From the NCBI GenBank assembly GCA_036401595.1, contig DASWUM010000020.1, positions 4,784 through 68,783 on the forward strand: a DNA stretch of 64,000 bases. The letters run 5' to 3'. Below are positions 1-64,000 of the stretch, piece by piece. Under the pieces are notes generated by a model. The model made no database searches. It was not told the DNA's origin and worked only from the letters and a program-made list of their open reading frames with translations. Made by a program: the position numbers and the translations under genes. Positions within the stretch are counted from its first letter, which is position 1, and each line of letters opens with the position of its first letter. The DNA is from Pyrinomonadaceae bacterium. Lineage in GTDB: Bacteria > Acidobacteriota > Blastocatellia > Pyrinomonadales > Pyrinomonadaceae.

Positions 1-322
1 CGACGAAGAAGTCGCCTTCTCGATAGCGGAGAAACTGTGGATCCTCACATTCCCCCAGCGTGACCGCGAAATACTTTTCGATTGCGGCTTTGGATTGGAG
101 CAGCTTGTTGATTACTAACGCGACAGTTTCACTCGATGGCGTAACACGAAACGTTCGGCGTACGGATTGATCGATCGTTCCTGAAACTGAAGTGCCGTAG
201 ACAGTCGCATCACTGCCTGCCGCAGCTTTCAACTCAGCGACAATTGCATCGCAAACAGAGGGCTCGAAGAATTGCGGGACAACAAAAAGATCTGGCCACG
301 AGGTCGAAACAGGTGTTGTCAT
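1..322 (-). CDS. 2OG-Fe(II) oxygenase family protein (prolyl-4-hydroxylase-like), N-terminal part; gene runs off the window edge
   Basis: Not in the ORF track because it is open at the edge. My translation of the reverse strand from ATG at 322-320 gives MTTPVSTSWPDLFVVPQFFEPSVCDAIVAELKAAAG...GECEDPQFLRYREGDFFV. The PQFLRYxxGDFF segment preceding the HxD iron site is typical of PF13640-type 2OG oxygenases. Confidence 0.6.
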   Translation of the reverse strand, partial: MTTPVSTSWPDLFVVPQFFEPSVCDAIVAELKAAAGSDATVYGTSVSGTIDQSVRRTFRVTPSSETVALVINKLLQSKAAIEKYFAVTLGECEDPQFLRYREGDFFV

Positions 323-380
323 CGTGCGACAAAATACTTATTTGCCGGAACATTCGCCGGGCGAGAGTGTCTAAACGGGC

Positions 381-719
381 ATGATGTGTCCCCGGTTAAG
401 TTTTTACGAACCCGATTACTCACTACATCTCTTCGTGCTGGATGTTGAGCCTCTGATACTAATCGTCGTACCGGCAGCGATCGGCGTAGTTCTCTGGAAA
501 GTATTCGTCACTAACAGGACCACACCGCGAGGAAACGTGCTCTCACTCGGATTGGATGAAACCTCTGCAACTCCCACAGAATTGTACGGCCGCAAAATCC
601 CCTGGAGAGCACTGTTCTTATATGCCAGCGTCGGAGTGACAACTTTTCAGTTCGGCGTCTTTATTTATGAAACCTTCTATTCGATTCAGGAGTGGTTTCT
701 AAGCAAGAACATCTTCTAA
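381..719 (+). CDS. hypothetical small membrane protein
   Basis: 112-aa ORF with two hydrophobic helices (LILIVVPAAIGVVLWKVFV and ALFLYASVGVTTFQFGVFIY). No recognisable family and no clear RBS. Confidence 0.35.
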   Translation: MMCPRLSFYEPDYSLHLFVLDVEPLILIVVPAAIGVVLWKVFVTNRTTPRGNVLSLGLDETSATPTELYGRKIPWRALFLYASVGVTTFQFGVFIYETFYSIQEWFLSKNIF

Positions 720-1000
720 GCCGCCGGCGCCGCACGACCAAAGCGTTCCTGCGATCGCGCGCGTGCCTTCGCTGCTTCCACTTCACGATCGCGCGGAGGA
801 GCGTTTGTCACGAGTGAATCAAGCAGATCCTTAGCCGCCTGTGACACCTGCTCGACAGCCCGATTGAACACCTCTTCGTTTGTCTTCGAGGGCTTTGTAA
901 AACCACTCAACTTCCGCACAAACTGTAACGACGACGCACGAATCTCTTCCTCCGTTGCGGGAGGCTTGAAATTATGAAGCACTTTGATATTTCGACACAT
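716..1000 (-). CDS. DUF2277 family protein
   Basis: The N-terminus MCRNIKVLHNFKPPATEEEIRASSLQFVRKLSGFTKPSKTNEE matches the conserved DUF2277 signature (MCRNIK..F.PPAT.EEI.A..LQFVRK.SG). Confidence 0.8.
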   Translation of the reverse strand: MCRNIKVLHNFKPPATEEEIRASSLQFVRKLSGFTKPSKTNEEVFNRAVEQVSQAAKDLLDSLVTNAPPRDREVEAAKARARSQERFGRAAPAA

Positions 1001-1058
1001 GCTCTTTTTGTTGCCACCTTCACTAAAAACGTTGCGCTATTTTTACCTCAGGTAGCCG

Positions 1059-1448
1059 CTAATCCCAAAAGTGTGTGAGAGCGTAAGCCACCAGCCCAAT
1101 AAACACACCGGTTGCAATGCCGACGCCGATGAGAGTCTTCTTGGTCTTGCTCATGCCTCTGCCTTCAACGTTCCGCACATCCGCATAGGCAATTTCGGTG
1201 CTGCTGCCGCTCTTGTCTTCAATTACGGTGAAACCGTTATCACTCGTACGCGTGATGCGTCCTCTCACTTCGGAACCACTCCGCAACTTGACCTTTACGT
1301 GTTCCTCATTTTTCTTTAAGCGGCTTTCAACTTCGGTTTTAACTTTGTCGGGTGTTTGATCGAGCTTCTTTTTCCCTTGGACCGCTGGTCCAAATGGAGT
1401 CAGAACGATCGCAAACGCGAGGGAAAGAGTTAATAGTCTTCTAGTCAT
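1059..1448 (-). CDS. hypothetical exported protein with C-terminal membrane anchor
   Basis: Signal peptide MTRRLLTLSLAFAIVLTPFGPAVQG and C-terminal TM LIGVGIATGVFIGLVAYAL. A GGAGG RBS (plus-strand cctcc, ~1455-1459) lies 6 nt upstream of the start. Confidence 0.6.
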   Translation of the reverse strand: MTRRLLTLSLAFAIVLTPFGPAVQGKKKLDQTPDKVKTEVESRLKKNEEHVKVKLRSGSEVRGRITRTSDNGFTVIEDKSGSSTEIAYADVRNVEGRGMSKTKKTLIGVGIATGVFIGLVAYALTHFWD

Positions 1449-1595
1449 GATAAGCCTCCTTGAAGGGACGGCACTCGCGTCCCTGGGTGAGTCGCAAAGA
1501 GTGATGGCTGCGAGTTGCCACCAACCAGAAAGGTCAATTGTTTTTACGCGTGAGGCGAGAGTCTATCACGTGTTCGAGGGCCCGCACGAGCAATG

Positions 1596-1892
1596 TTAGA
1601 ACGGTCGCTCAAAACCAAAGAAGCCAGGGTCCATCAAGAACCAGTTAACCAATCCCGCGAGTAACCCGATTGCAAACACCACGAACACGATCACTTTTTC
1701 TTTCGTCGTGTTGGGCTTGCCTCCCATCCCGGGAAACAGCAATAAAAAAATTCCGCCGACGACGCCGAGCGGTGCAAACGCCGCCATCTTGATGTAGTAA
1801 ACACCTTCAGTGCGCAACTGGTACCAACCGTAATAGATCATGCCGGCACACGCGATAATTAGAACTACAGCAAAAAGACGTGCTTTGAGCAT
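1596..1892 (-). CDS. hypothetical small integral membrane protein
   Basis: 98-aa ORF with three predicted TM helices. A GGAG RBS (plus-strand ctcc, ~1900-1903) lies 7 nt upstream of the start. Confidence 0.55.
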   Translation of the reverse strand: MLKARLFAVVLIIACAGMIYYGWYQLRTEGVYYIKMAAFAPLGVVGGIFLLLFPGMGGKPNTTKEKVIVFVVFAIGLLAGLVNWFLMDPGFFGFERPF

Positions 1893-1917
1893 TAGTCACT
1901 CCAATCTTTTATGGACG

Positions 1918-2616
1918 CTAAAATAAGAACGGTATCATCCGCCATTTAACTCTCTTCACATAATCGTTGTAGCCCTCGAGCTCTTGTTTGAGCATCGCTT
2001 CTTCGCCGATGCTGCGAACGGCAATCGTGACGATCAAAACGAGGCCCATGATCAAACCAAATACAGAACCCAACAGGAGCGGACTGGCGACAAACATTAG
2101 GACGGCGCCGGCGTACATCGGATGACGGACCACTCCGTACAATCCGTTTGAGATCACTTTCTGACCTCGTTCCTTCTGCATCTTCACGACGGGTGCTGCG
2201 AAAGTGTTTTCCCTGAGCGCCTCGAAGATTAGTGCGATCGAGACGACGAGCAACACAGTTCCCGCTGCTCGGAGCCAGAATGGAAACGCGGGGCTCCAGC
2301 CGAATCGTTTGGCGTCGAGCGGCATAATCGCAAACCAGACAAGGAAGTCAACAAAGAAGATTGACAGCAACACCTTGTCCCAGCTCTTCTGGGTCGGCTG
2401 TATCGGTGAGCCATACCGTTCCTTCAGCAGTGCCGGATCGTAGAAATAGAGGTATAGAAGTGTGGAGAAACACATCAGCAGGAAGATGATCGAGAACAGC
2501 CAGCCCTCGATCCAGCGCCAGTCACCGGCCAGGACAAACAGGATCACCGGGAAGAACACGAGATAAACAAAACTCCAAACCAGTTTCGAGACCGGAAAAG
2601 GGACATTCGTCGTCAT
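1918..2616 (-). CDS. isoprenylcysteine carboxyl methyltransferase (ICMT)/phospholipid methyltransferase family membrane protein
   Basis: C-terminal motif NGLYGVVRHPMYAGAVLMF plus multiple TM helices. I start the gene at MTTNVPFPVSKLVW (cat at 2614-2616). The track's longer N-terminus (to 2817) is read-through of the GC-hairpin repeat (peptides GRPRRAAPT and VGAALRGRP). Confidence 0.75.
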   Translation of the reverse strand: MTTNVPFPVSKLVWSFVYLVFFPVILFVLAGDWRWIEGWLFSIIFLLMCFSTLLYLYFYDPALLKERYGSPIQPTQKSWDKVLLSIFFVDFLVWFAIMPLDAKRFGWSPAFPFWLRAAGTVLLVVSIALIFEALRENTFAAPVVKMQKERGQKVISNGLYGVVRHPMYAGAVLMFVASPLLLGSVFGLIMGLVLIVTIAVRSIGEEAMLKQELEGYNDYVKRVKWRMIPFLF

Positions 2617-2641
2617 AACCTGAGAAAATACAGTATTCACA

Positions 2642-2775
2642 GAACGTACTGTAGGGGCGGCCCTCCGTGGCCGCCCTCGGTTGAAAATCGGGTTCGCCAA
2701 ACCCCGAGACCGCTGCTTCTTGAATCCCGTAACCAACCAAGGGCGGCCACGGAGGGCCGCCCCTACAGTACGTTC
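2642..2775. repeat. MITE-like element: perfect 35-bp terminal inverted repeat (2642-2676 / 2741-2775) around a 64-nt core; each arm is itself a GC hairpin
   Basis: Arm 1 is aagcgtactgtaggggcggccctccgtggccgccc, wait-free reading: cgtactgtaggggcggccctccgtggccgccc (2645-2676). Arm 2 is gggcggccacggagggccgcccctacagtacg (2741-2772), its exact reverse complement, and the match extends 3 nt further on each side. Inside each arm GGGCGGCC-ctccgt-GGCCGCCC folds on itself. A solo copy lies at 59961-59993. Confidence 0.9.
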
Positions 2776-2796
2776 CATCGCGCCTGAGAAATTTCT

Positions 2797-2809
2797 TGTA
2801 ACTTTTGCC
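2797..2809 (+). promoter_or_regulatory. candidate ECF-type -35 element shared by both sigma-factor genes (TGTAACTTTTGCC)
   Basis: tgtaacttttgcc lies 35 nt upstream of the ATG at 2844. The paralogous sigma gene has tgaaacttttcgcc at 20304-20317. AAC-containing -35 boxes are typical of autoregulated ECF promoters. I could not identify a convincing -10 element. Confidence 0.3.
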
Positions 2810-2843
2810 GAACTCACGTGTTTTAGGAGACGTAGCGCAGCTT

Positions 2844-3386
2844 ATGGCGAGCGAAGACGCAGAGTTCACCATGCTGTTTCAGGATTTCTACCCTAGCCTA
2901 TGCCGCTTTCTGGAGTGTTTATTGGGAGGCCGCGCGCCGCTGGCGCAGGATTTGGCACAGGAGAGTTTCCTGCAACTGCATCGCACGGCATGGGGAACTA
3001 TGCCGGTCGGTGAGGCGCGCTTCTGGCTCTATCGCGTCGCGCGCAACATGGCGATCAACGAGTTTCGCAAATCGCACACGCGCTACCGGCTGTTTGATCG
3101 AGTGGTCGAAGTCATGAGCCCACGAGCACGCAACCCGGAACAGGAATACGAAACACAGGAGCGGAAAACGCTGGTGCTGGAAATGTTACAGACTTTGCCT
3201 GAAGACCAACGCACCGCGCTGCTGCTGAGAGAGCAGGAACAGTTGAGCTATCGCGAGATTGGACAAGTACTGAACGTCTCCGAAAGCAAAGTGAAGGTCG
3301 ACATTTTTCGCGCGCGAGCATCGCTGCGAGAACGTTGGAACAAGGTGTCAGGGCTTTCAAGATACGCAGGAGTTGGAAACTCGTAA
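2844..3386 (+). CDS. ECF (extracytoplasmic function) sigma-70 family RNA polymerase sigma factor, module 1
   Basis: Region 2 (FQDFYPSLCRFLECLL...AQDLAQESFLQLHR) and region 4 HTH (LPEDQRTALLLREQEQLSYREIGQVLNVSESKVKVDIFRARASLRE). I prefer ATG 2844 over the track's TTG at 2805. Confidence 0.9.
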   Translation: MASEDAEFTMLFQDFYPSLCRFLECLLGGRAPLAQDLAQESFLQLHRTAWGTMPVGEARFWLYRVARNMAINEFRKSHTRYRLFDRVVEVMSPRARNPEQEYETQERKTLVLEMLQTLPEDQRTALLLREQEQLSYREIGQVLNVSESKVKVDIFRARASLRERWNKVSGLSRYAGVGNS

Positions 3387-3388
3387 AT

Positions 3389-4342
3389 ATGAACTGCAGC
3401 TTTACCGAAAAAATCTCGTCACTGATCGATGGTGAGTTAACAGCGGCTGAGGCACGCGAAGTCGAACGCCACCTGATTGGCTGTAATGACTGCCAGCAAC
3501 TGCGCGCTGACTTTCTCAGTCTTCGCACACAGATCGCCGGCTACGAAACGTCGTTGCAGCCCGCAGTTCAGAAACGTGCGTTGAAGAAGATCCTCGGCAC
3601 CGAACGCCCTGTTCCCGCGCGCCGGTTGGGTTGGAGTTTTGGTCCATCGGCAATCGCTTTCGCAACGCTCGTGATCGCGGCTGCAGTCATCGGTTTGCTC
3701 TTCTATCAGAGCTCAAAGAAGAGCGAAGGAGAATCACAACGGGTAGCACAGCAGACACAAAGTCCTTCTCCCGTGCCATCCGGTTCAGGCGAGCAAAGCA
3801 GGCAACAACCGCAAGCCACTCCCGAACCCGGTCGCGAACAACCACAACCGTCGCCGAATAAAGGTAACGACGAAACGCCGCGACGTCAGCCATCGAAGAA
3901 GATCGTCCGCGAACCGAAACCAGGCGAACAGTTTGCTGTGGTTCCCGCTCCGGTTCAGCCCGCCGAAACGCAGACGATTCGCTCCGCCGACGCGCAGACG
4001 TTGACTGCCATGCACTTCGAAAAATCGGAAACGCTGTTGCTCGCGTTCCGCAATGTGCGTCTTAACGAGCCGGGAGCAGCGAAGGAAGTGGGTTACGAAC
4101 GAAAGCGCGCCCAACAGCTCGTTCTGCAAAACATGATGCTGCGTCGCGAGGCTGATGCCGGCGGCGACGTGCAGATTTCATCGCTGCTCGAAAGTCTTGA
4201 GCCGATACTGATCGATATCGCAAATCTTCCCGACCGCCCGGACGAAAACGCAGTGCGCGTGATTCGCCAGCGTGTCGAACGCAAAAACATCGTCCCGCTC
4301 TTGCGGGTTAACTCCACCGCGCTGGCCCGCGCGTTGGACTAA
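3389..4342 (+). CDS. anti-sigma factor, zf-HC2 type, single-pass membrane protein with Pro/Gln-rich linker and conserved C-terminal domain, module 1
   Basis: MNCSFTEKISSLIDGELTAAEAREVERHLIGCNDCQQL carries the H-x3-C-x2-C zinc motif. TM segment is AIAFATLVIAAAVIGLLFY. The start lies 2 nt after the sigma stop. The C-terminus LLESLEPILIDIANLPDRPDENAVRVIRQRVERKNIV is conserved in the paralogue at 20929-21831. Confidence 0.85.
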   Translation: MNCSFTEKISSLIDGELTAAEAREVERHLIGCNDCQQLRADFLSLRTQIAGYETSLQPAVQKRALKKILGTERPVPARRLGWSFGPSAIAFATLVIAAAVIGLLFYQSSKKSEGESQRVAQQTQSPSPVPSGSGEQSRQQPQATPEPGREQPQPSPNKGNDETPRRQPSKKIVREPKPGEQFAVVPAPVQPAETQTIRSADAQTLTAMHFEKSETLLLAFRNVRLNEPGAAKEVGYERKRAQQLVLQNMMLRREADAGGDVQISSLLESLEPILIDIANLPDRPDENAVRVIRQRVERKNIVPLLRVNSTALARALD

Positions 4343-4360
4343 ACGGTTCTTTTAACTCAG

Positions 4361-4466
4361 CGGTTTCACCTCAGAGACACAGGGAACAGAGATGCTATCT
4401 GCGTTTTTGATCACCGCTCGATCTCTGCGCTCGCTCTCAGGTTCTCTGTGTCTGTGCGGTGAACCG
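4361..4466. repeat. about 105-bp imperfect palindromic intergenic repeat (CACAGAG/ATCTGCG heptamer type) inside the module-1 operon
   Basis: The left arm cggtttcacctcagagacacagggaacagag pairs with the right arm ctcaggttctctgtgtctgtgcggtgaaccg. It sits between the anti-sigma stop (4342) and the HEAT gene start (4512). The paralogous junction (21831/21843) has no such insert. Confidence 0.85.
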
Positions 4467-4511
4467 AGTAATGGTTAGAAATATTTATTTGATTAAGGAC
4501 AACAAATCATC

Positions 4512-6020
4512 ATGAAGCAACTGGTTCGTTTTCGCCCCCAAGTCAGAATCGGAGTAGTGCTGCTGGCCATCGCGAGTGCCATCACGTTCTCCGCGATTTA
4601 TGCGCAGCGCAGTTACGGTTTCGACCAGGATCTCGGTAAGCTCAACCGCTTCGTCCAGAACAAAGGAAACACCGCCTCGATGCAGATCTTCCGCGAAGGC
4701 CGCGATCTCATCGAAGCGCAGAACTGGCAGCGAGCGGCTGAAAAATTCAACGACTTCATCAAGGGTTACCCAAAAGATAAAGATCTCGACGCCGCACTTT
4801 ATTGGTATGGCTACGCGTTGCAAAAACAGGATCGAAAAGAGGATGCACGCAAACCACTCGTCGTGCTGATCAACCGATTTCCAAGCTCGAGTTGGCGCGA
4901 GGAAGCAAAGGCCCTGCTCGTCGTGCTCGGCTACAAGGCCGACGTGGACCAGGCGCTCACTAATGAAAATTGCGAGATCAAGATGCTCGCCTTGCAGAGT
5001 CTCTTCCAGGCCGATCAAGAAAGGGCCATCACCATCGCCACCGAAGCCATCAAAGCAAATCCGCAACAATGTCCGGGTTTCCCGGCAGCGGCAGTATCAA
5101 TGCTCGGATCTCATGCCGGCTCGAGAGCCATTCCACTTCTCGTCGATATTGCGCGGACCAACCCCGATCAAAAACTTCGGCTCACTGCCATCAAGCGTTT
5201 AGGCGAACAGCGCTCGGATCAGGTAACCGACGCGCTCATCCAAATCTTCGACGCCGATCGGACCAGAGAAATCCGAGCGCAGATATTGCGCGCGTTGGTT
5301 GAAAGCCGCTCGCCTCGCGGTAGCGCTAAAGTGCTCGAAATCGCTCGCGCCAGTGATGACGTCGCCCTCCGTGTATATGCCATCCGTTTCATCGGCGAGC
5401 TCGAAGACTCCGCATCGCTTGACGAGTTGATTCGTATCTACGATGCCGACAAAACCAGAGAAATTCGGGCGCAGATACTGCGCGCACTCGCCGAGCGCGA
5501 GGACCAGCGCGCACGTACCAAGCTCTTCGAAATCGCACGGCAGGGCGACTCACCGGAAATGCGGCTCGAAGCAATTCGCCGTCTCGGCGATCATCAACGC
5601 ATTTCGCTCGACGATCTGATGCAGCTCTATACGAGCGAATCAAATCTGCAAATCAAACAGGGACTGTTACGCGCGTTTGCAGACAACAACGATCCACGCG
5701 CACAGGCGAAATTGTTTGAGATCGCTCGCGGCAACGACCCGGTTGAGCTGCGCGGTTATGCAATTCGACAGCTCGGCGAGAAGGATGACGAGCCGACTGT
5801 CAATCAGCTCGTGTCGATGTACGATTCAGAGCAAAACCCACAAATGAAAATGTCGTTGATGCGTGCATTTGGCGATTCGAAGCAGAAAGTTGCTGTTCGC
5901 AAATTGATGTTGATCGCCCGCAACGATCCGTCAGTGGAAATGCGCAAGATAGCGGTCAGGTATCTGGGCGAGAGCAAAGATCCTGAAGCCCTGAAATTTC
6001 TTGAAGACCTTCTGAAATAA
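4512..6020 (+). CDS. exported HEAT-repeat protein with N-terminal YbgF/BamD-like TPR segment, module 1
   Basis: Signal/anchor VRIGVVLLAIASAITFSAIYAQ. TPR-like segment DAALYWYGYALQKQDRKEDARKPLVVLINRFPSSSWREEA. Then about 6 copies of a 60-64-aa unit (L..IYDADKTREIRAQILRAL.....R...KLFEIAR..D.E.R..AIR.LG). Confidence 0.8.
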   Translation: MKQLVRFRPQVRIGVVLLAIASAITFSAIYAQRSYGFDQDLGKLNRFVQNKGNTASMQIFREGRDLIEAQNWQRAAEKFNDFIKGYPKDKDLDAALYWYGYALQKQDRKEDARKPLVVLINRFPSSSWREEAKALLVVLGYKADVDQALTNENCEIKMLALQSLFQADQERAITIATEAIKANPQQCPGFPAAAVSMLGSHAGSRAIPLLVDIARTNPDQKLRLTAIKRLGEQRSDQVTDALIQIFDADRTREIRAQILRALVESRSPRGSAKVLEIARASDDVALRVYAIRFIGELEDSASLDELIRIYDADKTREIRAQILRALAEREDQRARTKLFEIARQGDSPEMRLEAIRRLGDHQRISLDDLMQLYTSESNLQIKQGLLRAFADNNDPRAQAKLFEIARGNDPVELRGYAIRQLGEKDDEPTVNQLVSMYDSEQNPQMKMSLMRAFGDSKQKVAVRKLMLIARNDPSVEMRKIAVRYLGESKDPEALKFLEDLLK

Positions 6021-6034
6021 GGCCGATCAATCCG

Positions 6035-6073
6035 TCCACAGATTACACAGATTTCGTCTGCGTAATCTGTGGA
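6035..6073. repeat. hairpin repeat (CACAGAT type) between the two HEAT genes of module 1
   Basis: tccacagattacacag-atttcgt-ctgcgtaatctgtgga forms a 16-bp stem with one mismatch and a 7-nt loop. There is no T-run after it. Confidence 0.85.
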
Positions 6074-6091
6074 TTCACTCGGAGGAATTCC

Positions 6092-7678
6092 ATGCGTTAT
6101 TCAATGCTTCTCTTCCTGGCGATTATCGGCATTGCTTGTGCCGGTGGAAATCACAGCGCCCCTGTTACGACAGTCGCGGCCGCGGCTGCCGACGATCTGA
6201 AAACGCAGTCGCCCGACACCACGATACAAGGTTTTACTGCGGTGGAAGGCGCCGATCTCATGGCTCGTCTCGAGGCCGCACAATCGCGTGCACGCTCGCG
6301 TCAAACGCCTTACTGGTCGGCCTACACTTTTGACGTGCGACCAGGCATCGCTGTCGATCCTGCTATCCGTGAGTTTCATGGATCGATGAACACGATGGGC
6401 GACACGGTCGTGTTTGTCGGCACAAATTCAGCCGGCGTGACAGTGGAAACACGAAGTCTCGCGATCTTTCTGCTGCGTGAACCGGCGAGTAACCAAATCA
6501 CGCGCCTGGAGGTTTACAACCTCGAACGCAAACGTGAGTACAGCGGCTATCCCGTCTACTGGCTCGGCCGTGCGAACAACGAGGAAAGTCTCAACTACAT
6601 GCGCGCGCTTGCGGCAGCCTCGCCGCTCGATATGTTGAGCGAACGTGCGGTTCTCGGCATCGCGTTGCATGACGACGCTCGAGTCGCCGGTATGCTCAAG
6701 GGATTCGTCACCAGTTCGCCAAATCAGCGCATTCGTTCGAGCTCGGTTTACTGGCTAGGCCAGGTCGGCGGCGAAACGACATTCCTCGCGGGGCTCGTTC
6801 GCAGCGACACCGAAGACAAGAAGATCAGGCGCTCGGCAGCCCACGCGATTGGACAAAGTCGCGAGCGTGGAACAATACCGACCCTCCAGGGACTCTACGA
6901 GAGCGTGAAGGATGCCGAGATTCGTAGAAGTGTGATCTCAGCGGCCGGTAACAGTCTCGATGAACAGCCGGCCTGGACATTTCTGCTCGGTATCTCGAAG
7001 AACGATGCTGATTGGGAATCGCGCCGGACCGCTGTGCGTCAACTCGGAGATTTCAAGCGCGACGACACGGCCGACGAGTTGATGAAGATTTACAACAACG
7101 ACGCCAACATCGAGGTGAAGCGCGCCGCGTTGCGTTCGCTTGCCGAAACTAAGAATCCGCGTGGTCAGGCGCGTCTGCTCGAGATCGCGCGCACCGAAAC
7201 TAATCCTGAATTACGAAAGTCAGCGATTCGTGTGATGAGCGATCGCGGCGAAGCGGCAGTTGAGGATCTGCTGAAGTTGTTTGATTCGGAACAGTCGGCG
7301 GATGTCAGACGCTCAATTCTGCAAACGCTTTCGGACATCAAGAGCACGCGCGTCGAAGACAAGTTGTTTGAAGTTGCGAAGGGTAACGACACGCTCGACG
7401 TGCGGCGGCAGGCGATTCGACTACTCGGCGAACGCGCGAGCAAACGCAGCTTCGAGTTTCTGAGTGAGACTGCGCAGAGTAATGATGGAAATGCGGAAGT
7501 GCAGGTGCAGGCCGTGCGTGCGATCAGTGAGCGACGCGCCGAGGAATCCGTGCCGCTGCTGATCAAGATTGCGCGGACGCATCCGAATCAGCTCGTGCGC
7601 AAACAGGCAATTCGTTCGCTCGGCGAGTCGGGCGATCCGCGCGCGGTCGATTTCTTCAGGGAAGTGTTAACGAAATAA
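6092..7678 (+). CDS. exported protein with uncharacterised N-terminal domain plus C-terminal HEAT repeats, module 1
   Basis: Signal peptide MRYSMLLFLAIIGIACAGG. N-domain motifs YTFDVRPGIAVD and EVYNLERKREYSGYPVYWLGRANNEESLNYM are shared with 23460-24608. The HEAT units have the same type as in 4512-6020. Confidence 0.8.
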   Translation: MRYSMLLFLAIIGIACAGGNHSAPVTTVAAAAADDLKTQSPDTTIQGFTAVEGADLMARLEAAQSRARSRQTPYWSAYTFDVRPGIAVDPAIREFHGSMNTMGDTVVFVGTNSAGVTVETRSLAIFLLREPASNQITRLEVYNLERKREYSGYPVYWLGRANNEESLNYMRALAAASPLDMLSERAVLGIALHDDARVAGMLKGFVTSSPNQRIRSSSVYWLGQVGGETTFLAGLVRSDTEDKKIRRSAAHAIGQSRERGTIPTLQGLYESVKDAEIRRSVISAAGNSLDEQPAWTFLLGISKNDADWESRRTAVRQLGDFKRDDTADELMKIYNNDANIEVKRAALRSLAETKNPRGQARLLEIARTETNPELRKSAIRVMSDRGEAAVEDLLKLFDSEQSADVRRSILQTLSDIKSTRVEDKLFEVAKGNDTLDVRRQAIRLLGERASKRSFEFLSETAQSNDGNAEVQVQAVRAISERRAEESVPLLIKIARTHPNQLVRKQAIRSLGESGDPRAVDFFREVLTK

Positions 7679-7734
7679 GCCGCAGATGAACGCAGATCTT
7701 CGCAGATCTGCGTTCATCCGTTAAATCCGCGGCT
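7679..7734. repeat. palindromic intergenic repeat (CGCAGAT type) between convergent genes; likely bidirectional terminator
   Basis: gatgaacgcagatc (7685-7698), ttcgca, gatctgcgttcatc (7705-7718) form a perfect 14-bp stem. Outer arms gccgc / gcggc extend it. The element overlaps the TAG stop of the minus-strand gene at 7733-7735. Confidence 0.85.
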
Positions 7735-8692
7735 AAATACCTGCCAGGAGTTTCTTCCAACGCACCCATGCTTCGTCGCGTGCCTTCTTGTTTCCCTTCC
7801 ACGCCGTTAAGTTTTTCTGATAATCCTCGGCGGCCTTATCGTCGGCGGCTTTGTCACCCTTGGGTTGCGGAGCTACCGGCTCAGGCGCCTCACCGGCGCG
7901 CATGAAACCATGTCCCGCACCTTCGTACGTAACTGGATCAAAAGTCTTCTTCAACTCAGTCATTGCTTCCGACGTCTTCGGCAAAGTGGCGTTGATGCGA
8001 GCATCGTTGCCGGCGTAGAAGCCGTAAACCGGAGCAGTGATCTTTGCGAGGGCTGCTTTGTCCGGAGTGCCATCGGCGGCGGCCGGCGCTGAACCATAAA
8101 ACACAAACGCTGCTTTGATGTTTGGGTTGTTGGTGGCAAAACGGAACGATTGACTACCGCCCCAACAGTATCCTGTCACCACCACCTTGCCGTTCGACGC
8201 CGGAACTTTCGAGATGTAATCCGCAACGGCATTCAGGTCGGCAGTAATTTGATCCGGCGGAAGATCGCGGATCGCCTGGCCCACTCCATTACGATCGAGC
8301 GAACTCGTGCCACCACCGTTTGGTCCCATGCCCGAAAGCAGATCCGGTGCGATGGCAACGTAACCAGCTTCGGCTAGCTGGTCCGTCAAACTCTGCACCC
8401 AGTCGCTCATGCCGAAGATTTCATGAATGACGATCACTGCCGTCGCTTTGCTCTTATTCTCGGGATAGACCACGAAACTATTCACTTCGCGTGTGCCGTT
8501 CTTAATCTTCACCCACTCCTGGTGACGCGGCGACTTAGCCAAGCGCTGCTTGGCCCATTCCTGCGACTCATTCGGATCGGCCGCCGCCGCAGCCGGCGCG
8601 TTGTCGTTGTGGTGGTTCGCGTTCATGTCCTGTGCACAGGACGTTACCGAGCACAGGAGTACCAGCATAAACAAAGTGATCGTTGATCTCAT
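7733..8692 (-). CDS. dienelactone hydrolase family protein, exported
   Basis: Signal peptide MRSTITLFMLVLLCSVTSCAQ. DLH motifs VIVIHEIFGMSDWVQSLTDQLAEAGYVAIAPDLL, nucleophile elbow GYCWGG and EGAGHGF. Confidence 0.8.
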   Translation of the reverse strand: MRSTITLFMLVLLCSVTSCAQDMNANHHNDNAPAAAAADPNESQEWAKQRLAKSPRHQEWVKIKNGTREVNSFVVYPENKSKATAVIVIHEIFGMSDWVQSLTDQLAEAGYVAIAPDLLSGMGPNGGGTSSLDRNGVGQAIRDLPPDQITADLNAVADYISKVPASNGKVVVTGYCWGGSQSFRFATNNPNIKAAFVFYGSAPAAADGTPDKAALAKITAPVYGFYAGNDARINATLPKTSEAMTELKKTFDPVTYEGAGHGFMRAGEAPEPVAPQPKGDKAADDKAAEDYQKNLTAWKGNKKARDEAWVRWKKLLAGI

Positions 8693-8719
8693 TTTCCTCT
8701 CCCCGTTAGTTCTTTGATC

Positions 8720-10819
8720 TCACTTTTCAATATCGAAGTTGGCCCACTGGACCAGCGTCGTCTTCTTGTCTTTGGCCGCAGTCTCGACCACCACCACCTG
8801 AAGGTAGTAGTTGCCCGGTTCCAGATCTGCGGGCAAGTGCACTACACCGCCGCCGTAGAGACGCACCAGATCTGTTTGATTCGCAGCATTGATCGGAGTC
8901 TCCGGTCCCGTGAAAACAACCTTGCCATCGCGAAACAGCTTGGTCTGCACAACCAGATTCCGTAACGCACCACTCGAATTCGTGGCGTTGTAGACGATAT
9001 AAGCGAAATGGACGTCCGAATTCTTCGTAAAGCGTCTCGTGCCGGGGTTGGCGAGCGCGAATCCCTTGCTGTCGGTTCCGAGCACGAGTCCTGAAACCGC
9101 GAGCCGGTTGTTACCCAGATTGGGAACCGCCACAAACTGTCCGGCGGAACCGATGTGCGATGAATTTTTGTCTCGGGCAGCAATACGCACCTGGTAAGCG
9201 CCCGCATTCTTGACGGGCATGTCGAAGGTAATGTTCATGCCGAAGCGCTTCGCCTGTTCGTAATCTTCGTCAGTCAAACTCACACTCGCACTCCGCGTGA
9301 GCTGCTGAACCACGGCGCCATTGTCTCCGAAGATCACACCGTGCAACTCGATCGAGCCCTCTCGCTTTCCATTGACCGAAGTAAAAGTCATGTCGGCGGC
9401 ATCGAGGTAAACAAACGATCGAATCATCGAGCCCGCAATCTTGTCGTTTGCAAAAAATGACGTGATGTCGAGATTGATGTCCTGTTTTCCAAAAGGCGAC
9501 ATGAGCGCGAGGTTAGTGAGGTCGCGAACAGAGCGTCGATTCTTGTTTGCTTCTTCTTCACTCAACCCAAAGAAACCGAAACGCGTTCGCAAACTCATGC
9601 CGGAACGCTTCACCTTTGCCTTGATGTGATGGAACTTCCGGTTGAATGTCTCGTCAGTTGGTCGATAACCGATCAGGTAATAGCCGCTCTGATCTTCGAG
9701 GATGCGATCGAATTGAAAGCTGTTTGAGTTACGAACCTGAAAGCCGCCGGTTTGCCGCGCGATCATGTCTCCACCCTGGCGGCGGCTGAAAGCCAGTTTG
9801 GAACGAGACGACATCAAGGCGTTCATTTGGCCGGTAATCTGACGGAAATCGCCACCGAACGAATCTCTCGCTGAGATTCCAGTATCCGGAAGGCCCTGCG
9901 TGTCGACGGAATAAATAACGACCGACGACCGGATTGCTTTCTCGGCGATTTTTTGTAGGTACTGGGTGTAGTTGAGTGAAGAAGAGCCAACATTAGTAGC
10001 CGGGCTGAATTGGTCCAGGGTCAGTTCCTGCGACTCAACCGGTATGCTGTCTGAGAGCAGGACAAGCGATTTGCGTCCCGGCAACTCGCCCAAAGCGTCG
10101 ACTACAAAACGCACAACCCTGAGACTACTCCCTAACGAACTCCCACACGGTGCTTGTAACGCGTCAAACTCTGCCGCAGAAGAGTAGTTATTGAAGGCTG
10201 GACCAACGCCACTCGGCGCAAACAGAAATTGGCCCACACGACTGCACGGATTCCACCTCACTTGCTCCATCGCGCGATTCAAAACCCGCCGATCATTTGT
10301 GAACTGTTGCAGCGCGCCTACTTCGCCGCTGGTGCGGATGATCGCTACCAGATCGTTAGGCTGCATTTGCTCCGCAAGAAACTTCTTTAACTCTCGTCTA
10401 ACCAGGCCCATGCTCTCAGCCGAAAGACCAAGATCGTCGACCAGCAGTGCGATAGTGCGGCGCGGAACGTCGGCTTTTACAGGCGCAAAAGGCACGATGT
10501 CCGGACCTTTATCTCGCGCGATATTGACCGGTTGTGAACTCACGCCCGATACATTTGAAATGTAAGCGAAACTCGAAATCGCCTGCTTGCGGCCGTCTTC
10601 GTAGATCTCGAAATCGTCTGCCGTCAGATCCTTCACCAGTTTTCCGTCTTTGGTGACGACTGCATCAACCTGGACCAGGTTGGTGGTGATTTTGACAACG
10701 TCGCCGTCATCGTCGCCGGGTTTCTGCGGTTGGGGCGAGGGCGCAGGCTTAGTTTGGGCCAATACAGGCAACAAGACGCAGAACACTACCAGCAAAGCGA
10801 GGGATGTTCTTATCTTCAT
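8720..10819 (-). CDS. VWA domain-containing protein (VWFA-related acidobacterial domain, TIGR03436-like)
   Basis: Signal peptide. TTNLVQVDAVVTKDGKLVKDLTADDFEIYEDGRKQAISSF is the typical N-terminal signature of this family, followed by a VWA-like core (IALLVDDLGLS). Confidence 0.8.
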   Translation of the reverse strand: MKIRTSLALLVVFCVLLPVLAQTKPAPSPQPQKPGDDDGDVVKITTNLVQVDAVVTKDGKLVKDLTADDFEIYEDGRKQAISSFAYISNVSGVSSQPVNIARDKGPDIVPFAPVKADVPRRTIALLVDDLGLSAESMGLVRRELKKFLAEQMQPNDLVAIIRTSGEVGALQQFTNDRRVLNRAMEQVRWNPCSRVGQFLFAPSGVGPAFNNYSSAAEFDALQAPCGSSLGSSLRVVRFVVDALGELPGRKSLVLLSDSIPVESQELTLDQFSPATNVGSSSLNYTQYLQKIAEKAIRSSVVIYSVDTQGLPDTGISARDSFGGDFRQITGQMNALMSSRSKLAFSRRQGGDMIARQTGGFQVRNSNSFQFDRILEDQSGYYLIGYRPTDETFNRKFHHIKAKVKRSGMSLRTRFGFFGLSEEEANKNRRSVRDLTNLALMSPFGKQDINLDITSFFANDKIAGSMIRSFVYLDAADMTFTSVNGKREGSIELHGVIFGDNGAVVQQLTRSASVSLTDEDYEQAKRFGMNITFDMPVKNAGAYQVRIAARDKNSSHIGSAGQFVAVPNLGNNRLAVSGLVLGTDSKGFALANPGTRRFTKNSDVHFAYIVYNATNSSGALRNLVVQTKLFRDGKVVFTGPETPINAANQTDLVRLYGGGVVHLPADLEPGNYYLQVVVVETAAKDKKTTLVQWANFDIEK

Positions 10820-10985
10820 CGGGCAGTCTCCTATAACGAAATTGCGTTAGGGAGAGAGTTTTGGGGGTAACGGTGCGAAATACGAAATCCTCTAAAGTCT
10901 AAGGCAGAAGCCAAAAAGTACCAAATACAAAGCGACAAGGTGTATTATCTGCGCGCTCTGCCATCCTGATCAGGGAGAAAATAAA

Positions 10986-11375
10986 ATGTCGAAATCTCTC
11001 CTCTTAATGTTATGTATCCTAACTGGTCTCTTAGTGCTCGCCTGTGCCAAATCGGCTGATACAAATCGTAATGTGGCGGCTCCAGCGGGCACGAACTCGT
11101 CTGCTCCAGCCAGTACGCCCGCGACAACTGCCGCTGCAGGTGACAAGATCGGCATCGCGGAATGCGATAGCTTCCTGACCGCGTACGACAATTGTGTTTC
11201 AACCAAAGTTCCCGAAGCGGTGCGCGCGCAGTACAAGACCGCCATCAACACCTGGCGCACGGAGTGGAAGAAACTCGCCGACAACCCGCAAACACGCGGA
11301 ACACTCGCAACTGTTTGCAAGAATCAACTCGAAACTGCTCGCACGCAGGTCAAATCCTTCGGCTGCACTCTCTAA
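10986..11375 (+). CDS. hypothetical lipoprotein
   Basis: Lipobox LLVLAC in MSKSLLLMLCILTGLLVLACAKS. RBS agggag upstream. A hairpin terminator follows. Confidence 0.6.
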   Translation: MSKSLLLMLCILTGLLVLACAKSADTNRNVAAPAGTNSSAPASTPATTAAAGDKIGIAECDSFLTAYDNCVSTKVPEAVRAQYKTAINTWRTEWKKLADNPQTRGTLATVCKNQLETARTQVKSFGCTL

Positions 11376-11395
11376 CTCAATCTTCTTTGCGTCAC

Positions 11396-11427
11396 AAAAA
11401 GGCACAAGATGGTTTTGTGCCTTTTTT
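11396..11427. terminator. rho-independent, bidirectional terminator hairpin (CACAAAA repeat flavour)
   Basis: aaaaaggcacaa-gatggt-ttgtgcctttttt is a stem flanked by an A-run and a T-run. It lies between convergent genes ending at 11375 (+) and 11433 (-). Confidence 0.8.
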
Positions 11428-11432
11428 GTGGC

Positions 11433-12887
11433 TCATTTCATTGTCATGATCGCGGCCCAGATCTCAAAGCCGTCCCAAAGGTTTTGCAGGCGAATATTCT
11501 CGTTCTCGGCGTGCTGGTTGTTGTCGTAATTAGCGATGGGCACAGAGATCGTCACGGTGCTGAGTCGCTCGGTGATGATTGAAAGTGGGAGACTGCCGCC
11601 GGACGTCGGCAACAAAACGATCTTGTCCTGTGAGGTTGATTGCACGGCGTCGATAACCGACTTCGAAATCGGCAAATCCATGCGCGTGCGGTCGGCGTTG
11701 TAACCACCCGCCCGAACGTTGACTCGTGCCAGCAACGGGTACTGTGCTCGCTCAGCGTCTGTCGGTTCGCGATCGGCAACGTAGTAACCCTGCTTGCGAA
11801 TGTGCTCGATCAGTCGTTGTGTTTGTCGTGCTTGATCGTTTCCCTTTACCAGACGCAGATCTAGCACCGCCGTGGCAGTCGTCGGAATTACATTCCGAGC
11901 GAGGGCGCCAACATCACCACTCGCAAACCCATTGATGTTCAACGACGGCTGAGCGATCAACTCCAGTAACGACTTTCCGCCGCCCTCGGTGCGTTTGATC
12001 CCTAGCTGCTGCTTCAACTCTTCGTCGTATTGCGGCGCTTCGGCAATCGCGCGACGCTCTACTTCGCCGAGCGGCTCCGTGTCGGAATACCAGCCGTCGA
12101 TCGTCACGCGTCCATCGTCATCTTTCATCGACGCTAACAAGCGCGCGAGCAAATTCGCCGGATTCGGCGACCAGTTTCCGTAGTGACCACTGTGCAACGG
12201 CCGCTTCGCGGCGTAGACCGTGAGATCGACATTCGTGTCGCCACGCGCTCCAAACACAACCTGCTTGCGACCGGACTGGTGCACTGGTCCATCGCCGATG
12301 ATCCACGCGTCGGCCGCGAGCAGCTCCTTGTTGAGATTGATGATCTCGCCGAGATGCGGCGAACCGGCTTCTTCTTCACCTTCGAAAAAGAATTTGATGT
12401 TTGAGGTAAGCGGGATGCCTTTGTCTTTGAGGGCACTGAACGCGGTGAGAATCGCCATCACACCGGCTTTGTCGTCTGACGCTGAGCGAGCGTAGATGCG
12501 CCCCGCTCGGAATACAGGTTGCCACGGCAGGGTGTCGGTCCATTGCTTAGGGTCAGTTGGCTGACCATCGTAGTGCGCGTAGACGAGAATGGTCCGTTGC
12601 GCGCCCGGTGTTTTCCATTCGCCATAAACTGCGGGTGGTGTATTGGGAGTCGACGCTTCGAGCAGACGCGGATTTAGTCCCCGCTGCTTCATCATGTCGA
12701 CGATGAAGTCTGCGTTGCGACGAATGTTCTGCGTGTCAGACGCAACATTCGGAATCGCCAGCAGCTCCATGAACTGTTTCAGGATCTGTTGCTCGTTGGC
12801 CTTGCGGTAATCACGCACTTTGTCTTGCGTGGTTTGGGCCAGGAGCGAAGACGGCAGAAGGATCAGAAAAAACAGGATGCGCAGCAT
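11433..12887 (-). CDS. M20 family dipeptidase/peptidase, exported
   Basis: ILVYAHYDGQPTD, SASDDKAGVMAIL and FFFEGEEEAGSPHL are metal-ligand motifs of M20. I start the gene at MLRILFFLILLPSSLLAQ (cat at 12885-12887). The 17 extra codons in the track are read-through of a repeat. Confidence 0.8.
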   Translation of the reverse strand: MLRILFFLILLPSSLLAQTTQDKVRDYRKANEQQILKQFMELLAIPNVASDTQNIRRNADFIVDMMKQRGLNPRLLEASTPNTPPAVYGEWKTPGAQRTILVYAHYDGQPTDPKQWTDTLPWQPVFRAGRIYARSASDDKAGVMAILTAFSALKDKGIPLTSNIKFFFEGEEEAGSPHLGEIINLNKELLAADAWIIGDGPVHQSGRKQVVFGARGDTNVDLTVYAAKRPLHSGHYGNWSPNPANLLARLLASMKDDDGRVTIDGWYSDTEPLGEVERRAIAEAPQYDEELKQQLGIKRTEGGGKSLLELIAQPSLNINGFASGDVGALARNVIPTTATAVLDLRLVKGNDQARQTQRLIEHIRKQGYYVADREPTDAERAQYPLLARVNVRAGGYNADRTRMDLPISKSVIDAVQSTSQDKIVLLPTSGGSLPLSIITERLSTVTISVPIANYDNNQHAENENIRLQNLWDGFEIWAAIMTMK

Positions 12888-12900
12888 GCGCCGGATTATA

Positions 12901-12979
12901 GCCACAGATAACACGGATTGAATACGGATCGCGAGCATGAGGCTACAGATCCGGTTTTAAAATCCGCGCAAATCCGCGT
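12901..12979. repeat. heptamer-phased intergenic repeat (CACAGAT/CACGGAT forward units, then ATCCGCG reverse units)
   Basis: gccacagataacacggattgaatacggatc...ggctacagatccggttttaaaatccgcgcaaatccgcg. The units are spaced about 10-11 nt apart. Confidence 0.8.
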
Positions 12980-14257
12980 TTACGGTTTTACAACGCCGCC
13001 GTTATCGAGGGCTGTGTAAACATCGGCTGAGAACAGTCCGAGCCACGGATCTGATTTCGGTGTCAGAAAGAGATTCGCATAGACCTTCTCATTCAGCTTA
13101 GCGACGTCATTGCGCACAGGGTCTTTCAGCAACCAGACATAAAGCTTCGTGTGCATCAGGTATTCATTGCGAACTGTGTCGAGTGCAATCAACTCCCGAA
13201 ACCTGTTCAGGAGGCGGGCCAACTCTTCGTCGCTGAGCGCTGGATTCTGACGCTTGATCAAAGCGATGCTGCGGTCGTCGAGAACGGCATCTGATGAATG
13301 GAGCTCCGCAATCTTATTCCAGGCTGCTTCATCGGTAATCTTTCCCAATTCCACTGAGGCCGTGGTCATCGCACCCAGGATCGATCTCTCGGTTCTTGCC
13401 TTGGTCACGGCAAGTGACGTGATGCTGATCGCTTCTCCATTTGCGTCTTTTTCGAGGCGGAAACCTGCGGGCTTCTTGCCGCCGATCGTCTCCGTATCTT
13501 TGAACCAGGCGACACTGATCCGGTTGTGTTGCTCTTCGTAAAACGCGCGCTTCAAAAGGTCTCTTTGCTGATCGTTCTTTCCTGCCAGTGATTTGAAGAG
13601 CGCTTCCGCGTTTGCAAGACCGCGCAGAAAAGCCTGTGGTCCATACAAACCGGGCAGCGCTTCGATCGGACGAGCTTCAGAGTCGAGAATGTAATGAATG
13701 CTGTTGCCGGTCAACGTACGCTCGAGTTTGCGCCCGTCTCCAAAATCGATCGTGATGATCGGGACCGGGCGCACTGACTCCCAGTGCAGCACAAACTTCT
13801 CTCGGAGAACGTCTGCAACTTCGGCGTTGGGGTAGAGCACGGTGCGAAAGAACCTGCTGTTCGCGCAGCTAAACTCGTCGGTCAGCTTTCCTAAAAGACG
13901 CAAAGAGAGGATTGGTTTGCTGCTGGTTGCCGAAGCCTTTTTTGCGGCATCGAGATCCGTGTACCAGTAAAGACCCGCGATGTAGCTGTTCTTCTGTTGT
14001 GCGACGGTATCGAGAGCCGTCGTTATTCGGTGCCACTGTTCGTTCGAGGCTGCGGTCGGGTTGGCGATGTGCGCTTTGATCTCCTCGGCGTACTGCGCCC
14101 GCAACGCTTGTAGGCCAGCCGGACCAAGCGACCGCAATTCTTCGATTGCTGCGGCATCTCCGGAAACAGCTTTGCGGGCCAGGGCCTCAACAGGCTCAGT
14201 TGCAAAGGAAATTTGGGCAGAAACGAGGACGAACAGGAGTAACGACAGGATCTTCAT
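12980..14257 (-). CDS. hypothetical exported protein
   Basis: I start the gene at MKILSLLLFVLVSAQISFA (cat at 14255-14257), with a GGAGGT RBS at 14262-14267 on the coding strand. I do not recognise a family. Confidence 0.65.
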   Translation of the reverse strand: MKILSLLLFVLVSAQISFATEPVEALARKAVSGDAAAIEELRSLGPAGLQALRAQYAEEIKAHIANPTAASNEQWHRITTALDTVAQQKNSYIAGLYWYTDLDAAKKASATSSKPILSLRLLGKLTDEFSCANSRFFRTVLYPNAEVADVLREKFVLHWESVRPVPIITIDFGDGRKLERTLTGNSIHYILDSEARPIEALPGLYGPQAFLRGLANAEALFKSLAGKNDQQRDLLKRAFYEEQHNRISVAWFKDTETIGGKKPAGFRLEKDANGEAISITSLAVTKARTERSILGAMTTASVELGKITDEAAWNKIAELHSSDAVLDDRSIALIKRQNPALSDEELARLLNRFRELIALDTVRNEYLMHTKLYVWLLKDPVRNDVAKLNEKVYANLFLTPKSDPWLGLFSADVYTALDNGGVVKP

Positions 14258-14322
14258 CGGGACCTCCAGAGAATTGGCGGTTGGAGGTCGTCCCACGGGG
14301 TTTGGTTGCCTTACGAGGTTTT

Positions 14323-14344
14323 AGCCACGGATGAACGCGGATTA
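14323..14344. repeat. solo arm of the AGCCRC-capped heptamer repeat
   Basis: agccacggatgaacgcggatta. Its last 3 nt are the stop codon of the gene at 14342-15670. Confidence 0.7.
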
Positions 14345-15670
14345 CTTCTTCATCAAGTCGAGCACGGCTGAGGTCGTCGCTTTTACTCCAGTCCGCAAGG
14401 TCGGCTCGGGGACGGGGGCGAAGAGGGCCGAGTGCAGACCCGGCAGCGCGACACCTGATTCCCTGCTCTGCTTGACCTTCACGGGGTCTGAAGCGCCGAG
14501 CCAGAAGATCGTGGTGGGGATCTTACGGTCGAGGCTGAAATAGCTGAAGTCTTCACTCGCCATCATCGGCGGCATCTGCACCACATTCTCGTCGCCTAGC
14601 GCTTGCTTGAACACGCCGACGAGACGTTCGAGTAACTGCGGATCGTTGTACGTTGACCCCGTTCCTTCAGCGATTTTTACAATCGGCGCACGATCTTCAG
14701 GAATGCCTGCCGTCGCTGCAACACCTTTAGCGATCCGCTCGATCGCCGCCAGCACGCGTTTCCTGACTTCCTCTTTGTAAGTGCGCACCGTCAGTTGCAG
14801 ATTTACTTCGTCAGGAATGATGTTGTAACGCGTGCCGCCGTGAATCGATCCGACAGTGACCACGGCCGGATCGAGTGGCGAATTCTCACGACTTACTATT
14901 GTTTGTAAAGCCATGACGACTTGGGCCGCCACTACGATCGGATCTTTAGCTAACTCCGGCGCGGAGCCATGACCACCAATGCCTCTGATCTTAATGTCGA
15001 TCGACGTCGCACTCGCCATCGCATAACCAGGCGTGTAACCAACCTTGCCGGTTTCGAGTTCGGGTTTGTCGTGCAACGCGATCGCGAAATCAGGTCTCGG
15101 GAAATTGTTGTAAACGTTGTCGCGCAACATCGCATTTGCGCCGTCGCCGGTTTCTTCGGCCGGTTGGGCCAGCATCACCAGCGTGCCACTCCAACGACTC
15201 TTCAACTCCGTCAACATCTTCGCGCTGCCGAGAAAACTCGTCATGTGCATGTCGTGACCACACGCATGCATCACGTTTACTTCGAGGCCCGCGTCGTTCT
15301 TAGTCTTCACGCTGCTCGCGTAGGCAAGACCTGTTTTTTCCTCAACCGGGAGGGCGTCGAGCTCGGTTCTGAATAGCACCGTCGGCCCCGGTCCATTTTT
15401 CATCACTCCGACGACGCCGTAGCCAACCCACTGCTCATTTTGAAACTTGCCGATGCGTTCGGTAACTGTAAAGCCGAGTTTGCGCAACTCTCCGGCCACA
15501 AAGGCCGCAGTCTTTTCCTCGCGATGAGACAACTCTGGCGCCGTGTGGAGATTTCTGTAAGTAGTCAACCACGACGCCATGTCACGATCGATCATGGCGT
15601 CGAGCGATTGTGCGTTGACATTTACGGCCACCACGGCAAGAGCCGCGATTACGAGGAAAATTTTGCGCAT
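14342..15670 (-). CDS. M20D family amidohydrolase (aminoacylase/hippurate hydrolase-like), exported
   Basis: MHACGHDMHMTSFLGSAK, IRGIGGHGSAPE and AEETGDGA are M20D signatures. Signal peptide MRKIFLVIAALAVVAVNVNAQ. Confidence 0.85.
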   Translation of the reverse strand: MRKIFLVIAALAVVAVNVNAQSLDAMIDRDMASWLTTYRNLHTAPELSHREEKTAAFVAGELRKLGFTVTERIGKFQNEQWVGYGVVGVMKNGPGPTVLFRTELDALPVEEKTGLAYASSVKTKNDAGLEVNVMHACGHDMHMTSFLGSAKMLTELKSRWSGTLVMLAQPAEETGDGANAMLRDNVYNNFPRPDFAIALHDKPELETGKVGYTPGYAMASATSIDIKIRGIGGHGSAPELAKDPIVVAAQVVMALQTIVSRENSPLDPAVVTVGSIHGGTRYNIIPDEVNLQLTVRTYKEEVRKRVLAAIERIAKGVAATAGIPEDRAPIVKIAEGTGSTYNDPQLLERLVGVFKQALGDENVVQMPPMMASEDFSYFSLDRKIPTTIFWLGASDPVKVKQSRESGVALPGLHSALFAPVPEPTLRTGVKATTSAVLDLMKK

Positions 15671-16176
15671 ATTTTCTTGAGCTCACTGATTCTGGCGAGA
15701 TGATAATCGTCGTGTTCCGCCTGGAAAAATAACATATCGACGAGCCGCATCTGTTGATTTAATCGCGGGTGCAGCGCAGAACGGGCAAAAAGATCGGCGT
15801 CAAGACTCTCGAGACGGTCGACGAGCTCGAGCCTGGCGGCGCGGAACGCCGTCAGGATTGACGCAACTGGAACGTCGTTGTGGCTGGCTTCGAACGTCTT
15901 GCGATTCGACATGTCGGCGGCGTGCAGCGTTGTGTTGCCGGCGAGATACTCGTCGACACGCTGCGACACGAGACTTTCGAGATCGAGCAGATGGCCGGCG
16001 TTTTCCTGCATCGACCAGCGGCCGTCAACTTGTGCGATCAGTGTTTCGGGTTTGAGACCGCTGAACAGATCTTCGAGGCGTGCGGGTGTGCCGCGCACGC
16101 GCTCGATCATTTCGGGATAAATACCGGCGGGAAAATCAAACCTAAAGCTACGATCGGTCCATTTAATTCTTTGCAT
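15649..16176 (-). CDS. DinB family protein
   Basis: WSMQENAGHLLDLE and EHDDYHLARISEL supply the His triad of the DinB_2 four-helix bundle. It overlaps the downstream gene by 22 nt. Confidence 0.75.
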   Translation of the reverse strand: MQRIKWTDRSFRFDFPAGIYPEMIERVRGTPARLEDLFSGLKPETLIAQVDGRWSMQENAGHLLDLESLVSQRVDEYLAGNTTLHAADMSNRKTFEASHNDVPVASILTAFRAARLELVDRLESLDADLFARSALHPRLNQQMRLVDMLFFQAEHDDYHLARISELKKICAKFSS

Positions 16177-16178
16177 TG

Positions 16179-16249
16179 AGAGTAGATCCTATCCACAGAT
16201 TTCACAGATTCTATCTTAATCAATCTGTGTAATCTGTGGATTCTACTCT
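16179..16249. repeat. palindromic intergenic repeat (CACAGAT type)
   Basis: The left arm agagtagatcctatccacagatttcacagatt pairs with the right arm caatctgtgtaatctgtggattctactct. It abuts the stop codon at 16249-16251. Confidence 0.85.
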
Positions 16250-16668
16250 TATTGAGCTTCGCTTGGCTGCGTGAGGCTGAACCAGTTGCCGGAATTGTCT
16301 TTGAAAACTGCTTCGATGCCGTATGGTCGCTCGGCGGGTTCGGAGACGAATTGCACGCCTTTGGCTTTCAGCTCCTCGTAGGTGCCGCGACAATCGTCGG
16401 TATTGAAGACGCCTGCGCCCATCACACCTTTCGCCATGATTCCGCGTAGCTGGTTCGACGTCTCTTCGTCCATCAGCATACCGGGCTTTGGTTCGAGGAG
16501 GACGATCTCGAAGTTTGGATCGTCGTTCGTGCACATCGTCAACCAACGAAAGTCCGCGCCCACCATTGCGTCGGTGTGCACGCGGAAACCCAGCTTGTCG
16601 CGATAAAACTCGAGCGCTTCGGCCTGATTGTTAACAAAAATTGTGGCGTGAGACATCCTGCGGATCAT
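16249..16668 (-). CDS. VOC family protein (glyoxalase/bleomycin resistance/dioxygenase fold)
   Basis: MSHATIFVNNQAEALEFYRDKLGFRVHTD is a typical first beta-alpha-beta-beta-beta module. Length is 139 aa. Confidence 0.8.
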   Translation of the reverse strand: MIRRMSHATIFVNNQAEALEFYRDKLGFRVHTDAMVGADFRWLTMCTNDDPNFEIVLLEPKPGMLMDEETSNQLRGIMAKGVMGAGVFNTDDCRGTYEELKAKGVQFVSEPAERPYGIEAVFKDNSGNWFSLTQPSEAQ

Positions 16669-16763
16669 ATCGGTTCTCTCCTATGAAAAGTTGAGGAGAG
16701 GATACCCGTTTCGATGAGAGACTGCTTCTTGAAAATTGCTTTCTAGCTGCAGATTTGCACGGT

Positions 16764-17168
16764 TCAGACTAATTTGTGCATGACGAGGAAGCAGCCGGGG
16801 ATTTGGCGTTTGGCTTGTGCTCGTTCGCGATAGGTCACTGGAGCATGACCGACGCAGCGGTGAAAGAGCGTGCTGAACGAGCCGAGGCTTTGAAAGCCGA
16901 CTTCGAAACAGACGTCTGTCACGCGCAGTTCGTCTTCACTGAGCAACTCCTTCGCTTTTTCAATGCGACGATGGATGAGGTATTGATGCGGAGTCTGGTT
17001 GAAAGCCTGCCGGAACAACCGCAGGAAGTGATAACGCGAAAAGCAGGCTTTCTCTGAAATCTGGTCGAGATTCAGCGGATGGTCGTAGCAGTGATCGATG
17101 AAATCACGCGCTCGACCAAGCCGCTGAAGCGTTTCGAGATCCGGCAGAGTATCGATTCTTCTGACCAT
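16764..17168 (-). CDS. AraC family transcriptional regulator (HTH_18 domain only)
   Basis: LDQISEKACFSRYHFLRLFRQAFNQTPHQYLIHRRIEKAKELL...DVCFEVGFQSLGSFSTLFHRCVGHAPVTYR. Confidence 0.85.
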   Translation of the reverse strand: MVRRIDTLPDLETLQRLGRARDFIDHCYDHPLNLDQISEKACFSRYHFLRLFRQAFNQTPHQYLIHRRIEKAKELLSEDELRVTDVCFEVGFQSLGSFSTLFHRCVGHAPVTYRERAQAKRQIPGCFLVMHKLV

Positions 17169-17170
17169 AG

Positions 17171-18148
17171 TTACGGTTTGGGCGGTAACGGCTTCTGCAA
17201 CGCCGCGTTAATGAATTCAGTTAACCCGGCATCACTGTTGTTATGTCGAAACTTATAATAGGTCGACATCTGCGTTAGCCACTCGTTACGACTCTGCTGT
17301 GTTTTTGGATCAGTTCCCGCCGATGCGATTGCGCGCGCGTAAGCGTCGACAATGCGGTCCATCACGACTCCCAACTTCTCGAGCGCGGCCTTACTTGCCG
17401 GCGTCTCGGGCTTGTCGGCAAAGTCTTTTTGATAAGCCGCTGACAACGTCTTGTAAGGACCGGATTCATAAGCTACGGCCAGGAAGTAATAGGTCGAAGG
17501 AGTCTTCTTGATATCACTTTCATACTGCGCCGCTTTGAGCAGTGGATCGATTGCCTGTTCGGGCGATGTTTTGAGTGTCAGGTAACCGACAGCATAGTTG
17601 AGATAAGCGAGCGTATCGTCCTTACCTTTGAATGGCGCCCACTCAGTCGGCGTCTTGCCTGACTCGATCGCCTGAATCGCAGTGCGCGCGTAGTCGAGGG
17701 CCGTGGCGTTGAACTGCTCGTTCTTTGAAGACGAAGCGATATAACCAGCGTAGCCGAGGTCTATCTGGGCACGCAGATAATTCGGTTCGTCTGACAGAAT
17801 TTTGGCGCCCGTACTGTAGGCTTCTGCGAATTTCTTCTCGTTGATGTAAATCGGCAGGTTCCGCTTACGCTCATCGCGTTCGTAAGCCGCCGTCCACTTC
17901 GACAGATAATCGGTGTACTGGTCTTTGTCTTTGTTGTACTTGGTTAGATAGTCCCGGGCAGCCTGATAGGCAAGGGCGGGATTCGGGACGCGATTGTCGA
18001 CGAACCGTTTGTAGATTTCGATCTTGACCGGATCGTCCGTCTCCTGGGCAAACACTATCGATTGCCTTGAGCCCACCGCCAAAAGCGTAAGCCCCAGCAC
18101 GGCCGACAACATTAACCTGGGGGCCAATCTCTTTCCTGGCAACTTCAT
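17171..18148 (-). CDS. hypothetical exported helical (TPR-like) protein
   Basis: Signal peptide LMLSAVLGLTLLAVGSRQSIVFAQ. The rest is an alpha-helical repeat-like sequence with no specific family recognised. Confidence 0.6.
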   Translation of the reverse strand: MKLPGKRLAPRLMLSAVLGLTLLAVGSRQSIVFAQETDDPVKIEIYKRFVDNRVPNPALAYQAARDYLTKYNKDKDQYTDYLSKWTAAYERDERKRNLPIYINEKKFAEAYSTGAKILSDEPNYLRAQIDLGYAGYIASSSKNEQFNATALDYARTAIQAIESGKTPTEWAPFKGKDDTLAYLNYAVGYLTLKTSPEQAIDPLLKAAQYESDIKKTPSTYYFLAVAYESGPYKTLSAAYQKDFADKPETPASKAALEKLGVVMDRIVDAYARAIASAGTDPKTQQSRNEWLTQMSTYYKFRHNNSDAGLTEFINAALQKPLPPKP

Positions 18149-18274
18149 ATCAACTCTCCTCCGCTCCGTCTCGTCCGAACACCTGAGGCCTTAGACGCTC
18201 GCACGCCCGCTAAGGGTTTTATCAGCGTGAGGTTATAATCATTATGTTTTCATACAGCATGATAGGGAAACTAA

Positions 18275-20269
18275 ATGACCGGCACAACCGATACACGTCC
18301 TGAAAATATCAAATTCTCGGGCCGCATTCTATTCTTAACTGACGAGACCGCCCTGATACGCCAGCAGCTCGAAGCCACCGGCGACGCCGCGACCGCGCTC
18401 GAAGCCGATCTCGCGGCACGTCTGCTCAACGGCGACCTGCCGTTAATGAGCAATATCTCCACCGACGAAATCACACCCGGATGGGTCTGTTTCTACTATG
18501 ACGAAACACTCGGGCAATACGTTTATGTCGGCATGCGCGAAAGCGCGGTCAAGAAAGACGAAGTGAAAAACGGCGGCTTTGCCGTCGTCGTTTCCGGACT
18601 TTCAAAGGGCTGCGGCTCTTCGCGCGAGACAGCTCCTTACGCCGAGAAGGCAGCCGGCATCCAGCTTGTGATTGCAAAAAGTATCGAGAAGATTTACGGA
18701 CAGAACTCACAAAACATCGGTCTGTTGACGTCAACCGATTTTGGATTGATCGAACGCATCCGACGCGGCGAAGAGATTCCGCTCTCGGAGTTCACCAAAG
18801 GTCTGGATCCGATCTCGCAGGACATCGTCACTCATGGCGGACTGTTCAACTACAACAAGGCGCGGCTGTCAGGGAAAGTTTCTCCGCCGCCGATCGAAAC
18901 CGCGCCGCGTCCGATGACGATCGTCGAAAAGATTATCGCGCGTCATGCGTTTGTGACCGCCGGCAAGATCGGTATTCCCACGGTGAAGCCCGGCGATGCG
19001 TTGTTTGCGCTAGCCGACGTTCGATTCTCACATGAATACGTCACGCCGATGGCTGAGTCGCTGTTCAAACATGCGCTTGGGCCAGACGCACGCGTCTCGT
19101 CGCCCGAGTCGGTGTTTGCCTTCCGCGATCACCTGACTTTTCTCGGGCGTGTGATGTCGCCGAAGCATCGTGAAATGGGTCTGCTGGAGAAGGCCGAAGG
19201 TTTGGCGACCACGCAGCAGAGTTTTACCGAACAACAGAACATCCGTCTCTACGGGGAGAGTCCCGAAGGTGGTTCCGAAGCTATCTGTCACAACGCCGTC
19301 GTTGAGGATCTCGCACTGCCCGGACAGATCGTCATCGGCACTGATTCGCACACGTGCATGGCCGGCGTGCTCGGCTGCTTCGCTTTTGGCGTCGGCTCAA
19401 CCGACATGGCGAACGCGTGGTACACGAAAGACATTCGCATTCGTGTTCCTGAGACGGTGCGTTACGTGCTGAAAGGAAAGAAGCGCGAAGACGTCGCGGC
19501 GAAAGACGTGATGCTCTTCATACTCGCTTCGGAGTACATGAAGTCGAGCAAAGGCATCGGCAAAGTGCTCGAGTTTGCCGGCGAGGACTTGAAGAACTGG
19601 CCCATGGACGAACGAGCGACGCTGACAAATATGGCCGTCGAGGCCGGCGGCACAACCGGCATCATTGAACCCGACGAAGTCACGCTCGATTACGTCGTGC
19701 AAACACGCGGGCTCGACGCCGACGAAGTTCGTAAAGGATTTATCTACAGCGACGAGGATGCCGAGTACGCGGCCGTCTTCGAGATCGATCTGGACGAGAT
19801 TGGTCCGATGGTGGCCACGCCGGGCGATCCGCGAAACGGAATTCCGATTGAGGATCTCGACGAGGTTCGCATTGACGCCGCTTACGGCGGTTCATGTACC
19901 GGCGGCAAGATGGCCGACATGGATATGTATGCCGAGGTGCTGGAAAACGCCCTCGCGAATGGCAAACGAGTGGCCGAAGGTGTGCACCTGTACATTCAGT
20001 TTGGCTCGCAGAAAATCAAGCAATACGCACGGCAGCGAGGCTATATCGACATCTTCGAACGCGCCGGCGCTGAGCTGATCGACCCCTCGTGCGGCGCTTG
20101 TATCAATGCCGGCCCGGGCGCCTCGCCTTCGGCGGAAACCGTCACCGTCAGCGCCCAGAATCGAAATTTTCCAGGCCGCAGTGGCCCCGGCAAGCTCTAC
20201 CTCGCCTCACCCTACGTAGTCGCCGCCTCCGCGATCGCCGGCAAGATCGTCGATCCCAAGGAGATCTAG
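18275..20269 (+). CDS. aconitase-family hydro-lyase with N-terminal swivel (LeuD-like) domain fused to the catalytic (LeuC-like) domains
   Basis: N-terminal LeuD-like motifs: ISTDEITPG and GCGSSRETAPYAEKAAGIQLVIAKS. Catalytic motifs: GTDSHTCMAG, GGSCTGGKMADM, CGACINAGPG and SAQNRNFPGRSG, which supply the three Fe-S cysteines. Confidence 0.8.
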   Translation: MTGTTDTRPENIKFSGRILFLTDETALIRQQLEATGDAATALEADLAARLLNGDLPLMSNISTDEITPGWVCFYYDETLGQYVYVGMRESAVKKDEVKNGGFAVVVSGLSKGCGSSRETAPYAEKAAGIQLVIAKSIEKIYGQNSQNIGLLTSTDFGLIERIRRGEEIPLSEFTKGLDPISQDIVTHGGLFNYNKARLSGKVSPPPIETAPRPMTIVEKIIARHAFVTAGKIGIPTVKPGDALFALADVRFSHEYVTPMAESLFKHALGPDARVSSPESVFAFRDHLTFLGRVMSPKHREMGLLEKAEGLATTQQSFTEQQNIRLYGESPEGGSEAICHNAVVEDLALPGQIVIGTDSHTCMAGVLGCFAFGVGSTDMANAWYTKDIRIRVPETVRYVLKGKKREDVAAKDVMLFILASEYMKSSKGIGKVLEFAGEDLKNWPMDERATLTNMAVEAGGTTGIIEPDEVTLDYVVQTRGLDADEVRKGFIYSDEDAEYAAVFEIDLDEIGPMVATPGDPRNGIPIEDLDEVRIDAAYGGSCTGGKMADMDMYAEVLENALANGKRVAEGVHLYIQFGSQKIKQYARQRGYIDIFERAGAELIDPSCGACINAGPGASPSAETVTVSAQNRNFPGRSGPGKLYLASPYVVAASAIAGKIVDPKEI

Positions 20270-20300
20270 CCACGGATTAAACGGATCCGTGGCTGATTTT
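20268..20300 (+). terminator. likely intrinsic terminator formed by an AGCCAC-capped repeat
   Basis: agccacggat-taaacgg-atccgtggct forms a 10-bp stem, followed by gatttt. It overlaps the TAG stop at 20267-20269. Confidence 0.65.
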
Positions 20301-20303
20301 CAC

Positions 20304-20317
20304 TGAAACTTTTCGCC
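20304..20317 (+). promoter_or_regulatory. candidate ECF-type -35 element (TGAAACTTTTCGCC), paralogue of 2797-2809
   Basis: It shares TG(T/A)AACTTTT(C)GCC with the module-1 upstream region and lies 32 nt upstream of the ATG at 20349. Confidence 0.3.
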
Positions 20318-20348
20318 CTCGCCCTGCACTAACCTACCGAGAGAGACG

Positions 20349-20939
20349 ATGAGTGCATTCGCGGGAACTCTGATGAACAGTTCAGCAGACCTTGTCACTC
20401 GCGTATGCCAGGGTGACGCCGAAGCCTTTCGTCTGATTTTTGAAAGGTATTCGCGGCCCGTCATCAGTTTCATCTATGACATGGTTAACGACCGCGGGCT
20501 GGCCGAAGAGCTGACGCAGGAGACTTTCGTCCGCGCTTTCCGTGCGATTCATACGATGCGCACGGAAACGAAACTCTCCACCTGGCTCTTCGGCATCGCG
20601 CGAAACGTCGCGCGCGAATCGCTTCGGGCACGCGCCCGCGCCAACAGTCACGTCGATCTCGCGGATAAATCGGTTATGGATTTGAGCGACAACAAACCGG
20701 TGCCAGTCGATGGATTGCTGAGCAAGGAGTTGAACGAACTGATCCGGCGCTCCCTCGCCGCACTCGACGAAGACAAGCGGCTGGTATTCACGCTCAAGGT
20801 GCTGCACCAATGCAGTTACGAAGAGATTGCAACGATCACGGGGTTTTCAATGGCAAAGTTGAAGACTGATTTGCATCGCGCTCGCGCCGAGATGAGAAAG
20901 CGAATCAGTCCCTACGCTGGAGTTGGTTATGAAGTGTGA
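20349..20939 (+). CDS. ECF sigma-70 family RNA polymerase sigma factor, module 2
   Basis: Region 2 is FRLIFERYSRPVISFIYDMVNDRGLAEELTQETFVRAF. Region 4 is LDEDKRLVFTLKVLHQCSYEEIATITGFSMAKLKTDLHRARAEMRK. Confidence 0.9.
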   Translation: MSAFAGTLMNSSADLVTRVCQGDAEAFRLIFERYSRPVISFIYDMVNDRGLAEELTQETFVRAFRAIHTMRTETKLSTWLFGIARNVARESLRARARANSHVDLADKSVMDLSDNKPVPVDGLLSKELNELIRRSLAALDEDKRLVFTLKVLHQCSYEEIATITGFSMAKLKTDLHRARAEMRKRISPYAGVGYEV

Positions 20940-21831
20940 AGTTTGTTTAGAGTCTTTGGAAGAATATCTCGACGGCGAACTCGCCGCGGAGACGAGCGAG
21001 CAGATCGATGCACATTTGATTACGTGCAGCGAATGCTCGACGAGTTTTGCAACGCTCAACGCGGAACAGGAGATCTTCGCGCGTTACGATCGTGAGATCG
21101 AAGTATCGCCGTTCATGTGGACCAGGGTCGCGGCCCACACGGTTTCCGAAAGCAATATCGCAAAACGCGGTTGGTTGGCGACTCTTATTAGAAGACCATC
21201 GCTCGCAAGTGCTATCGCACTGTCGCTGATCGTGGCTTTAATCGGAGGCGTTTACTTTTTAACGAAGCATAAATCTCCCGATTCAACCATAGCGACGACT
21301 CCTTCACAGATCCCAAGCCCAAATCCGGTTCGTGAATCCGTCCAATCCGCGGCCCCTAAACGTGAAGTGATCGCATCGCAAAAGAAACAGGCATCCCGAG
21401 TTCAACCGCCGGTCGTCGTTCACGTACCAACTGATCAATCCGATGTGTTGTCATCTGACACTGGCTATCTCGATATCGACGATCAGGACACCGCCAAGCA
21501 CATCGAACAAACTCAGATTCTTTTGCGCTCGATCAAGAACGTCGCCATCGCTGACGGCGACGACGAAATCGACGTCACTTACGACAAAGCACTCTCGCGT
21601 CGCCTGCTGAATGAAAACGTCGTGCTCCGGCGCGACGCCGAGATGAAGGCAAAATTTCCTACTAAAACGTTGCTCGCCGATCTGGAGCCATTCCTGATCG
21701 ACATCGCAAACCTGCCCGACCACGCGAAGGCTGAAGATGTGCGTGTGATCAAGGAGCGGGTGCAAAAAACCGAGATTGTAGCGGCATTAGTCGACTATCA
21801 GGACCGGGGCACAATCATCGTCAAAGAATAG
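20929..21831 (+). CDS. anti-sigma factor, zf-HC2 type, module 2
   Basis: MKCEVCLESLEEYLDGELAAETSEQIDAHLITCSECSTSF carries the H-x3-C-x2-C motif. TM segment is ASAIALSLIVALIGGVYFL. The C-terminus LLADLEPFLIDIANLPDHAKAEDVRVIKERVQKTEIV is paralogous to module 1. ATG 20929 (RBS ggag at 20918-20921) overlaps the sigma gene by 11 nt. The track start at 20923 is TTG. Confidence 0.85.
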   Translation: MKCEVCLESLEEYLDGELAAETSEQIDAHLITCSECSTSFATLNAEQEIFARYDREIEVSPFMWTRVAAHTVSESNIAKRGWLATLIRRPSLASAIALSLIVALIGGVYFLTKHKSPDSTIATTPSQIPSPNPVRESVQSAAPKREVIASQKKQASRVQPPVVVHVPTDQSDVLSSDTGYLDIDDQDTAKHIEQTQILLRSIKNVAIADGDDEIDVTYDKALSRRLLNENVVLRRDAEMKAKFPTKTLLADLEPFLIDIANLPDHAKAEDVRVIKERVQKTEIVAALVDYQDRGTIIVKE

Positions 21832-21842
21832 AGGCTAAATCC

Positions 21843-23426
21843 ATGTTGAAGAACCTTACAGCGAATACGGCAACCGCAATGACGCGCGCCCGGTTTGTAC
21901 TGATCACTCTCTTAATCACCTTGATGGCTGGTGTAGCCAGTGCGCAGGGGCAGCGCGCCGCCTCCCAATCAAGTTCGGCAAGTTCGGCAAGTTCGTCCAA
22001 CCGCAATCAAAGCGACGCCACTACAGTGTTTCGCAGCGCGCGTGACCTTATCACCGACGGTGAGTGGGCCAAGGCTCAGGCGGAGTTTGATAAGTACGTA
22101 AATCAATATCCGAACGAGAAGAACGTCGACGCCGCGCTCTACTGGCTCGCCTACACGCAACAGCGATTGGCTGAGTATGACCGAGCCCGCACGACGCTCG
22201 AGCGCCTGCTGGAAAAGTATCCCAACACCGCGTGGAAAGACGACGCGCGCGTCCTCTTGGCCCAGGTGCCGGGTTATGCAGCAAAAGCAGCAGCCTCCGA
22301 TGAACTGCTTCAGCAATTAAGAGTCGCCACCACCATTACACCGAAATTTGAAAGCGCTTATGTTCTTGCTCCCGGTGCACCGGTAGACGTAACACCTGCC
22401 CAGGCTCAAGCAATTGCAAAGACAGTTTGGTCTGTCGATGAAGCCAGTAACTCGGCCGACGATGACGATCCGTGTGAATTCAAGATCGTCGTGTTGCAAG
22501 CCCTGTTTCAAACCGATGTCCAGCGCGGCATCATGGCCGCGACTGAATGGCTCAAGCCAGGTTCGACGCAAACCGTGCGTTGCAAAGGCGCCGCATTGGC
22601 TCTGCTCGGCCGCAACGGCGGCAAGTCAGTGACGCCAGTATTACTCGGCGTAGCGCGCAGTGAACCGGATCTGAAACTGCGAGCGCGTGCAATCTCCGCA
22701 CTCGGCGCCAGCAACGACGACAGCGTTGTCGATGCACTCCGTGACTTCGCCCTCAATTCACCGGAAAACGATATCGTCGAAGCATCGCTCTACGCCTTGA
22801 GTAGACACACCGGCGAACGTGCGATCGCAGTGCTGAGCGATATCGCAATCAGCGGTAAGACAACTCCGCAACGAAAGCTCGCCATCTCGAGCATTGCGAC
22901 TCGACCTGGCGAACCTGCTGTCGACGCGCTACTGCGGATTTATGACGCAGATCAGACTGTGGAGATTCGCCGCACCGTTATCTCCGGCTTCGGAAATCGC
23001 AAGAGTGAACGAGCAGGCGCCAAACTCTTCGACATCGCGCGCGGCTCAGACACTATCGAACTTCGCAAAGCAGCCATTAGTGCGATTTCGCGACGCGGCG
23101 GAGACAAGGCAATCGAGTTTCTGCTCAGTCTGTACGACACCGAGAAGAACGAGGAGTTGAGAGATCAGATTATTAGTGCGCTGGGTTACGGCAGCAACGT
23201 GTACGTCACCACTCCTGTGGCAGTTGGCTCAGGACAAGGTCTCGGCTACGGCGTGGGCAGCGGCAGTTCAAATAGCAGGATGAATGACCAGCGTGTGATT
23301 CAGAAATTTATCGAGATCGCGCGGGATCAGAAGGCTCCGATGGAACGCCGCAAACGCGCCATCGGCTGGCTGAGCCGCAGTAAAGATCCCTCAGTGCTTA
23401 AGTTTCTTGAGGACTTGTTGAAATAA
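21843..23426 (+). CDS. exported HEAT-repeat protein with N-terminal YbgF/BamD-like TPR segment, module 2
   Basis: DAALYWLAYTQQRLAEYDRARTTLERLLEKYPNTAWKDDA is paralogous to 4512-6020. HEAT units include LRIYDADQTVEIRRTVISGF...KLFDIARGSDTIELRKAAISAI. It has the same C-terminal tail, KDPSVLKFLEDLLK versus KDPEALKFLEDLLK. Confidence 0.8.
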   Translation: MLKNLTANTATAMTRARFVLITLLITLMAGVASAQGQRAASQSSSASSASSSNRNQSDATTVFRSARDLITDGEWAKAQAEFDKYVNQYPNEKNVDAALYWLAYTQQRLAEYDRARTTLERLLEKYPNTAWKDDARVLLAQVPGYAAKAAASDELLQQLRVATTITPKFESAYVLAPGAPVDVTPAQAQAIAKTVWSVDEASNSADDDDPCEFKIVVLQALFQTDVQRGIMAATEWLKPGSTQTVRCKGAALALLGRNGGKSVTPVLLGVARSEPDLKLRARAISALGASNDDSVVDALRDFALNSPENDIVEASLYALSRHTGERAIAVLSDIAISGKTTPQRKLAISSIATRPGEPAVDALLRIYDADQTVEIRRTVISGFGNRKSERAGAKLFDIARGSDTIELRKAAISAISRRGGDKAIEFLLSLYDTEKNEELRDQIISALGYGSNVYVTTPVAVGSGQGLGYGVGSGSSNSRMNDQRVIQKFIEIARDQKAPMERRKRAIGWLSRSKDPSVLKFLEDLLK

Positions 23427-23459
23427 ATGGCAGCCACGAAACGTCTAAGGATCAGGATT

Positions 23460-24608
23460 ATGATTCGAAGAAACATAATCTCAGTAGTAATCGTTCTGGC
23501 TTTAAGCGCCGTTGCATTAGGGCAAACCAGGAACTTTACGCCCGTAGACGGCGCCAATCTCAAGGCCAAAATCGACGGCGCCATCATCGCCGGCAAGGCG
23601 AATACACCAAATGGTCGATTTTGGATCGGTTATCAATTCGAAGTTCGACCCGGTGTCGCGATAGATTTTGAGTTAGTCGACAGTGCCGGCGGTGTTTATA
23701 TGTCGATGGACGGAACCTCCATGATGTTCGATCCGCGTCACGAAACACGAGAACTCGGGCTGTTTCTGCTCTACGACACACAGAACGACTCATTCACGCG
23801 AGCAGAAGTCTACAATCTGCGCCGCAATCGCGAATTCAGCAGCTATCCCGTCTACTGGGCCGGACACATCACGAACGAAGAGAGCTTGAACTATCTGAAG
23901 TCGATCGTGGATTCGCCTGCGCCGGAGATAAACCGGCTCTCCGAACGCGCAACGTTCGCCATTGCCCTGCACGACGATGCGCGCGTCGATCCGATACTCA
24001 TGGAAATGGTCCGCAGACCAGTCGCCGATCCGATGCGCTCGCGAGCCATTTACTGGCTTGGGAACACCGGTGAGAGTGCGGCCAAAAATACTTTCTTCAC
24101 CGAGATCGTTCGTAACAACCAGGAAAGCACTGAGGCTCGTAACTCGGCGATGTCGGGGCTGGCAATGAGCCGCTCGGCCGCCACCCTCCCGCTTCTGCAG
24201 AACCTGTTTGAGACGATGACCACGCGGGAATTGAAGCGCCGCGCCCTCGGCGGCATGGCTCGGAACGACAACAGCGATGCTGCGGCAACGTACCTCATCA
24301 GAGTTGCCGAAACTGAAAAGGATCTCGAGTTGCGCAAGAGCGCCATCTCGAGTCTCGGGCGTATTGCAGGTCAAAAAAGTCTAGGAGCCCTAACTAACAC
24401 TCTCGACAACGATGTCGATCTCGAAATCCAGAAGCAGGCAGTAATTGTCATTGGACGTCGTGCGAAAGATGAAGCAATCCCAATTCTGATTCGCACAGCC
24501 CGGAACCATCCAAAAATGCCCGTCCGAAAACTGGCCATTCAGATGCTCGGACAAACTGGAGATGAACGCGCCGTCGCGTTCTTCAGAGAACTTTTGAGCA
24601 AGGATTAA
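23460..24608 (+). CDS. exported protein with uncharacterised N-terminal domain plus HEAT repeats, module 2
   Basis: YQFEVRPGVAID and EVYNLRRNREFSSYPVYWAGHITNEESLNYL are paralogous to 6092-7678. I prefer the start MIRRNIISVVIVLALSAVALGQ at 23460 (RBS aagga at 23446-23450). ATG 23427 is an alternative. Confidence 0.8.
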   Translation: MIRRNIISVVIVLALSAVALGQTRNFTPVDGANLKAKIDGAIIAGKANTPNGRFWIGYQFEVRPGVAIDFELVDSAGGVYMSMDGTSMMFDPRHETRELGLFLLYDTQNDSFTRAEVYNLRRNREFSSYPVYWAGHITNEESLNYLKSIVDSPAPEINRLSERATFAIALHDDARVDPILMEMVRRPVADPMRSRAIYWLGNTGESAAKNTFFTEIVRNNQESTEARNSAMSGLAMSRSAATLPLLQNLFETMTTRELKRRALGGMARNDNSDAAATYLIRVAETEKDLELRKSAISSLGRIAGQKSLGALTNTLDNDVDLEIQKQAVIVIGRRAKDEAIPILIRTARNHPKMPVRKLAIQMLGQTGDERAVAFFRELLSKD

Positions 24609-24612
24609 AGTA

Positions 24613-24936
24613 ATGAGCAGTTCATTTCACAATATCAACACCTTGAGAGAGGCGGCGATCACACTCCTACGTGAAGTGGAATCGCTTGCCAGTCAGCAGG
24701 AACCGCCAACTTCCCAGCGGCTCGGGCTTCAGGAAGAGGTGCAGCGATATGAAAGCGAACTAATTCGCGATGCACTTCACCGCACGCGCGGCAATCAGCG
24801 ACGTGCGGCTAAGCTTTTGGGCGTGAAGGTTACGACGCTCAATTGCAAGATCAAGCGACTCGGGCTCCAGCAGGTAGCCGCACAGGATCTTCCGGACTTG
24901 AACCAGGATAGCCAGGAGATAGCCTGTCCATCCTGA
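24613..24936 (+). CDS. small Fis-type helix-turn-helix DNA-binding protein (HTH_8 only)
   Basis: YESELIRDALHRTRGNQRRAAKLLGVKVTTLNCKIKRLGL matches the C-terminal DNA-binding domain of NtrC/Fis proteins. No receiver or AAA+ domain is present. It starts 4 nt after the HEAT gene stop. Confidence 0.8.
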   Translation: MSSSFHNINTLREAAITLLREVESLASQQEPPTSQRLGLQEEVQRYESELIRDALHRTRGNQRRAAKLLGVKVTTLNCKIKRLGLQQVAAQDLPDLNQDSQEIACPS

Positions 24937-24940
24937 AAGG

Positions 24941-24959
24941 AATCTGCGTAATCTGTGGA
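24941..24959. repeat. solo arm of the heptamer repeat (ATCTGCG / ATCTGTG)
   Basis: aatctgcgtaatctgtgga sits between convergent genes ending at 24936 (+) and 24970 (-). Confidence 0.65.
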
Positions 24960-24969
24960 GAAGACCTTC

Positions 24970-25926
24970 TCAACGCGTTGAGAGTTCGGCCACGATCTCT
25001 CTCACTGCCGCGCGCGCTTCTTCAACTTCTTCCGGCTTAAATGAAACGGCGCCGACTACGGCGTGACCGCCGCCACCGTACCGTTCGCAGATCTTTGCGA
25101 TGTTGTGCGTGCGTGGGACGGGCGCCCAGGGATTCGAACCCACCGAGATCTTCGTGCGTAGCACCCCGCGTGTAAGCGCGACGGAATAGGTCGCCTCGGG
25201 ATGCAGGTAGTAGGGAATGAACTTGTTGAAGCCTTCGTAACCCTCGTCAATCAGATCAAACTGGACCACGCCGTTTGCGCTCTTCGCTTTCCTGCGCACA
25301 GTTTCGAGCGTCTCGAGATGTTGTTTGAGAATGGGCTGGAAACGGCGCTGCACTTCCGCACTCGTCGCCACTTCTTCGAGCGACTGCACTGTAAGCTGCC
25401 GAATGATTTGTTCGATGAATGAATCGTCGGGATCGGCTTCGATCACCTGCATTAGTTGCAACGCCGGCTCTTTCAACTCGACGCACTGCGCGGGCGACTC
25501 GTAAAGCGCGCCGTCGATGACGTGAGCCCAGTGGACCAAAGACGCGATCGGTTCCGGGTTGAATCCAAATCGCTCGTGAGCGACGTCGGCAATAAACTCC
25601 GTGCACGACTTCCTTTCGGGATCGAGAAACTTCCTGCCTGACTTATCGGCGCGAAAGTGTGCTTCGTCTTCAGGCGTCAAAAACGCCGACTCATGATGAT
25701 CGAACCACCACGTCAGTTTCTCGGAAGCAGCGTATTTGAAATCAACGATGGCATTCTCGTCTGAATCGAACATGGCGAGGTCAAACAAGTTGCCGGGCCG
25801 ATGAAGCAGACCTTTGTATCTGACCTCCGCTTCCGGATGGATGCGTTCTTTGTAAAAACGCGTGAAGGTAGCCGCCGAAGCGACGCCGTCGAAACAGTGA
25901 CCGTGATAAAGGACGCGAAGGTTCAT
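24970..25926 (-). CDS. DHH family phosphoesterase-like protein
   Basis: YHGHCFDGVASAA is motif I-like. WWFDHHES contains the DHH motif. YGGGGHAVVGAVSF contains the DHHA1 GGGH motif. Confidence 0.6.
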   Translation of the reverse strand: MNLRVLYHGHCFDGVASAATFTRFYKERIHPEAEVRYKGLLHRPGNLFDLAMFDSDENAIVDFKYAASEKLTWWFDHHESAFLTPEDEAHFRADKSGRKFLDPERKSCTEFIADVAHERFGFNPEPIASLVHWAHVIDGALYESPAQCVELKEPALQLMQVIEADPDDSFIEQIIRQLTVQSLEEVATSAEVQRRFQPILKQHLETLETVRRKAKSANGVVQFDLIDEGYEGFNKFIPYYLHPEATYSVALTRGVLRTKISVGSNPWAPVPRTHNIAKICERYGGGGHAVVGAVSFKPEEVEEARAAVREIVAELSTR

Positions 25927-25941
25927 TTAAGATCAGTATTT

Positions 25942-26004
25942 GGCCGCAGATTTACGCAGATAAACGCGAATCAGATCCGCGTTCATCAGCGCAAATCCGC
26001 GGCT
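25942..26004. repeat. archetypal heptamer-phased palindromic repeat: three forward units, then three reverse units, 10-nt phase
   Basis: Read in 10-nt blocks: ggCCGCAGATtta CGCAGATaaa CGCGAATcag ATCCGCGttc ATCAGCGcaa ATCCGCGgct. The two arms are complementary at about 23 of 28 positions. Confidence 0.9.
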
Positions 26005-26015
26005 CAAAATAGGGT

Positions 26016-26639
26016 TCAATTTCTACAAGGCTGGATGACTGTAGCAGTTGCCGCACCCACCTTTGACGCAATGAATTTATCCACCTCGTCTTCGATCAAT
26101 TCGCCGTTTACGACAAACGCCTTTTCGGTCAGCACGTCACCGGTCGCAGCGAGCTTGGCCGGCTCGAGGAAGATGTTCCACGGCGAGCCCCAGTTTCGCT
26201 TATCACCGGTTAGCTGCCGGTATTTGTAATGCGGCGTCGTCTCTTTGTCTTCGCGTGATTCCGATTCGGAGTAAACCGGATACGGCGGACCATCTTTACC
26301 GAAAAAGCTATTCACATCGTCGATCTTGGCATATTCACTCACGCCGATCACCTGAAAGCCCTGGGCTTTGTACTTGTCGTACAACTTGGCCGCAATCGGA
26401 GCTTCGTTACGCCAGTTACCGCACCACGGAGCGAAGTACACAACCATCACCAGCTTCTTGCCGGCGACAAGTTTGCGCAGTTCTTCTTCTTTGTCTGTAG
26501 TTACATTCGGGAGTGTCCAGTTTTTGTAGTTCACCGTTTGCTCAGTCAGCGGCGAGTATTCGTGGCCAGCCTGCGCACGAGCGATTGACGGTGAAATAAC
26601 GAATGCGAGAACAGCGAGGAGGATTACGAGTTTCTTCAT
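26016..26639 (-). CDS. exported thioredoxin-fold protein (TlpA/redoxin-like) with atypical single-Cys motif WCGNW
   Basis: Signal peptide MKKLVILLAVLAFVISPSIARA. VMVVYFAPWCGNWRNEAP occupies the CxxC position but lacks the second Cys. Confidence 0.65.
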   Translation of the reverse strand: MKKLVILLAVLAFVISPSIARAQAGHEYSPLTEQTVNYKNWTLPNVTTDKEEELRKLVAGKKLVMVVYFAPWCGNWRNEAPIAAKLYDKYKAQGFQVIGVSEYAKIDDVNSFFGKDGPPYPVYSESESREDKETTPHYKYRQLTGDKRNWGSPWNIFLEPAKLAATGDVLTEKAFVVNGELIEDEVDKFIASKVGAATATVIQPCRN

Positions 26640-26666
26640 GGTACTACTCCATCAAACTACTATTGG

Positions 26667-27902
26667 TTAGTTAGCAGCGCTCGCGGTCGCAGGCGTCTCA
26701 GCCAGCAGCGGCTTGACGAGTGCTTCCCACGAGGCTTTGTCACGGGCGCCAATTACCTTCTGACGAATCCGACCCTGGCGATCAATTAGATAAGTGGTCG
26801 GCAAAACCGACTGCGCGAATTTTACCTTGGCATCACTACCACCAAGCAAGACCTGATACTCAAACTTCGCGACTTCCTGCTGGTACGTATTTACACCCGC
26901 GGCATCGTCGTCGAGTGACGCGCCAACAATTTTCAAGCCCTGCGGCTGGAGATCATGCTGCAACGAGTTGAGGGCCGGGATTTCTTCACGGCAGGGAATG
27001 CAATAGGTGGCCCAGAAATTCAGGAGGACGACCTGACCTTGCAATTCTTTCAAACGAAACGGTTGGCCCGCGAGTGTTTGAAACTCGACATCGGGCGCCG
27101 GTTGGAAGTCTGTGGTTGTGCTTGCGGTTGTAGTCTCTTTGACCGGCGGTGGGAACCAGCGGTCTAACAACCCCTCCGCATTCGGGATCCAAGCCACGAC
27201 TTTCCTGCTGGCCAGCAACGTTGACTGGCCACTCATCACAAGCAGGCCCACCAGAATCAACACTACCCCGGAAAAAACTTCAACCTTGTGCAGGTGCCTT
27301 CGGAAACCTTTGTAGAAACTCAGAAACTGATTGATGCTAAGGCCTGTCAACAGAAACGGCACCGCAAGTCCGGCAGAATAAAACGCCGAAAGCACAAGAC
27401 CACTGCGCCAACCGCCGCTCGTTGCTGCGAGACCGATGATGCCGCCGAGTATTGGACCAATGCACGGAGTCCAACCCGCCGCGAACGCCATGCCCAACGC
27501 AGCAGACCCAAAAATGCCGCGCGGCTTATCGTCTGAGAAGAAGCGTGTGTCTTTGTAGAGTGCGGAAATCTTGAGCAGTCCAATCAGTTGCAGACCAAAC
27601 GCGATGATTACGAGACCGCCGATTATTCGCACCCACGGATTGCTCGTGATCGCCGCCCCAACCAATCCCGCCGTCGTACCGAGTATCAGAAAAATAACTG
27701 ACAGCCCGGCGTTGAAGGCGAGCGAGTTGATGATGACAGCGCGCTTGCTGCTGGTTCCCTCTTTAAGGCCGTCGATGCTGACGCCCGAGATCAGTGAGAT
27801 ATAACCCGGCACGAGAGGCAACACGCACGGCGAGAGAAACGAGAGCACTCCCGCGGCAAATGAAATCCCAATCCGAAATAATGTAATGCCCTGACCGTCC
27901 AT
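26667..27902 (-). CDS. cytochrome c biogenesis CcdA/DsbD-type membrane protein fused to a TlpA-like thioredoxin domain
   Basis: The N-terminal multi-TM region carries the paired Cys motifs LSPCVLPLVPGY and WTPCIGPILG. The C-terminal domain has LLNFWATYCIPCREEIP. Confidence 0.85.
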   Translation of the reverse strand: MDGQGITLFRIGISFAAGVLSFLSPCVLPLVPGYISLISGVSIDGLKEGTSSKRAVIINSLAFNAGLSVIFLILGTTAGLVGAAITSNPWVRIIGGLVIIAFGLQLIGLLKISALYKDTRFFSDDKPRGIFGSAALGMAFAAGWTPCIGPILGGIIGLAATSGGWRSGLVLSAFYSAGLAVPFLLTGLSINQFLSFYKGFRRHLHKVEVFSGVVLILVGLLVMSGQSTLLASRKVVAWIPNAEGLLDRWFPPPVKETTTASTTTDFQPAPDVEFQTLAGQPFRLKELQGQVVLLNFWATYCIPCREEIPALNSLQHDLQPQGLKIVGASLDDDAAGVNTYQQEVAKFEYQVLLGGSDAKVKFAQSVLPTTYLIDRQGRIRQKVIGARDKASWEALVKPLLAETPATASAAN

Positions 27903-27906
27903 AAAA

Positions 27907-27927
27907 CTTTTGCGCCTTTTTGTGGCT
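27907..27927. repeat. solo arm of the CACAAAA repeat flavour with GTGGCT cap
   Basis: cttttgcgcctttttgtggct abuts the TAA stop (27927-29) of the upstream minus-strand gene. Confidence 0.65.
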
Positions 27928-29234
27928 TACTTTTCTTCGACGAGCTTCTTAATCAGCTCGCCCAACAACTGAATTTCTTCCTCGCTACCGCCCAGTGAGA
28001 TGTAACGCACGACGCCCTTGCGATCGATCAGGAACGAGGTTGGAATCGAAAACACTCCATAGTTGAACTCGTTCTTGTTCGAGTCTGAAACCAGAAACCC
28101 ATACGGCAGCCGGTTACGCGTCCGGAAATTACGCAGATAAACCAGCTCTTGCTCGGGTGTCAATTCGTGGCTGTCGCCGTGTCCATAGTACTTCGTCACG
28201 CCCAGGATCACGAGTCCTTTGCCCTTGTATTCGTTGTGCCAGCGCGACAGGTTTGGAAGCGTATATCGGCATGGCCCACACCACGTCGCCCAAAAGTCCA
28301 GCAACACCACCTGACCACGCAAATCGCTCAGCTTTACTGGCTGCTGCTCGATCCAGTTGTCTGCCTCAAGCTCGGGCAACGGCGACTTTGCGGAAACTAA
28401 ACTGTCGTCGAAAAGCTGATCCAAATTCAACGCCGGATCAACCCGCGCCAATCGTATCGTCGCATCCTTGTAGAGGTTCGCCGACGGCAACTGAATCGCG
28501 ATGCGTCGCAACTCGATCAGCGCCGCAACTGCCATGTCCTTCTGATTTGTTTTGAGATACGAGTCGGCAAGTAGCACGGTCGACTTCAACAACATCTCAT
28601 CGCGCCGAAAGACTTCGCCGTTTTTCAACTCGACAAACTTCTTCGACGCGTCGAGCATTTGCTTCGCGTGCGCCGTCATCGACGGATAATCCTTCGCACG
28701 CAAATACGCATCGGTGATCAGCAGTTCCATGCGATAACGATCGTCGGCGCTTTGTGGTTGATGGCGAACGTATGCCTCGACTGCGGAGTTTGCTTCGGGA
28801 AGCAGATCTTTCTTAACAGCGTAAAGAACAACCACGTTCCGGGCCGCTTGTGCCTTCTGCCCGTCGGGATCGTCTTTCAAGAGCTGACGCATCGTGGCGA
28901 GGGCTGCGTCAGCATCGCCAGCGAGATGATGAAGCATGCCGAGGTAATACAGGTCATCCGCTTTTAGAGATGAACGCAACTGAAGTGTCGCCGCATTTTT
29001 GACGGCGAGATCGCGCTGCTCTTTTTTTGTAGTGGCTTCGAGCTTTGGATCGTACGGCAGTTTCTGCTTGTTGAATTCCTGGTATTTTCGTCCCAAATAT
29101 CCGTTGGCATCTTCGAAGAGTGCCTGAGCGGAGCGGTTGTCTGCTTTCGAATCCGACTTGCCGTCCGGAGCTAACGCCTGGGCGAACGTCGAGGCGGACA
29201 CGAACAGAACAAGGAATAGAACTCTTAAAATCAT
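27927..29234 (-). CDS. exported TPR-repeat protein fused to a TlpA-family thiol-disulfide oxidoreductase domain
   Basis: Signal peptide, a TPR-like N-terminal half, and C-terminal VVLLDFWATWCGPCRYTLP. Confidence 0.85.
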   Translation of the reverse strand: MILRVLFLVLFVSASTFAQALAPDGKSDSKADNRSAQALFEDANGYLGRKYQEFNKQKLPYDPKLEATTKKEQRDLAVKNAATLQLRSSLKADDLYYLGMLHHLAGDADAALATMRQLLKDDPDGQKAQAARNVVVLYAVKKDLLPEANSAVEAYVRHQPQSADDRYRMELLITDAYLRAKDYPSMTAHAKQMLDASKKFVELKNGEVFRRDEMLLKSTVLLADSYLKTNQKDMAVAALIELRRIAIQLPSANLYKDATIRLARVDPALNLDQLFDDSLVSAKSPLPELEADNWIEQQPVKLSDLRGQVVLLDFWATWCGPCRYTLPNLSRWHNEYKGKGLVILGVTKYYGHGDSHELTPEQELVYLRNFRTRNRLPYGFLVSDSNKNEFNYGVFSIPTSFLIDRKGVVRYISLGGSEEEIQLLGELIKKLVEEK

Positions 29235-30412
29235 CTTAAAACGGTTTGCGAGCTAAAACGATCGGGACTAAAGGGAGCCAATAACGGCGAAGTCGCGCCT
29301 GCCACGATTGCTTCCGTAATCAACTCGGCGGTCAAAGGCGCGAGTAGGATTCCGTTTCGGTAATGCCCGGTTGCATAAAAGAGCCCGTCAATTTCACCAC
29401 AAGCACCCAGCACAGGCAAACCGTCAGCGGGCCGCGGCCGCAGTCCCGCCCAAGTGTCGATGACCGGCAAAGTCGCGACCGCAGGCGAGATTTCGAGGGC
29501 ATTTTGGAGTATTGAGCTGATTCCGCCCGCAGTTATGCGTTTGGCGAAGCCCGCGTTCTCACTTGTGGAGCCGGCAAGCAAACGGCCGTCACGGCGGGGC
29601 ACGAGGTAACCACGCGGACTGTAAATCACGTGTCGCGTTAACTGCGGTTTCGACTCGAGACAGATCATCTGGCCCCGCACCGGTTGCAGCACCGGATCCG
29701 GACAACCGGAGGACCGCAGCAGAAGACTGGACCACGTTCCGGCGGCAACGACGATTGAGTCGCAAGTGATCGTGCCGCGACTTGTCTGCACGCCAGTGAC
29801 TCGGCTTTCATTGCGCCGTTGCGCCGTTGCGGGAGAAATTCTTCGCTCGATCACCAGCGACTCGACATTCGTTTCAGTCAGAATTTCCACACCGAAATGG
29901 CTGACGCTGTTCGCGAGTGCCGCAAGCAAGCGACGATTTTCAACTTGAATGTCGTTCGGGAAGCGCAGCGCGCCAAAGGCAGACTCGGAGATGCAGGGCT
30001 CGAGCTCGCGTGCTTCGGCTGAGGTCAACAACTCGACCTCAAGACCTGCATGCGTCTGCCAGCGGTATCGCTTTTCGATTTCTTCGTGATCGTGTTCGTT
30101 GAGTGCGAGATAGAGTGTGCCGGTGGTGTCGAGCTCAACGTCGACGCCTGTCTCTTCGTGCAGCGCGTGGGCGAACGAAGGATAGAGATCTCGACTCCGG
30201 CAGGCGAGTTTGAAGAAATCGTCTTCAGCGTCGGCTTCGACCTGTGGCAACAGCATACCGGCCGCCGCAAACGATGCTTCCGCGCCGAGTGTGCCGCGCT
30301 CGATCAGACAGACTTCGCGTACGCCGCGCAGCGCCAGTCCGCGCGCGATTGCCAAACCAATAACGCCGCCACCGATGATGACGACGTCTGCACTTCCTTT
30401 GCTATAGGCCAT
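29231..30412 (-). CDS. thiO: glycine oxidase ThiO (FAD-dependent oxidoreductase, DAO family)
   Basis: DVVIIGGGVIGLAIARGLALRG is the FAD dinucleotide fold. C-terminal ATGHYRNGILLAPLTAELI is characteristic of ThiO. Its stop overlaps the next gene's start by 4 nt. Confidence 0.7.
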   Translation of the reverse strand: MAYSKGSADVVIIGGGVIGLAIARGLALRGVREVCLIERGTLGAEASFAAAGMLLPQVEADAEDDFFKLACRSRDLYPSFAHALHEETGVDVELDTTGTLYLALNEHDHEEIEKRYRWQTHAGLEVELLTSAEARELEPCISESAFGALRFPNDIQVENRRLLAALANSVSHFGVEILTETNVESLVIERRISPATAQRRNESRVTGVQTSRGTITCDSIVVAAGTWSSLLLRSSGCPDPVLQPVRGQMICLESKPQLTRHVIYSPRGYLVPRRDGRLLAGSTSENAGFAKRITAGGISSILQNALEISPAVATLPVIDTWAGLRPRPADGLPVLGACGEIDGLFYATGHYRNGILLAPLTAELITEAIVAGATSPLLAPFSPDRFSSQTVLR

Positions 30413-30429
30413 TTGGTTACTATCGAACT

Positions 30430-31428
30430 ATGCATCCTATCACACTGATTCCAGGCGATGGCATTGGCCCCGAAGTCGCCTCCAACGTAGTTAGAATCAT
30501 CGAAGCCTCGGGCGTGGAAGTTCAATGGGAAACCCATTACGCAGGCGCGCAGGCGCTCGAAAAATTCGGCGAAACACTACCGAAGGACCTGCTCGATTCG
30601 ATTATCCGCAACAAGGTCGCGCTCAAGGGACCAATCACGACTCCCGTCGGCAAAGGCTTCACGTCAGTCAACGTCGGTTTGCGTAAGACGCTGGATCTTT
30701 ATGCGAACCTGCGGCCGGTGCGCGCGTTGCCGAACGTGCCATGTCGTTATCCGGAGCTCGATCTCATCGTCGTGCGTGAGAACACGGAGAGTTTGTACGC
30801 GGGATTGGAACACGTCGTGGTGCCGGGCGTCGTCGAGAGTTTGAAGATCATTACGGAGAAAGCATCAACGCGTATTGCGCGCTTCGCTTTCGAGCATGCA
30901 ACGAAGGAGTCGCGGAAGAAAATCACTGCGGTGCACAAAGCGAACATCATGAAGCTGTCGGATGGCTTGTTTCTCGACTGCTTCCGCAAGGTCAGCGTTG
31001 ACTATCCCGATATCATTGCCGACGACAAGATTGTCGACAATGCGTGCATGCAGCTCGTGATGCGGCCGGAACAGTTTGACGTGATGCTGCTCGAGAATCT
31101 TTACGGCGACATCGTTTCGGATCTGTGTGCGGGACTCGTTGGTGGGCTTGGTCTGGTGCCGGGAGCGAATATCGGTGAGAAGGGTGCGGTGTTTGAGGCA
31201 GTGCACGGTTCGGCGCCCGATATCGCGGGGCAGGGCATCGCGAATCCGACGGCGCTGTTGCAATCAGGGATTTTGATGTTGCGCTACATTGGCGAACGCG
31301 AGGCGGCCGATCGAGTTGAGAAGGCGATGCTTACCGTTTTTGAAGAAGGAAAGGTGCGCACACGCGACATCGGCGGAACCGCGAAGACCGCGGAGTTTGC
31401 GGACGCGATTATTCAGAAGATGGTTTAG
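30430..31428 (+). CDS. NAD-dependent isocitrate dehydrogenase (isocitrate/isopropylmalate dehydrogenase family)
   Basis: ITLIPGDGIGPEV and NLYGDIVSDLCAGLVGGLGLVPGANIG closely resemble IDH3-type enzymes. Length is 332 aa. Confidence 0.8.
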   Translation: MHPITLIPGDGIGPEVASNVVRIIEASGVEVQWETHYAGAQALEKFGETLPKDLLDSIIRNKVALKGPITTPVGKGFTSVNVGLRKTLDLYANLRPVRALPNVPCRYPELDLIVVRENTESLYAGLEHVVVPGVVESLKIITEKASTRIARFAFEHATKESRKKITAVHKANIMKLSDGLFLDCFRKVSVDYPDIIADDKIVDNACMQLVMRPEQFDVMLLENLYGDIVSDLCAGLVGGLGLVPGANIGEKGAVFEAVHGSAPDIAGQGIANPTALLQSGILMLRYIGEREAADRVEKAMLTVFEEGKVRTRDIGGTAKTAEFADAIIQKMV

Positions 31429-31459
31429 ATCCGCGTCTTATCCGCGTTCATCCGCGGCT
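31428..31459. repeat. three phased reverse units (ATCCGCG x3) with GCGGCT cap, shared by two convergent gene ends
   Basis: gATCCGCGtcttATCCGCGttcATCCGCGgct. It starts at the last base of the idh TAG stop. It contains the pepP stop (31448-31450) and encodes pepP's last residues, MSRG. Confidence 0.85.
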
Positions 31460-32743
31460 CATTAACTGCTCGATTTCTTCGGCCTGCTTGGGGACTTTGG
31501 TTGTCAAAACCTTCGGCCCGTTGCTCGTGCAGAGCACGTCATCCTCGATCCGTACACCAATCCCAAGATACTGTTCCGGGACATCCTTGCTATCCGGTGA
31601 AATATAGATCCCGGGCTCGACAGTCATCACGACTCCAGGTTCGAGCGCGCGTGACTCCTTGCCGAAGTAGTAACGTCCGACATCATGCACGTCGATGCCA
31701 AGCATGTGCCCCAGACCGTGCATGTAAAACTTCTCGTACTTCTTCTCTTTGATCAGCTCGTCCGTCTTGCCTTGCAGCAATCCCAGCTCGACCATGCCCT
31801 CGGTCAACACCTCGATCGAATGCTGTTTCAACTGGTCGTGCGTGACGCCCGGCCGCACCATCTCGACACACGAAATCTGCGCTTTCAACACGAGGTCGTA
31901 GACTTCACGCTGCGGCTTTGTGTAGCGACCGTTGATCGGAAAAGTACGCGTGATATCGGAAGCGTAACCCTTGTACTCCGCACCCGCATCGACCAGTAAC
32001 AACTCCCCGTCGCGCAGTTGGCCATCGTTGTTGATGTAATGAAGCACCGTCGCATTTGGACCACCACCGATGATCGACGTGTATGCCGGACCAGCCGCAC
32101 CGTGACGACGGAAGACCTGCTCGATCAACGCCTCGAGTTCGTACTCCTGCATACCCGGCCGCACTGCCTTCATCGCTTCACAGTGAGCTTCGGCAGCGAT
32201 GTCGGCCGCGGTCTGCATGATCTCCAGCTCGTCAGCGCTCTTTAGCACGCGCATCTCGTGGACGATCGTTGCCGGATCGATAATCGTTTGCGGTGGATTG
32301 ACAGGCTTGCGATTCAGCGAGCGCATGCGCGCGATCTCGTTGATGATCCGGTTGTCGAGATCCTGGTCCACACCGAGACGGTAATAAAGCACGTCGGCGC
32401 CATCGAGAAAGTCAGTCAGCTTCGACCCAAACTCTTCAATCGGAAAGGCATCCTCGGCCCCAAACTCACTCTTCGCGCCATCAACACCGGCGCGCCGTCC
32501 GTCCCAAATCTCTCGCTCCGGATCTCTTGGACGCACAAACAACGTGTATTTCTTGTCGCCGTCCAGTTTGATAACGGCGAGCGCATCCGGCTCTTCAAAG
32601 CCGGTCAGGTAGAAAAAGTCTGAGTCCTGACGAAAGCGATAGTGGGTGTCGTTTGAGCGGCGGGTGTCGTGCGCGCCCGGAATAATCGCGACAGACTTCG
32701 GCGCCATGCGCCGCAGAAACTCCTTGAGCTGTGGTCTGATCAT
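31448..32743 (-). CDS. pepP: Xaa-Pro aminopeptidase (M24B)
   Basis: LVDAGAEYKGYASDITRTF, HGLGHMLGIDVHD and MTVEPGIY are M24B metal-site motifs. I start the gene at MIRPQLKEFL (cat at 32741-32743, RBS ggagag). The track N-terminus (FATFVPFCG) is read-through of a repeat. Confidence 0.85.
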   Translation of the reverse strand: MIRPQLKEFLRRMAPKSVAIIPGAHDTRRSNDTHYRFRQDSDFFYLTGFEEPDALAVIKLDGDKKYTLFVRPRDPEREIWDGRRAGVDGAKSEFGAEDAFPIEEFGSKLTDFLDGADVLYYRLGVDQDLDNRIINEIARMRSLNRKPVNPPQTIIDPATIVHEMRVLKSADELEIMQTAADIAAEAHCEAMKAVRPGMQEYELEALIEQVFRRHGAAGPAYTSIIGGGPNATVLHYINNDGQLRDGELLLVDAGAEYKGYASDITRTFPINGRYTKPQREVYDLVLKAQISCVEMVRPGVTHDQLKQHSIEVLTEGMVELGLLQGKTDELIKEKKYEKFYMHGLGHMLGIDVHDVGRYYFGKESRALEPGVVMTVEPGIYISPDSKDVPEQYLGIGVRIEDDVLCTSNGPKVLTTKVPKQAEEIEQLMSRG

Positions 32744-32758
32744 TAAAAGCCTCTCCTT

Positions 32759-32787
32759 GCCACAAAAAGGCACAAAAGTCGCAAAAG
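32759..32787. repeat. CACAAAA-flavour phased repeat with GCCAC cap
   Basis: gCCACAAAAAgg CACAAAAgt CGCAAAAg lies in the divergent region between pepP and the aldehyde dehydrogenase gene. Confidence 0.75.
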
Positions 32788-32844
32788 ATTGGGATTTGCA
32801 TTGTACCCGACCGGTCAACAGATAGATAATCAGTCGACAGACCA

Positions 32845-34431
32845 ATGAGCACGCAAACGCTTCCAGCTACACAAACACGCGAGATTGCTTCCGTCGATCC
32901 TTCGACGGGCAAAGAGAACGGACGTGGTCCTTTAATGGATGCCGGCGACGTGGCGGCAGCAGTTAGCAGAGGCCGGGCGGCACAGCCTGCGTGGTCCAAA
33001 CTTTCGTATCGAGAGCGCGGTCGCTTCATTCTGCGCGCTCGTGAAATTGTCCTGAACCAACTCGAAGAGATCGCGAAATTGATCTCACGCGAAACGGGCA
33101 AGCCTGTTACTGAAGCAATCGCAATGGAGATCGTTCCCACGCTCGATCTCATGCATTACTTCGCCACCAATACAAAGAAACTGCTCGATCGCAGTCGCAT
33201 CGGTCTGGGCCAGTACAATTTCATGGCCCGTTCATCCTACATCGTTTACAAACCTCTCGGAGTTGTCGGCATCATTTCGCCGTGGAACTTCCCATGGGCC
33301 ACACCGCTCGACGAAGTCGTGATGGCGCTCATGGCCGGCAATGCTGTCGTCGTGAAGCCGAGTGAGTTTACGCCACTCACCGCGCTGAAGATTGAAAACG
33401 TCTTCAAGCAGGCTCAACTACCGGAGGATCTGGTCCAGGTCGTCACCGGCGACGGTTCAACGGGCGCCGCGCTCGTCGAGGCCGGTGTCAACAAAGTCAT
33501 GTTCACCGGCAGCGTCAACACCGGTAAGCGCGTCGCGGAAGCAGCGGCAAAACATCTGACTCCGGTGGTGCTCGAACTCGGCGGCAAGGATCCGATGGTC
33601 GTGCTCGAAGATGCGAATCTTGAAAACGCAGCCCGCGCCGCGATCTGGGGCGCGTTCTGCAATTCCGGACAGGCGTGTGCGTCGATCGAACGTTGCTACG
33701 TGCATGAATCGATCGCCGGCAAGTTCACCGAACTCGTCGTTAAAGAGACGCGACTGCTCAAACAAGACAAAGCCTCGACCGATGCGATCGACATCGGCGC
33801 AATGACTAATGAAAAACAGTTGCTGATCGTCGAAGATCACGTCGCCGACGCCGTCGCGCGTGGCGCGAACGTGCGCACAGGCGGCCATCGTTTGAATGGC
33901 ACTGGCGGTTGGTTTCACGAACCAACGGTTCTGACCGGCGTGGACCAGTCGATGAAAGTGATGCGTGACGAGACGTTTGGTCCCGTCCTGCCGATCATGA
34001 CGTTCAAGACCGATGAAGAGGCAGTTCGCCTGGCAAACGACAGTATTTACGGTTTGACCGCAAGCGTCTTCACCAGCGACATCGGACGTGGAAAACGGCT
34101 GGCCGAACTGATCGACGCCGGTACGGTGATGGTCAACGAAGTTGTCTACACCCACGCCGTAGCGCAAACGCCATGGGGCGGCGTCAAGCAGAGCGGTTAT
34201 GGGCGCACGCACGGCCGGCTGGGACTACTCGAACTCGTCAGCGCACAGCACATTCACGTCTACTCGATGCCGCGCCTCGCAGACGTCTGGTGGTTTCCCT
34301 ACTCGAAACAGGCCGGCGTGATGTTTCGTGACTTCGCCCGGCGCTTTACGACCGGCTCACTTCTCCAAACATCGTTGCTCTTACCTCAGATAATTCGACG
34401 TCTTTTCGAGCCCCGAACCCCTCGAAAATAA
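32845..34431 (+). CDS. aldehyde dehydrogenase family protein
   Basis: PWNFPW, VVLELGGKDP and FCNSGQACASIER (catalytic Cys) are canonical ALDH motifs. Confidence 0.9.
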   Translation: MSTQTLPATQTREIASVDPSTGKENGRGPLMDAGDVAAAVSRGRAAQPAWSKLSYRERGRFILRAREIVLNQLEEIAKLISRETGKPVTEAIAMEIVPTLDLMHYFATNTKKLLDRSRIGLGQYNFMARSSYIVYKPLGVVGIISPWNFPWATPLDEVVMALMAGNAVVVKPSEFTPLTALKIENVFKQAQLPEDLVQVVTGDGSTGAALVEAGVNKVMFTGSVNTGKRVAEAAAKHLTPVVLELGGKDPMVVLEDANLENAARAAIWGAFCNSGQACASIERCYVHESIAGKFTELVVKETRLLKQDKASTDAIDIGAMTNEKQLLIVEDHVADAVARGANVRTGGHRLNGTGGWFHEPTVLTGVDQSMKVMRDETFGPVLPIMTFKTDEEAVRLANDSIYGLTASVFTSDIGRGKRLAELIDAGTVMVNEVVYTHAVAQTPWGGVKQSGYGRTHGRLGLLELVSAQHIHVYSMPRLADVWWFPYSKQAGVMFRDFARRFTTGSLLQTSLLLPQIIRRLFEPRTPRK

Positions 34432-34549
34432 GTCCACGGCTAACAACTATTCCCGATAGTATTCCGAACGTCGATGGTGCTATACTGCGGCTCCTCCCAT
34501 ACTACCGCGATTCGTAACCCACTTTAGCCCTGTGATTCGGAGGATTTCC

Positions 34550-36175
34550 GTGAAGAAAATTCATGCCTTACTAATGATCGCGATTCTTTTTAGCGTTACC
34601 TCAATGCCCCTGATGGTCCAGGCCCAAAGCGATACCGCACTCCAGCATCGGGCTGAGGTTAGCTATCCGATGAAGTTTGACAAGACACCCAAGCCGCTGC
34701 GCGAAATGTTTGATACCGGCGAGAAACCGGAACCGGCTCGCGCCGGCAAGGATTTTGAACCGGGCCGGCCGTCGCCAGTTGGAAATAGCAACAAGCCGTT
34801 TGTCGATCCCCTCGCCGATAAGAGCGTCGGCCTGCCGTCTGCTCTGGCTGAGATCAAAGCGTCCATCAACGGCACGCCTGTCGATCCCGCCGCTCGTGTG
34901 GCGCCGCCGGACACTACCGGCGACGTTGGACCAAATCATTATGTGCAGTGGGTCAACCTGCGTTACTCGATTTATACGTTGACCAGAAATGCAAACAACG
35001 AGATCACTGCATTCAATCCCGTTGCCGGATTTCCGAAAAACGGAAACGTCGTGTGGCAGGGTTTTGGCGGTCGCTGCCAGACAGACAACGACGGTGATCC
35101 GATTGTTCAATACGATCAGTTGGCCGACCGTTGGATACTGACCCAGTTCGCCGTGTCGGGCACGCCGTACACTCAGTGTGTCGCCGTTTCGACGACTCCT
35201 GATCCGACCGGGACGTACTTCCGCTACTCGTTCTCTTACAACAAGAGCTTCAACGACTATCCGAAGATGGGCGTGTGGCCGGATGCGTATTACATCAGTT
35301 ACAACATGTTTCGAAATGGCCGGACCTTCACCGGCAACACTGTGTGCGCTTTCGAACGCGCTCAGATGCTGATCGGTGGCGCCGCACGACAAGCCTGCGT
35401 CAACACGACTGCAGGCGCTAGTCTCGAACCGTCGGATCTGGAGGGCACGACACTACCACCGGCCGGTTCCCCAAACCTGTTGATGAGCATTACCAGTTCG
35501 GCAGTTCAATTTTGGCGATTCTCCGTCAACTGGACCGCGGGCACCGGAACACTAACTGGCCCAACTAACGTCGCGGGGGTTGCTGCCTTCAGTAGAGCGT
35601 GCGGCGGCGGCGTTTGCATTCCGCAACCTGGAACCACAACACAACTCGATTCGCTCGCGGATCGATTGATGTATCGACTCAGTTATCGAAACTTCGGCGA
35701 TCACGAGGCGCTGGTGATTAACCATTCGGTGACCAGTGGCTCTGGCGTTGGCGTTCGCTGGTATGAGTTGCGAAACGCAGCGGGCCAGACTTTTGGCTCT
35801 GCAGCGCCCGTGCTTTTCCAACAGGGAACGTTTGCCCCGACCAACGATTTCCGTTGGATGGGAAGCGCTGCGATGGACAAGACCGGTGGCATCGCTATCG
35901 GTTACAACATCTCGAGCTCGTCGATTGTGCCGAGCATTCGTTACGCCTATCGTGGTCCTTCCGATCCGGCAGGAACGATCGGCAATGAGACATCGATCCT
36001 GGTGGGAAGTGGCTCGCAAAACGGAAACCTGACACGCTGGGGTGACTACAGCACCATCAGCGTCGACCCGGTTGACGGCTGCACGATGGTCTTCACGACG
36101 CAGTTCCAGCCTATTACCGGCAACTTCAACTGGAGCACGTTTATCCACAGCTTCAAGCTTTCGACCTGCAACTAG
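34550..36175 (+). CDS. hypothetical exported protein
   Basis: I prefer GTG 34550 (MKKIHALLMIAILFSVTSMPLMVQAQ), with RBS ggagga at 34540-34545. The coding frame is long and clean. I noted the motif PPDTTGDVGPNHYVQWVN but do not recognise the family. Confidence 0.65.
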   Translation: MKKIHALLMIAILFSVTSMPLMVQAQSDTALQHRAEVSYPMKFDKTPKPLREMFDTGEKPEPARAGKDFEPGRPSPVGNSNKPFVDPLADKSVGLPSALAEIKASINGTPVDPAARVAPPDTTGDVGPNHYVQWVNLRYSIYTLTRNANNEITAFNPVAGFPKNGNVVWQGFGGRCQTDNDGDPIVQYDQLADRWILTQFAVSGTPYTQCVAVSTTPDPTGTYFRYSFSYNKSFNDYPKMGVWPDAYYISYNMFRNGRTFTGNTVCAFERAQMLIGGAARQACVNTTAGASLEPSDLEGTTLPPAGSPNLLMSITSSAVQFWRFSVNWTAGTGTLTGPTNVAGVAAFSRACGGGVCIPQPGTTTQLDSLADRLMYRLSYRNFGDHEALVINHSVTSGSGVGVRWYELRNAAGQTFGSAAPVLFQQGTFAPTNDFRWMGSAAMDKTGGIAIGYNISSSSIVPSIRYAYRGPSDPAGTIGNETSILVGSGSQNGNLTRWGDYSTISVDPVDGCTMVFTTQFQPITGNFNWSTFIHSFKLSTCN

Positions 36176-36252
36176 AACGCAGATTAACGCGGATGAGGAC
36201 GGATTTTGTGCCGTTTTCATCCGCGTAGATCTGTGTGCTAGGATCTGCGGCT
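36176..36252. repeat. heptamer-phased intergenic repeat (CGCAGAT/CGCGGAT forward, ATCCGCG/ATCTGTG/ATCTGCG reverse)
   Basis: gaacgcagattaacgcggatgaggacggattttgtgccgttttcatccgcgtagatctgtgtgctaggatctgcggct starts right after the TAG stop at 36173-36175. Confidence 0.85.
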
Positions 36253-36253
36253 C

Positions 36254-37285
36254 GTGTCACTCTGGAAGAACTACATGTACCGGCGCGAGCGCTGGTACCA
36301 CCAACGCGATAACAACCGCCTCGTGCGCCCTTTTGAATGGGGCCTTGAGTACATCGTCGACCATGTAAATGGCGACGACCCGCGCGAATTATTCCGCAAA
36401 CACACCGCCGACGTGATGACGGCAAGCGACGACTTTTACGCTTTGCCGCCGATAACCGATTACCGTCTCGAAGACGATCAGTTGACCTGGACGAGCGCTG
36501 TGCATACTCCGTCGGCTGAAAACAACGTCGCGCATGGTCGTTTCTTTCCAGCCAAAGCGAAAACCGGAAAAGGTCCTCGCAATGCTGTGGTGGTGTTGCC
36601 GCAATGGAACGCGCAGCCTGAAAGCCACGTGGAAGCGTGCCGGATCTTCAACATGATCGGCATGTCGGCGTTGCGTTTGACGCTTCCCTATCATCTGCAA
36701 CGCAAGCCACCCGAGATCGAGCGCGCCGATCATCTCGTGAGCGCCAACATCGGACGCACGATTCAATCGATGCGTCAGGCGGTGCTGGATACTCGTGCAG
36801 CAGTGCAGTGGTTAAAAGGGGAGGGCTACGAACGCGTCGGTATTCTCGGCACCAGCGTCGGCTCGTGCATTGCCTTTCTCGCTTTTGCTCACGAGCCCGA
36901 TTTGAATGCGGGAGCCTTTAATCACGTTTCGGGTTATGTCGCAGATGTGGTCTGGCACGGGTTATCGACAGCGCACGTGCGGGCGGGTTTTGGAGAACAG
37001 TTGACGCTGGATGAACTGCGGAACTACTGGGCGCCGATTAGCCCGTTACCATTCATGCCTCGTGTCGCAGAGATGGGCCAGCGGCCGATTCGATTCATCG
37101 TGGCGCGCTACGATCTGACTTTTCCACTCGATCTCTCACGCGAAGCAATCGCCGAGGCGCAGCGACAAAAACTTCCTCTCGACATCGTCTGGCTTCCCTG
37201 CGGACACTACACCACCGGCGAACTTCCGTGGAAAGCAATCGACGCCTGGAAGATCGCGACCTTCTTCCGAAAACAATTCAAATAA
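36254..37285 (+). CDS. alpha/beta hydrolase family protein
   Basis: Nucleophile elbow ILGTSVGSCIAF and C-terminal LPCGHY (His). The start is GTG 36254 or ATG 36275. Confidence 0.65.
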   Translation: MSLWKNYMYRRERWYHQRDNNRLVRPFEWGLEYIVDHVNGDDPRELFRKHTADVMTASDDFYALPPITDYRLEDDQLTWTSAVHTPSAENNVAHGRFFPAKAKTGKGPRNAVVVLPQWNAQPESHVEACRIFNMIGMSALRLTLPYHLQRKPPEIERADHLVSANIGRTIQSMRQAVLDTRAAVQWLKGEGYERVGILGTSVGSCIAFLAFAHEPDLNAGAFNHVSGYVADVVWHGLSTAHVRAGFGEQLTLDELRNYWAPISPLPFMPRVAEMGQRPIRFIVARYDLTFPLDLSREAIAEAQRQKLPLDIVWLPCGHYTTGELPWKAIDAWKIATFFRKQFK

Positions 37286-37307
37286 TCTTTTCATGCCTTT
37301 TCGTAGC

Positions 37308-38969
37308 TCACTTGGCTAACGGAAATACAGGCTCAATATCCACCGGCACAGTCTTCAGCTTATCGAATGCCTGCTGCATCGAAGGGCGAATCACCGCAAA
37401 CTTATCCAGGATCGCTTTCGCCTTATCGTAAGAACCTTCCGCTTCGAGCGTCAGCAGATCGTGCGTGAGTTTTGTCACGCCGTCTTTGATCTTCGCGTGA
37501 TCGACGCTGAACGTCCCTTTTGCTTCGTTGAACTTTATCGCACCCTCATCAGTGAGATAGTTGAACTGCATGGCAACGCCACGTCCGTGTGCCTCCGTAA
37601 TGCCGAAACGCACTGAGCGAAACATGCTCGCGAGATAAGTCGTGTAAAGCGTCCGCTCCATACTCTTCTCGATGATGCCGTGGTCGATCATGTACTGAAG
37701 CGCCCACAATCCAGTCATGTCGGCCTTCGCTTCTTCAATCGCCGAGTAGAGTTCCTTCAACTGCTTGCGCACCGTTGTTTCCTGTCCATTCACGGTAATG
37801 TTGTGTGGTCCAAGCCCGTGCATAAGTTCGTGACAAAGAATGTGCGTGAAGAAAGAATCGAAAGCGAGCGTTGATTGCTCTGCAGGGTCGAGAACCACTT
37901 TCGAGATCGGAATCAGCGTCTTGTTGAACTTCGCATCCTGCACGTTCTTCAGCATGACGCGCTTCGAGCCCTTTTCCTTCACCACGCGCTCGTCGTTCGG
38001 CAGGTTGAACGCGGCGGTTTGCACACCACTGTTCCCCTCGCCCGACCCGAAGACTTCATTGACCACGCGAATCGGCGAAGCGGCGCCGAGTTTCGGGTTC
38101 CGGTAGCGCGGATCGATTGGCAGGTTGTTTTCCAACTCCTGCAAGTGTGCGCTGAACTTCGCAAGCTTTGCGGTCTCGGCATCGTCGCGCAAGGTGACGT
38201 AAGCTTCGAAAGCCGCTTTGTAACTGAACAGTTCGTCTTCGTACGTTTCGTATGGACCGATAGTGACGTCGATGGGCGAATCGAGATCCATCCAGGCGAC
38301 GTCGCTCTCGTAATAGTCGTCCGAGCTGAACGCATCTGCTCGTTTGCTCAGAAAATTCTTCAAAGTCGCGTTAGTTGTCAGAGCCGCCGCTTCGCGCAAT
38401 AACGCTGCCGCCGGCATCAAATACTCTTTGTAAGCTTCACTGTAAGGAACGATAGTCAGCTTGCGATCTGGCCCGCGCCGAATCAGGTAAAAGAAGCCGG
38501 TGGCCTTTTGCTTGTCAGTCTCGGAGAGTCCCTGGACCCATGATTCAAACTCATCCTTCGACATGTCGTCAGGATAGTAGTTGGCATTCAGAGGCTTCAC
38601 GCGTGGCACACCGTCGATGAATGGCTCGTTCTCGTCGAGGCGCGACCATGGGCCGTCGTTGATGTAGAAATAGTGAAGACGCTGCCGTCCGACTGCGGAT
38701 TTATCGGCTTGAAGTTTCTTCTCGAGCGCGTCGTTCCCACTCCAAACCTGACGCAGAAACAGCGGATCGAGCAGCTTTGCCGCCGCGATGATCTTGCTGA
38801 GCGCGAGCCGATCTTTCGGCGTGAGCTTCGCGGTGTTGGCCGTCAGCGTAGTCGGCGCAAAGCGCGCGATCTTGCGCGCTAGTTCCGGATCGCCGCCGGT
38901 CTGTTTTTGAGCGGTCAGAGTTGTGGAGAGCAGTGACATTGTGACAACGAGTGCGATGAATAGTTTCAT
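37308..38969 (-). CDS. exported zinc metallopeptidase, dipeptidyl-peptidase III (M49)-like family
   Basis: HILCHELMHGLGPH is the HExxH-type motif and AIEEAKADMTG is the second metal motif. I start the gene at MKLFIALVVTMSLLSTTLTAQ (cat at 38967-38969). Confidence 0.6.
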   Translation of the reverse strand: MKLFIALVVTMSLLSTTLTAQKQTGGDPELARKIARFAPTTLTANTAKLTPKDRLALSKIIAAAKLLDPLFLRQVWSGNDALEKKLQADKSAVGRQRLHYFYINDGPWSRLDENEPFIDGVPRVKPLNANYYPDDMSKDEFESWVQGLSETDKQKATGFFYLIRRGPDRKLTIVPYSEAYKEYLMPAAALLREAAALTTNATLKNFLSKRADAFSSDDYYESDVAWMDLDSPIDVTIGPYETYEDELFSYKAAFEAYVTLRDDAETAKLAKFSAHLQELENNLPIDPRYRNPKLGAASPIRVVNEVFGSGEGNSGVQTAAFNLPNDERVVKEKGSKRVMLKNVQDAKFNKTLIPISKVVLDPAEQSTLAFDSFFTHILCHELMHGLGPHNITVNGQETTVRKQLKELYSAIEEAKADMTGLWALQYMIDHGIIEKSMERTLYTTYLASMFRSVRFGITEAHGRGVAMQFNYLTDEGAIKFNEAKGTFSVDHAKIKDGVTKLTHDLLTLEAEGSYDKAKAILDKFAVIRPSMQQAFDKLKTVPVDIEPVFPLAK

Positions 38970-38974
38970 ACAGT

Positions 38975-39538
38975 TTAGAATTGACTGAAGATTTCGCTCA
39001 CCTGACATGAAAAGCCAGGGAGGGCCGGCGTCGTTAACGTTTCATCCTCTCCCAGCGTCTCCTCAGGAATCAAAGATGAGCCCTGATTAATATATCTCTC
39101 GATTGCCTTGTTCTTCAGATCGATGATCCAGTACTCCGGCACGCCATGTTTACCGTAGAGTTGAAGCTTCGCTATCCGATCGCGACGAATATTCGACGAA
39201 CCGGGCGAGAGGATCTCGACCACTAGAGTTGGAGGCCCGTGCACGCGGTCATTCTTAACAAGCGTGTCGCGAACGTCGTGACTAAAAAAGACCAGATCGG
39301 GAATGACCCCGCTGTAGTTGCTGAGAATTACTCCCGGACCCGGAGCAAGTGTCCCGACGGGATTAATTTTCAGGAAGCTCCAAATCAACCCGGTAAGGTT
39401 CACTAACACTACTTGATGTGTGAGGCCTGGTGAGCAGGACACAAATAGTTCTCCTTCTATAATTTCGTAGCGATAGCCTTCTCTGTAAGGCATCACGTCC
39501 CAATCGGCAATGGTGAGAGGTTTTAGTTTGGTAGTCAT
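38975..39538 (-). CDS. Uma2 family endonuclease (DUF820)
   Basis: YEIIEGELFVSCSPGLTHQ, PDLVFF, PTLVVEILSPGS and KLQLYGKHGVPEYWIIDL form the PD-(D/E)XK pattern of the Uma2 family. Confidence 0.85.
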   Translation of the reverse strand: MTTKLKPLTIADWDVMPYREGYRYEIIEGELFVSCSPGLTHQVVLVNLTGLIWSFLKINPVGTLAPGPGVILSNYSGVIPDLVFFSHDVRDTLVKNDRVHGPPTLVVEILSPGSSNIRRDRIAKLQLYGKHGVPEYWIIDLKNKAIERYINQGSSLIPEETLGEDETLTTPALPGFSCQVSEIFSQF

Positions 39539-39578
39539 AACGCTCCGATGTTTGTGAGTTGGCGCGAGTTTACCATAC

Positions 39579-41024
39579 CTATAACGCCTGGCGGTTCTTC
39601 AGAATCCTGACGAACGACGCTGAACGCAGCTCCGGCAACGTCAATCCGGATAATTCGATCGCTTCGGCTTCGGTGATTGCGCCGCAGTTAATCGCGCGCA
39701 GGAAATAGTTAAGTAATCCCTGGCCCGTAGCGGCGTCGTCAAAGACGTCGCCGACGAGCGTGGCCTTTGCGGCTTTCTCGACAAAGTTCTTCAACCGTTC
39801 AGACGCGGCCTCGAGACTCTCGAGAAAGAATGCATAAACGGCGGCATAACGCGTCGGCAGTTGCGCGGGATGGAGATCCCATCCCTGGTAAAAAGCAGTT
39901 GTGAGTGAATGCTGAACGTGACCGTAATGCAGCCGCCAGGCGCGATGGACCACTTCCCTGTTCTCTTCGATCTGTGCGGCCGTCAACGGCGCGCCGCCCT
40001 CAGCGAAACGATGTGGCGCAACGGGCATGATGTTGGTCGCACCATCGGAAAGCCAGATGCCGGTACCGGCAAACGACACTTGCATCATGTTCTTCGCGAA
40101 ATCACACGCGGGATGCAGCATGTGCTGGTGAGCCGCAGTGATGTTGCAGCCGGCAGTGTAGTCGTAAGTGCCAAAGTGTGCCGCAACGCAACGACCCTGC
40201 GCGGCAGCAAGCAACAACGGCAGATTGATCTGTCCGCGATGATTGATGATCGACTGCGTCGTTTCGATCATCATCTCGAATTTCAAACTACCCTCTGCGA
40301 GATCGGTCTGCGCTTCGAGTTGCGCAAGCAGCGTGACGAGTGCCGACACCTGTTCCGGAATCGTGATCTTCGGCAACGTCACGACGAAGTTGTCGGGCAG
40401 AGAACCTTTGTTTAGATCGACGAGCGTCGAGACAAAAATCTCGAGCGTGCGAAAGCTGCGAGCACGCAGCTCTTCGTTGAACGGCTTGATGCGAATCCCG
40501 ATAAACGGCGGCAAGCTTCCAGTCTTGTTTCCTTCGGCCGTTTCAGCAGCAGCGGAGACGGCATGACCGTCTTCTTCCTCGTCAGGACGATTTCCGTATC
40601 CATCTTCAAAATCGATGCGAAAGTCTTCAACCGGTTCGCGCTGAAGCTTTTCAATGACGCGACGGTAGATTGTGTACGCCAGCCACGCCCCTTTATTTTC
40701 CTTGCGCGCACGCTCGGGATCGCTCTTCAAAAACGTAACCAGATCGTTCGCTTCGTCGATCGAGTCGGGAAGCTCCTCTACGCCGGGCAGTTCAATCGCG
40801 CGCGCAAAGCTCAGAAAATCAGGCGCAAACTGATCCAACGAACGCCGGGCAAGCGAGCCAAGGCGCTTGGCTGTATCAGACTTGAATAGGTGCGCGCCCC
40901 CATAAACCGTGTGCACGGGCTGTCGGTGTCCGGTTTCACCCGGATAATGACGTGTAAACTCTTCGTTCGCCTGGCGCAGCCGGTCGGTGAGTGCATCGAG
41001 AGAGCTGTCGGAAGAAGGTGTCAT
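39579..41024 (-). CDS. HpcH/HpaI aldolase / citrate lyase beta-like TIM-barrel family protein (uncharacterised subgroup)
   Basis: FRIDFEDGYG and the later EMMIET segment resemble the metal/substrate motifs of CitE/malate-synthase-like barrels. I start the gene at MTPSSDSS (cat at 41022-41024). Confidence 0.45.
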   Translation of the reverse strand: MTPSSDSSLDALTDRLRQANEEFTRHYPGETGHRQPVHTVYGGAHLFKSDTAKRLGSLARRSLDQFAPDFLSFARAIELPGVEELPDSIDEANDLVTFLKSDPERARKENKGAWLAYTIYRRVIEKLQREPVEDFRIDFEDGYGNRPDEEEDGHAVSAAAETAEGNKTGSLPPFIGIRIKPFNEELRARSFRTLEIFVSTLVDLNKGSLPDNFVVTLPKITIPEQVSALVTLLAQLEAQTDLAEGSLKFEMMIETTQSIINHRGQINLPLLLAAAQGRCVAAHFGTYDYTAGCNITAAHQHMLHPACDFAKNMMQVSFAGTGIWLSDGATNIMPVAPHRFAEGGAPLTAAQIEENREVVHRAWRLHYGHVQHSLTTAFYQGWDLHPAQLPTRYAAVYAFFLESLEAASERLKNFVEKAAKATLVGDVFDDAATGQGLLNYFLRAINCGAITEAEAIELSGLTLPELRSASFVRILKNRQAL

Positions 41025-41060
41025 GATCGTCCTCACATTAGACAAAACGCACATTTTCTC

Positions 41061-41088
41061 GTTGTGCTTTTTGTGCCTTTTTGTGGCT
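41061..41088. repeat. CACAAAA-flavour repeat, reverse units with GTGGCT cap
   Basis: gTTGTGCtttTTGTGCCtttTTGTGGCT lies just upstream of the 39579-41024 gene. Confidence 0.7.
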
Positions 41089-41133
41089 AACTGATTTTTG
41101 TGGCCCCTAGTCTAACAGACCCTAAATAGTTTA

Positions 41134-41162
41134 TTGACACAGCCTCGCCCGCTTCGTTATTT
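41134..41162 (+). promoter_or_regulatory. candidate sigma-70 promoter (TTGACA-N17-TTATTT)
   Basis: A consensus -35 TTGACA at 41134-41139, a 17-nt spacer, then TTATTT at 41157-41162. It lies about 70 nt upstream of the ATG at 41235. Confidence 0.35.
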
Positions 41163-41234
41163 TTGCAGTTGAGCCTTCCCGCGGGTTCGCCCCAATTCTT
41201 CACCTTAGTTTCGACAATTAAACCGGAGAAGTTT

Positions 41235-41831
41235 ATGAAACCGATTCTGCTTGTTTTGGGCTGTGCTCTCGTCCTTCTGGCGCAACCCGCCGGCGCGAAG
41301 CCGCAAACGTCAACAGAACCCGCGAAGCACGGCGGCAAGATTGAAACCAAGTACGACGGCTTCAACTACGAGACCGTAATGCGCCTCCAAAAAATGAAGG
41401 TCAATTGCGACGGTTTGAAAGACACGTTCAAAGATGCGTGCGTGAGTATCGAGGTGGCGTTGCATTGTCCGGGAACGCAGGTCAACTACGTGGGCCACGT
41501 GACGATACAAGTAGTTTTCGAAAATAAAGACTGGGTTCATCTTCATCCGCCGGACCAGAGAAATCTTACGGTGGTAACCGACACCGAAACGCTGCGACTC
41601 GGACGTATGAGTCCCGTGAGCGCGAATCGGCCTGGCACGTGGCAAACGAAGATCGAAGTTTTAGAAGCGAAGATTCCGTACGCAACCTTCAAGAAGATCG
41701 CGCTCTCGCAATCGGTTGGAATTCAGGTGGGAACCAGCGCAGTAGAATTACGTGAAAAGAATCGCGCCGCGTTACGCGATCTGAACAACCGCGTGATTCT
41801 GCCCGCAACCAGTGCCAGCACATCGAACTGA
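41235..41831 (+). CDS. hypothetical exported protein
   Basis: I start the gene at MKPILLVLGCALVLLAQPAGA, with RBS ggaga at 41224-41228. No family recognised. Confidence 0.6.
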   Translation: MKPILLVLGCALVLLAQPAGAKPQTSTEPAKHGGKIETKYDGFNYETVMRLQKMKVNCDGLKDTFKDACVSIEVALHCPGTQVNYVGHVTIQVVFENKDWVHLHPPDQRNLTVVTDTETLRLGRMSPVSANRPGTWQTKIEVLEAKIPYATFKKIALSQSVGIQVGTSAVELREKNRAALRDLNNRVILPATSASTSN

Positions 41832-41834
41832 GTT

Positions 41835-42410
41835 CTAGTGGCACACTTGCCACAGCTTGATCGCTTCGATCGGTCGCACGAGCATCAGGATTTGCAGCAG
41901 CAAGCTATCGTGAATCCAAAAAGTCAAAACCAGTTCCACTAGCAGAAATACAATCAACGATCGCCAAAAGCCTAATCGACGAGCAACGAGAAACCCCACC
42001 AGCGCGCAGGCGAGATCGCCGAGTGAGTTGACGATCGTGTCTCCTTCATAACCCAGTGCGGCGGTCTCGGTGCGGTACTTGTTGATTACGAAGCTCGTGT
42101 TCTCAAAAACTTCCCACGTGCTCTCCAGCAACAGCGCCAGCCAAAATTGCCATGAACCGGACAACCGCTTGAACAGCAACAACATCAGCCAGAAGAATAG
42201 AAACCCATGCAGGATGTGTGTGAGGCTGTAAGGATCGAGCAACTGCTGAGAGGTATTCGAGCTACACCAATCACTAATCCAGATCGCGAAGCGCCCACAC
42301 GAACAAATAAAACTCCGCCCCTCAACTCGCAACAACACGATCATCGCGAGCAAGACCACTATCGCTGCGACAATGAGCTTTGGCTTACTGGTTTTGTTTG
42401 AAGTATGCAA
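41835..42410 (-). CDS. DUF2585 (UPF0314) family membrane protein
   Basis: GRSFICSCGRFAIWISDWCSSNTSQQLLDPYSLTHILHGFLFFWL matches the conserved C.CG...W......S..NSQ...D.YS..H..HG signature. Confidence 0.75.
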   Translation of the reverse strand: MHTSNKTSKPKLIVAAIVVLLAMIVLLRVEGRSFICSCGRFAIWISDWCSSNTSQQLLDPYSLTHILHGFLFFWLMLLLFKRLSGSWQFWLALLLESTWEVFENTSFVINKYRTETAALGYEGDTIVNSLGDLACALVGFLVARRLGFWRSLIVFLLVELVLTFWIHDSLLLQILMLVRPIEAIKLWQVCH

Positions 42411-42816
42411 CGACGTGAGCCCGGTTGAAGTACCACCAGTTGATTGCTGTCCAAAAGATAGTCCGAACCATCAAGCCAATTACAGAAGACGGTCGGAAAT
42501 TTGGAGCGTCCTCACTGGAGAACAATACAATCGTGTTTACGATCAATGCGAACGACCAAAGCGTTAACAGCGCAAGCAAAACATACCTTGCGGCATTATC
42601 ACCAACCCAAGCCCAAACGCTCGCAGCCATAATAAAAAGCGGAAGACCAATGGAGATCATCACCGCGTACAGTGGCAATTCCAGCTCGCTATTCCGTATC
42701 GAAAGCAAAAATGTCAGCAATGGAATCGAGCCCAGGACAAGAAAGTCGATGCCTGTGAGGATGTACAGCCCCAGAGGTTTTTCAATTCTTCTTTTTGGAG
42801 TCTGGACTTGTTCCAA
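42385..42816 (-). CDS. hypothetical integral membrane protein (4 TM)
   Basis: 143-aa ORF with four hydrophobic helices. It lies 2 nt downstream of the MBL gene and overlaps the next gene by 26 nt. Confidence 0.55.
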   Translation of the reverse strand: MEQVQTPKRRIEKPLGLYILTGIDFLVLGSIPLLTFLLSIRNSELELPLYAVMISIGLPLFIMAASVWAWVGDNAARYVLLALLTLWSFALIVNTIVLFSSEDAPNFRPSSVIGLMVRTIFWTAINWWYFNRAHVVAYFKQNQ

Positions 42817-42818
42817 TG

Positions 42819-43715
42819 TCAGTTTAGCTTCTGGCTGCTTTGGCGTTGCAACTCTTTCTCAAAAGCATTTTGAGTGTCTTCGATGAACTGCTTGTATCCC
42901 TTGCTGTCGACAAATGGATTTGGTTTTTGACCCTGTTCCACCAGTTTGGACTTGGTGGCGAGATCGAAGAAGTTTCCATGTGGAGCAAGGAACACATCAC
43001 AATGCAGACTCTTTAGCACTTGAAAGGTTCGGCGGTAATCTTCGACGATGTTGGGGTAACTCGGGTTGTTGACCAGCTTGTAACCTGGAGCCGTGGTGCT
43101 ACCCGCGAAGACGACATCGTATCGCTGCTTGTCTTCCTTCACGGTCGTGGTCCAAGTCGTATTTCCTTTCGTGTGACCCGGCGTCAGGCGAGCGACCATT
43201 GTGACGCCACCCAATTCGACCTTGTCGCCGTCGCGCAAAATACGATCTGCTTTCACTGGTTCATAAGCGAATCGATCGCCGAAGTTTGGATCGCCTTTGC
43301 CGCCAGCAGCAAGCAGCGCGGCATCCGCCTCACTCGTCATCAACTTTGCGCCTGTCAGTCGTTTCAACTGGGCGAGGCCGCCGGCATGATCGTAGTGCGC
43401 GTGGCTATTGATCAGGATCTTCACATCCTCCAGACGAAAGCCAAGCTGAACGAGGTTCTGCTGAATCTGCGGGACAGTTTCGAGAAAGCCGCTATCGAGC
43501 AGAATGTGTCCTTTAGAAGTGACAATCAGATACGAGGCGATGTCCGAAGCGCCAACGTAATAGATGTTTCCGATGATGCGAAACGGTTTGACCGGTTGAT
43601 TCCAAGATCGACTCGTCTCATCCGCTTGAGCGAAGCCGTTCGTCGAACACAGCAAAATGAAGAGAAGGCAAAGAAGGGTCGCACGCATGGTCGCTGATAG
43701 TAGCGCGTGGATCAC
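42819..43715 (-). CDS. subclass B3 metallo-beta-lactamase-like hydrolase, exported
   Basis: INSHAHYDHAGG (HxHxDH), TPGHTKGNTTW and a late FLAPHG, with length and signal peptide typical of B3 (L1/GOB/FEZ-like) enzymes. Confidence 0.75.
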   Translation of the reverse strand: MIHALLSATMRATLLCLLFILLCSTNGFAQADETSRSWNQPVKPFRIIGNIYYVGASDIASYLIVTSKGHILLDSGFLETVPQIQQNLVQLGFRLEDVKILINSHAHYDHAGGLAQLKRLTGAKLMTSEADAALLAAGGKGDPNFGDRFAYEPVKADRILRDGDKVELGGVTMVARLTPGHTKGNTTWTTTVKEDKQRYDVVFAGSTTAPGYKLVNNPSYPNIVEDYRRTFQVLKSLHCDVFLAPHGNFFDLATKSKLVEQGQKPNPFVDSKGYKQFIEDTQNAFEKELQRQSSQKLN

Positions 43716-44158
43716 TTACTGACAAAGTTATAACTGATGATTCCAGCCGCTTTTACCGTGCGATCTGAGATTTTCGTTGGAGAGTGACGCGACTGGCATG
43801 CGGCCTTGATGGATGGTTCCACTAACAACGGAGGGCCTTCAATAGCGTTGGCCCAAATGGTGCGGCCCTCTTCATCGATGACGATTTTTACCCGCACCAC
43901 GCCGGCGATTTTCTTCGCCTTTGCTTCTTCCGGGTAAGCAGGTTTTGGCAGGCTAATCGCTTTTCCGCAAAGCAGTGCGTCGAAGTTAGCGCGAGTCCCG
44001 ACCTCGGGCTGAGGCCGATCGGGCGTGACACAATCCTTTAGTCTCTGCGCGTCTGGGTCGTCAGGCGGGTGACCGCCCGTTTGAGCATCAGTTCGTTGCC
44101 CGATCGTCAGGTTAACAATCAGCGTGATCACGAAGAGGATGTGGAGGAGAATTTTCAT
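43712..44158 (-). CDS. TonB C-terminal domain-containing exported protein
   Basis: LPKPAYPEEAKAKKIAGVVRVKIVIDEEGRTIWANAIEGPPLL is the TonB_C pattern. It overlaps the MBL start by 4 nt. Confidence 0.7.
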   Translation of the reverse strand: MKILLHILFVITLIVNLTIGQRTDAQTGGHPPDDPDAQRLKDCVTPDRPQPEVGTRANFDALLCGKAISLPKPAYPEEAKAKKIAGVVRVKIVIDEEGRTIWANAIEGPPLLVEPSIKAACQSRHSPTKISDRTVKAAGIISYNFVSK

Positions 44159-44169
44159 ACGCGATCGCT

Positions 44170-44496
44170 TTACGGCGATTGCGTGAGGAAGTCTTCAATC
44201 AAACGACGGTCGTTTTCTTCTTTGATTCTGGTGAACAGTTTCGTCCCCAGTTTCCTGATCGTCGCGGGCTTATCGAACGGCAAGCGATCGTACATCTGCC
44301 CGCCACTAAAATGACACGGCATGCACTTCGATTGGAAGATTGGCTTTAACTGCGTTTCGAAATCCACCCGCGCTTTGACGGTTGAAGGTGTCACTACAGT
44401 CGCAGAGGCAACTTCCGGCCAGCGAGCGAACTTAACCGTCCCACCGGACTCAACCAGCAACAACCCGATCGCAATTAAGATCAGAACAACCCGCAT
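44170..44496 (-). CDS. small exported c-type cytochrome-like protein (PSCyt1-like CxxCH)
   Basis: LKPIFQSKCMPCHFSGG carries a CxxCH haem-binding motif in the context typical of the planctomycete cytochrome C domain. N-terminal TM/signal present. Confidence 0.55.
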   Translation of the reverse strand: MRVVLILIAIGLLLVESGGTVKFARWPEVASATVVTPSTVKARVDFETQLKPIFQSKCMPCHFSGGQMYDRLPFDKPATIRKLGTKLFTRIKEENDRRLIEDFLTQSP

Positions 44497-44637
44497 ACTC
44501 CCTAATGTTACTCCTTAAATCGGAGCAGTAAATAACAAAAAGTGACGAGTCGTTGCTGCCGGGTTGTGAAATGATGAACAACCCAGGTAGGGGGAGTCTT
44601 TCTATCACGCCGCCAAAGCGTCGGCTTGCATGAATTG

Positions 44638-45018
44638 TTACGGCATACGCTGGTATTGTGCAGCCCAATCCTTGAGCACCTTAATTCTTGCACTGGTGAA
44701 TTCTGACCAACAATTTAACCTGGCGTCTTCTCTTATCATCTCTTTGAAGTTCATCTCTGCTGTAAAAGCACAAGAGTCTTCTACGAATCTTCGCCAGGTG
44801 ATTTGAGATTTTTTTAGCAACGCCGCCGCGGCGGGGCGGTTTCTTGTTGAGAGGCTCTGATACAAAGGTTTGTAGGCGGAATTGAGATTTTTGTCGAGTT
44901 TGTCGTAGAGACAGACACGAACAGCATCCATTGTCAGTCCGGCCTGCTCGCAGTCCTGTGCGTTGACGGTGAACCCGACCGCGAGCATGAAGATGAAGGC
45001 AAAAGCAAAATTTTTCAT
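44638..45018 (-). CDS. DUF1311 (LprI-like lysozyme-inhibitor fold) exported protein
   Basis: I start the gene at MKNFAFAFIFMLAVGFTVNAQ (cat at 45016-45018, RBS aaggga). Conserved pattern C....C...LN.AYK.L......LKKSQITWRRFVEDSC. Confidence 0.7.
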   Translation of the reverse strand: MKNFAFAFIFMLAVGFTVNAQDCEQAGLTMDAVRVCLYDKLDKNLNSAYKPLYQSLSTRNRPAAAALLKKSQITWRRFVEDSCAFTAEMNFKEMIREDARLNCWSEFTSARIKVLKDWAAQYQRMP

Positions 45019-45085
45019 ATGCGCTCCCTTATTAAAAATCGGAATTAACCCCGTTTTGCCTGCGAAGGAATTGTTATGCCGGCGG

Positions 45086-46228
45086 CTAACGTATGAGGTT
45101 GTAAACATCTTTATCGGAAACAAGGAAAGCACGGCCAAGTCCGATAAACTTCATATCATGGAACCGAATCTCTGAGTTGACTCTGCTCCAGGTCTTTCCG
45201 CCATCTGTTGTTTCGTAGAGAAATCTATTGTCTCCGAGCGCCCAGCCGTGCTCCGCGTTGTCAAAGTGCATGGCTGTAAAAAGCTCCCATCCCGCTTCTT
45301 TAGTCGCCATCTGCTCTGGAGACATAACATCACACCAGTGTCGTCCGCCGTCGACACTCCTGATGACACCACCATCTTCATAGCCGATCCAAATCACTTT
45401 GAAGTCAAGCATGGCAAGAGTCAGTGGACTGATAGCATAGTCTTGCTCCACATACTCCCTGCGCACACAGCTTTTATTGAGTTCACTCGAATTCCAGGTA
45501 ACACCACCGTCATTGCTGCGATAGATAGCGAGATTGCCTAAGGCGATGCCTTGTTTCTCATTCGCGAATTGAATTCGCCTGATCCGGCCCCAGACGCCGT
45601 CGTTTAGAGACTTCTGCCACGTCTTCCCACCATCGGCGGTGTGAAAAATGGCTTCCACCAGCACGCGTTTTCCCGTTACATCTTTGGTATTGTTGGGAAC
45701 TCCAAACTTCAGTTCTTCTTTCGTCTGATCGCGGTAAAGGCCACCTGCAAGCCATCCGGACTTTCCGTCTGCAAGAAAGTACAACGATCTGATCTCGCCA
45801 TTTGGGCCCTCGAGTGGCGACGACTCATGGATCCAGGTGCGGCCACCGTCTTCAGTCTTATAGAGCCTGGAAAAGGAAAAGCTCCAACCAACCGCGGCAT
45901 TGGTGAAGTGGTAACCAAGAATTAGTTCATCACCCGGAGTGTGATAGATCTCCTGCCAATTCTTGCCCCCATCGACCGATTGCCACAGGATTTTTTGAGT
46001 GCTTAGCCAGCAGACCTGTTCATTCACACAATCGATCGAGAAATCGGGACGATCAGTGAGCGGCAGTTCGCCAACCTTCGATAGTCCCGGAGTGCTCGTG
46101 TTGCTTTCATTTTGGGTTGCAGATGACGCTGAATTACTCGAGTCCTTCGAGATTGTAGTGCCGGCGTTCGAGCAACCAGCAAAACAAAGCACACAGCTCA
46201 TCAGCAACCCAATGATTCTCGTCATCAC
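45086..46228 (-). CDS. lipoprotein with BNR/Asp-box repeats (Ycf48/sortilin-like beta-propeller)
   Basis: Lipobox CFAGCS. Six SxDxGxTW-type boxes: SVDGGKNW, TEDGGRTW, TADGGKTW, SNDGGVTW, SVDGGRHW and TTDGGKTW. Confidence 0.8.
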   Translation of the reverse strand: MMTRIIGLLMSCVLCFAGCSNAGTTISKDSSNSASSATQNESNTSTPGLSKVGELPLTDRPDFSIDCVNEQVCWLSTQKILWQSVDGGKNWQEIYHTPGDELILGYHFTNAAVGWSFSFSRLYKTEDGGRTWIHESSPLEGPNGEIRSLYFLADGKSGWLAGGLYRDQTKEELKFGVPNNTKDVTGKRVLVEAIFHTADGGKTWQKSLNDGVWGRIRRIQFANEKQGIALGNLAIYRSNDGGVTWNSSELNKSCVRREYVEQDYAISPLTLAMLDFKVIWIGYEDGGVIRSVDGGRHWCDVMSPEQMATKEAGWELFTAMHFDNAEHGWALGDNRFLYETTDGGKTWSRVNSEIRFHDMKFIGLGRAFLVSDKDVYNLIR

Positions 46229-46264
46229 ATTGTTAGGCTCATGTTTATGTGCCTGATGGCGCCA

Positions 46265-46380
46265 GAGTTAATCACAGCGACCTTCGTCAAATCGTGGTTG
46301 CCCACAGTGGACAATCTTCGCAACTTTTTTGCGACGCTACCGATAGAGATGCTCAGTTTCTTGCGACGGTGCCAGAAGTC
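46265..46380. repeat. att-like mosaic: left half resembles the tRNA-proximal junction (53303-53350), right half resembles the distal junction (50474-50540), around a diverged tRNA-3'-end-like core
   Basis: gagttaatcacagcgaccttcgtcaaatcgTGGTTGCCCACAGTGGAC versus gagttaattctagcgaccttcgtcatatcgTGGTAGCGCATACGGGAC (39/48 identical). Next, aatcttcgcaacttttttgcgacgctaccgatagagatgctcagtttcttgcgac versus aatcttcgcaactttttcctgtcgccatcggcagaaatgctcaggttcttgcaac. Confidence 0.75.
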
Positions 46381-46442
46381 GATGTAGGCATATAGTCGAT
46401 TCGAGTCTGCGGAACCTTTAACGTAACCAATGTCAATCGTTC

Positions 46443-47033
46443 TCAAATAACAACGACACTCTCGGTCGCGGGCGGGATATTGTGCATATCAAGAAGTGGT
46501 CTGGCGTCTGGCATAATAAGATTCCGCGGAATTGGTTCTCGACGCCAGAACCGTTGAAATACCTGTGGGCCACTCTCACCCGTCTCGATAGCATTGATTA
46601 GATAGCGGAAATCAGCCAGGAAAAATCGCGTATAGGCAACATCAAGCTCAACCGGTAGGTCGGGCTCAACCTCGCCCACCAAAGTTCTCCCTATCTCGGC
46701 TGCTTCATACTCATGGTCGTAAATGAGCTGAACATCGCGTGAGAAGAGTTCTTGACCGCGTCGTAACACAAGTGCGTTAGCCCGCTTTACGCGCTCGTTC
46801 ATGCCGGCGATTTGAGTCATGTGACCAAATAGATGGGCGACAGTGAACCAGAGCGCAAAGGGCGATGCGCTTTGAGGAAAGAGGGTTATCGTATGCCCTT
46901 CAAAGACTCCTATGAATCGGGCTTGATCAGAAGGAGGTACGGCGTCGAGAGTTGTCACCCCTAACCGTTCCACATACAAGCGTAACCGAGTCAGTTTTGC
47001 TGGAAACTCAGAACGACTTAGAAAATCATCCAT
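46443..47033 (-). CDS. ImmA/IrrE (DUF955)-like protein with degenerate metalloprotease motif
   Basis: FTVAHLFGHM aligns with the family signature FTLAHELGH, but the catalytic Glu is replaced by Leu. Length is 196 aa. Confidence 0.45.
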   Translation of the reverse strand: MDDFLSRSEFPAKLTRLRLYVERLGVTTLDAVPPSDQARFIGVFEGHTITLFPQSASPFALWFTVAHLFGHMTQIAGMNERVKRANALVLRRGQELFSRDVQLIYDHEYEAAEIGRTLVGEVEPDLPVELDVAYTRFFLADFRYLINAIETGESGPQVFQRFWRREPIPRNLIMPDARPLLDMHNIPPATESVVVI

Positions 47034-47229
47034 CGATAAAGTTCTCTCAAATAGAAGTGAACGGACTTAAATTAAACCATCCAGCAGCGCTTCGAAAACT
47101 AATTCGAGCGTTGTTCAAGGCGGTGCAATACGTCAAGTCAAACCCTGACAACGGTAACGCGCTCATCGGCTACGAAGGCCGTTTAATTATATTGAACTGC
47201 GAGTTGAAAGGCAGCGTTTTTTGAATCAA

Positions 47230-48408
47230 ATGCGGTCCACCCAAGCAAAACTTCTGAATTGTTTATGTGCGATGACAACGATTTTCCTCAGCTGTCTCGG
47301 TCCACATTGGCTGGCCCAGGAACTGTCCAAAGATCTTCCCGGGCGAGAGTGGAGAGATATGGTCGGTACGGATCTTTGGGGCAGCGACTGTAAGCCCGCT
47401 GAGAATCCCAAGGATGGTGCCCGCATTTGCAGGGGAGTCGAAGGTTATTCGCTCCTGATTAAAGGTGATGAGGTTGAGCGGGGGCTTTTCTTAGCGAAAC
47501 CGGAAATTTATTTGATTGCCCCGAATGGACGACACTATCCGCTGCGCTACTGGAATACCAGCGATCCCAAATATGAGGGGCTTCACCGTTCTGCATTATG
47601 GCTAATAGTAAATACGCCCAGAAAAACTATTACTCTTACATTCACCTTGAAAGTTGCGCAGAGGCAAGACTATTCGTACAGCGATTCTTACGACGTCATC
47701 GTAAGAGTTTCTCCAACTCCTGTTTGCATTGTTGGAAGCGTCGCCGGCAGTTCCACGTCGGCTGGTGAAAGTGTCGGGATCTCAAGCACTCCACGCGGAC
47801 GACCCTGTCTAAACCTGAATGAGTACGAAAAGCGGGATTGGTTTCTTACCGCGCGAAGACTGGCAAACGAAGGACAGATCAATGCTGCGAGGCGCTCGCT
47901 GAGGAGAGTTCGCGAACCTTCTGAACGCTTCATAGTGTATCGCGAAATGGCGAGCAGTCAGTTCAAGGCAGGTAATTCGGAAGCTGCTCGACGGATACTA
48001 ATCGGAGCGCGCGCGGAGGCGCTCAAAAGTCATTTTCGTGAGGGCCTAAACTACACACTGAGTAATGTCGTTAGCGGTCTGACAGAGTCGGGATTCTACG
48101 ATGCCGCAAAAGCAGACATCAGGCTCTTTCCTGATGCCGACAGGGTGCAAATGTATTTAACTGTTGCCTTCATCCAAGGCGAACGAAACGATCTCAATGC
48201 GGCCAAGAAAACCTTTCAAGAAGCAATTCAACGCGAAGTGAGGAAAAACGGTCCACACGCTGATTGGAGACTATATGAAATCGGTATGGCCCAAGCGCGT
48301 ATGGGACTGCTCGACGAAGCAAGAAAAACCGCTTCAATGATCCGTGATCCTTCACCTCGGCAGATGCTTGAAACCAGTATTAGGGAACGATCGGCAAAAC
48401 CAGAATAG
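47230..48408 (+). CDS. hypothetical exported protein with C-terminal TPR-like helical repeats
   Basis: Signal-like LLNCLCAMTTIFLSCLGPHWLAQ. The C-terminal half is alpha-helical repeats (AARRILIGARAEALK and LDEARKTASMI). The start is ATG 47230, or TTG 47221 as in the track. Confidence 0.55.
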   Translation: MRSTQAKLLNCLCAMTTIFLSCLGPHWLAQELSKDLPGREWRDMVGTDLWGSDCKPAENPKDGARICRGVEGYSLLIKGDEVERGLFLAKPEIYLIAPNGRHYPLRYWNTSDPKYEGLHRSALWLIVNTPRKTITLTFTLKVAQRQDYSYSDSYDVIVRVSPTPVCIVGSVAGSSTSAGESVGISSTPRGRPCLNLNEYEKRDWFLTARRLANEGQINAARRSLRRVREPSERFIVYREMASSQFKAGNSEAARRILIGARAEALKSHFREGLNYTLSNVVSGLTESGFYDAAKADIRLFPDADRVQMYLTVAFIQGERNDLNAAKKTFQEAIQREVRKNGPHADWRLYEIGMAQARMGLLDEARKTASMIRDPSPRQMLETSIRERSAKPE

Positions 48409-48560
48409 TTACGATTGTTATCATCCACGCCTGACGGCCGCTCGCTACCAGGACTTTACGCAAAAATCTACTTACTGAATAGTGCGTAGTTGTTGAAAGG
48501 ATGGTGGTAGCCCGGCTAGCGAGTCGGGTTGAATGACTTGTTGGATTTCGTCGGTAGATT

Positions 48561-48857
48561 CTAAATGCTCTTGCCATTACGCCCTTCGCTAAAATAGCGG
48601 TCGACGACGGCGACCAGATTTCGTAAATTCTCTTCGGTGCGAATCTGAGAATCCACTAGCGCATTGATTTTGACATTGACGTCATTGAATCCAACGTGCG
48701 TCACGCTGGCGAGGCGCGCGACGATCTCCCCAGTTTGGGCGACTACCTGGTCAGTTCGAGCTTGCGATTCCTGTAATTGCTGAATGTCGGAAGCAAACTG
48801 CGCTTGCTGCTCCACGATAAAGGCCATCTTTTTTTCGATTTCTTCGTTACTCATCAT
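48561..48857 (-). CDS. hypothetical small coiled-coil protein
   Basis: 98-aa ORF with heptad-like sequence (IVEQQAQFASDIQQLQESQARTDQVV). RBS ggagat lies upstream. Confidence 0.5.
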   Translation of the reverse strand: MMSNEEIEKKMAFIVEQQAQFASDIQQLQESQARTDQVVAQTGEIVARLASVTHVGFNDVNVKINALVDSQIRTEENLRNLVAVVDRYFSEGRNGKSI

Positions 48858-49270
48858 GAGGATCTCCTGTACTAATTGCAGAGAGTGTAACGAAGAGTCA
48901 CGTTAAGACCAAGCGTCGGCGTGAAATGAGTAGTTGGGCCGCACAGGGATCGAATCGAAATCACCAGGCGGTAGTTTTTCCATACGCCGTGACTGGCACT
49001 ATAGTTTGGCCGGAAGTGCGAATTGGAAGTTAATCGTGGCCGAAAGTACAGACCTTCAGGACGAGTAATTGTTCCTTTCACAATCCGCGAAGTCACAGAG
49101 CTATACTCTCACCCATGCCTTATAGACTTCAGCCGGATTTCCAAGCCCAAAGACTCGAAGAGAATGTCGAGCCGGATCGAACTATACCCAAAGCAGGGCC
49201 TTTCGGCGCTCAACTGTCCAAGGCTATAAGCTGCAGTTCTAACTACAGGCTCCGTACAAAAGAGGAACAT

Positions 49271-50347
49271 ATGAAGAGAATGTTGCTTTCGCTACTCGTG
49301 CTTTTGATATCAACAAACGCTTGGGCGCAACCGCCGCTCGATGCATTCATTGCCGGCTATGCCAAGGCACACAATTTCAATGGCACGATCCTGGTCCAAA
49401 AGAACGACAAAGTCATTTACTCGAGCAGTTTCGGACTGGCGAACTTTCGCTTCGATGTTCCCAATACGGTGCAGACCAAATATCGCATCGCTTCGATCAC
49501 AAAGGTGTTCACTTCGGTTCTCGTCTTGCAGCTTCAAGAGCAAGGACTGCTTGATCTCAATAAGACCATCAAGACGTACCTACCCGACTACACCGGCCCT
49601 GCCGCTGACAAGGTGACCCTGCATCAACTGCTGAATCACACATCCGGTATCGAAAATATGGACAAGGTGAAGAGCGCAGACGAGGCAATAAGAATTGGCC
49701 TGCCGGCGTACCAGTTGCCACACACCGCTGACCAACTGTTGACCCAGTTCGCCAGCGGCGCGTTGGTGCATACGCCCGGCACCGTGTTCGATTATAACAA
49801 CGCCGACTACATCATTCTGGGCAAAATCATCGAGCGTGTATCCGGTAAGACCTACGATCAGGTCCTGAAAGCCCAGATCCTGCAACCGCTGGAAATGATG
49901 GACACCGGCATGCCGTATCAGCACAACATCATCCACGGCCTGGCCGATACCTATTTCTTTCGCGAGGACCTCGGCACCCTCGTACCCGACCTGCCCCACT
50001 ATCCAGAAAACTGGTACGCCGCCGGCGGCCTGTACTCGACAGTCAATGACCTGCTGAAATTTTCCAACGCACTGTTCGGTGAGAAGCTGCTGAAAAGGGA
50101 CTCACTCACTCGCATGATCAAACCGGGGCTCGACGACTATGGCTATGGACTGTGGTCGTATGAGACCAAAATAGGCGGCAAGAAATATCGCGTCGTTAAG
50201 CGGCCAGGGCAGATTATGGGCGCGCAGAGTCAGCTTTATCACTTTATGGACGCAGCGGTGACGGTGATCATGCTGAGCAACACGGGAACTACCGATCTCG
50301 ACCAGTTCGTAGCGGAGATCGGTAAGCGAGTCGTTAACAATCCTTAG
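49271..50347 (+). CDS. serine hydrolase, beta-lactamase class C / penicillin-binding protein family, exported
   Basis: I start the gene at MKRMLLSLLVLLISTNAWAQ (RBS agagga). SxxK motif in RIASITKVFTS, and YNNADY matches the YxN motif. Confidence 0.8.
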   Translation: MKRMLLSLLVLLISTNAWAQPPLDAFIAGYAKAHNFNGTILVQKNDKVIYSSSFGLANFRFDVPNTVQTKYRIASITKVFTSVLVLQLQEQGLLDLNKTIKTYLPDYTGPAADKVTLHQLLNHTSGIENMDKVKSADEAIRIGLPAYQLPHTADQLLTQFASGALVHTPGTVFDYNNADYIILGKIIERVSGKTYDQVLKAQILQPLEMMDTGMPYQHNIIHGLADTYFFREDLGTLVPDLPHYPENWYAAGGLYSTVNDLLKFSNALFGEKLLKRDSLTRMIKPGLDDYGYGLWSYETKIGGKKYRVVKRPGQIMGAQSQLYHFMDAAVTVIMLSNTGTTDLDQFVAEIGKRVVNNP

Positions 50348-50459
50348 CAGCGGAGCCAAGCCCCGGTCTTGCACCGAAGGGATTGCCTGAAAACAAGCGG
50401 GCTAAAATCCTGATTATGGACCTAAGGTTGGCCGCAATGTTTGGAACTAAATAGAAAGT

Positions 50460-50477
50460 TGGTAGCGCATACGGGAC
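50460..50477. repeat. 18-bp exact direct repeat of the tRNA-Glu 3' end (distal att site)
   Basis: tggtagcgcatacgggac at 50460-50477 is identical to 53333-53350. That sequence is ACCA plus the acceptor and T-stem 3' strand of the tRNA, read on the plus strand. Confidence 0.9.
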
Positions 50478-50611
50478 AATCTTCGCAACTTTTTCCTGTC
50501 GCCATCGGCAGAAATGCTCAGGTTCTTGCAACAGCTGAGAGAGGCGGTCTAGTCCGGCAAGTCGAAATCGACCTCAAAGCCATTTTTAGAGGCATAGATT
50601 AATAACCCTAT

Positions 50612-50740
50612 TTAGGCAAGTTCAATGAATGAGCGCAGAACGTCTTGGGCCAGCACATGTTGTTCCAAGACGAGACGCTTAAACTCTTCAAGCTTGCCAT
50701 CAGGGATTTTGAGTCTAGCGACACATTGAAGTTCGCTCAT
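50612..50740 (-). pseudogene. truncated antibiotic-biosynthesis-monooxygenase (ABM)-like gene fragment (42 codons)
   Basis: My translation is MSELQCVARLKIPDGKLEEFKRLVLEQHVLAQDVLRSFIELA*. The first ~25 residues resemble the N-terminus of about 100-aa ABM/quinol monooxygenase proteins (ARFKI..GKLEEFK). RBS ggaagt. It is below the track's size cutoff. Confidence 0.35.
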
Positions 50741-50838
50741 TGCTCTTACTTCCGGTTCTTATCTCAAGACGTTGGATATCTAGCCGCGCCGCCTAACGAC
50801 CTGACGTTAACCTGCGGGCGCACCAGCGCCAGTCAGTT

Positions 50839-51549
50839 TCAAGGTCCGGTTAGCCAGCCGCCTCCCACATGTGCGATGAGGTCCGGTTCGGCCAGCAGAA
50901 CGTTGCGCATGAAATAGGACAGGTCAGCACAGAACGCCAGGAAACCCTCCTCGCCCACAGTTATCTGACCGTCAAACGCGACGTAGGCACCAGACTCGAG
51001 AATCAAAGCGCAATCAGGACGCCGGTCATCACGCGTGTCGGCCATCCGTTTCTTGAGTGAATCCACCGACGCGAAACCTTTGAATCCGACGGCAACCATC
51101 GGGATCCTCGAGACGCTCGGTCCAACCTCACTGAAACCCGAGGTTGGATCGATCTGGAGGTGCCTCCGCCATTTGCGTCGGAGCGGGTGCAACTTAGCCG
51201 TTGTTTCCTCGACTTGCGACCACTGAGCAGCTAAGTCCGACTTGACCTCTCCGACGCAAGCGACCGACTCCGCGAGATAGAGGCGCTCGCCTCCTCCTGG
51301 CGCGGGAAAGCTTGCGAAAAACGGGAACTCCACGACGACATCGAGCTGGCCGGTGGTCAGACCAGCTGCGTCTGCGATTGCACCACTGCCGAAACGGTAT
51401 GGCAAAGGAAAGACACGCTCGAGAAACTCCCGCACGAGGGTCTCCCGCTCGCCTCCCTTTGCAGCGTTTGGAAGGAGGGCGGATGCCCTGTGATGGGCCA
51501 TTAGGATCTCGCGAATCCCGCGCAAGCGAGCTCTGAGGGCTTCGTTCAC
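50839..51549 (-). CDS. PD-(D/E)XK nuclease-fold protein, DUF6602-like
   Basis: GGERETLVREFLERVFPLPYRFGSGAIADAAGLTTGQLDVVVEF...LYLAESVACVGEVKSDL follows the DUF6602 layout: G..RE...FL...LP, GsG.I.D..G..S.Q.D.V, then ExK. Confidence 0.6.
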   Translation of the reverse strand: MNEALRARLRGIREILMAHHRASALLPNAAKGGERETLVREFLERVFPLPYRFGSGAIADAAGLTTGQLDVVVEFPFFASFPAPGGGERLYLAESVACVGEVKSDLAAQWSQVEETTAKLHPLRRKWRRHLQIDPTSGFSEVGPSVSRIPMVAVGFKGFASVDSLKKRMADTRDDRRPDCALILESGAYVAFDGQITVGEEGFLAFCADLSYFMRNVLLAEPDLIAHVGGGWLTGP

Positions 51550-51693
51550 GAACTTCTCCGTCTGGGCTAACGTTGCGCTTCACCGGCTCGCCCACGCAAC
51601 TACTAATAAAGGCTACTCACCGGCGAGTCCGCTGCAAGCGCTTGTTCGGCGCTGCGTGAAAACATCGGCGCAAGACAATGGCAAAGCCGCCCC

Positions 51694-52629
51694 TTACTTT
51701 CGACCGCGTTGTCCATGACACGCTCCATATCTTTTTCCAGAGCCACAGGGGCAACGTTCCTTACGCCGGACGCGAGGAATCCAAGCTGGCGAAGCCGCCT
51801 CCTTCTCACGCACTTTTGCCAGCTTGGTAAAACGACCATATACGGGTCGACCAGGCTGAGCTGCGTTTATGAAATCTGGAACGAAAGCTTCATCGGTCGG
51901 TATAGACGTATTGAACCACAACTCAATCTCTCGAGTTTCGTCATGAGGAATTATTATCCCGCTAACTTGCATTCCTATTGTTTGCCCTTCTCTTTCGGAG
52001 GAAGCCTCTCTTAGTAAACCAGCGGCCATCTCAGCCACAGTCTTCGCCGGCTTTTGATTCTTCAAGGCAGCCTCAATACGAATGGCCCGTCTCTCCCGAA
52101 GTGCCTGCCACGCACCGATCCTTTGAACGCATATTGAGGTTTGCGAAGTGGGGTCGGCCACCTTCCATCGCATAATTCGAAATTCTTTCCACGCCTCAGG
52201 ACTGTCAATTCGGGTTTCGAAGTCCTGAAAGTTGCTAATTAACGCTAATCGACTTATTGGGGGTCGTTCATTTGTGACGCCCGCAATCAATATTGTGAGT
52301 CGTTGTTGCCGTGAGGACATTGGCATGATTGCAGGATGGCTGCCAAAGGTAGTTGCTGCCTCTCGTGCGAGACCGCTCGGAATACCAAGATACGTTGGGT
52401 CACCTGCAGCGGCGCGCACTGCGCTCTTAAGGATCCAATCTCGTGTAACGAAAGTTCGATCTTGTGAATAGGCTAGTCCGGCGTATGCGACTCCGAAACG
52501 ACCATCTCTCGTATGCACCGCCAGAAGCTTGTTGGAATGCTCAGTGACAGGAATTCCCGCCTCAGTTAAACGCTGATCCGCCAAAACAATTGTGTACGAA
52601 GGGCCTTGTATGCTCAGTGCTAGTGTCAT
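51694..52629 (-). CDS. hypothetical protein with proteasome/HslV-like (Ntn-hydrolase) N-terminal pattern and C-terminal SEC-C zinc motif
   Basis: The C-terminal CPCGSGKRYGACHG is a canonical SEC-C motif. The N-terminus MTLALSIQGPSYTIVLADQRLTE...NKLLAV...GVAYAGLAYS...LTILIAGV parallels HslV [21 protein letters not shown]...KKV...AGFAGGTADA (Thr1, Asp17, Lys33 positions). Confidence 0.5.
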   Translation of the reverse strand: MTLALSIQGPSYTIVLADQRLTEAGIPVTEHSNKLLAVHTRDGRFGVAYAGLAYSQDRTFVTRDWILKSAVRAAAGDPTYLGIPSGLAREAATTFGSHPAIMPMSSRQQRLTILIAGVTNERPPISRLALISNFQDFETRIDSPEAWKEFRIMRWKVADPTSQTSICVQRIGAWQALRERRAIRIEAALKNQKPAKTVAEMAAGLLREASSEREGQTIGMQVSGIIIPHDETREIELWFNTSIPTDEAFVPDFINAAQPGRPVYGRFTKLAKVREKEAASPAWIPRVRRKERCPCGSGKRYGACHGQRGRK

Positions 52630-52830
52630 GAATCTCTGTATTAATTCGAAAGCGCCGAACTTTGTGCATCTTGATCTGGATAAGATCGCGAAGTGTTCTT
52701 TAGCAGTTCCTTTTCCTTCCTTATAAACCAGCGGTCACGTTTCGGTAATCCGTCTGTCCATAGCGCTTTTGACTTATCAAACAAACTTTCTCTATTATCC
52801 GCTTCCGAATAAAATCGGCTTTGCGAGGAC

Positions 52831-53170
52831 TCAATGCGGGTCCGCCGGACTTCTGACGACCTTCTCTACTCGGTTCAAGACGTGCTTGTAAATCATCGAC
52901 GTTTCAAAGTGCTTATGTCCTGAATTCGGTTATTGAATATGAGATTCATCAGCGCCTGAGGAACGTTTCGAGAACGATATGCAATTGCTAACACCGGTTC
53001 ACCAGCACTGTCAATAGCACCTCATCACACAACGTCACCACAGAGGGATGGCTGCTTGATCGAACGACACATTCCCAGATCGAAATTATTCAGCTTGCGG
53101 GATCTAGAAGGAACGATTGTGGAGTTCTGATAAATTAGTGCGTCTGTCCCAAACCGACCGCGTCTGATCT
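52831..53170 (-). pseudogene. decayed tyrosine recombinase/integrase (C-terminal catalytic region only, multiple in-frame stops)
   Basis: My reverse-strand translation reads ...GADESHIQ*PNSGHKHFETSMIYKHVLNRVEKVVRSPADPH*. This parallels integrase C-termini (..GADIRTIQELLGH.D..TTMIYTHVL..GG.GV.SP.D). Upstream in the same frame: FRSGNVSFD (compare LRW.DVDFD) and further stops. It lies adjacent to the tRNA. Confidence 0.65.
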
Positions 53171-53332
53171 CAAACAATCAGATTGACATGATAGTTGTCG
53201 CGAAGTCATACCTTCCTCAAAGCTGAAGGAGTTTTTCTTTCTGCTGAGGCTTGAGTGTCCTTGCAATTACTAACACGAGTTGGCAAAAAGAAAAGGCCGC
53301 TGGAGTTAATTCTAGCGACCTTCGTCATATCG

Positions 53333-53409
53333 TGGTAGCGCATACGGGACTCGAACCCGTGGTCTCTGCCTTGAGAGGGCAGCGTGTTAGCCGACTACAC
53401 CAATGCGCC
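53333..53409 (-). tRNA. tRNA-Glu (anticodon CUC), CCA encoded
   Basis: The reverse complement GGCGCAT-TG-GTGT-AGTCGGCTA-ACAC-G-CTGCC-CTCTCAA-GGCAG-AGACC-ACGGG-TTCGAGT-CCCGT-ATGCGCT-A-CCA folds into a 77-nt cloverleaf. The anticodon loop is C-T-CTC-A-A. Confidence 0.9.
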
Positions 53410-53643
53410 GCAGCGGACTGGCATTATAGGTTTGCCGCAGGGCGGTTCGCAAGCTACAGGTGACGCCATCTGCATAATCTGCGGATAACCGTAAATTTGC
53501 TATACTGCACGCGCTTCAAGCTAGCTGATCCCCACGAACGTGACTAATTAGTCGTCTATGCCAAAATCCGGAGTTGTTGGCGGGCACAAAGCGCGAGAAC
53601 TTCACCTCCCCTTTTCTTACTTTTCCTGCAAACGGAGCTTGCT

Positions 53644-54786
53644 ATGAAGATCGTTGTGTTGCGGGAGACACAAGAGGGTGAGGCACGCGTGGCGCTCATG
53701 CCTGAGTCGGTCAAGAAACTCGTCGCGCTCGGTGCTGTGGTCCAGGTCGAGAGCCGCGCAGGACTGAACGCCGCGCGCACCGATGACGAGTATCGCGAAG
53801 CCGGCGCCGAAATAAGTGCTGACCGGGAAGCGTTGCTGGCTGACGCCGACGTTCTTCCGGTTGTAAATCGTCCTACGGCCAACGACTTCGCACGGCTCAA
53901 GAAAGGCGCTGTCGTCATCGGCTTTTTGCGACCACTCGACGAACCCGTCGCGCTTCTGCCCGCAGTCGATCGCGGTATCACGACTTTCTCAGTCGAACTC
54001 ATTCCGCGAATCACGCGCGCACAGGCAATGGACGCGCTCTCGTCAATGGCGACCGTCGCTGGTTACAAAGCCGTGCTGATCGGAGCTACTCACATTCCGC
54101 GCATGTTTCCACTCTTGATGACTGCTGCCGGCACTGTGCCGCCTGCGCGTGTTCTCGTGCTCGGCGCGGGTGTCGCAGGCTTACAGGCGATCGCGACTGC
54201 CCGACGGCTCGGAGCAGTTGTCGAAGGCTACGACGTGCGTGCTGCCGCGGGTGAACAGGTGAAATCGCTGGGCGCCACGTTTCTCGAAGTCGATCTCGGT
54301 GGAATCAAAACTGAAGACGCAGGTGGTTACGCAGTCGAGCTTTCAGACGAGGCGATGAATCGTGGCCGCGCGTTGATTGCCGAGCACGCCAAGAGCGCCG
54401 ATGTCATCGTCACGACCGCACAGGTGCCGGGCCGAAAAGCTCCATTGCTCATCACTGAAGAAGCAGTAAATGGAATGAAGCGCGGCTCGATCGTTATCGA
54501 TCTTGCCGGCGCGACCGGTGGCAACTGCGCGTTCAGCCAGGCAGACGTAGTCGTTGAACGCGATGGCGTAACGATCATGGCGCCCACGAATCTGGCGGCA
54601 ACGGTTCCGGTTCACGCCAGTCAGCTTTACTCGCGCAACCTCACCTCATTCCTGACGCCGCTGATCAAAGATGGACAATTGCAGATCGACATGAAGGACG
54701 ACGTAGTTGGACCATCGTGCGTCACGCACAACGGCGAGGTCGTTAACCAGCGCGTCGCAGCGGCATTGCAGGCTCAACCAGGTTAG
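53644..54786 (+). CDS. pntAA: NAD(P) transhydrogenase subunit alpha part 1
   Basis: MKIVVLRETQEGEARVALMPESVKKL, the NAD-binding VLVLGAGVAGLQAIATARRLGA, and the gene order with pntAB and pntB. Confidence 0.9.
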   Translation: MKIVVLRETQEGEARVALMPESVKKLVALGAVVQVESRAGLNAARTDDEYREAGAEISADREALLADADVLPVVNRPTANDFARLKKGAVVIGFLRPLDEPVALLPAVDRGITTFSVELIPRITRAQAMDALSSMATVAGYKAVLIGATHIPRMFPLLMTAAGTVPPARVLVLGAGVAGLQAIATARRLGAVVEGYDVRAAAGEQVKSLGATFLEVDLGGIKTEDAGGYAVELSDEAMNRGRALIAEHAKSADVIVTTAQVPGRKAPLLITEEAVNGMKRGSIVIDLAGATGGNCAFSQADVVVERDGVTIMAPTNLAATVPVHASQLYSRNLTSFLTPLIKDGQLQIDMKDDVVGPSCVTHNGEVVNQRVAAALQAQPG

Positions 54787-54799
54787 GAGCGAAACTCGG

Positions 54800-55102
54800 A
54801 TGTCATCAGATGCATTAATCTCTGCGCTTTACGTGTTCGCGCTCGCAGCGTTTCTGGGCTACCAGGTGATCTCGCGTGTGCCGCCGCTGCTGCACACGCC
54901 TTTGATGTCGGCGACGAATGCAATCTCGGGTATTTCTCTCGTCGGTTCGATCGTCACGGCCGGTGCGCGCTACAACACAGTCAGCACGATTCTCGGTTTC
55001 ATCGCAGTTGTTTGCTCGACCACAAACGTCGTCGGCGGTTTTGTGATCACAGATCGCATGTTGAAGATGTTCAAGCGGAAAGAGATTGCCAAGAAGGAAT
55101 AG
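54800..55102 (+). CDS. pntAB: NAD(P) transhydrogenase subunit alpha part 2 (membrane)
   Basis: I start the gene at MSSDALISALYVFALAAFLGYQVI (atg at 54800, RBS aggagc). HTPLMSATNAISGI is the conserved motif. Confidence 0.9.
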   Translation: MSSDALISALYVFALAAFLGYQVISRVPPLLHTPLMSATNAISGISLVGSIVTAGARYNTVSTILGFIAVVCSTTNVVGGFVITDRMLKMFKRKEIAKKE

Positions 55103-55117
55103 CCACAGATCTCACGG

Positions 55118-56503
55118 ATGCAAACCTACTTCATCGAACTCAGCTACCTGCTCGCTTCAATCTTCTTCATCCTCGGATTGAAGGGAATGAGCCATCCCGA
55201 AACGGCGAAGCGCGGTATGCACCTCGCCGAGTTTGGCATGTTGATGGCGATCATCGGCACGCTGATGCATCACGAGATCGTCACCTACACGTGGATTCTC
55301 GCCGGTCTCGCAGTAGGTTCTGTTGTCGGACTCGCGATGGGCTTGTGGGTGCCGATGACGGCGATGCCGCAACGAACCGCGCTCTCACACGCGTTCGGCG
55401 CTTTCGCCGCAGCACTCGTCGGTATTTCCGAGTTTTATCGAGTCTATTCGGCGGGCGGCCATCTCGAGAAGATCACGATGGGCGCGCTCGGTTTCGAAGT
55501 GATGCTCGGTGCGCTCACAACTACCGGGAGCCTCCTCGCATTCGCAAAACTTCAGGGACTCGTACGCGGCACGCCGATGACCTACAAGGGCCAGAATGTT
55601 TTCAACATGGTCCTGCTCGCCGTCACGATTGGAATCTTTGTCTATCTCGTCTTCTTCCCGGCTTCGATGCCGCTCTTTTTCACGATGGTAGGTTTCGCAT
55701 TCATCTTCGGACTGTTGCTGGTGATGCCAATCGGATCGGCTGACATGCCGGTCGTTATGTCGCTGCTGAACTCGTACGCCGGTCTCGCTTCGGCAGCAAC
55801 TGGATTCGTCCTTTCAAACAAAGTGCTGATCATCGCGGGCACGCTCGACGGTTTTTCCGGATTCATACTCTCGATCTTGATGTGCCGGGCGATGAATCGC
55901 TCGATGACGAATGTTCTGTTCGGTGCGTTTGGAAGTGTGACCACTGCCGCAGCGGGCGGCGAGCAGCATGGAACGATGCGCGAGGTTGGACTTGAAGACA
56001 TCGCCACGCAACTCGCTTACGCGAACAAAGTCGTCTTCGTGCCGGGTTATGGTCTTGCGACCGCGCAGGCACAACACGCAGTGCGCGAACTCGCAGATGT
56101 GCTCGAGAAACGCGGCGTCACAGTCAAATACGGAATTCATCCGGTCGCAGGGCGAATGCCGGGACACATGAACGTTTTGCTTGCCGAAGCGAACGTCCCT
56201 TATTCGTCGCTGTACGAGCTCGAGCAAATCAATCCTGAATTTCCGAGCACTGATGTTGCAGTCGTGATCGGCGCAAACGACGTCGTCAATCCTGACGCGC
56301 GCGACAATCCCGGCAGCCCGATTGCCGGCATGCCGATTCTTGAAGTTGATCGATCGAAGTCAGTGGTCGTCTTGAAGCGTGGCCAGGGCAAAGGTTTTTC
56401 CGGTCTCGAGAACCCTTTGTTTTTTAAGCCCGTAACAGGCATGCTCTATGGCGATGCGAAAGACACGTTGACTCGACTCGTTCAAGCCGTGCAACACGCA
56501 TAG
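55118..56503 (+). CDS. pntB: NAD(P) transhydrogenase subunit beta
   Basis: Multi-TM N-terminus and C-terminal dIII motifs PGYGLATAQAQH, GIHPVAGRMPGHMNVLLAEA and VIGANDVVNP. Confidence 0.95.
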   Translation: MQTYFIELSYLLASIFFILGLKGMSHPETAKRGMHLAEFGMLMAIIGTLMHHEIVTYTWILAGLAVGSVVGLAMGLWVPMTAMPQRTALSHAFGAFAAALVGISEFYRVYSAGGHLEKITMGALGFEVMLGALTTTGSLLAFAKLQGLVRGTPMTYKGQNVFNMVLLAVTIGIFVYLVFFPASMPLFFTMVGFAFIFGLLLVMPIGSADMPVVMSLLNSYAGLASAATGFVLSNKVLIIAGTLDGFSGFILSILMCRAMNRSMTNVLFGAFGSVTTAAAGGEQHGTMREVGLEDIATQLAYANKVVFVPGYGLATAQAQHAVRELADVLEKRGVTVKYGIHPVAGRMPGHMNVLLAEANVPYSSLYELEQINPEFPSTDVAVVIGANDVVNPDARDNPGSPIAGMPILEVDRSKSVVVLKRGQGKGFSGLENPLFFKPVTGMLYGDAKDTLTRLVQAVQHA

Positions 56504-56527
56504 CCACAAAAGGCACAAGAAACACAA
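56502..56527. repeat. CACAAAA-flavour repeat with AGCCAC cap fused to the pntB TAG stop
   Basis: tAGCCACAAAAggCACAAGAaaCACAA. Confidence 0.7.
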
Positions 56528-56542
56528 TTTTCTGGAGACTGC

Positions 56543-58189
56543 ATGCGAAGATTCTTAACCGCACTTGTATTGGCGAGCGCACTCGTCACTACGCTTCCTG
56601 TAACCCACGCCCAACGCGCTGCTGCTGTTAAATCAAAAAAGATTGGCTCGTCTGTAATCACGCAACGTGGCGTCGACACGATTGCCGCCAATCAAATGAG
56701 AGACTATTTGACCTTCATCGCCTCCGACGAAATGGAGGGACGCGATACGCCGTCTCGCGGACTCGACACTACCGCGAAGTTCCTCGCGATGAATCTCACG
56801 CGTTGGAACTTCAAACCGGCCGGCGACAACGGCACCTTTTTTCAACGCATTGAGCTGAATCGCAATCGAGCCGACAGCGGTCAAACAAAAGTCGAGCTCA
56901 ACGGCAAAGCATTAACGGCGGGAACGGATTTTCTTCCGGGAAGCGGCTCTGGAAATGTTTCGGGACAACTGGTCTTCGCAGGCTCAGGTTGGTTTGTTAA
57001 GTCGAAAGACATTGACGCTTACAAGGGTATCGATCCAAGAGGACGAATTGTGGTGATCGCCGGAGTTCCAAACATGCCCCCCCGCGGCGTAGCGCGTGCC
57101 GACTATGGCAAGTACGGCGAAGAATCGATGAACCCGAGTGATTACGCGCGCAGCAAGGGTGTTGTCGGATTGATTTACATAGCTGATTCTCAATACGTCA
57201 CAAACTGGCAACGCAATCGTGCGCGCATGGAGCGCGGCTCGACAGTCGTCGCGAGGTTTCAAACGCAGTCCACCACGCCCGTTTTGCCGTCAATCGTGAT
57301 CACTCCCGAGACTGCAACGGCACTCTTCGCTGGCGAAGCACAAACACTTTCTGAATCGACACAACCGTTCCTGTTGAGCGAGCAGAAGAAAGTCAGCATG
57401 AACATTGCCAACAGCAATCAGATCATTCCCACGCAGAACGTCGTCGCTGTTTGGGAAGGCAGCGATCCGACTCTGAAGGCTGAATACGTCGCGCTGGGCG
57501 CACATTACGATCACGTTGGCAGCGGCTGTCCGCCGTCCGGCACCGACACAATTTGCAATGGCGCGGATGACGACGGTTCGGGTACGACTGCTCTGCTCGC
57601 GATGGCCGAGGCACTCTCCAAGGCGCCGGCGCGTCCGAAACGTTCGGTGTTGTTTGTCTGGCATTGCGGCGAAGAAAAAGGCTTGTGGGGCTCGCGCTAC
57701 TTCACCGAGTATCCGACTGTGCCACTCAATCAGATCGTGGCGCAAATCAATATCGATATGATCGGACGAAGCAAGAAGGAAGGCGACACAAACTCGCGCA
57801 ACTCTGAGCTAACCGGACCGGATGCGGTTTACCTGATTGGCTCAACGATGATGAGCACCGAGCTTGGTGAGCTTGTCAATAACGTCAACAAGTCGTACCT
57901 GAATATTACCTTTGATACGAAGTACGACGATCCGAAGGATCCAAACCGGTTCTTCTTCCGAAGCGATCATTACAACTACGCGCGCAAAGGGATTCCGATC
58001 ATCTTCTTCTTTGATGGCGTGCACGAAGACTATCATCGTCCCGGAGACACGGCTGACAAGATCGACTACCAGAAGATGGAGAAGATCACGCGCACGGTTT
58101 ACATGACGTTGTGGGAGATTGGAAACAGGCCGGCGCGATTGAAGGTGGATAAGCCGCTGCCGGCTCAGATAACAGGTAGCACGGATTAA
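56543..58189 (+). CDS. M28 family metallopeptidase (aminopeptidase), exported
   Basis: Signal peptide. LGAHYDHVG, GADDDGSGTTALLAMAEAL, WHCGEEKGLWGS and SDHYNYARKGIP are M28 zinc-site motifs. Confidence 0.85.
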   Translation: MRRFLTALVLASALVTTLPVTHAQRAAAVKSKKIGSSVITQRGVDTIAANQMRDYLTFIASDEMEGRDTPSRGLDTTAKFLAMNLTRWNFKPAGDNGTFFQRIELNRNRADSGQTKVELNGKALTAGTDFLPGSGSGNVSGQLVFAGSGWFVKSKDIDAYKGIDPRGRIVVIAGVPNMPPRGVARADYGKYGEESMNPSDYARSKGVVGLIYIADSQYVTNWQRNRARMERGSTVVARFQTQSTTPVLPSIVITPETATALFAGEAQTLSESTQPFLLSEQKKVSMNIANSNQIIPTQNVVAVWEGSDPTLKAEYVALGAHYDHVGSGCPPSGTDTICNGADDDGSGTTALLAMAEALSKAPARPKRSVLFVWHCGEEKGLWGSRYFTEYPTVPLNQIVAQINIDMIGRSKKEGDTNSRNSELTGPDAVYLIGSTMMSTELGELVNNVNKSYLNITFDTKYDDPKDPNRFFFRSDHYNYARKGIPIIFFFDGVHEDYHRPGDTADKIDYQKMEKITRTVYMTLWEIGNRPARLKVDKPLPAQITGSTD

Positions 58190-58196
58190 CGCGGAT
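58180..58196. repeat. two phased units (CACGGATtaaCGCGGAT) spanning two convergent stop codons
   Basis: gCACGGATTAACGCGGAT contains the TAA of the M28 gene (58187-58189) and the stop of rsmI (58186-58188, minus strand). Confidence 0.6.
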
Positions 58197-59028
58197 TTTT
58201 AAGAACGATTAACTGTCGGTAAGCTTCGGCGCGTGAGAGACCTAACTCACGCGCCGCTTTCTTTAGGGCGGCGCGGTGGTCGAGGCCGTCCTGTTCGTAC
58301 TTGTCGACCAGGGTCGCGATGCTCATTTCCGGCTTACTCGCGACGCCGATCACGTTGCGATCGATCAGCACCACGATTTCTCCGCGAATATCGCTCTTCT
58401 GATCCGCATAATCGGCGGCCAGTTCGCTCAAACGTCCACGCCTGATCTCCTCGTGAAGTTTTGTCAGTTCCCTAGCGACGACGGCTTCTCGTTCGCCTAA
58501 AACTTCGAGTGCATCCTTGAGTGTTGCCGCGAGTCGATGTGGCGCTTCGTAGAAGATCAGTGTACCCGGCACTGATTGCAGCTCACTTAGGCGTGTTCGA
58601 CGTGCGTTCGTCCGCGAGGGAAGAAAGCCCGCGAAGAAAAACTCATCAGTCGGCAGGCCGGCCGCGATCAATGCAGAGATTAGTGCGCTTGGACCAGGCA
58701 CTGGCACCACCGTGATGTCCTTTTCAATCGCCGCTCGAACAAGACGAAAGCCAGGATCGCTGATGGACGGCGTGCCCGCGTCGGAAACAACCGCGATATT
58801 GTTGCCCTGTTGCAACTGCTCGACTAGCTGCGTCGCGCGTTGTTGCTCGTTGTGATCGTGATAGCTGAGCGTTTTGGTTTTGATGCCGTAGTGATTGAGG
58901 AGTTTGTTTGTATGTCGCGTGTCTTCGCAGGCGATCAGATCGACGTCCTTGAGGATCTGCACTGCGCGGTGCGTGATGTCTGCAAGATTGCCGATAGGAG
59001 TCGCGACGAGATACAGGGTTCCAGGCAT
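58186..59028 (-). CDS. rsmI: 16S rRNA (cytidine1402-2'-O)-methyltransferase
   Basis: MPGTLYLVATPIGNLADITHRAVQILKDVDLIACEDTRHT is the hallmark RsmI N-terminus. Length is 280 aa. Confidence 0.9.
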   Translation of the reverse strand: MPGTLYLVATPIGNLADITHRAVQILKDVDLIACEDTRHTNKLLNHYGIKTKTLSYHDHNEQQRATQLVEQLQQGNNIAVVSDAGTPSISDPGFRLVRAAIEKDITVVPVPGPSALISALIAAGLPTDEFFFAGFLPSRTNARRTRLSELQSVPGTLIFYEAPHRLAATLKDALEVLGEREAVVARELTKLHEEIRRGRLSELAADYADQKSDIRGEIVVLIDRNVIGVASKPEMSIATLVDKYEQDGLDHRAALKKAARELGLSRAEAYRQLIVLKNPR

Positions 59029-59119
59029 GGAGACATATTAAGAGATAAAAGGCCCCGGCGTAGAGCCGAGGCCTTTGGCAGGATTGACCAGCAGGTTACA
59101 AGCGGAAGTCAGATGCAGG

Positions 59120-59740
59120 TTAGTACCGAGGGAATGGAATTCGTCTCCACCAATCGTTGTTACGATTGTTGTTGCGATTGTTATCGCGGTCGCGTCGATA
59201 ATCGTCGTTACGTCGATAGTCGTCGTCGCGGCCATAACCGCCGTAGCCAAAGCCATAGACGCTGCTGATGTAGCGCAACTCCTGTTGGATCTGCGACCAC
59301 TCTGACGCGGTGCGGCTGTCGAAGCCACGACGTGAAAAGCGATCGAGGTCGTCAGCTTCCTGCAGCACTCTGCGAGCTTCGTTCGAGCTGCGGTTCAAAT
59401 CGCGACCGTTGCCGACTCGCGATTTCAGATCGCCCACGGCGTTGCGAAACTGGTGGACCTGGTTGTTGATGTCGTCTTCCCGGCGAGAGCCATTGGCGCG
59501 GCTGTGATCGAGCGCACGATCCATGTCGCGCTCGAAATCTTTCGCTAAACGATCGAGACGGTTTACCGAGTCGCGAATTCCGCGATCGTCGTAACGTCCG
59601 TTGTTGCGATCATCGGGGTAGCGATCGGGATACCGATCCTGGGGGTAGCGTCCCCACTGCGCGGCCGCTGCGGCGGGCAGGCAGAGAGCCAGGATTGCCG
59701 CAGCGAACAATGAAAATTTCAGTGTGTGTCGGTTCGTCAT
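59120..59740 (-). CDS. exported, highly charged low-complexity (Arg/Asp/Asn-rich) protein
   Basis: Signal peptide LKFSLFAAAILALCLPAAAAAQ. Ends rich in RYPDRYPDDRNNGRYDDR and GRDDDYRRNDDYRRDRDNNRNNNRNNDWWRR. The central part is helical. Confidence 0.6.
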   Translation of the reverse strand: MTNRHTLKFSLFAAAILALCLPAAAAAQWGRYPQDRYPDRYPDDRNNGRYDDRGIRDSVNRLDRLAKDFERDMDRALDHSRANGSRREDDINNQVHQFRNAVGDLKSRVGNGRDLNRSSNEARRVLQEADDLDRFSRRGFDSRTASEWSQIQQELRYISSVYGFGYGGYGRDDDYRRNDDYRRDRDNNRNNNRNNDWWRRIPFPRY

Positions 59741-59960
59741 TTTCTGTAAATCTCCTCGGTAGTTCCTCGGGCCGACTTCATCGCGTGTGCCCGATGTCGA
59801 TGCCGCGTGCTTGGCAAGTGTCGTGCCTTTTCAGAAATCGCCGTATTTTGAAGAGTAATTGTCGATCTAGCGCGAAAAGGTGCAGCGCGTAACGGAAAAC
59901 GTTGTGAGTTCAACGCCACGGCAGAAGAGAAGGTCGCTAATCGTAACTGGCGATGTGGTA

Positions 59961-59993
59961 CGTACTGTAGGGGCGGCCCTCCGTGGCCGCCCC
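59961..59993. repeat. solo copy of the GC-hairpin element arm seen at 2645-2676
   Basis: cgtactgtaggggcggccctccgtggccgcccc is identical over 32 nt to arm 1 of the 2642-2775 element. It forms a 9-bp GC stem, GGGGCGGCC/GGCCGCCCC. It lies 18 nt downstream of the stop of the gene at 60011-60535. Confidence 0.9.
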
Positions 59994-60010
59994 TGCGTCG
60001 AACTCTTTCT

Positions 60011-60535
60011 TTAATGCTTGTTGTGTTGGTCGAGGAGGATCGTGAGGTGCCGTCGCATGTCGGCTTCGTGGAGGGTGTGTTTGTGCCCTGCGAACCTCCA
60101 CGCCGGCACACCATTGGTGGATTTGACTAACAACAACTCATCACCCGCATTCTTGATCCCGAGATGACGAATGCTCGCACACGCGAGACCGCCGCCACGC
60201 ACCACCCCATCACTCGGCGTCCGCGGCCATCCGGCTTCAACATACAACGTGCGAATACCGTATGTGAGCGTGAGCTGGTGCCCGACCATCGTCGAATTTC
60301 CGGTGCGAAACCGGTGCCCCGGCTGAGTCGAAATCTGAATACTGGCGCCGCCGCGATTCGCATCTCCAGCCAGCGTCGTGAACTCGCCAATCAGCCAATC
60401 AACTCCAGCCTTCCGCAGCAGGTCGTTCGAATTTCGCAGCGACAAATAGTCGGCGATATCGCGGCGGCCGGCCTGGCGCGCCTGCCGCTCCGCCTCCATC
60501 AATGCCAACGCCCATGCTTCATCAAGTTCGCTCAT
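60011..60535 (-). CDS. hypothetical protein
   Basis: 174-aa ORF with a clean frame. No signal peptide and no recognised family. Confidence 0.5.
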   Translation of the reverse strand: MSELDEAWALALMEAERQARQAGRRDIADYLSLRNSNDLLRKAGVDWLIGEFTTLAGDANRGGASIQISTQPGHRFRTGNSTMVGHQLTLTYGIRTLYVEAGWPRTPSDGVVRGGGLACASIRHLGIKNAGDELLLVKSTNGVPAWRFAGHKHTLHEADMRRHLTILLDQHNKH

Positions 60536-60602
60536 ATTTGCTCGGCGATGGTATCATGAGCGCCGAATTGTCCCCCCACATCCCAGATACGGAACCATCG
60601 GA

Positions 60603-63600
60603 ATGAGCCCATCATATCGAGCCATAAAAAGCCTCTTGACCGTGATCCCGGCGGTTGGGCTGTTTCTCTTTTTGAACGCAAACCCGTTTGCACAGTCAAC
60701 CAAACTGCCGGCGCCGACGAGTCATATCAATGATTTTGCCGGCGTCATCGATGCCGAGACCAAGGGTCGACTGGAAAATCTCCTGCAACGTCTGAAGGAG
60801 AAAAGCAGCATCGAGCTCTACGTGGCCACAGTTGACAGCACCGGCGCTCAGGAAGTCTCGGCATTCTCGAGCCAACTCGCGCGCGATTGGAATATCGCCA
60901 CTCAGACTGCGAAGACCAAGAGTTTGCTGCTCGTCGTGTCAGCCGCGTCGAAGACCTCGTTCACACGATTCAGCCGTGCAGCGCAACTGGCACTGCCTGA
61001 CGGCGTGCTGGGTGAAATGAATTTTCGAATGCAAACTCCTTTGACCGAAGGTCGTTTTGCGGAAGCAGTAAACAGCGGCGTTTATGTCCTGGCAAATGCA
61101 GTCGCGGAAAAGGTCGGCTTCAAGGTTTCCGATCTCGAGTCGCCGGTTGCGGCAAACACAACTGAAGTTGTGCCTGATTCGACTCAACCGGTACTCGTGA
61201 GCGCGAAGACTGAACAGAAGACTCGACCGCGAGTCGTGACTGATACTCCCAAAGCCGAGGCGACTCCGCCCGCTGATCCGCCGCGCACGGATCCGACGCC
61301 AACGGAAACGCCCACTTCCGAGCCAACACCAAGCGAATCACCCAAGTCGGAACCAAAGTCTGATCCCACGCCGTCCGAGTCAACGGCGACAGAGGCTGTT
61401 GCTACACCAAAGATCGAGAAGTCAAACACGACGCGTATAAAGCCGACCGCTGCAGCAACCAAAACCAAAACTCCGGTCGTAAAGAAAACTCCCGAACAAA
61501 TCAAGGAGGAAGAGCTCGACGAAATCGATGAAGTCGAACTCACCCTCACCAAGCCGCTGCCGGAACGCGCCGCTAAGTTGAAAGAATTCCTCGATACACA
61601 TCCCACTTCAAAAGCCAGACCGCGAGCTATCGAACTCCTAATCAGCACGCACGCTGCACTCGGCGATCAGAAGCTGAAAAACGGCGACACCGCCGGCGGC
61701 ATCGATCAACTAATGCGTGCGATCGACGAGGCTGACGTTTCTATTACCGACAAACTGTTCTCAGGAGTGATCGCGCAGATTCCGATGAACCTGTATTTGC
61801 GCGGGGAGCGTGAGGCTGCGTTTAAGGCTGCACAGAACGTCGAACAAAAATTTGGAAGTAATCCGAAACGTCTGCTTGAGGTAGCGGCCTTCTATCTCGG
61901 AGCCGAACGCGCAGGTGACACTGTTCGCGTCGGAGAGAACGCGGTCAAACTCGCTCCCGATCTGGCCGAGGCACATCGCATTCTCGCGATCGGCCTGCAT
62001 CTCTCATTGCGACTCGACGAAGCGGCGGTTGAGTACAAGAAAACGCTCGAGCTCGATCCGACGTCGAAGGTCTCGCGTGTCAGTCTCGCCGATCTTTATC
62101 GCGCTTCCGGCAAGGCGGAAGACGCGCTGGCACTCTACAACGAGCAACTCGCCGCCGATCCAAAAGACCGAGCAGCCCGCGCCGGAAAAGTGATCTCGTT
62201 GTTGGAACTCGCGCGACCAGACGAAGCGACCGCCGCGCTCGAAGCAGCGTTCGCAAGCGACCAGCGCAACTTGCCCCTCCTCGCCGGCACTGCCTATTGG
62301 TTCGCTGCACATGACAACTACGAAAAGGCTTTCGAGCTGGCGCGCCGAGCAATTGCGATCGAGCCTCGTTACACGTGGGCGCAGATTGCTTTGAGTCGTG
62401 CGTATCTCGGCTTGAAGAGCCCGCTCGATGCGGAACGCGCAATCCGCTTTGCACGGCAGTACGGAAAGTTTCCGACACTTAACTACGAGCTCGCGAACGT
62501 GCTGGCCTCAATGGGTCTTTACGATGAAGCCAGCGACGCTCTGCGTGAGGCGTTCACGATCAAAGACGATCAGATTCAGACTTACCTCGCCGGAACTGTC
62601 TTGTCGCGCGATTCAGGATTTATCGAATTGTTGGGACCCGAGAGGCGAGCCAGTATTTACCAGCCGACGTCAGCCGACAAACCTGCGAATGCGAAGACGC
62701 TGAAAGCGTTGCTGGCTTTCAATACCGCGCTCACACCCGGCGACAACGAGAAGATCAACGAGTCAGTAGCAATTGAAGCTGCCAAGGATTTTGCTTCCGG
62801 CGCCGACAGCATGCGCACGTTTCGCCAAATGTACGCAGCGAATCGGCTGCTGCGAAATGGAATCGGAGCGACAACGGCGCTCGAGTTTATCGCTGCGGCG
62901 CGAGCGAGTTCGGACGAAGCGCTGAAAGTTCCCGTACTGACGTTAGCTGTACAGGCTGAAGAGTATCGAGACATGCGTGCGAGTGCGATTTCTACAGGCA
63001 ATGTGCCCGACGTAGCGCCGGCGCCGCGGGAAGCGCTGGCGAACATTTTCAAGGGTCGATTAGAAGATCTCGAAGGCTGGGCGCTCTTCAGCCAGGAAAA
63101 GTATCCGGAAGCAATCGCGCACCTGAAACAAGCTTCGGAGATTTTGCCTGGCCAAACTCCCGCGTGGCGCAATGCGCTGTGGCATCTCGGAGTCGCACTC
63201 GAGCAATCAGGACAGAACGAACAGGCGCTCGAAGCCTACATCAAGAGTTACAGCGGCGGGCGTGTCGAGTCGGTTCGACGTTCGGTAATCGAGAAGCTCT
63301 ACAAGAAGATTAATGGCTCGCTCGACGGTCTCGACCAGCGTATCGGAATGGCTGCGCTCGGCGTCGATGCGTCAACGCCGGCGTCGACCCCTAAACCTGA
63401 CTCAACTACTGCGACCACGACACAACCGGCTACAACGCCTGATCCAGCGCCCGCTGAAACCCCGAAGTCCGAACCCACACCAACGCCGGCGCCCGCTTCG
63501 TCTGAACCGGCACAGCCAACGTCCGACGAGTCGCTGAAGAGCGCCGCGTCACGCTTGCGCTCGACCATTAAGATCACCGGACGAATTATCGATAAGAATC

Positions 63601-63827
63601 AAACCGGAATGGCGAATGTGACGGTAGTTTTGATCAGTCCTTCCGGTACCGTGCTGGCAACGACGACTGATAAGGAAGGCTATTACTCCTTCAAAGTAGC
63701 TCCGTCGCAAAAGACGTATCGCATCCTGCCATCACTGGACGGCTATGGATTCAGTCCTTTCGATCGAACACTGCCAACGTTGTTTGAGGATTTGAAGGGG
63801 ATCGACTTCGTAGGTTCTAAGCAATAG
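60603..63827 (+). CDS. large exported multidomain protein: TPM (DUF477) domain, Pro/Thr/Glu-rich linker, TPR repeats, second PT-rich linker, carboxypeptidase-regulatory-like domain
   Basis: HINDFAGVIDAETKGRLENLLQRLKEKSSIELYVATVDS is the TPM domain. The TPR block runs from residue ~330 to ~900. C-terminal ITGRIIDKNQTGMANVTVVLISPSGTVLATTTDKEGYYSF is CarboxypepD_reg-like. Confidence 0.75.
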   Translation: MSPSYRAIKSLLTVIPAVGLFLFLNANPFAQSTKLPAPTSHINDFAGVIDAETKGRLENLLQRLKEKSSIELYVATVDSTGAQEVSAFSSQLARDWNIATQTAKTKSLLLVVSAASKTSFTRFSRAAQLALPDGVLGEMNFRMQTPLTEGRFAEAVNSGVYVLANAVAEKVGFKVSDLESPVAANTTEVVPDSTQPVLVSAKTEQKTRPRVVTDTPKAEATPPADPPRTDPTPTETPTSEPTPSESPKSEPKSDPTPSESTATEAVATPKIEKSNTTRIKPTAAATKTKTPVVKKTPEQIKEEELDEIDEVELTLTKPLPERAAKLKEFLDTHPTSKARPRAIELLISTHAALGDQKLKNGDTAGGIDQLMRAIDEADVSITDKLFSGVIAQIPMNLYLRGEREAAFKAAQNVEQKFGSNPKRLLEVAAFYLGAERAGDTVRVGENAVKLAPDLAEAHRILAIGLHLSLRLDEAAVEYKKTLELDPTSKVSRVSLADLYRASGKAEDALALYNEQLAADPKDRAARAGKVISLLELARPDEATAALEAAFASDQRNLPLLAGTAYWFAAHDNYEKAFELARRAIAIEPRYTWAQIALSRAYLGLKSPLDAERAIRFARQYGKFPTLNYELANVLASMGLYDEASDALREAFTIKDDQIQTYLAGTVLSRDSGFIELLGPERRASIYQPTSADKPANAKTLKALLAFNTALTPGDNEKINESVAIEAAKDFASGADSMRTFRQMYAANRLLRNGIGATTALEFIAAARASSDEALKVPVLTLAVQAEEYRDMRASAISTGNVPDVAPAPREALANIFKGRLEDLEGWALFSQEKYPEAIAHLKQASEILPGQTPAWRNALWHLGVALEQSGQNEQALEAYIKSYSGGRVESVRRSVIEKLYKKINGSLDGLDQRIGMAALGVDASTPASTPKPDSTTATTTQPATTPDPAPAETPKSEPTPTPAPASSEPAQPTSDESLKSAASRLRSTIKITGRIIDKNQTGMANVTVVLISPSGTVLATTTDKEGYYSFKVAPSQKTYRILPSLDGYGFSPFDRTLPTLFEDLKGIDFVGSKQ

Positions 63828-63828
63828 T

Positions 63829-63905
63829 TAGCCGCGGATGAACGCAGAAAAACGCGGATCAGAAAAGAAAAATTCTGATCCGCGTCATCTGCGTTTATCC
63901 GCGGC
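63829..63905. repeat. 77-bp heptamer-phased palindromic repeat between convergent genes
   Basis: The left arm AGCCGCGGATgaaCGCAGAAaaaCGCGGATcaga pairs, after an aaagaaaaat loop, with the right arm tctgATCCGCGtcATCTGCGtttATCCGCGGCT. Forward units are exactly 10 nt apart. Confidence 0.9.
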
Positions 63906-63908
63906 TAC

Positions 63909-64000
63909 TTATTTATTGTTGTTCTCTGAACCGCCGCTGACCGGTTTACCATCGGCATCGAACAGTTCAACTTTCCCATACTTCGCCAGCACGTCGCGCG
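63909..64000 (-). CDS. C-terminal end of an unidentified protein gene (runs off the window)
   Basis: My reverse-strand translation is ...RDVLAKYGKVELFDADGKPVSGGSENNNK*, with the stop at 63909-63911. It is too short to assign. Confidence 0.35.
   Translation of the reverse strand, partial: RDVLAKYGKVELFDADGKPVSGGSENNNK

Follow-up and report, generated by a model that had tools for sequence, protein, structure and literature searches.

What would an ECF sigma factor and its membrane-bound anti-sigma factor have to do with two exported HEAT-repeat proteins encoded directly behind them? Few bacterial signalling devices are as abundant as ECF sigma/anti-sigma pairs, and, to our knowledge, the input of most ECF groups is unknown; Acidobacteriota are abundant in soils, and their genetics are almost unstudied. 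The question is raised by a locus in a 64,000-nucleotide stretch of DNA from a Pyrinomonadaceae bacterium (GCA_036401595.1, DASWUM010000020.1:4784-68783; hereafter the window), for which a first-pass annotation had suggested that the two HEAT proteins may be the input or the partner-switch component of an envelope signalling pathway. Our verdict is that the four-gene module is a new form of ECF signalling.

Positions 2797-7720 of the window read as one operon, with a promoter, sigma, anti-sigma, an RNA element, HEAT-A, HEAT-B and a hairpin in that order.

2797..2826, plus strand: putative ECF-type promoter of copy 1, TGTAAC TTTT-N12-TGTTTTAG, 47 nt 5′ of the sigma ATG
2844-3386, plus strand: sigma ORF, ATG start; an in-frame TTG at 2805 falls within the promoter motif
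3389-4342, plus strand: anti-sigma ORF, after a 2-nt gap
4365..4463, plus strand: conserved structured element of 99 nt in the gap between anti-sigma and HEAT-A (folding and conservation)
4512-6020, plus strand: HEAT-A ORF, after a 169-nt gap; 502 aa, with signal peptide, TPR segment and HEAT array (Pfam, NCBIfam, repeats)
6092-7678, plus strand: HEAT-B ORF, after a 71-nt gap
7683..7720, strand unassigned: palindromic hairpin of 17 bp between the convergent HEAT-B and dienelactone-hydrolase genes (terminator scan)

The hairpin is likely the end of the operon. The first-pass annotation had described four co-directional genes with 2- to 170-nt gaps; an anti-sigma factor with an N-terminal HxxxCxxC zinc finger, one transmembrane helix, a Pro/Gln-rich linker and an extracytoplasmic C-domain; and two downstream proteins with signal peptides and a common 60-64-aa repeat unit, the first also having a YbgF/BamD-like TPR segment and the second an uncharacterised N-domain of ~200 aa with motifs of its own. 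Every detail of that description was borne out by the ORFs, Pfam domains, hydrophobic segments and repeats reported here. The second copy that it implied is also present, with the same gene order and with identities to copy 1 of 31% for sigma, 27% for anti-sigma, 30% for HEAT-A and 33% for HEAT-B.

20304..20340, plus strand: putative ECF-type promoter of copy 2, TGAAAC TTTT-N12-GCACTAAC (motif search)
20349..24608, plus strand: copy-2 module (Pfam; all four module HMMs match)
20349-20939, plus strand: copy-2 sigma
20929-21831, plus strand: copy-2 anti-sigma
21843-23426, plus strand: HEAT-A2
23427-24608, plus strand: HEAT-B2

Both sigma factors are ECF (group IV) members of the sigma-70 family, having regions 2 and 4 only within ~180-200 aa. 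The copy-1 (180 aa) and copy-2 (196 aa) proteins match Pfam Sigma70_r2 and Sigma70_r4_2, as well as NCBIfam TIGR02937 at 93 and 99 bits, respectively, against a cut-off of 42.9. No NCBIfam equivalog or subfamily model reached its cut-off, and the closest solved ECFs match copy-1 sigma at only ~50 bits. Each sigma gene is preceded by a single paralogue-specific motif of ECF promoter type, conserved 45-47 nt 5′ of the ATG (TGTAAC-N16-TGTTTTAG in copy 1 and TGAAAC-N16-GCACTAAC in copy 2), and no second ECF-type promoter was found 5′ of the HEAT genes. Across 56 orthologous loci, the ~50 nt 5′ of the sigma ATG hardly vary, and DNA farther upstream is unalignable. The 64 kb contain only two occurrences of TG[TA]AACTTTT, both preceding a sigma gene (0.28 expected), and TGTAAC-N16-TGTTTT occurs exactly once per locus in 67 loci, always 5′ of sigma; TGAAAC(C)TTT(T)-N11-12-CACT[ATC]AC was also present in the copy-2-type loci L134, L141, L153, L156 and L162. 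By its likeness to known ECF −35 elements, the motif at 2797..2826 would serve as the promoter.

The anti-sigma factor divides into four parts.

3389..3568, plus strand: cytoplasmic domain, zf-HC2 (C3, H28-x3-C32-x2-C35; Pfam and motif reading)
3632..3715, plus strand: single transmembrane helix, aa 82-109 (hydrophobicity)
3716..3973, plus strand: Pro/Gln/Ser-rich linker, aa 110-195 (composition of the translation)
3974..4342, plus strand: extracytoplasmic C-domain, aa 196-317, predicted five-helix bundle (AlphaFold)

Pfam zf-HC2 (PF13490) matches copy 1 at 36.4 bits (E 5.6e-9) and copy 2 at 32.4 bits, above the cut-off of 22.2, and the H-x3-C-x2-C motif reads HLIGCNDC and HLITCSEC, respectively; both proteins belong to the class I zinc-binding anti-sigma factors (zf-HC2/ZAS), and zinc binding is predicted from sequence. 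The only hydrophobic segment is aa 82-109 (Kyte-Doolittle mean 2.5 over 19 aa), and the linker is unalignable between the paralogues, appearing as gaps in blastp. AlphaFold models the C-domain confidently as five helices (pLDDT 93.4), for which comparison with the PDB gave no fold match (best E 0.25, generic bundles) and no sequence match; the best PDB sequence matches of the anti-sigma factor itself were likewise nonsignificant. Homologues of the C-domain were found in copy 2, L081/L082, L165 and L166, and the bundle, as modelled, is a new family.

The 169-nt gap at 4343-4511, which folds at −60.3 kcal/mol (z −4.5), contains a further unannotated element of this operon, the 99-nt RNA structure, a candidate cis-acting RNA. 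Its core, TCACCGCTCGATC, lies at the same site and on the same strand in ~62 of 80 Pyrinomonadaceae loci and in 3 metagenome loci; three loci have an additional minus-strand copy of the core, and L055 has a minus-strand copy only. Pairing within the 21-bp outer helix extends to 95.5% of cells, compared with 33-58% after sliding of the partners, and double changes amount to 7 pairs and 20 cells, compared with at most 4 and at most 4 when slid. G-U pairs are numerous in the helix, and a search of Rfam gave no match at E≤1.

Both downstream proteins have one N-terminal hydrophobic segment, which in HEAT-A belongs to a signal peptide at aa 1-31, ending ..IYA/Q. Pfam HEAT_2 scores of 110 bits for HEAT-A (E 5.5e-32), 164 for HEAT-B, 87 for HEAT-A2 and 77 for HEAT-B2, against a cut-off of 27.7, place all of them among the HEAT-repeat proteins. 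The shared unit is a 63-aa double HEAT, present as four full copies in HEAT-A (aa 242-494, 103-111 bits each) and four weaker ones in HEAT-B (aa 267-520), with no tandem repeat at the DNA level. Within the YbgF/BamD-like comparison of the HEAT-A TPR segment (~aa 55-140), only the TPR_6 repeat itself passes its cut-off (36 bits against 26.3). Membership in CpoB/YbgF (tol_pal_ybgF, TIGR02795; 44 and 48 against 90.1) and in BamD/YfiO (TIGR03302; 26 and 35 bits against 81.4) was rejected; PF13525 (YfiO) scored 20.5 in copy 1, below its cut-off of 25, and 29.4 in copy 2, above it. Identity with phycobilin lyases or NblB (CpcE/CpcF, NF045915) was also rejected, at 59-72 bits against 300, and the HEAT proteins carry export signals.

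HEAT-B comprises three segments.

6092..6139, plus strand: lipoprotein-type signal peptide, ..IIGIA-C16 (pattern match)
6233..6718, plus strand: N-domain, aa 48-209 (AlphaFold)
6719..7678, plus strand: HEAT array, aa 210-528 (Pfam HEAT_2, E 1.3e-48)

A lipobox-like G[IVL]AC was found, by pattern match alone, in 57 of 74 distinct orthologue N-termini; HEAT-B of copy 2 is without the lipobox Cys. The N-domain is modelled as one helix and seven beta-strands leading into the first solenoid helices (pLDDT 91.7), and it matched no PDB fold (best E 0.04, TM<0.2), no PDB sequence and, over the first ~210 aa, no Pfam family. It nevertheless defines a real family of 725 clusters at 50% identity (E≤1e-3), in whose alignment the motifs F.VRPG and YNL.R..EYSGYPVYW.G are invariant or nearly invariant columns. 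Together with the anti-sigma C-domain, it is a confidently modelled domain without a solved relative.

The module is conserved well beyond this genome. In synteny counts anchored on the HEAT-B side only, all four genes were present in 53 of 53 Pyrinomonadaceae genome loci having sufficient upstream DNA and in 29 of 32 more distant metagenome loci, and the module was also found in an Aminicenantes MAG. The same four genes occur in order at ~25-33% identity in L081/L082, and L088 carries two whole modules in tandem. As their order is kept in orthologues and paralogues, and given the tandem arrangement, the genes co-duplicate and co-diverge as a set. The synteny across Acidobacteriota that the first-pass annotation had put forward for testing therefore holds, on this HEAT-B-anchored view, for orthologues, for old paralogues and in two classes of the phylum; some sigma relatives, such as one on the minus strand of L162, have no HEAT neighbours. 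In L165, HEAT-A continues directly into the N-domain of HEAT-B, and the junction contains no signal peptide; HEAT-A/HEAT-B fusions come from assemblies with visible frameshifts, such as this one.

HEAT-B is also used in other settings. In operons of the form BlaI, M56(BlaR1)-linker-HEAT and HEAT-B, it is the third gene in 4 of 4 distinct loci. M56 and BlaI are present only in such related loci (L083, L167-L169); profile searches found no Peptidase_M56 or BlaI gene in the window, and a BlaR1/MecR1 transducer identity was rejected for its module. The C-terminal extracytoplasmic domain of BlaR1 is the sensor, and it is at this position that the M56 proteases carry a fused HEAT array; in one representative (P0240), M56 is fused to the N-domain plus HEAT. 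Relatives of HEAT-B are also found behind MacB/FtsX permeases with no regulator in view, consistent with a broader role of the family as periplasmic partner or scaffold. Sigma-linked modules always have the anti-sigma C-domain together with the TPR segment of HEAT-A, and modules linked to BlaR1 or MacB have neither. Because they also adjoin BlaR1-type proteases, the HEAT proteins of these soil Acidobacteriota most likely represent a type of periplasmic sensor module that has not been described before.

These observations lead us to favor, at slightly better than even confidence, an autoregulated ECF sigma operon in which the HEAT proteins act as periplasmic receptor or co-regulator of the anti-sigma factor. 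In the resting state, sigma would be held at the membrane by the zinc-finger (class I), single-pass anti-sigma factor, which would extend its long Pro/Gln-rich tether and five-helix bundle into the periplasm. HEAT-A, as a soluble TPR and HEAT protein, and HEAT-B, as a lipoprotein with a beta-rich N-domain and HEAT, would be the receptor or co-regulator of the bundle, which probably docks noncovalently with the HEAT-A TPR segment. An envelope-derived ligand or partner protein would bind the HEAT/N-domain surfaces and alter the HEAT contact with the bundle; the anti-sigma factor would then lose its activity, most probably through regulated proteolysis of the RseA/RseB kind, and the freed sigma would transcribe its own operon from TGTAAC-N16-TGTTTTAG. 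In the BlaR1-type relatives, a HEAT array fused covalently to the transducer may take the place of the docking contact. Gene content, domain composition, export signals, module conservation, the promoter motif and the pairing of HEAT-B with BlaR1 are observed here, and the protein contacts, the direction in which the signal flows and the proteolysis are proposed; against the model, the locus itself has no gene for a site-1 or site-2 protease. Conservation of the module and the re-use of HEAT-B with BlaR1 support a signalling input rather than an output. Of the two roles suggested by the first-pass annotation, the input role is favored by the conserved unit, the single promoter and the BlaR1 re-use, and a strict partner switch of the PhyR/NepR type found no support.

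Genes encoded 3′ of sigma/anti-sigma pairs frequently belong to the regulon instead of regulating it, and the HEAT proteins could be the output of the pathway, namely envelope scaffolds or chaperones induced when the anti-sigma bundle itself senses stress. We judge this rather unlikely. The HEAT genes, presumably co-transcribed from a promoter that is predicted to be autoregulated, would rise in expression with sigma activity; the TPR segment resembles those of the envelope-machine components CpoB/YbgF, BamD and PorW; HEAT-B is also encoded behind MacB/FtsX permeases that have no regulator close by; and the RNA element could give the HEAT cistrons an expression level of their own. Co-duplication is compatible with a regulon or a regulator role, since the operon duplicates as a unit either way. 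However, an output role does not readily explain why the BlaR1-type relatives have the HEAT array covalently in the transducer, at the sensor position, why every old paralogue retains a private HEAT-A/HEAT-B pair, or why the anti-sigma C-domain co-occurs perfectly with the HEAT-A TPR segment.

It seems improbable that HEAT-A and HEAT-B, in the manner of RseB, only shield the periplasmic domain of the anti-sigma factor from a site-1 protease, with the signal sensed elsewhere, for example by the protease. The HEAT proteins are exported, and the gene order is that of rpoE-rseA-rseB in E. coli. The RseA/RseB/RseC context has, moreover, been described as group-defining for ECF02 (PMC7826278). Yet the HEAT-B N-domain has no sequence or fold similarity to RseB, and re-use of the HEAT module as a BlaR1 sensor domain argues for sensing, although no computed result separates shielding from the receptor reading. 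We give hardly any credence to the idea that unrelated gene pairs are chance neighbors here: the 169-nt gap with its strong hairpin might suggest it, but gene content and order are kept in >80 loci and across ~30%-identity paralogues while the flanks differ, and the gap element itself is kept in place. The conservation data already contradict this idea.

A broader reading, possible but short of probable, extends the receptor model: a HEAT array plus HEAT-B would be a portable periplasmic receptor that Acidobacteriota plug into at least two, perhaps three, membrane chassis. These would be ZAS-type anti-sigma factors, joined noncovalently by the five-helix-bundle/TPR docking pair; BlaR1-type M56 proteases, joined covalently; and possibly MacB/FtsX-type permeases. 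In the copy-1 lineage, a dedicated cis-acting RNA would additionally tune the HEAT cistrons. Such a receptor would represent an unrecognised class of extracytoplasmic sensor made of HEAT solenoids. If the receptor model is true, the module would add a new regulatory architecture to the ECF systems, together with two new families of domains, and the connection of one periplasmic HEAT module to transducers as unrelated as an anti-sigma factor and a BlaR1-type protease would be a natural experiment on sensor-module exchange; the promoter motifs, domain boundaries and candidate docking pair would be concrete parts to test, with cultured Blastocatellia as possible hosts, provided that the module occurs in them.

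The first-pass annotation knew of no described ECF system with this composition, and our literature searches gave none; the main text of the ECF Hub classification (Casas-Pastor et al. 2021) makes no mention of a HEAT context. The closest parallels are E. coli rpoE-rseA-rseB-rseC (sigma-E, ECF02) and Pseudomonas algU-mucA-mucB, which share with the module an autoregulated ECF sigma (autoregulation being predicted here), a single-pass anti-sigma factor and adjacent periplasmic accessory genes; an AAC-TT type −35 element is common to these systems and the putative promoter here. Sigma itself matches RpoE and AlgU at only ~46-52 bits. Unlike RseA, the anti-sigma factor consists of zf-HC2 and a predicted five-helix periplasmic bundle, without the RseA N- or C-domains, and the accessory proteins are TPR/HEAT solenoids with a new beta-rich domain, a fold other than that of RseB/MucB. 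An RseA/RseB-type module was rejected, as neither protein was among the Pfam/NCBIfam matches or the PDB neighbors of the N- and C-domain models. HEAT-A has a TPR_6-type periplasmic TPR segment in common with CpoB/YbgF and BamD/YfiO but, in contrast to them, has no coiled-coil trimerisation domain and no lipobox, and is fused to a long HEAT array. The N-terminal H-x3-C-x2-C anti-sigma domain is shared with RsrA, RslA, ChrR and RsiW of the ZAS family; RsrA is soluble and redox-sensing, whereas the ZAS domain here is tethered to a membrane helix and a putative new-family periplasmic bundle. The sensor domain of staphylococcal BlaR1 has a penicillin-binding fold, not HEAT. In the BlaI/BlaR1 (MecI/MecR1) systems of Blastocatellia, the HEAT-B family directly follows a BlaI-type repressor and an M56-HEAT protease, in a three-part logic of regulator, transducer and HEAT-B that parallels the module described here, where an anti-sigma factor serves as transducer and the HEAT array belongs to a protein of its own, HEAT-A, to which a TPR segment is added.

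The first-pass annotation had described four closely spaced, co-directional genes, and four such ORFs are present at 2797-7720, separated by gaps of 2, 169, and 71 nt. This module (copy 1) comprises the following features:

2844-3386, plus strand: ECF sigma ORF, ATG start
3389-4342, plus strand: anti-sigma ORF, 2 nt after sigma
4365-4463, plus strand: conserved 99-nt core of the structured element in the anti-sigma/HEAT-A gap
4512-6020, plus strand: HEAT-A ORF, 169 nt after the anti-sigma gene
6092-7678, plus strand: HEAT-B ORF, 71 nt after HEAT-A
7683-7720: 17-bp palindrome directly 3' of HEAT-B

The ATG is the likely start of sigma-1, the copy 1 sigma factor, because an in-frame TTG at 2805 sits within a conserved noncoding motif. 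Sigma-1 matches Sigma70_r2 and r4_2 in Pfam and only the ECF superfamily model in NCBIfam, where none of the four copy 1 proteins reaches an equivalog. The anti-sigma matches zf-HC2 and has a single hydrophobic segment (aa 82-109, from the hydrophobicity of the translation), as expected of the zinc-finger protein with one transmembrane helix that had been proposed. Both HEAT proteins carry one N-terminal hydrophobic segment, in agreement with the signal peptides assigned to them. The HEAT-B signal ends in IIGIA-C, and a lipobox-like pattern was matched in 57 of 74 distinct orthologue N termini; HEAT-A and the copy 2 proteins HEAT-A2 and HEAT-B2 have AxA-type sites.

The repeat of 60 to 64 aa reported for both HEAT proteins is a 63-aa unit of two HEAT motifs, with four copies in each protein, strong in HEAT-A and weaker in HEAT-B. 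The unit is recognizable in the paralogues too and corresponds to no tandem repeat at the DNA level. HEAT-A matches HEAT_2 and TPR_6 in Pfam, with YfiO under its cut-off; its TPR segment (about aa 55-140), previously likened to YbgF/BamD, passes the repeat model only and falls below the family cut-offs of both CpoB and BamD. HEAT-B matches HEAT_2. Identification of the HEAT proteins as a phycobilin lyase or NblB was rejected: what they share with NblB and CpcE/F is the general resemblance among HEAT proteins, with scores far under cut-off, and the proteins are exported.

Two domains of the module are uncharacterized. The N-terminal domain of HEAT-B, correctly flagged in the first-pass annotation as a stretch of about 200 uncharacterized residues, has no Pfam match over its first ~210 residues and no PDB sequence match. 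Its AlphaFold model (pLDDT 91.7) consists of one helix and seven strands, followed by the first solenoid helices, and has no fold neighbor in the PDB (best E 0.04, TM<0.2). Among 1.84 billion representatives, its profile matched 725 clusters (50% identity) at E<=1e-3 and 99 at E<=1e-30, with sources, where named, in the Pyrinomonadaceae, the Blastocatellia, and one Candidatus Aminicenantes; a profile search with distant N-domains gave at least 59 matches. The anti-sigma C-domain (aa 196-317, predicted to be periplasmic) is homologous between copies 1 and 2 and in distant modules. It was modeled as a five-helix bundle (pLDDT 93.4), for which a PDB fold search returned nothing significant (generic helical bundles, best E 0.25) and a PDB sequence search no match. 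Many public gene calls among its matches (P0342-P0439) are 113-aa fragments begun at an internal Met of the C-domain, and the best 120 of 424 matches are close relatives, many of them such fragments. The low-complexity Pro/Gln linker of the anti-sigma seems to mislead gene callers, and the family is therefore probably underannotated.

The second copy implied by the first-pass annotation lies at 20349-24608 and repeats the four genes of copy 1 in unchanged order. Identities to copy 1 of 31, 27, 30, and 33% (sigma, anti-sigma, HEAT-A, and HEAT-B) indicate that the copies are old paralogues rather than a recent duplication. The window contains no further member of these sigma, anti-sigma, and HEAT families.

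Synteny across the Acidobacteriota, proposed earlier as a check, was counted starting from HEAT-B and held. The best 80 of 351 loci from a genome scan with a narrow N-domain alignment, all from Pyrinomonadaceae or Acidobacteriota MAGs and 72-94% identical, included 53 with at least 3.9 kb of upstream sequence; in all 53, sigma, the anti-sigma C-domain, and the TPR segment precede HEAT-B in that order, and the remaining 27 are cut off by contig ends. Distant N-domains served as seeds for a metagenome scan, which gave loci 42-68% identical to the seed, apart from two that carry the seed sequence itself; the full module was found in 29 of the 32 loci with enough upstream DNA. All four homologous parts recur in still more distant modules (L081, L082, L165, and L166), one of which, in an Aminicenantes MAG (L166), includes the 63-aa repeat, and one metagenome contig (L088, 3844-12600) bears two whole modules head to tail. 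The four-gene module is a real, old, conserved unit. At L165 (6001-8218), HEAT-A is continuous with the HEAT-B N-domain, no signal peptide lying between them, and HEAT-B and the adjoining FtsX gene are split; this locus is either a true fusion with frameshift errors or a decaying copy. Because its genes are frameshifted, A-B fusions were down-weighted as Rosetta-stone evidence.

About 50 nt 5' of the sigma-1 ATG is near-invariant in 56 orthologous loci (consensus TGTAACTTTT-N12-TGTTTTAG), and the DNA beyond is unalignable. The string TG[TA]AACTTTT occurs twice in the 64 kb (0.28 expected by chance), at 2797 and 20304, respectively 47 and 45 nt 5' of the sigma ATGs of copies 1 and 2. TGTAAC-N16-TGTTTT occurs once per locus in 67 loci, each time 5' of sigma, and TGTAAC-N16-TGTTTTAG has no other match in the window with three mismatches allowed. 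Modules of the copy 2 type have a distinct downstream element, TGAAAC(C)TTT(T)-N11-12-CACT[ATC]AC. The classical ECF -35 element, for example that of sigma-X and sigma-W of B. subtilis and sigma-E of E. coli, consists of TGTAAC or TGAAAC and a following run of T's, and both sites were for this reason read as promoters. By analogy, we infer that the upstream elements are paralogue-specific promoters, each probably autoregulated.

Other repeats border the module. Between a PEMT/ICMT-like methyltransferase gene and the sigma-1 promoter lies a 42-nt inverted repeat (2642-2683 / 2734-2775; 98% complementary, 50-nt loop) with a fold of -108 kcal/mol (z -12). Its arm GTACTGTAGGGGCGGCCCTCCGTGGCCGCCC occurs once more, about 57 kb away at 59962-59992, and the repeat may be of the dispersed REP- or MITE-like kind. 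The longest methyltransferase ORF (1918-2817, minus strand, GTG start) crosses both this repeat and the sigma promoter; translation probably begins at an internal Met near MTTNVPF. Sequence similar to the palindrome after HEAT-B (CGGATGAACGCAGATCT...) lies 5' of the sigma promoter at another locus, L049 (GCGGATGAACGCAGATC ... TCTGCGTTCATCCGCGGCT), and this likeness suggests that these genomes harbor another family of short palindromic repeats.

The gap between the anti-sigma gene and HEAT-A folds stably (-60 kcal/mol, z -4.5), and most copy 1 orthologues have a stably folding gap of about 160 nt. The core motif TCACCGCTCGATC, which occurs once in the window, has a constant position and orientation in about 62 of the 80 Pyrinomonadaceae loci, as well as three metagenome loci; minus-strand copies occur in L027, L055, and L078, L055 having the minus-strand copy only. 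The RNAalifold consensus, evaluated on 59 distinct sequences, has an outer helix of 21 bp with two short ones inside it. In this structure 95.5% of cells are paired, versus 33-58% with partners slid by 1-3 columns, and changes on both sides affect 7 pairs and 20 cells, versus at most 4 of either in the slid controls; it also exceeded nearly all shuffles. Many sequences have G-U at several helix positions, so a sense-strand RNA fits better than a DNA cruciform. Rfam has no family for the element, matches up to E<=1 included; the window's one Rfam match is to a tRNA gene (53336-53409, minus strand). No U-run follows the helix, and an intrinsic terminator was accordingly rejected. A second sigma-dependent promoter within the element (GGGAAC-N16-TTTTTGAT) was set aside because the distance between its two parts ranges from 14 to 18 nt across orthologues and because the -10-like part differs in one clade without a corresponding difference at the sigma promoter. 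The element is absent from copy 2, where the gap is 12 nt. We regard it as a candidate new cis-acting RNA. It may act in processing or stability and thereby fix the level of HEAT expression relative to that of sigma and anti-sigma, or it may bind a protein. In one distant, otherwise intact module (L082), a Y1_Tnp (IS200-type) transposase gene occupies this gap (5219-5506).

HEAT-B also occurs with other partners. In four of four distinct loci (L083/L084, L167, L168, and L169), members of a subfamily of about 277 aa are encoded third in line, behind a BlaI/Penicillinase_R repressor and a Peptidase_M56 protein. These M56 proteins (930-984 aa) have a protease domain followed by a transmembrane helix, a Pro-rich linker, and a HEAT array, and a single representative, P0240, joins M56, N-domain, and HEAT on one chain. 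In the three exceptions among the 32 metagenome loci, HEAT-B stands behind two MacB_PCD/FtsX permeases of about 800 aa:

L091, 2006-8056: MacB/FtsX-linked HEAT-B
L135, 801-5640: MacB/FtsX-linked HEAT-B
L149, 34-6157: MacB/FtsX-linked HEAT-B

Such permeases also flank the sigma-linked L165 (8503-10273) and the BlaR1-linked L167 (1-1502), and they are a possible third partner system of HEAT-B. The anti-sigma C-domain and the TPR segment are both present in every sigma-linked module and both missing from every BlaR1- or MacB-linked one.

These arrangements bear on the earlier proposal that the HEAT proteins may be the input or partner-switch component of the pathway, which is supported in part. 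In BlaR1, the sensor domain stands where the M56 proteins of these relatives carry the HEAT array. Because the array takes the sensor position there and HEAT-B is retained as its partner, we lean toward a role on the input side of the sigma/anti-sigma pathway, and the BlaR1-type relatives are the strongest argument for it. The MacB-linked cases favor instead an output role, in which the HEAT proteins form an envelope scaffold induced by sigma; given the BlaR1-type relatives, we think this rather unlikely. A protective variant resembling RseB seems improbable. Under the input reading, the five-helix bundle and the TPR segment, present in the sigma version and absent from the fused one, may form a docking pair that stands in for the covalent link of the fused version, as their domain architecture suggests.

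A full-text literature search returned no description of an ECF/anti-sigma pair or BlaR1 with HEAT repeats and none of such a system in the Blastocatellia, and the main text of the ECF reclassification (PMC7826278) mentions no such HEAT context, in keeping with the earlier remark that no described ECF system of this composition was known. Sigma-1 scores only ~50 bits against any solved ECF, and the zf-HC2 domain is all that the anti-sigma has in common with ZAS proteins. The module shares the logic of rpoE-rseA-rseB and algU-mucA-mucB but no accessory fold. What it adds to ECF signaling is a pair of new domain families, a parallel version linked to BlaR1, and a conserved, previously unannotated RNA structure.

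Follow-up and report, generated by a model that had tools for sequence, protein, structure and literature searches.

The 64-kb stretch of DNA analyzed here (the window) derives from a Pyrinomonadaceae (Acidobacteriota, Blastocatellia) MAG. It contains two copies, and no more, of a module of four forward-strand genes encoding an ECF sigma factor, an anti-sigma factor, and two HEAT-repeat proteins (HEAT-1 and HEAT-2). The gene order and domain layout of module 1 (2844-7678) recur in module 2 (20349-24608), after which a fifth gene, also on the forward strand, encodes a Fis/NtrC-type HTH_8 protein.

ECF sigma factor 1 (2844..3386, with the start placed at 2844; 180 aa) and ECF sigma factor 2 (20349..20939; 196 aa) both match PF04542 and PF08281. 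They possess sigma-70 regions 2 and 4 only, which places them in the ECF (group 4) class, and with TIGR02937 both exceed the cut-off of 42.9 bits (99.3 and 92.7 bits). The best structural match is E. coli sigmaE (1or7, E 5e-23), the closest solved relative of sigma factor 2. In both modules, and in every related locus, the gene of a zf-HC2 anti-sigma factor directly adjoins the sigma gene or overlaps it, and this spacing suggests co-transcription. Anti-sigma factor 1 (3389..4342, with the start placed at 3389; 317 aa) consists of a zf-HC2 domain with HLIGCNDC and a transmembrane segment (residues 82-109), followed by a linker rich in Pro and Gln and by a C-domain that is periplasmic and conserved. 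Anti-sigma factor 2 (20929..21831; 300 aa) has the same layout with HLITCSEC. Its transmembrane segment spans residues 86-114, and beyond the linker lies the periplasmic C-domain, a helical bundle encoded at 21478-21828. The matches to PF13490 (E 1e-7 and 5.6e-9) and the HxxxCxxC motif suggest that both are class I anti-sigma factors of the ZAS type, and the predicted topology gives each a single transmembrane segment. The C-domain, a bundle of about 105 aa, is specific to this family and has no Pfam family. A fold search with it returned only generic or designed four-helix bundles (E ≥ 0.7) and no solved structural match. Pfam and NCBIfam scans gave no RseA_N, RseA_C, or MucB_RseB match in any module protein. 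The same scans found no FecR match, so the modules are not of the FecI/FecR/FecA type; no TonB-dependent receptor adjoins the modules in the window or in related loci. The module proteins score below the own cut-offs of all NCBIfam equivalog and subfamily models.

Signal sequences are predicted on both HEAT proteins, in which HEAT_2/HEAT_PBS repeats are found. HEAT-1 of module 1 (4512..6020; 502 aa) and of module 2 (21843..23426; 527 aa) carry a signal peptide, a TPR region, and HEAT repeats. The TPR region, described as YbgF/BamD-like in module 1, matches TPR_6, YfiO, and tol_pal_ybgF, with E values of 1.6e-12 for TIGR02795 and 1e-8 for TIGR03302. The bit scores should be noted, since they lie below the curated cut-offs for both CpoB/YbgF (48 and 44 bits for the two HEAT-1 proteins against 90.1) and BamD (34.9 against 81.4). 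With these scores and a sigma operon as its neighborhood, HEAT-1 does not qualify as a CpoB/YbgF protein. HEAT-2 of module 1 (6092..7678; 528 aa) begins with a lipobox-like IGIAC signal, followed by an unannotated alpha+beta N-domain and HEAT repeats. HEAT-2 of module 2 (23460..24608; 382 aa as annotated) has a signal peptide, the alpha+beta N-domain, and HEAT repeats. Its ORF (393 aa) opens at 23427, but the public annotation and the orthologs start at the internal Met at 23460. This start leaves a 33-nt gap after HEAT-1, so that the tight packing of module 2 in the original prediction, with gaps of 12 nt or less, does not hold at this junction, though it does hold for the HTH gene, which begins 4 nt past the HEAT-2 stop codon. 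The lipobox-like motif is present in 119 of 120 module-1 HEAT-2 orthologs versus 2 of 120 module-2 orthologs, and the HEAT-2 protein of module 1 is predicted to be lipoprotein-like, that of module 2 soluble. No solved structural match to the HEAT-2 N-domain was found in the fold search, and pVHL-type matches (TM 0.12-0.14) were rejected as meaningless. Since neither this domain nor the anti-sigma C-domain has a solved match, their functions cannot be read from the fold. Only generic, partial HEAT-ARM and HTH matches were obtained with the PADLOC models, giving no membership in a defence system.

The 107-aa protein of the fifth gene (24613..24936) matches PF02954 HTH_8 (E 3.7e-10) and has no receiver or AAA+ part, as originally described. 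The Fis model NF001659 gives 28.4 bits against a cut-off of 99 and aligns with residues 46-85 (the HTH_8 part) alone, and models of NtrC-type enhancer-binding proteins match the C-terminal DNA-binding region only; the protein is thus neither Fis nor an AAA+ sigma-54 activator. Its matches in the PDB are 1ntc (E 2e-4) and Fis (E 3e-3). An HTH_8 gene follows HEAT-2 in 77 of 79 species-level module-2 loci versus 0 of 47 module-1 loci. The absence from module 1 had been recognized, but in the module-2 lineage the gene is a conserved fifth member, not the orphan addition it was taken for. In some genomes the HTH gene lies as much as about 240 nt behind HEAT-2, and in locus L081 the distance is 1.5 kb; given these larger gaps, co-transcription is not assured in every genome. 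The same gaps would fit an independent neighbor that has a separate promoter and an unrelated role and is kept adjacent by chance synteny. This reading is quite improbable in view of the 4-nt gap in the window, the absence of the gene after every module-1 HEAT-2, and its retention across module-2 loci whose HEAT-2 proteins are 62-91% identical. The gene is also present in L088, a distant relative (sigma 59% identical) with different surrounding genes.

The two modules are paralogous. In pairwise BLASTP, the sigma factors align with 30% identity (E 1e-22), the anti-sigma factors with 28% (E 7e-30), the HEAT-1 proteins with 30% (E 1e-62), and the HEAT-2 proteins with 33% (E 6e-65), and all four pairs are reciprocal best hits, in agreement with the repeated order and layout first read from the DNA. 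The anti-sigma C-terminal motif quoted in the original prediction lies within the anti-sigma alignment, and the HEAT-1 alignment covers the TPR part and the KFLEDLLK tail, which is indeed common to both proteins. The divergence had been underestimated: 30-45% identity was claimed, and the measured values are 28-33% overall, with 42% for the HEAT-2 N-domain alone. The HEAT repeats of HEAT-1 and HEAT-2 do match one another, as would be expected if the likeness were generic HEAT periodicity or if the units had been assembled independently from unrelated genes. However, the similarity is not of this generic kind, since three regions outside the HEAT repeats (the TPR region, the C-domain of the anti-sigma factor, and the N-domain of HEAT-2) align, as do the sigma factors and the anti-sigma zinc finger. 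Together with the reciprocal best hits and the congruence of the four gene trees described below, these alignments refute generic periodicity and independent assembly, to which we assign practically no probability.

We scanned genomes with a HEAT-2 N-domain pattern built from a 10-sequence alignment (a 27-sequence version was too diverse). All of the 80 species-level loci retained were module-2 orthologs, whereas the module-1 loci came from one metagenome scan. The gene order is kept in these 80 module-2 loci, in 80 module-1 metagenome loci, and in five distant modules; the 80 module-2 loci show 69-98% identity in sigma and 62-91% in HEAT-2. Natural fusions of HEAT-1 to the HEAT-2 N-domain (Rosetta-stone proteins) occur in P0211, P0242, and P0192, and the P0211 fusion lies directly downstream of a sigma gene and a family anti-sigma gene. 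A 393-aa gene following the fusion protein in L092 proved unrelated to HEAT-2. The proposed check of tree congruence was carried out: the pairwise-distance matrices of the four families correlate (r = 0.76-0.93), indicating shared histories. These correlations mostly reflect shared descent and hence say little about protein contact. The constant gene order, the congruent trees, and the fusions support the proposal that the four genes are a co-inherited functional unit.

Neighbor-joining trees of 16 units (two distant sigma sequences being truncated) group module 2 with P0141 and P0147 with 78, 100, and 84% support for sigma, HEAT-1, and HEAT-2, respectively, and 2% for the poorly resolved anti-sigma tree. 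Module 1 groups with P0128 (44-68%). Modules 1 and 2 are sisters in none of the four families (0%; 0/200 bootstraps). As judged from these trees, they represent two old branches of a module family with several lineages, since they are never sisters and group with other modules. The split is therefore old, as had been thought, but the copies are not a simple duplicate pair. The same topology, along with the many deep lineages in the HEAT-2 N-domain tree, is what would be seen if the second module had been acquired laterally from another Blastocatellia lineage, the likeness then being family membership rather than local paralogy. We consider this rather unlikely: both modules are syntenic in relatives, where they share an orientation and lie 15-17 kb from each other on one contig, and among named sequences both lineages occur only in Blastocatellia/Pyrinomonadaceae. 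An old duplication in an ancestor of the class fits equally well, and the present trees do not distinguish ancestral duplication from lateral acquisition. At least two module copies per genome are present in this window and on two related contigs. The family is small, with every named member in Blastocatellia.

Hairpins and repeats surround the genes. As originally noted, repeat hairpins occupy two module-1 junctions, both on the forward strand: a long imperfect hairpin (4371..4460; dG -55, z -4.8) between anti-sigma factor 1 and HEAT-1, and a REP-like hairpin of the CCACAGATTACACAGA family (6034..6073; z -5.0) between HEAT-1 and HEAT-2. Both belong to dispersed repeat families, and an Rfam search gave no match to them. 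The 4371-4460 hairpin is near-invariant in three orthologs and was considered as an operon-internal regulatory RNA, but the motif of its arms is also present at unrelated intergenic positions of other genomes, and this candidate was rejected. The REP-like hairpin flanks module 2 as well, at 20270 and 24943; the former site falls in a REP-like/terminator hairpin (20268..20293, forward strand) after an upstream aconitase-family gene and immediately before the module-2 promoter. An Rfam match to 'mir-549' at 16176-16252 is actually a REP hairpin. Operon 1 ends with a perfect 15-bp hairpin (7685..7718, forward strand) after HEAT-2, and the gene beyond it is convergent. Upstream of the module-1 promoter, a MITE-like inverted repeat (2642..2775; no strand assigned) with 42-nt arms that are 98% complementary is an insertion specific to the window and not a module part.

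Each module is preceded by an ECF-type promoter footprint on the forward strand, TGTAAC-17 nt-GTTTTA for module 1 (2797..2825) and TGAAAC-17 nt-CACTAA for module 2 (20304..20332), and either motif is unique in the window. The blocks are invariant and their register is fixed in 29 of 29 module-1 loci, where the spacer and the upstream DNA vary, and in 65 of 66 module-2 loci. TGAAAC-N17-CACTAA has 67 matches in 1.24 Mb, all upstream of a module sigma gene. Because no further copy of the promoter lies within ±8 kb in 80 genomes, the module-2 operon would itself be the main local target. The -35 block (TG[A/T]AAC[T/C]TTT) and the spacing are common to both promoters, whereas the -10 block differs (CACTAA in module 2 versus GTTTTA in module 1). 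These are strong phylogenetic footprints and suggest autoregulation by the sigma factor of each operon.

The modules resemble E. coli rpoE-rseA-rseB-rseC and Pseudomonas algU-mucA-mucB in combining, in this order, an ECF sigma factor, a single-pass anti-sigma factor, and one or more periplasmic accessory proteins in a putatively autoregulated operon, and sigmaE is the closest solved relative of the module sigma. The promoters are similar in style: the E. coli sigmaE-type promoter is GGAACTT-N16-TCAAA, and the module sequence reads GAAACTT, spacer, TCACTAA. Unlike in those systems, the anti-sigma factor is of the zf-HC2/ZAS type and matches neither RseA_N nor RseA_C, the accessory proteins do not have the MucB_RseB fold but are solenoids of the TPR+HEAT and novel-domain+HEAT kinds, rseC is absent, and the family is confined to Blastocatellia among named members. 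The N-terminal anti-sigma domain is shared with RsiW of Bacillus, RsrA, and ChrR, and the single-pass topology with RsiW, but the periplasmic bundle is peculiar to this family. HEAT-1 resembles CpoB/YbgF and BamD in its TPR region, which is here fused to a long HEAT array and encoded in a sigma operon, not beside tol-pal. The fifth-gene protein shares the HTH_8 fold signature with Fis and the NtrC-type C-terminal DNA-binding domain; unlike them, it is standalone, scores far under the Fis equivalog cut-off, and is encoded last in an ECF operon. The HEAT_2/HEAT_PBS repeats recall the PBS-lyase-type proteins CpcE/CpcF and NblB, whereas the module proteins bear signal peptides for export, score far under those equivalog cut-offs, and belong to a host that is no phycobilisome organism. 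A literature search turned up no account of a HEAT-linked ECF system in Acidobacteriota, and the main text of the ECF reclassification paper names no HEAT-linked group.

We consider it fairly probable that the two operons are paralogous, self-activating ECF sigma signaling units, in which a complex of HEAT-1, HEAT-2, and the anti-sigma C-domain gates anti-sigma inactivation. The sigmaE-like factor would be held at the inner membrane by the single-pass zinc-finger anti-sigma factor, whose periplasmic end is the predicted family-specific bundle. The two putatively exported alpha-solenoid proteins encoded directly downstream, HEAT-1 (TPR + HEAT) and HEAT-2 (alpha+beta + HEAT), would bind this end in the periplasm and control inactivation, possibly through regulated proteolysis in response to a signal, as RseB does for RseA. 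The fusion proteins point to an interaction between HEAT-1 and HEAT-2. The released sigma factor would then transcribe its own operon from the two-block promoter, and the HTH protein, presumably co-expressed in the module-2 lineage, may act on its targets as a second-tier or feedback regulator. The differing -10 blocks, the diverged periplasmic parts, and the lipoprotein-like versus soluble HEAT-2 suggest that the operons are insulated channels, each responding to a different cue.

The HEAT proteins could be regulon outputs rather than regulators, namely envelope-maintenance scaffolds induced by the sigma factor under stress, with the anti-sigma factor sensing alone through its own bundle. Their genes do lie in the same operon downstream of the putatively autoregulated promoter, the operon would be the main local target of its own sigma factor, and the TPR region resembles YbgF/CpoB and BamD. 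However, the HEAT genes accompany this anti-sigma C-domain in all loci examined, the distant ones among them, and the TPR matches fall under the curated cut-offs. A purely output role is possible but on the unlikely side, and sensor and output roles are not mutually exclusive. If HEAT-1 and HEAT-2 do gate the anti-sigma factor, the bundle, the TPR/HEAT protein, and the alpha+beta/HEAT protein may constitute an undescribed periplasmic ECF sensor complex. We advance this only tentatively. Such a complex would be confined to Blastocatellia so far and contain two domains without a Pfam family or a solved relative. It would be deployed in each genome as several insulated channels, which differ in their -10 blocks and have lipoprotein or soluble partners, and be supplemented in one lineage by a Fis-like second-tier regulator.

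Dry and agricultural soils are rich in Pyrinomonadaceae and other Blastocatellia, which are difficult to grow in culture; to our knowledge, almost nothing is known about their environmental sensing. The principle of ECF signaling is unchanged by these operons, which represent a probable envelope-signaling system of a well-known kind, although the operon itself had not been characterized before. The module is strongly conserved in the group and contains two well-folded domains described by no database. With two sigma factors, two promoters differing only in the -10 block, and fusions pointing to interaction, it offers a testable signaling unit that would close a gap in how ECF systems are classified and may be a source of orthogonal sigma/promoter pairs.

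The segments 2000-8500 and 19500-26000 carry the same four genes in identical order, both on the plus strand, as seen from the ORF maps. In both module 1 (2844-7678) and module 2 (20349-24608), Pfam assigns Sigma70_r2 and Sigma70_r4_2 to the ECF sigma factor, zf-HC2 to the anti-sigma factor, TPR_6/YfiO and HEAT_2 to HEAT-1, and HEAT_2 repeats to HEAT-2; the first approximately 170 residues of HEAT-2 have no Pfam match in either copy. The sigma and anti-sigma genes of module 1 start at 2844 and 3389, respectively, and HEAT-2 of module 2 starts at 23460 according to the public annotation and the orthologs. BLASTP between the modules gives 30% identity for the sigma pair (E 1e-22), 28% for the anti-sigma pair (E 7e-30), 30% for the HEAT-1 pair (E 1e-62), and 33% for the HEAT-2 pair (E 6e-65), so that the measured range is 28-33% rather than the 30-45% estimated by eye in the original prediction. 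The N-terminal domain of HEAT-2 (N-domain) alone is 42% identical between the copies. When the ORFs of 90 aa or more in the window are all compared with one another, the best non-self match of each module protein is its counterpart, and only two copies of the module are found. The repeated gene order and domain layout and the pairing of every protein were thus predicted correctly, and the sequence motifs quoted for both copies are present. The alternative that the similarity is generic HEAT periodicity is ruled out, since the alignments take in the anti-sigma C-terminus, the TPR region, and the HEAT-2 N-domain.

Within module 1, the HEAT arrays of HEAT-1 (4512-6020) and HEAT-2 (6092-7678) also share homology with each other (30% identity over 325 aa, E 1e-41), and the corresponding similarity in module 2 is much weaker (E 1e-7). 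This homology suggests an earlier duplication within the module.

The nearest database matches carry the annotation 'HEAT repeat domain-containing protein [Pyrinomonadaceae bacterium]'. Searching 1.84 billion cluster representatives with a HEAT-2 N-domain profile yields only 390 proteins at E <= 1e-3, and every organism-named member is from Blastocatellia or Pyrinomonadaceae. Scanning one genome per GTDB species gave 362 relatives, the best 80 of which, each from a different MAG, are orthologs of module 2. In these 80 loci, the four genes run sigma, anti-sigma, HEAT-1, HEAT-2 wherever the contig allows, and they do so too in 80 module-1 loci from metagenomes and in five distant modules reached via diverse representatives of the family.

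Neighbor-joining trees of 16 units, with 200 bootstraps, agree in their main groupings between sigma, HEAT-1, and HEAT-2, and the pairwise distances of the gene families are correlated (r = 0.76-0.93). The grouping of module 2 with the modules P0141 and P0147 is recovered in 78% (sigma), 2% (anti-sigma), 100% (HEAT-1), and 84% (HEAT-2) of bootstraps, and that of module 1 with the module P0128 in 44-68%. Modules 1 and 2 are sisters in 0 of 200 bootstraps in each of the four families. The congruent groupings and the conserved order argue in favor of one four-gene unit with a shared history, as had been predicted; the idea of a simple local pair does not stand, and the copies in the window are two old lineages of a larger family. 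In relatives that are approximately 90% identical, both modules lie on one contig, 15-17 kb apart in the same orientation (loci L086 with L004, and L087 with L008).

HEAT-1-type proteins are naturally fused to the HEAT-2 N-domain in three representatives, P0192, P0211, and P0242. The gene for P0211 (6498-8528 of locus L092) comes immediately after a sigma gene and a gene for an anti-sigma factor of the module family (E 1e-38). P0211 and P0242 lack most of the HEAT-2 repeats.

An aconitase-family gene (18275-20269) lies upstream of module 2, and a convergent 318-aa gene (24970-25926), followed by a thioredoxin/DsbD cluster, lies downstream; this bracket is retained in a relative with an 83%-identical HEAT-2. 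In the distant module L090 (4153-6549), the gene after HEAT-2, on the same strand, encodes a MacB/FtsX-type ABC permease, which may hint at an envelope-related output.

The fifth gene of module 2 (24613-24936) encodes a 107-aa HTH_8 protein and starts 4 nt after HEAT-2, as predicted. It had been regarded as an orphan addition, which it is not: of the 79 module-2 loci with enough downstream sequence, 77 have the gene after HEAT-2 (in L081 at a distance of 1.5 kb), and L022 and L037 do not. The gene is likewise present after HEAT-2 in the distant module L088, which branches on the side of module 2 and otherwise has different neighboring genes. The distant modules L089, L090, and L091 lack it, as do all 47 module-1 loci that continue for 600 nt or more beyond HEAT-2, consistent with its predicted absence from module 1. 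Judging from this distribution, the HTH gene is a lineage-specific core gene. Similarity of the protein is limited to Fis and the DNA-binding termini of NtrC-type activators.

The 64 kb contain two copies of the motif TGWAACTTTT, one for each module, 40-45 nt upstream of the sigma start. In 65 of 66 module-2 loci, the blocks CTGAAAC(C/T)TTT and (T/G)CACTAAC hardly vary and keep a fixed 23-nt register, and the spacer between the two blocks varies. In 1.24 Mb of retrieved DNA, TGAAAC-N16-18-CACT[AT]A has 67 matches, every one of them upstream of a module sigma gene and one per locus. The module-1 blocks, TGTAACTTTT and GTGTTTTAGGAG, show no variation across 29 of 29 loci, in which the spacer and the upstream DNA are variable. 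The footprints of the two modules have the −35 element and a 17-nt spacer in common, and the −10 elements are different. This pattern would be expected of mutually insulated channels, suggesting that the two sigma factors form separate channels.

In L019, the module-2 motif (3673) is approximately 1.2 kb upstream of the sigma gene (4870), in contrast to the usual distance of approximately 45 nt, and HEAT-1 is split into several ORFs; a disruption of the locus or an insertion in it is possible. In L088, a second, relaxed promoter-like site, GAAAC-N18-CACTAA (4209-4236), precedes a 137-aa ORF just upstream of the sigma gene; this ORF is a candidate additional member of the regulon.

A REP-like family, CCACAGATTACACAGA, includes the hairpin at 6034-6073 and has nine hits in the window against 0.26 expected (6036, 6057, 12902, 16193, 16224, 20270, 24943, 53469, and 55103), all at gene ends; those at 20270 and 24943 flank module 2, one on each side. 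Rfam hits to 'mir-549/mir-263' at 16176-16252 are spurious, and the site is a hairpin of this REP-like family. The hairpin at 4371-4460 is near-invariant in two orthologs, and elsewhere its arm motif turns up at unrelated intergenic sites, one of them a module-2 junction in L006. Rfam has no family for either hairpin. Just upstream of the module-1 promoter is a near-perfect inverted repeat (2642-2775; 42-nt arms, 98% complementary, 50-nt loop), the GC-rich arm core of which is found again at 59970-59992. It looks like a recent MITE-like insertion, since 28 other module-1 loci lack it at this position.

Each anti-sigma factor has an HxxxCxxC motif, a Pro/Gln/Ser-rich linker, and one hydrophobic segment (residues 82-109 in module 1 and 86-114 in module 2). 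N-terminal hydrophobic signals are found in both HEAT proteins, and in neither the sigma factor nor the HTH protein. All full-length HEAT-2 N-domain family members inspected start with a signal sequence; an (I/V)GIAC lipobox-like motif is found in 119 of 120 HEAT-2 orthologs of module 1 and 2 of 120 of module 2. The HEAT-2 N-domain is modeled as an α+β fold continuing into the first HEAT helices (pLDDT 89.8, pTM 0.85). Foldseek gives no real PDB match (TM 0.12-0.14), and Pfam matches at E <= 1 are confined to the helical tail. The C-terminal domain of the anti-sigma factor (approximately 105 aa) is its best conserved part. In none of its 120 listed matches does this domain have a Pfam family; the model is a helical bundle (pLDDT 89.2), matching only generic four-helix bundles.

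The closest solved structure to the sigma factor is Escherichia coli σE. The module would resemble rpoE-rseA-rseB in its way of working, but it has no RseA or RseB domains and is therefore outside that family. The module proteins belong neither to FecIR systems, Fis, CpoB, or bilin lyases nor to PADLOC defence systems, and a literature search found no description of such a HEAT-linked ECF module in Acidobacteriota. The main rival explanation of the HEAT proteins is that they are outputs of the regulon, not regulators. The known σE/RseA/RseB system and ZAS anti-sigma factors, combined with the anatomy of the module, support a regulatory role, in which the gene and domain content, the topology signals, the co-inheritance, and the promoter footprints come from direct observation, and the protein contacts, the signal, and the HTH targets are putative. 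The anti-sigma factor would hold the sigma factor at the membrane, and the exported solenoids would bind its periplasmic bundle, or bind a ligand jointly with it. Loss of this state would lead to inactivation of the anti-sigma factor, and the freed sigma factor would amplify its own operon.

Follow-up and report, generated by a model that had tools for sequence, protein, structure and literature searches.

That integrative elements build up in tandem at tRNA and tmRNA genes has been described for the cis-mobilizable elements (CIMEs), related to ICESt1, of Streptococcus (reviewed in PMC5704250) and for the ssrA genomic islands of Dehalococcoides, which accumulate at a tmRNA-type gene and about half of which carry a serine-recombinase integration module (PMC3146451). 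Integrons form a second group of relevant systems. A layout in which intI is co-oriented with the cassettes has been described in Treponema (PMC3607928), and CALIN arrays, i.e., clusters of attC sites without an integron integrase, have been described together with intI pseudogenes (PMC4889954).

The locus presented here shares features with both groups. In our opinion, which we hold with a probability of roughly 0.7, positions 50460-53350 of the window (the whole 64-kb stretch of DNA that was analysed) correspond to a non-autonomous, CIME-like unit at tRNA-Glu that carries a decayed co-oriented integron and lies within a composite region of 8.8 kb of a genome from the Pyrinomonadaceae (Acidobacteriota). 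A preliminary description of the same DNA had presented it as a decayed islet at a tRNA gene, which in that form would be routine.

A repeat-bounded unit within a variable region

The only tRNA gene that ARAGORN detects in the 64-kb window is an intact tRNA-Glu(CUC) on the minus strand (53333-53409; Rfam RF00005, 68.6 bits at 53336-53409). The sequence TGGTAGCGCATACGGGAC, which is the reverse complement of its last 18 nt, CCA included, is found at the tRNA end itself (core copy B, the attL-type junction, 53333-53350) and again, identical in 18/18 positions, at 50460-50477 (core copy A, the attR-type junction). Identity stops at 18 bp, where the preceding base is t in one copy and g in the other. 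The duplication reported in the preliminary description is therefore exact at both positions. The 18-mer has no other copies in the window even when up to 2 mismatches are allowed, and the number expected by chance in 100 shuffles is 0.00. The tRNA-Glu has been regenerated, and a direct repeat of its 3' end brackets the insert.

Comparison with relatives places this insert in a larger context. The tRNA-Glu-pntA synteny is retained in ~55 loci of Pyrinomonadaceae/Blastocatellia, and neither of the two genes of the islet, orf1 and orf2, is present in any of these ~55 relatives, as expected for the proposed foreign insertion at the tRNA-Glu 3' end. What is absent from the relatives is in fact the complete stretch between the tRNA and the conserved gene p108 (44170-44496) that flanks it on the other side. 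This variable, strain-specific region (44570-53332) consists of three segments, E3 (44570-46294), E2 (46313-50459), and E1 (50478-53332), and its 10 ORFs have no counterparts in relatives, apart from two matches of ~31% identity, at the level of paralogues, to an ORF of the beta-lactamase family. In contig L004 a p108 homologue is located 113 bp from the tRNA. The empty site that had been predicted, with the 50459-side flank directly abutting the tRNA, was not seen; this flank occurs in no relative, and none of them shows an unoccupied site for just the 2.9-kb unit.

Composition leads to the same picture. The tetranucleotide correlation of 44570-53332 is r=0.80, compared with 0.973 ± 0.005 for background windows of the same size, and that of E1 is r=0.69 against a background of 0.91 ± 0.03, with 0/300 background windows as low in both cases, which bears out the deviation anticipated for the islet. 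Each of E1, E2, and E3 is compositionally foreign by the same measure (0/300 background windows as low). The GC content is a mosaic of 45-60%. The AT-rich character noticed at 52.6-53.3 kb holds (45.1% GC at 52630-53332, window 54.3%), whereas the 55-60% given for the DNA elsewhere was somewhat high. Thus, the bracketed 2.9-kb insertion stands, but it is not an isolated one: the islet, E1, is the unit closest to the tRNA in a composite insertion hotspot of 8.8 kb, and hotspots of this kind are common in soil Acidobacteria. Besides the IntI-type stub discussed below, no other recombinase ORF is present in 44.5-53.4 kb.

An integron-type cargo

The preliminary description recognised a tyrosine-recombinase C-terminus next to the tRNA and quoted a peptide, ..GADESHIQ*PNSGHKHFETSMIYKHVLNRVEKVVRSPADPH* (asterisks, stop codons), that can be read letter for letter in one of the reverse frames. 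The decayed C-terminus is real, but its attribution to an island integrase does not hold. The remnant, with in-frame stops, covers 52831-53146 on the minus strand; its secure part is 52831-52920 (GHKHFETSMIYKHVLNRVEKVVRSPADPH*), and the remainder can be traced only through nucleotide homology to a similar stub in contig L136 (2654-3127, 70% identity over 500 nt). It matches the NCBIfam model TIGR02249, "integron integrase", with E=3e-5 at profile positions 274-313 of 315, and has no Pfam match. Its top PDB match is the VchIntI4 C-terminus, and a tblastn comparison gives 74% identity over 27 aa (52920->52840) to the intact relative P0005. A close homologue, P0065, matches TIGR02249 with E=4.8e-56, the IntI-specific region included. 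In the window the IntI-specific additional domain is absent, because that region has been deleted and just the stub with stops is left; the family assignment rests on ~40 residues together with the context, since the stub is without the IntI-defining region. On the basis of its sequence, we regard the remnant beside tRNA-Glu as the truncated C-terminal end of an integron integrase and not as that of a classical tRNA-island integrase.

What follows the stub on the minus strand agrees with this assignment. The stop of intI is separated from the first cassette by an attI-like leader (52654-52830) that ends in GTTCGGC (52660->52654), with a putative crossover between G52660 and T52659. A conserved leader of ~170 nt recurs in at least 9 contigs (L098, where it occurs twice, L160, L092, L149, L123, L194, L152, L011, and L211), and each copy ends in ...ATAG↓TTCG.., where the arrow marks the crossover. 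Next come two intact genes, as had been noted, both on the minus strand: orf2 (51694-52629, 311 aa, with a C-terminal SEC-C zinc motif, according to Pfam, as its only assigned feature) and orf1 (50839-51549, 236 aa). Each of them is followed by a candidate attC site on the same strand, and the lengths of these two sites, 86 and 65 nt, are within the 57-141 nt range of attC sites.

Cassette 1 (51571-52659, 1089 bp) comprises orf2 and attC-1 (51650->51565), whose R'' box GCCGAAC is the exact reverse complement of the cassette start GTTCGGC (7/7) and whose R' box is GTTAGCC. Cassette 2 (50797-51570, 774 bp) comprises orf1 and attC-2 (50855->50791), in which R'' is GGCTAAC, the exact reverse complement of the R' box of attC-1 (7/7), and R' is GTTAGGC. 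In both cassettes the first 6 nt are perfectly complementary to the R'' box of their own attC. Both sites fold into imperfect hairpins with bulged bases and AAC paired to GTT, on which the attC-1 fold closes, although the z-scores of -2.0 for attC-1 and -2.1 for attC-2 are modest and the spacers between R and L boxes, of 2-3 nt, are below those of textbook attC sites. A third, degenerate cassette starting with TTAGGC may be present at 50576-50796 (minus strand); sequence reading gives a 42-codon ORF (50612-50740) and an R''-like box GCCTAAA (50617->50611) that agrees with GTTAGGC at 6/7 positions, and folding gives no convincing hairpin downstream of this box, so that the evidence for it is weak.

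Further indications of mobility come from other arrays. The orf2 cassette has a counterpart of 94% identity in contig L090 (1159-2236, aligned to 52661->51573 of the window), in an unrelated array with its own attC repeats and with different flanks on both sides. The homology stops no more than ~2 nt away from the G↓TT crossovers that were predicted, with the leader-side boundary at 52661. It is for the orf2 cassette only that occurrence in an independent array has been shown; in L098 and L211, attC sites of homologous types come after the same leader. The two "cargo genes" of the preliminary description are in our reading attC-bounded integron cassettes, which would have been captured earlier, in this genome or in another one, by IntI-type attI x attC recombination. 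Taken together, the cargo would be a decayed integron in which intI and the cassettes are co-oriented (the "inverted intI" type), with the minus-strand order intI C-terminal stub, attI-like leader G↓TTCGGC, cassette 1 with attC-1, cassette 2 with attC-2, and possibly the degenerate third cassette.

The product of orf1 matches Pfam DUF6602 (E=1.8e-14) and the PADLOC model for the NucC effector (E=2.5e-10), and residues 29-206 match Serratia NucC (PDB 7zgv) with E=7.6e-6, so that orf1 can be placed by sequence in the NucC / PD-(D/E)xK nuclease family. Neither the islet nor its neighbours contain cyclase or CRISPR genes. The locus in this way documents integron cassettes, including one with a NucC-like nuclease, in Pyrinomonadaceae, a poorly studied soil lineage.

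The stub also bears on how the islet arrived. A classical tRNA-integrating island, inserted by its own tRNA-specific integrase that later decayed in place beside two ordinary cargo genes, would account for the exact direct repeat. We consider this explanation unlikely, as the sole family match of the remnant is an integron integrase, an attI-like leader, itself conserved, and attC-bounded cassettes follow it, and just ~320 bp survive of the ~1 kb needed for an integrase gene. Moreover, the same truncated stub and leader are found in other contexts with 70-95% nucleotide identity (L136, L139, L098, and L211), which argues that truncation preceded insertion; the best 120 database matches among stub homologues are all of 115 aa or less. 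Therefore, intI was probably dead on arrival: its decay probably predates the arrival at tRNA-Glu, the stub being already truncated then, and the integrase of which it is a remnant probably did not insert the islet. The module of truncated stub plus leader appears to be widespread in Pyrinomonadaceae. An "integrase remnant beside a tRNA" can thus mislead, as here the remnant is an integron stub carried as cargo, and this matters for the automated calling of islands and integrons.

Conserved arms and a family of tRNA-anchored arrays

Both junctions of E1 have conserved arms. Directly 3' of tRNA-Glu, the D arm (53203-53332, minus strand; nhmmer D profile match 53350->53203) contains a terminator-like hairpin, GGTCGCTAGA/TCCAGCGGCC, and a T-run (53320->53285), followed by TTGCCAA..TAATTGCAAG. 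In other contigs it is found 3' of tRNA-Glu, tRNA-Asn, tRNA-Asp, and partly tRNA-Ser, and therefore it is element-borne. The hairpin is preserved in ~35 copies despite changes on both of its arms, as judged by eye from the folds without counting. On the other side, the U arm (50478-50575, minus strand; nhmmer U profile match 50552->50460) precedes the distal core copy A on its 5' side and ends in ..GGAAAAAGTTGCGAAGATT. The U family comprises 220 copies in soil metagenome loci and a few in relatives. A second, degenerate junction, site C (46172-46400, minus strand), was recognised by blastn-short, sequence reading, and matches to the nhmmer U and D profiles. It has the attP-like layout U'-core'-D', with the U' arm at 46313-~46400, the core' GTCCACTGTGGGCAACCA at 46295-46312 (13/18 to the tRNA-Glu core), and the D' arm at 46294->46172. 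This core variant agrees with the commonest class in the metagenomes rather than with a decayed copy of the tRNA-Glu core, and the same layout is present in L011 and L056.

Arrays with these arms occur in at least 120 soil metagenome contigs, which is a lower bound for the size of the family. They adjoin several tRNAs, and the copies within one contig share their orientation, with spacings of either 130-160 bp, many of these being "empty" doublets, or 0.7-3.5 kb. The same core-D-gene unit follows the tRNA-Glu body in L056 and the U arm in L208 and L168, and the same applies to L140 (tRNA-Asp) and L134. A jackhmmer search detected 5 tyrosine recombinases in all loci, none of them beside an arm; among the ~120 array contigs, two encode one (L199 and L202), again away from any arm. 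Among 217 loci, no autonomous relative bearing these arms was detected. U and D, being conserved, are in this sense a marker for a family of tRNA-anchored arrays, spread over at least 120 soil contigs, that has no recombinase at any arm.

The anatomy of E1, i.e., tRNA body-core-D ... U-core, is that of a product of conservative site-specific recombination. A circular partner with an attP formed by U arm, 18-nt tRNA-like core, and D arm would have recombined with the tRNA 3' end as target; the tRNA would have been regenerated upon insertion, and the D arm would supply a new terminator-like hairpin. E1 keeps both core copies and both arms and has no functional recombinase or transfer gene, as in CIMEs; because no working recombinase is encoded, we regard it as non-autonomous and CIME-like, and it may have been mobilised in trans or placed via recombination among repeated U-core-D sites. 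Neither a circular/attP form of E1 nor a cognate integrase was found, and therefore site-specific recombination at the core is deduced from the anatomy only. We infer that the 18-bp repeat results from integrase-mediated rather than homologous recombination, and that the responsible enzyme is encoded elsewhere.

Homologous recombination has to be weighed here, as the 100-350 bp shared by U-core-D repeats are sufficient for RecA-dependent exchange and would yield the same junctions. According to an explanation that dispenses with a dedicated recombinase, these would be dispersed repeats shuffled or duplicated by homologous recombination or replication slippage, the 18-bp identity being simply part of the repeat; the "empty" doublets and the lack of an integrase adjoining any arm fit it. 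Yet the distribution of the repeats is not a dispersed one: throughout the 64-kb window and ~1 Mb of loci from relatives, they are confined to the interval that separates a tRNA from the first conserved gene. The first arm of an array always begins exactly at a tRNA 3' end, and with four different tRNAs used in this way an initial site-specific event is required. In addition, site A shares with the tRNA only the 18-nt core, the flank beyond being unrelated to D, and this identity is too short for efficient homologous recombination. We think that such an explanation is very improbable.

The recurrence of stub and leader inside U-core arrays (L136, L098, L139, and L160) raises the question of whether the two layers are functionally connected. 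If an integron platform were anchored on a tRNA, its IntI-type recombinase, formerly encoded at the position of the stub or now supplied in trans, would act on attC/attI sites and on the tRNA-like core, with U-core(-D) as the recombination sites of the array. The U arm ends in 7-8-nt inverted repeats, TCGCAAC...GTTGCGA, that contain the AAC/GTT triplets of attC R boxes, the arrays have a single orientation with no recombinase adjoining any arm, and in L179 a group II intron adjoins a U copy (group IIC-attC introns insert into attC sites). However, the exchange point is within the core, 3' of the GTTGCGA box of U, unlike the G↓TT cleavage by IntI, and a tRNA that has the same cassette behind it retains an intact T-loop. 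Folding of U-core-D gives no attC-like hairpin (z from -0.8 to +2.2; U alone, -0.2), and RNAalifold finds no structure. The leader is present in only ~9/120 array loci, and modules of stub, leader, and cassettes also exist with no tRNA or U-core nearby, so that the link between this module and the tRNA/U-core layer may be incidental. A platform of this kind is in our view quite unlikely.

A broader proposal, also unlikely, is that U-core-D sites belong to an undescribed tRNA-anchored cassette system of soil Acidobacteria, in which units of small size, with one gene or a few and no integrase, would insert one after another at tRNA 3' ends, with several tRNAs serving as targets. Its recombinase would be encoded elsewhere and might be of the IntI type, which is conceivable because intI stubs and attI leaders recur in the arrays; in that case the system would be integron-like, with a tRNA gene as the primary attachment site. 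Whichever enzyme is involved, identification of a trans-acting recombinase for these arrays would provide a handle on accessory-gene turnover in soil Acidobacteria.

Comparison with known systems

Considered as a CIME-like unit with a decayed integron as cargo, the islet can be compared with three kinds of described systems. The product of orf1 shares sequence homology and a PD-(D/E)xK-type domain with NucC, an endonuclease that is activated by cA3 and acts as effector in CBASS and type III CRISPR systems, but orf1 is alone in its cassette, and the islet contains neither cyclase nor CRISPR genes.

As in CALIN and in the integrons of Treponema, the attC-type sites (two) are on one strand with co-oriented cassettes, and an intI pseudogene lies within 1 kb, reading towards attI and the cassettes; likewise, one cassette is common to another array. 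The locus differs from them in that only the last 30-100 codons of intI are left, the same truncated stub and leader are widespread, the attC sites have short R-L spacers, and the module is inside a unit bounded by repeats of a tRNA 3' end.

The likeness to the CIMEs and to the ssrA islands of Dehalococcoides concerns the outer layer. In all of them, the boundaries of tandem islands are direct repeats in which the 3' end of a tRNA-type gene recurs, many units have no integration genes yet keep attL and attR, a conserved motif is located just upstream of each copy of the repeat, and the region is highly variable among strains. While about half of the Dehalococcoides islands have their own integration module, here a tyrosine recombinase is encoded in just 2 of ~120 array contigs and in neither beside an att arm. 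Finally, in comparison with both systems, the units are small here, of 0.1-4 kb and often with one gene, the same arms are used at several different tRNAs, and the cargo of E1 is the remnant of an integron.

The variable region at tRNA-Glu(CUC)

The single tRNA of the window is tRNA-Glu(CUC), at 53333-53409 on the minus strand (ARAGORN, with which Rfam concurs). The reverse complement of its 3' end is the plus-strand 18-mer TGGTAGCGCATACGGGAC, which spans the 3' strands of the T-stem and of the acceptor, the discriminator and CCA. This 18-nt core was said in the preliminary description to be duplicated, and it is exactly so: there are two copies in all, at 53333-53350 and 50460-50477, and no other in the window when up to two mismatches are allowed, none being expected by chance either. 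The 2.9-kb unit that includes both cores (50460-53350) holds two intact ORFs on the minus strand, orf1 (236 aa, 50839-51549) and orf2 (311 aa, 51694-52629). The stretch between orf2 and the tRNA (52630-53332), which had been described as AT-richer, has 45% GC vs 54.3% for the window, and the reported recombinase-remnant peptide is found in one reverse frame, interrupted by in-frame stops.

Relatives were gathered with the flanking gene pntA as query, giving 80 loci from species-representative genomes, the nearest of which are Pyrinomonadaceae MAGs (Acidobacteriota, Blastocatellia) with protein identity up to 95%. In about 55 of the 80, tRNA-Glu(CUC) lies directly upstream of pntA, and these relatives carry neither orf1 nor orf2. 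Absent from them as well are the eight other ORFs of 44.6-50.4 kb, bar two paralogue-level matches (~31% identity, in L046 and L063) of a beta-lactamase-family ORF. Homologues of the window genes at 36-42.4 kb and of gene p108 (44170-44496) adjoin the tRNA in several relatives, with 113 bp between the tRNA and the start of p108 in locus L004; thus, all of 44570-53332 (8.8 kb) is extra here. The composition agrees with this: the region has a tetranucleotide correlation of 0.80 to the remainder of the window, vs 0.973 ± 0.005 for same-size background windows, and its three segments (E1, the 2.9-kb unit, and E2 and E3) are each outliers, 0 of 300 background windows being as low. The central idea of the preliminary description, foreign DNA at tRNA-Glu with a dead recombinase and two live genes, stands. 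The 2.9-kb unit that it delimited is real, but belongs to a larger, 8.8-kb hotspot of recurrent type. The empty site that it predicted, with the flank on the 50459 side abutting the tRNA, was not seen, because no locus has a homologue of the sequence left of 50460. Exact-protein look-up of PntA and orf2 returned one other contig only, identical to the window; SRR11051967 is the sole sample in which the window's contig occurs.

An integron remnant with two cassettes

Among NCBIfam models, only TIGR02249 'integron integrase' is matched by the recombinase remnant next to the tRNA (E=3e-5, at the very C-terminal end of the model), and in the PDB the remnant comes closest to the C-terminus of VchIntI4. 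Neither Pfam, run on the remnant translated in three frames, nor PHROGs found anything, blastn against plasmids gave no match, and a protein homologue search with the raw remnant gave no candidate; the search succeeded only when the remnant was combined with decayed homologues from L098 and L136 into a consensus, which retrieved 682 database proteins. The best 120 of these 682 (P0005-P0124) are without exception fragments (43-115 aa), with the ending ..GYDIRTIQELLGHKDVxTTMIYTHVLNRGGKGVRSPADAL; their C-terminal 45-50 residues are near-identical, their N-termini are unrelated, and several of them sit within contigs 20-330 kb long. Truncation of intI to a stub seems to be widespread. Those of the 120 that reach further upstream, such as P0065, possess the IntI-specific segment and match TIGR02249 with E=4.8e-56. 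Between the stop codon of the stub and orf2 lies a leader of 170 nt; at least 9 further contigs have conserved it, and in every one of them it ends with ...ATAG|TTCG.. just ahead of a gene. The intI points to the putative attI and to the cassettes, an atypical layout known from Treponema integrons (PMC3607928).

On the coding strand, each ORF has on its 3' side an imperfect hairpin whose closing boxes are ..AAC/GTT..: attC-1 (51650->51565, minus strand, GCCGAAC...GTTAGCC, 86 nt) behind orf2, the gene of cassette 1, and attC-2 (50855->50791, minus strand, GGCTAAC...GTTAGGC, 65 nt) behind orf1, that of cassette 2. The cassette rule holds in 7 of 7 positions in two cases, as reverse complementation of the orf2 R'' gives the GTTCGGC upstream of that gene, and that of the orf1 R'' gives the R' of attC-1. 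A given 7-mer is estimated to occur in a 150-nt window with a chance of ~1%, which puts the two matches together at <1e-4. Moreover, the farmland metagenome contig L090, an array that has attC-like repeats of its own, shares 52661->51573 of the window at 94% nucleotide identity and nothing further, the homology stopping at most ~2 nt from both predicted G|TT crossover points. In both L098 and L211, this leader is followed by attC sites that share a type. Judged by these sequence features, what the 2.9-kb unit contains is a decayed integron. The earlier claim of a dead recombinase accompanied by two intact genes is borne out, but not the nature given to them, as the recombinase is a TIGR02249-type stub and the 'cargo' consists of attC-bounded cassettes. 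In L090, upstream of the orf2 cassette, two near-identical imperfect palindromes of ~95 nt (125-215 and 455-545; GGAGTGCGGCGGCTTGGCGCCGC...GCGACGCCGAGCCGCTGCACTC) part small genes and look like a homogeneous family of attC sites, as in a sedentary integron.

As for the cassette genes, orf1 codes for a DUF6602 / PD-(D/E)xK protein, a NucC homologue, and orf2 shows a C-terminal SEC-C zinc motif only. The latter is very rare (four database proteins), and its single-sequence AlphaFold2 model is unusable (pLDDT 32.5). Its only moderately distant homologue, P0003 (46% identical), lies at one end of an unrelated 9-kb element (L083 166-9217) with DUF5131, a DUF3854/DUF3631 primase-like gene and a tyrosine integrase, so orf2-type genes are also carried by mobile elements of a different kind. 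The stretch 8001-14008 of another contig, L213, has an intI stub and, behind it, co-oriented genes including KAP NTPase, QatB and TatD, which look like a Qat anti-phage system as integron cargo.

Conserved arms around the tRNA-like core

Read on the tRNA strand, the tRNA-side junction consists of tRNA body, core and an arm D, and the distal one of an arm U, core and unrelated flank. A third att-like site (site C, 46172-46400, tRNA strand), 4.1 kb past the distal 18-mer, cuts the 8.8-kb region into its three segments. It reads U' - core' GTCCACTGTGGGCAACCA - D', with arms 80-85% identical to U and D and a core' that matches the tRNA core in 13 of 18 positions, the layout expected for an attP or for the joint of two tandem elements. 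The core' variant GTCCACTGTGGGCAACCA matches the most frequent metagenome class and not a decayed tRNA-Glu copy. U-core-D sites also occur 0.7-1.5 kb away from tRNA-Glu in L011, L056 and L005; in L011, a complete CCA-containing core lies 1 kb from a tRNA-Glu called at 74 nt without encoded CCA (9708-9781, ..GCGCTATTCAG).

The D arm is formed by a hairpin and a T-run, followed by TTGCCAAG..TAATTGCAAG. The hairpin is retained despite changes in both of its arms over ~35 copies, as judged by eye from folds and uncounted, and a consensus terminator scan did not flag it, probably because of an A.C mismatch in the stem. In metagenome contigs, the arm is found directly 3' of tRNA-Asn(GUU) (L195 5215-5419), of tRNA-Asp(GUC) (L140 1281-1435) and, in part, of tRNA-Ser(UGA) (L111 6988-7147). 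Thus, the U/D family is not specific for tRNA-Glu, and an arm that recurs after these other tRNAs comes with the element; a native tRNA terminator was rejected as its origin. Derivation of D from the 3' end of intI plus leader was also discarded, since local alignments (winB, L056a, L195) are no better than those of shuffles.

Scanning metagenomes with the U-core junction gave at least 120 contigs, all from soil or rhizosphere; in a scan of viral contigs, U-core had 0 matches. When a few relatives and a portion of the window are added, the metagenome contigs hold 220 U copies, always co-oriented within one contig and spaced by 130-160 bp or 0.7-3.5 kb. Doublets 130-160 bp apart are frequent in L091-L210 (for example, L112 1055/3112/5113/5241, L169 2759/2918 and L124 1876/2640/2777), and in one subfamily the spacer between the copies is conserved (CGGTTACACGCTGCACT..GCGCCAATGCTCGCGACTCGGAGTGACTGGCAGATTTAGGGCGCTTCTCGCAAC). 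The most recurrent large proteins near these arrays, judged from N-terminal sequences alone, look like paralogous families typical of Acidobacteria, such as a ~900-aa kinase-like protein and an FtsX/MacB-type permease with PadR regulators.

One core-D-gene unit follows the tRNA-Glu body in L056 and a U arm in L208 and L168, and another is likewise shared by L140 (at tRNA-Asp) and L134, which places the exchange point within the core. A crossover at G|TT, whether in the U arm or in the tRNA T-loop, was rejected, as the T-loop is left intact when this cassette stands behind a tRNA. An IntI-type enzyme acting on tRNA-like cores, making of the locus a tRNA-anchored integron-like platform, seems improbable to us: the position of the exchange point counts against it, and U-core-D shows no attC-like folding. 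Neither is U-core-D a structured RNA, given that no Rfam family, no RNAalifold consensus and only fold z-scores ~0 or positive were obtained. Shuffling by homologous recombination alone is the least credible explanation, as the anchoring at tRNAs is strict and the identity at the distal copy (site A, 50460-50477) is confined to 18 bp.

No recombinase was found beside an arm, either by jackhmmer (iterative profile) on all ORFs of all loci or by tblastn with XerD and IntI1 query sequences, and ORF clustering of the at least 120 array loci revealed no recurrent integrase. All loci together contain five tyrosine recombinases, in L199 (a trio), L202 and L083 only. The trio of adjoining genes (L199 1466-4699), a 'recombinase in trio' arrangement, is 700 bp from a U-core copy. 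A group II intron (L179 10723-11368; Rfam D1-D4 115 bits, domains 5-6 43 bits) directly adjoins the U copy at 10660-10721, on the opposite strand.

Relation between the two layers and known systems

The truncated stub and its leader are common to the window and to L136, L139, L098 and L211, with 70-95% nucleotide identity. Because they are shared elsewhere, the truncation most likely preceded the placement of E1 at tRNA-Glu, and the stub is most likely cargo and not the maker of the 18-bp repeat. A self-integrating island that decayed in place, as first proposed, would account for the core duplication next to a dead recombinase, but with a stub probably truncated beforehand we consider it unlikely. 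Stub-leader-cassette modules also exist away from any nearby tRNA or U-core (L211-L217), and the leader is present in only ~9 of the 120 array contigs listed. The pairing of the integron and U-core-D layers is, then, recurrent and not obligatory.

We think, with a probability of roughly 0.7, that E1 is a non-autonomous unit placed at the core by an enzyme encoded elsewhere and carrying an integron remnant. The cassettes of that remnant would have been captured earlier by IntI, and the external enzyme would later place E1 by conservative recombination at the tRNA-like core. The combination of both layers, with U/D-armed arrays at several tRNAs and no recombinase adjacent to the arms, is in our opinion a variant worth noting and not a surprise.

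Each layer resembles a known kind of system. In the vocabulary of IntegronFinder (PMC4889954), the interior of the 2.9-kb unit would count as a CALIN that has an intI pseudogene close by. For the U-core-D arrays, the two closest described situations are the tandem accretion of integrative elements together with their integrase-less derivatives, known as CIMEs (PMC5704250), and the tandem ssrA islands of Dehalococcoides, which are bounded by repeats of the tmRNA 3' end, have a conserved motif before each repeat and lack an integration module in about half of the cases (PMC3146451).
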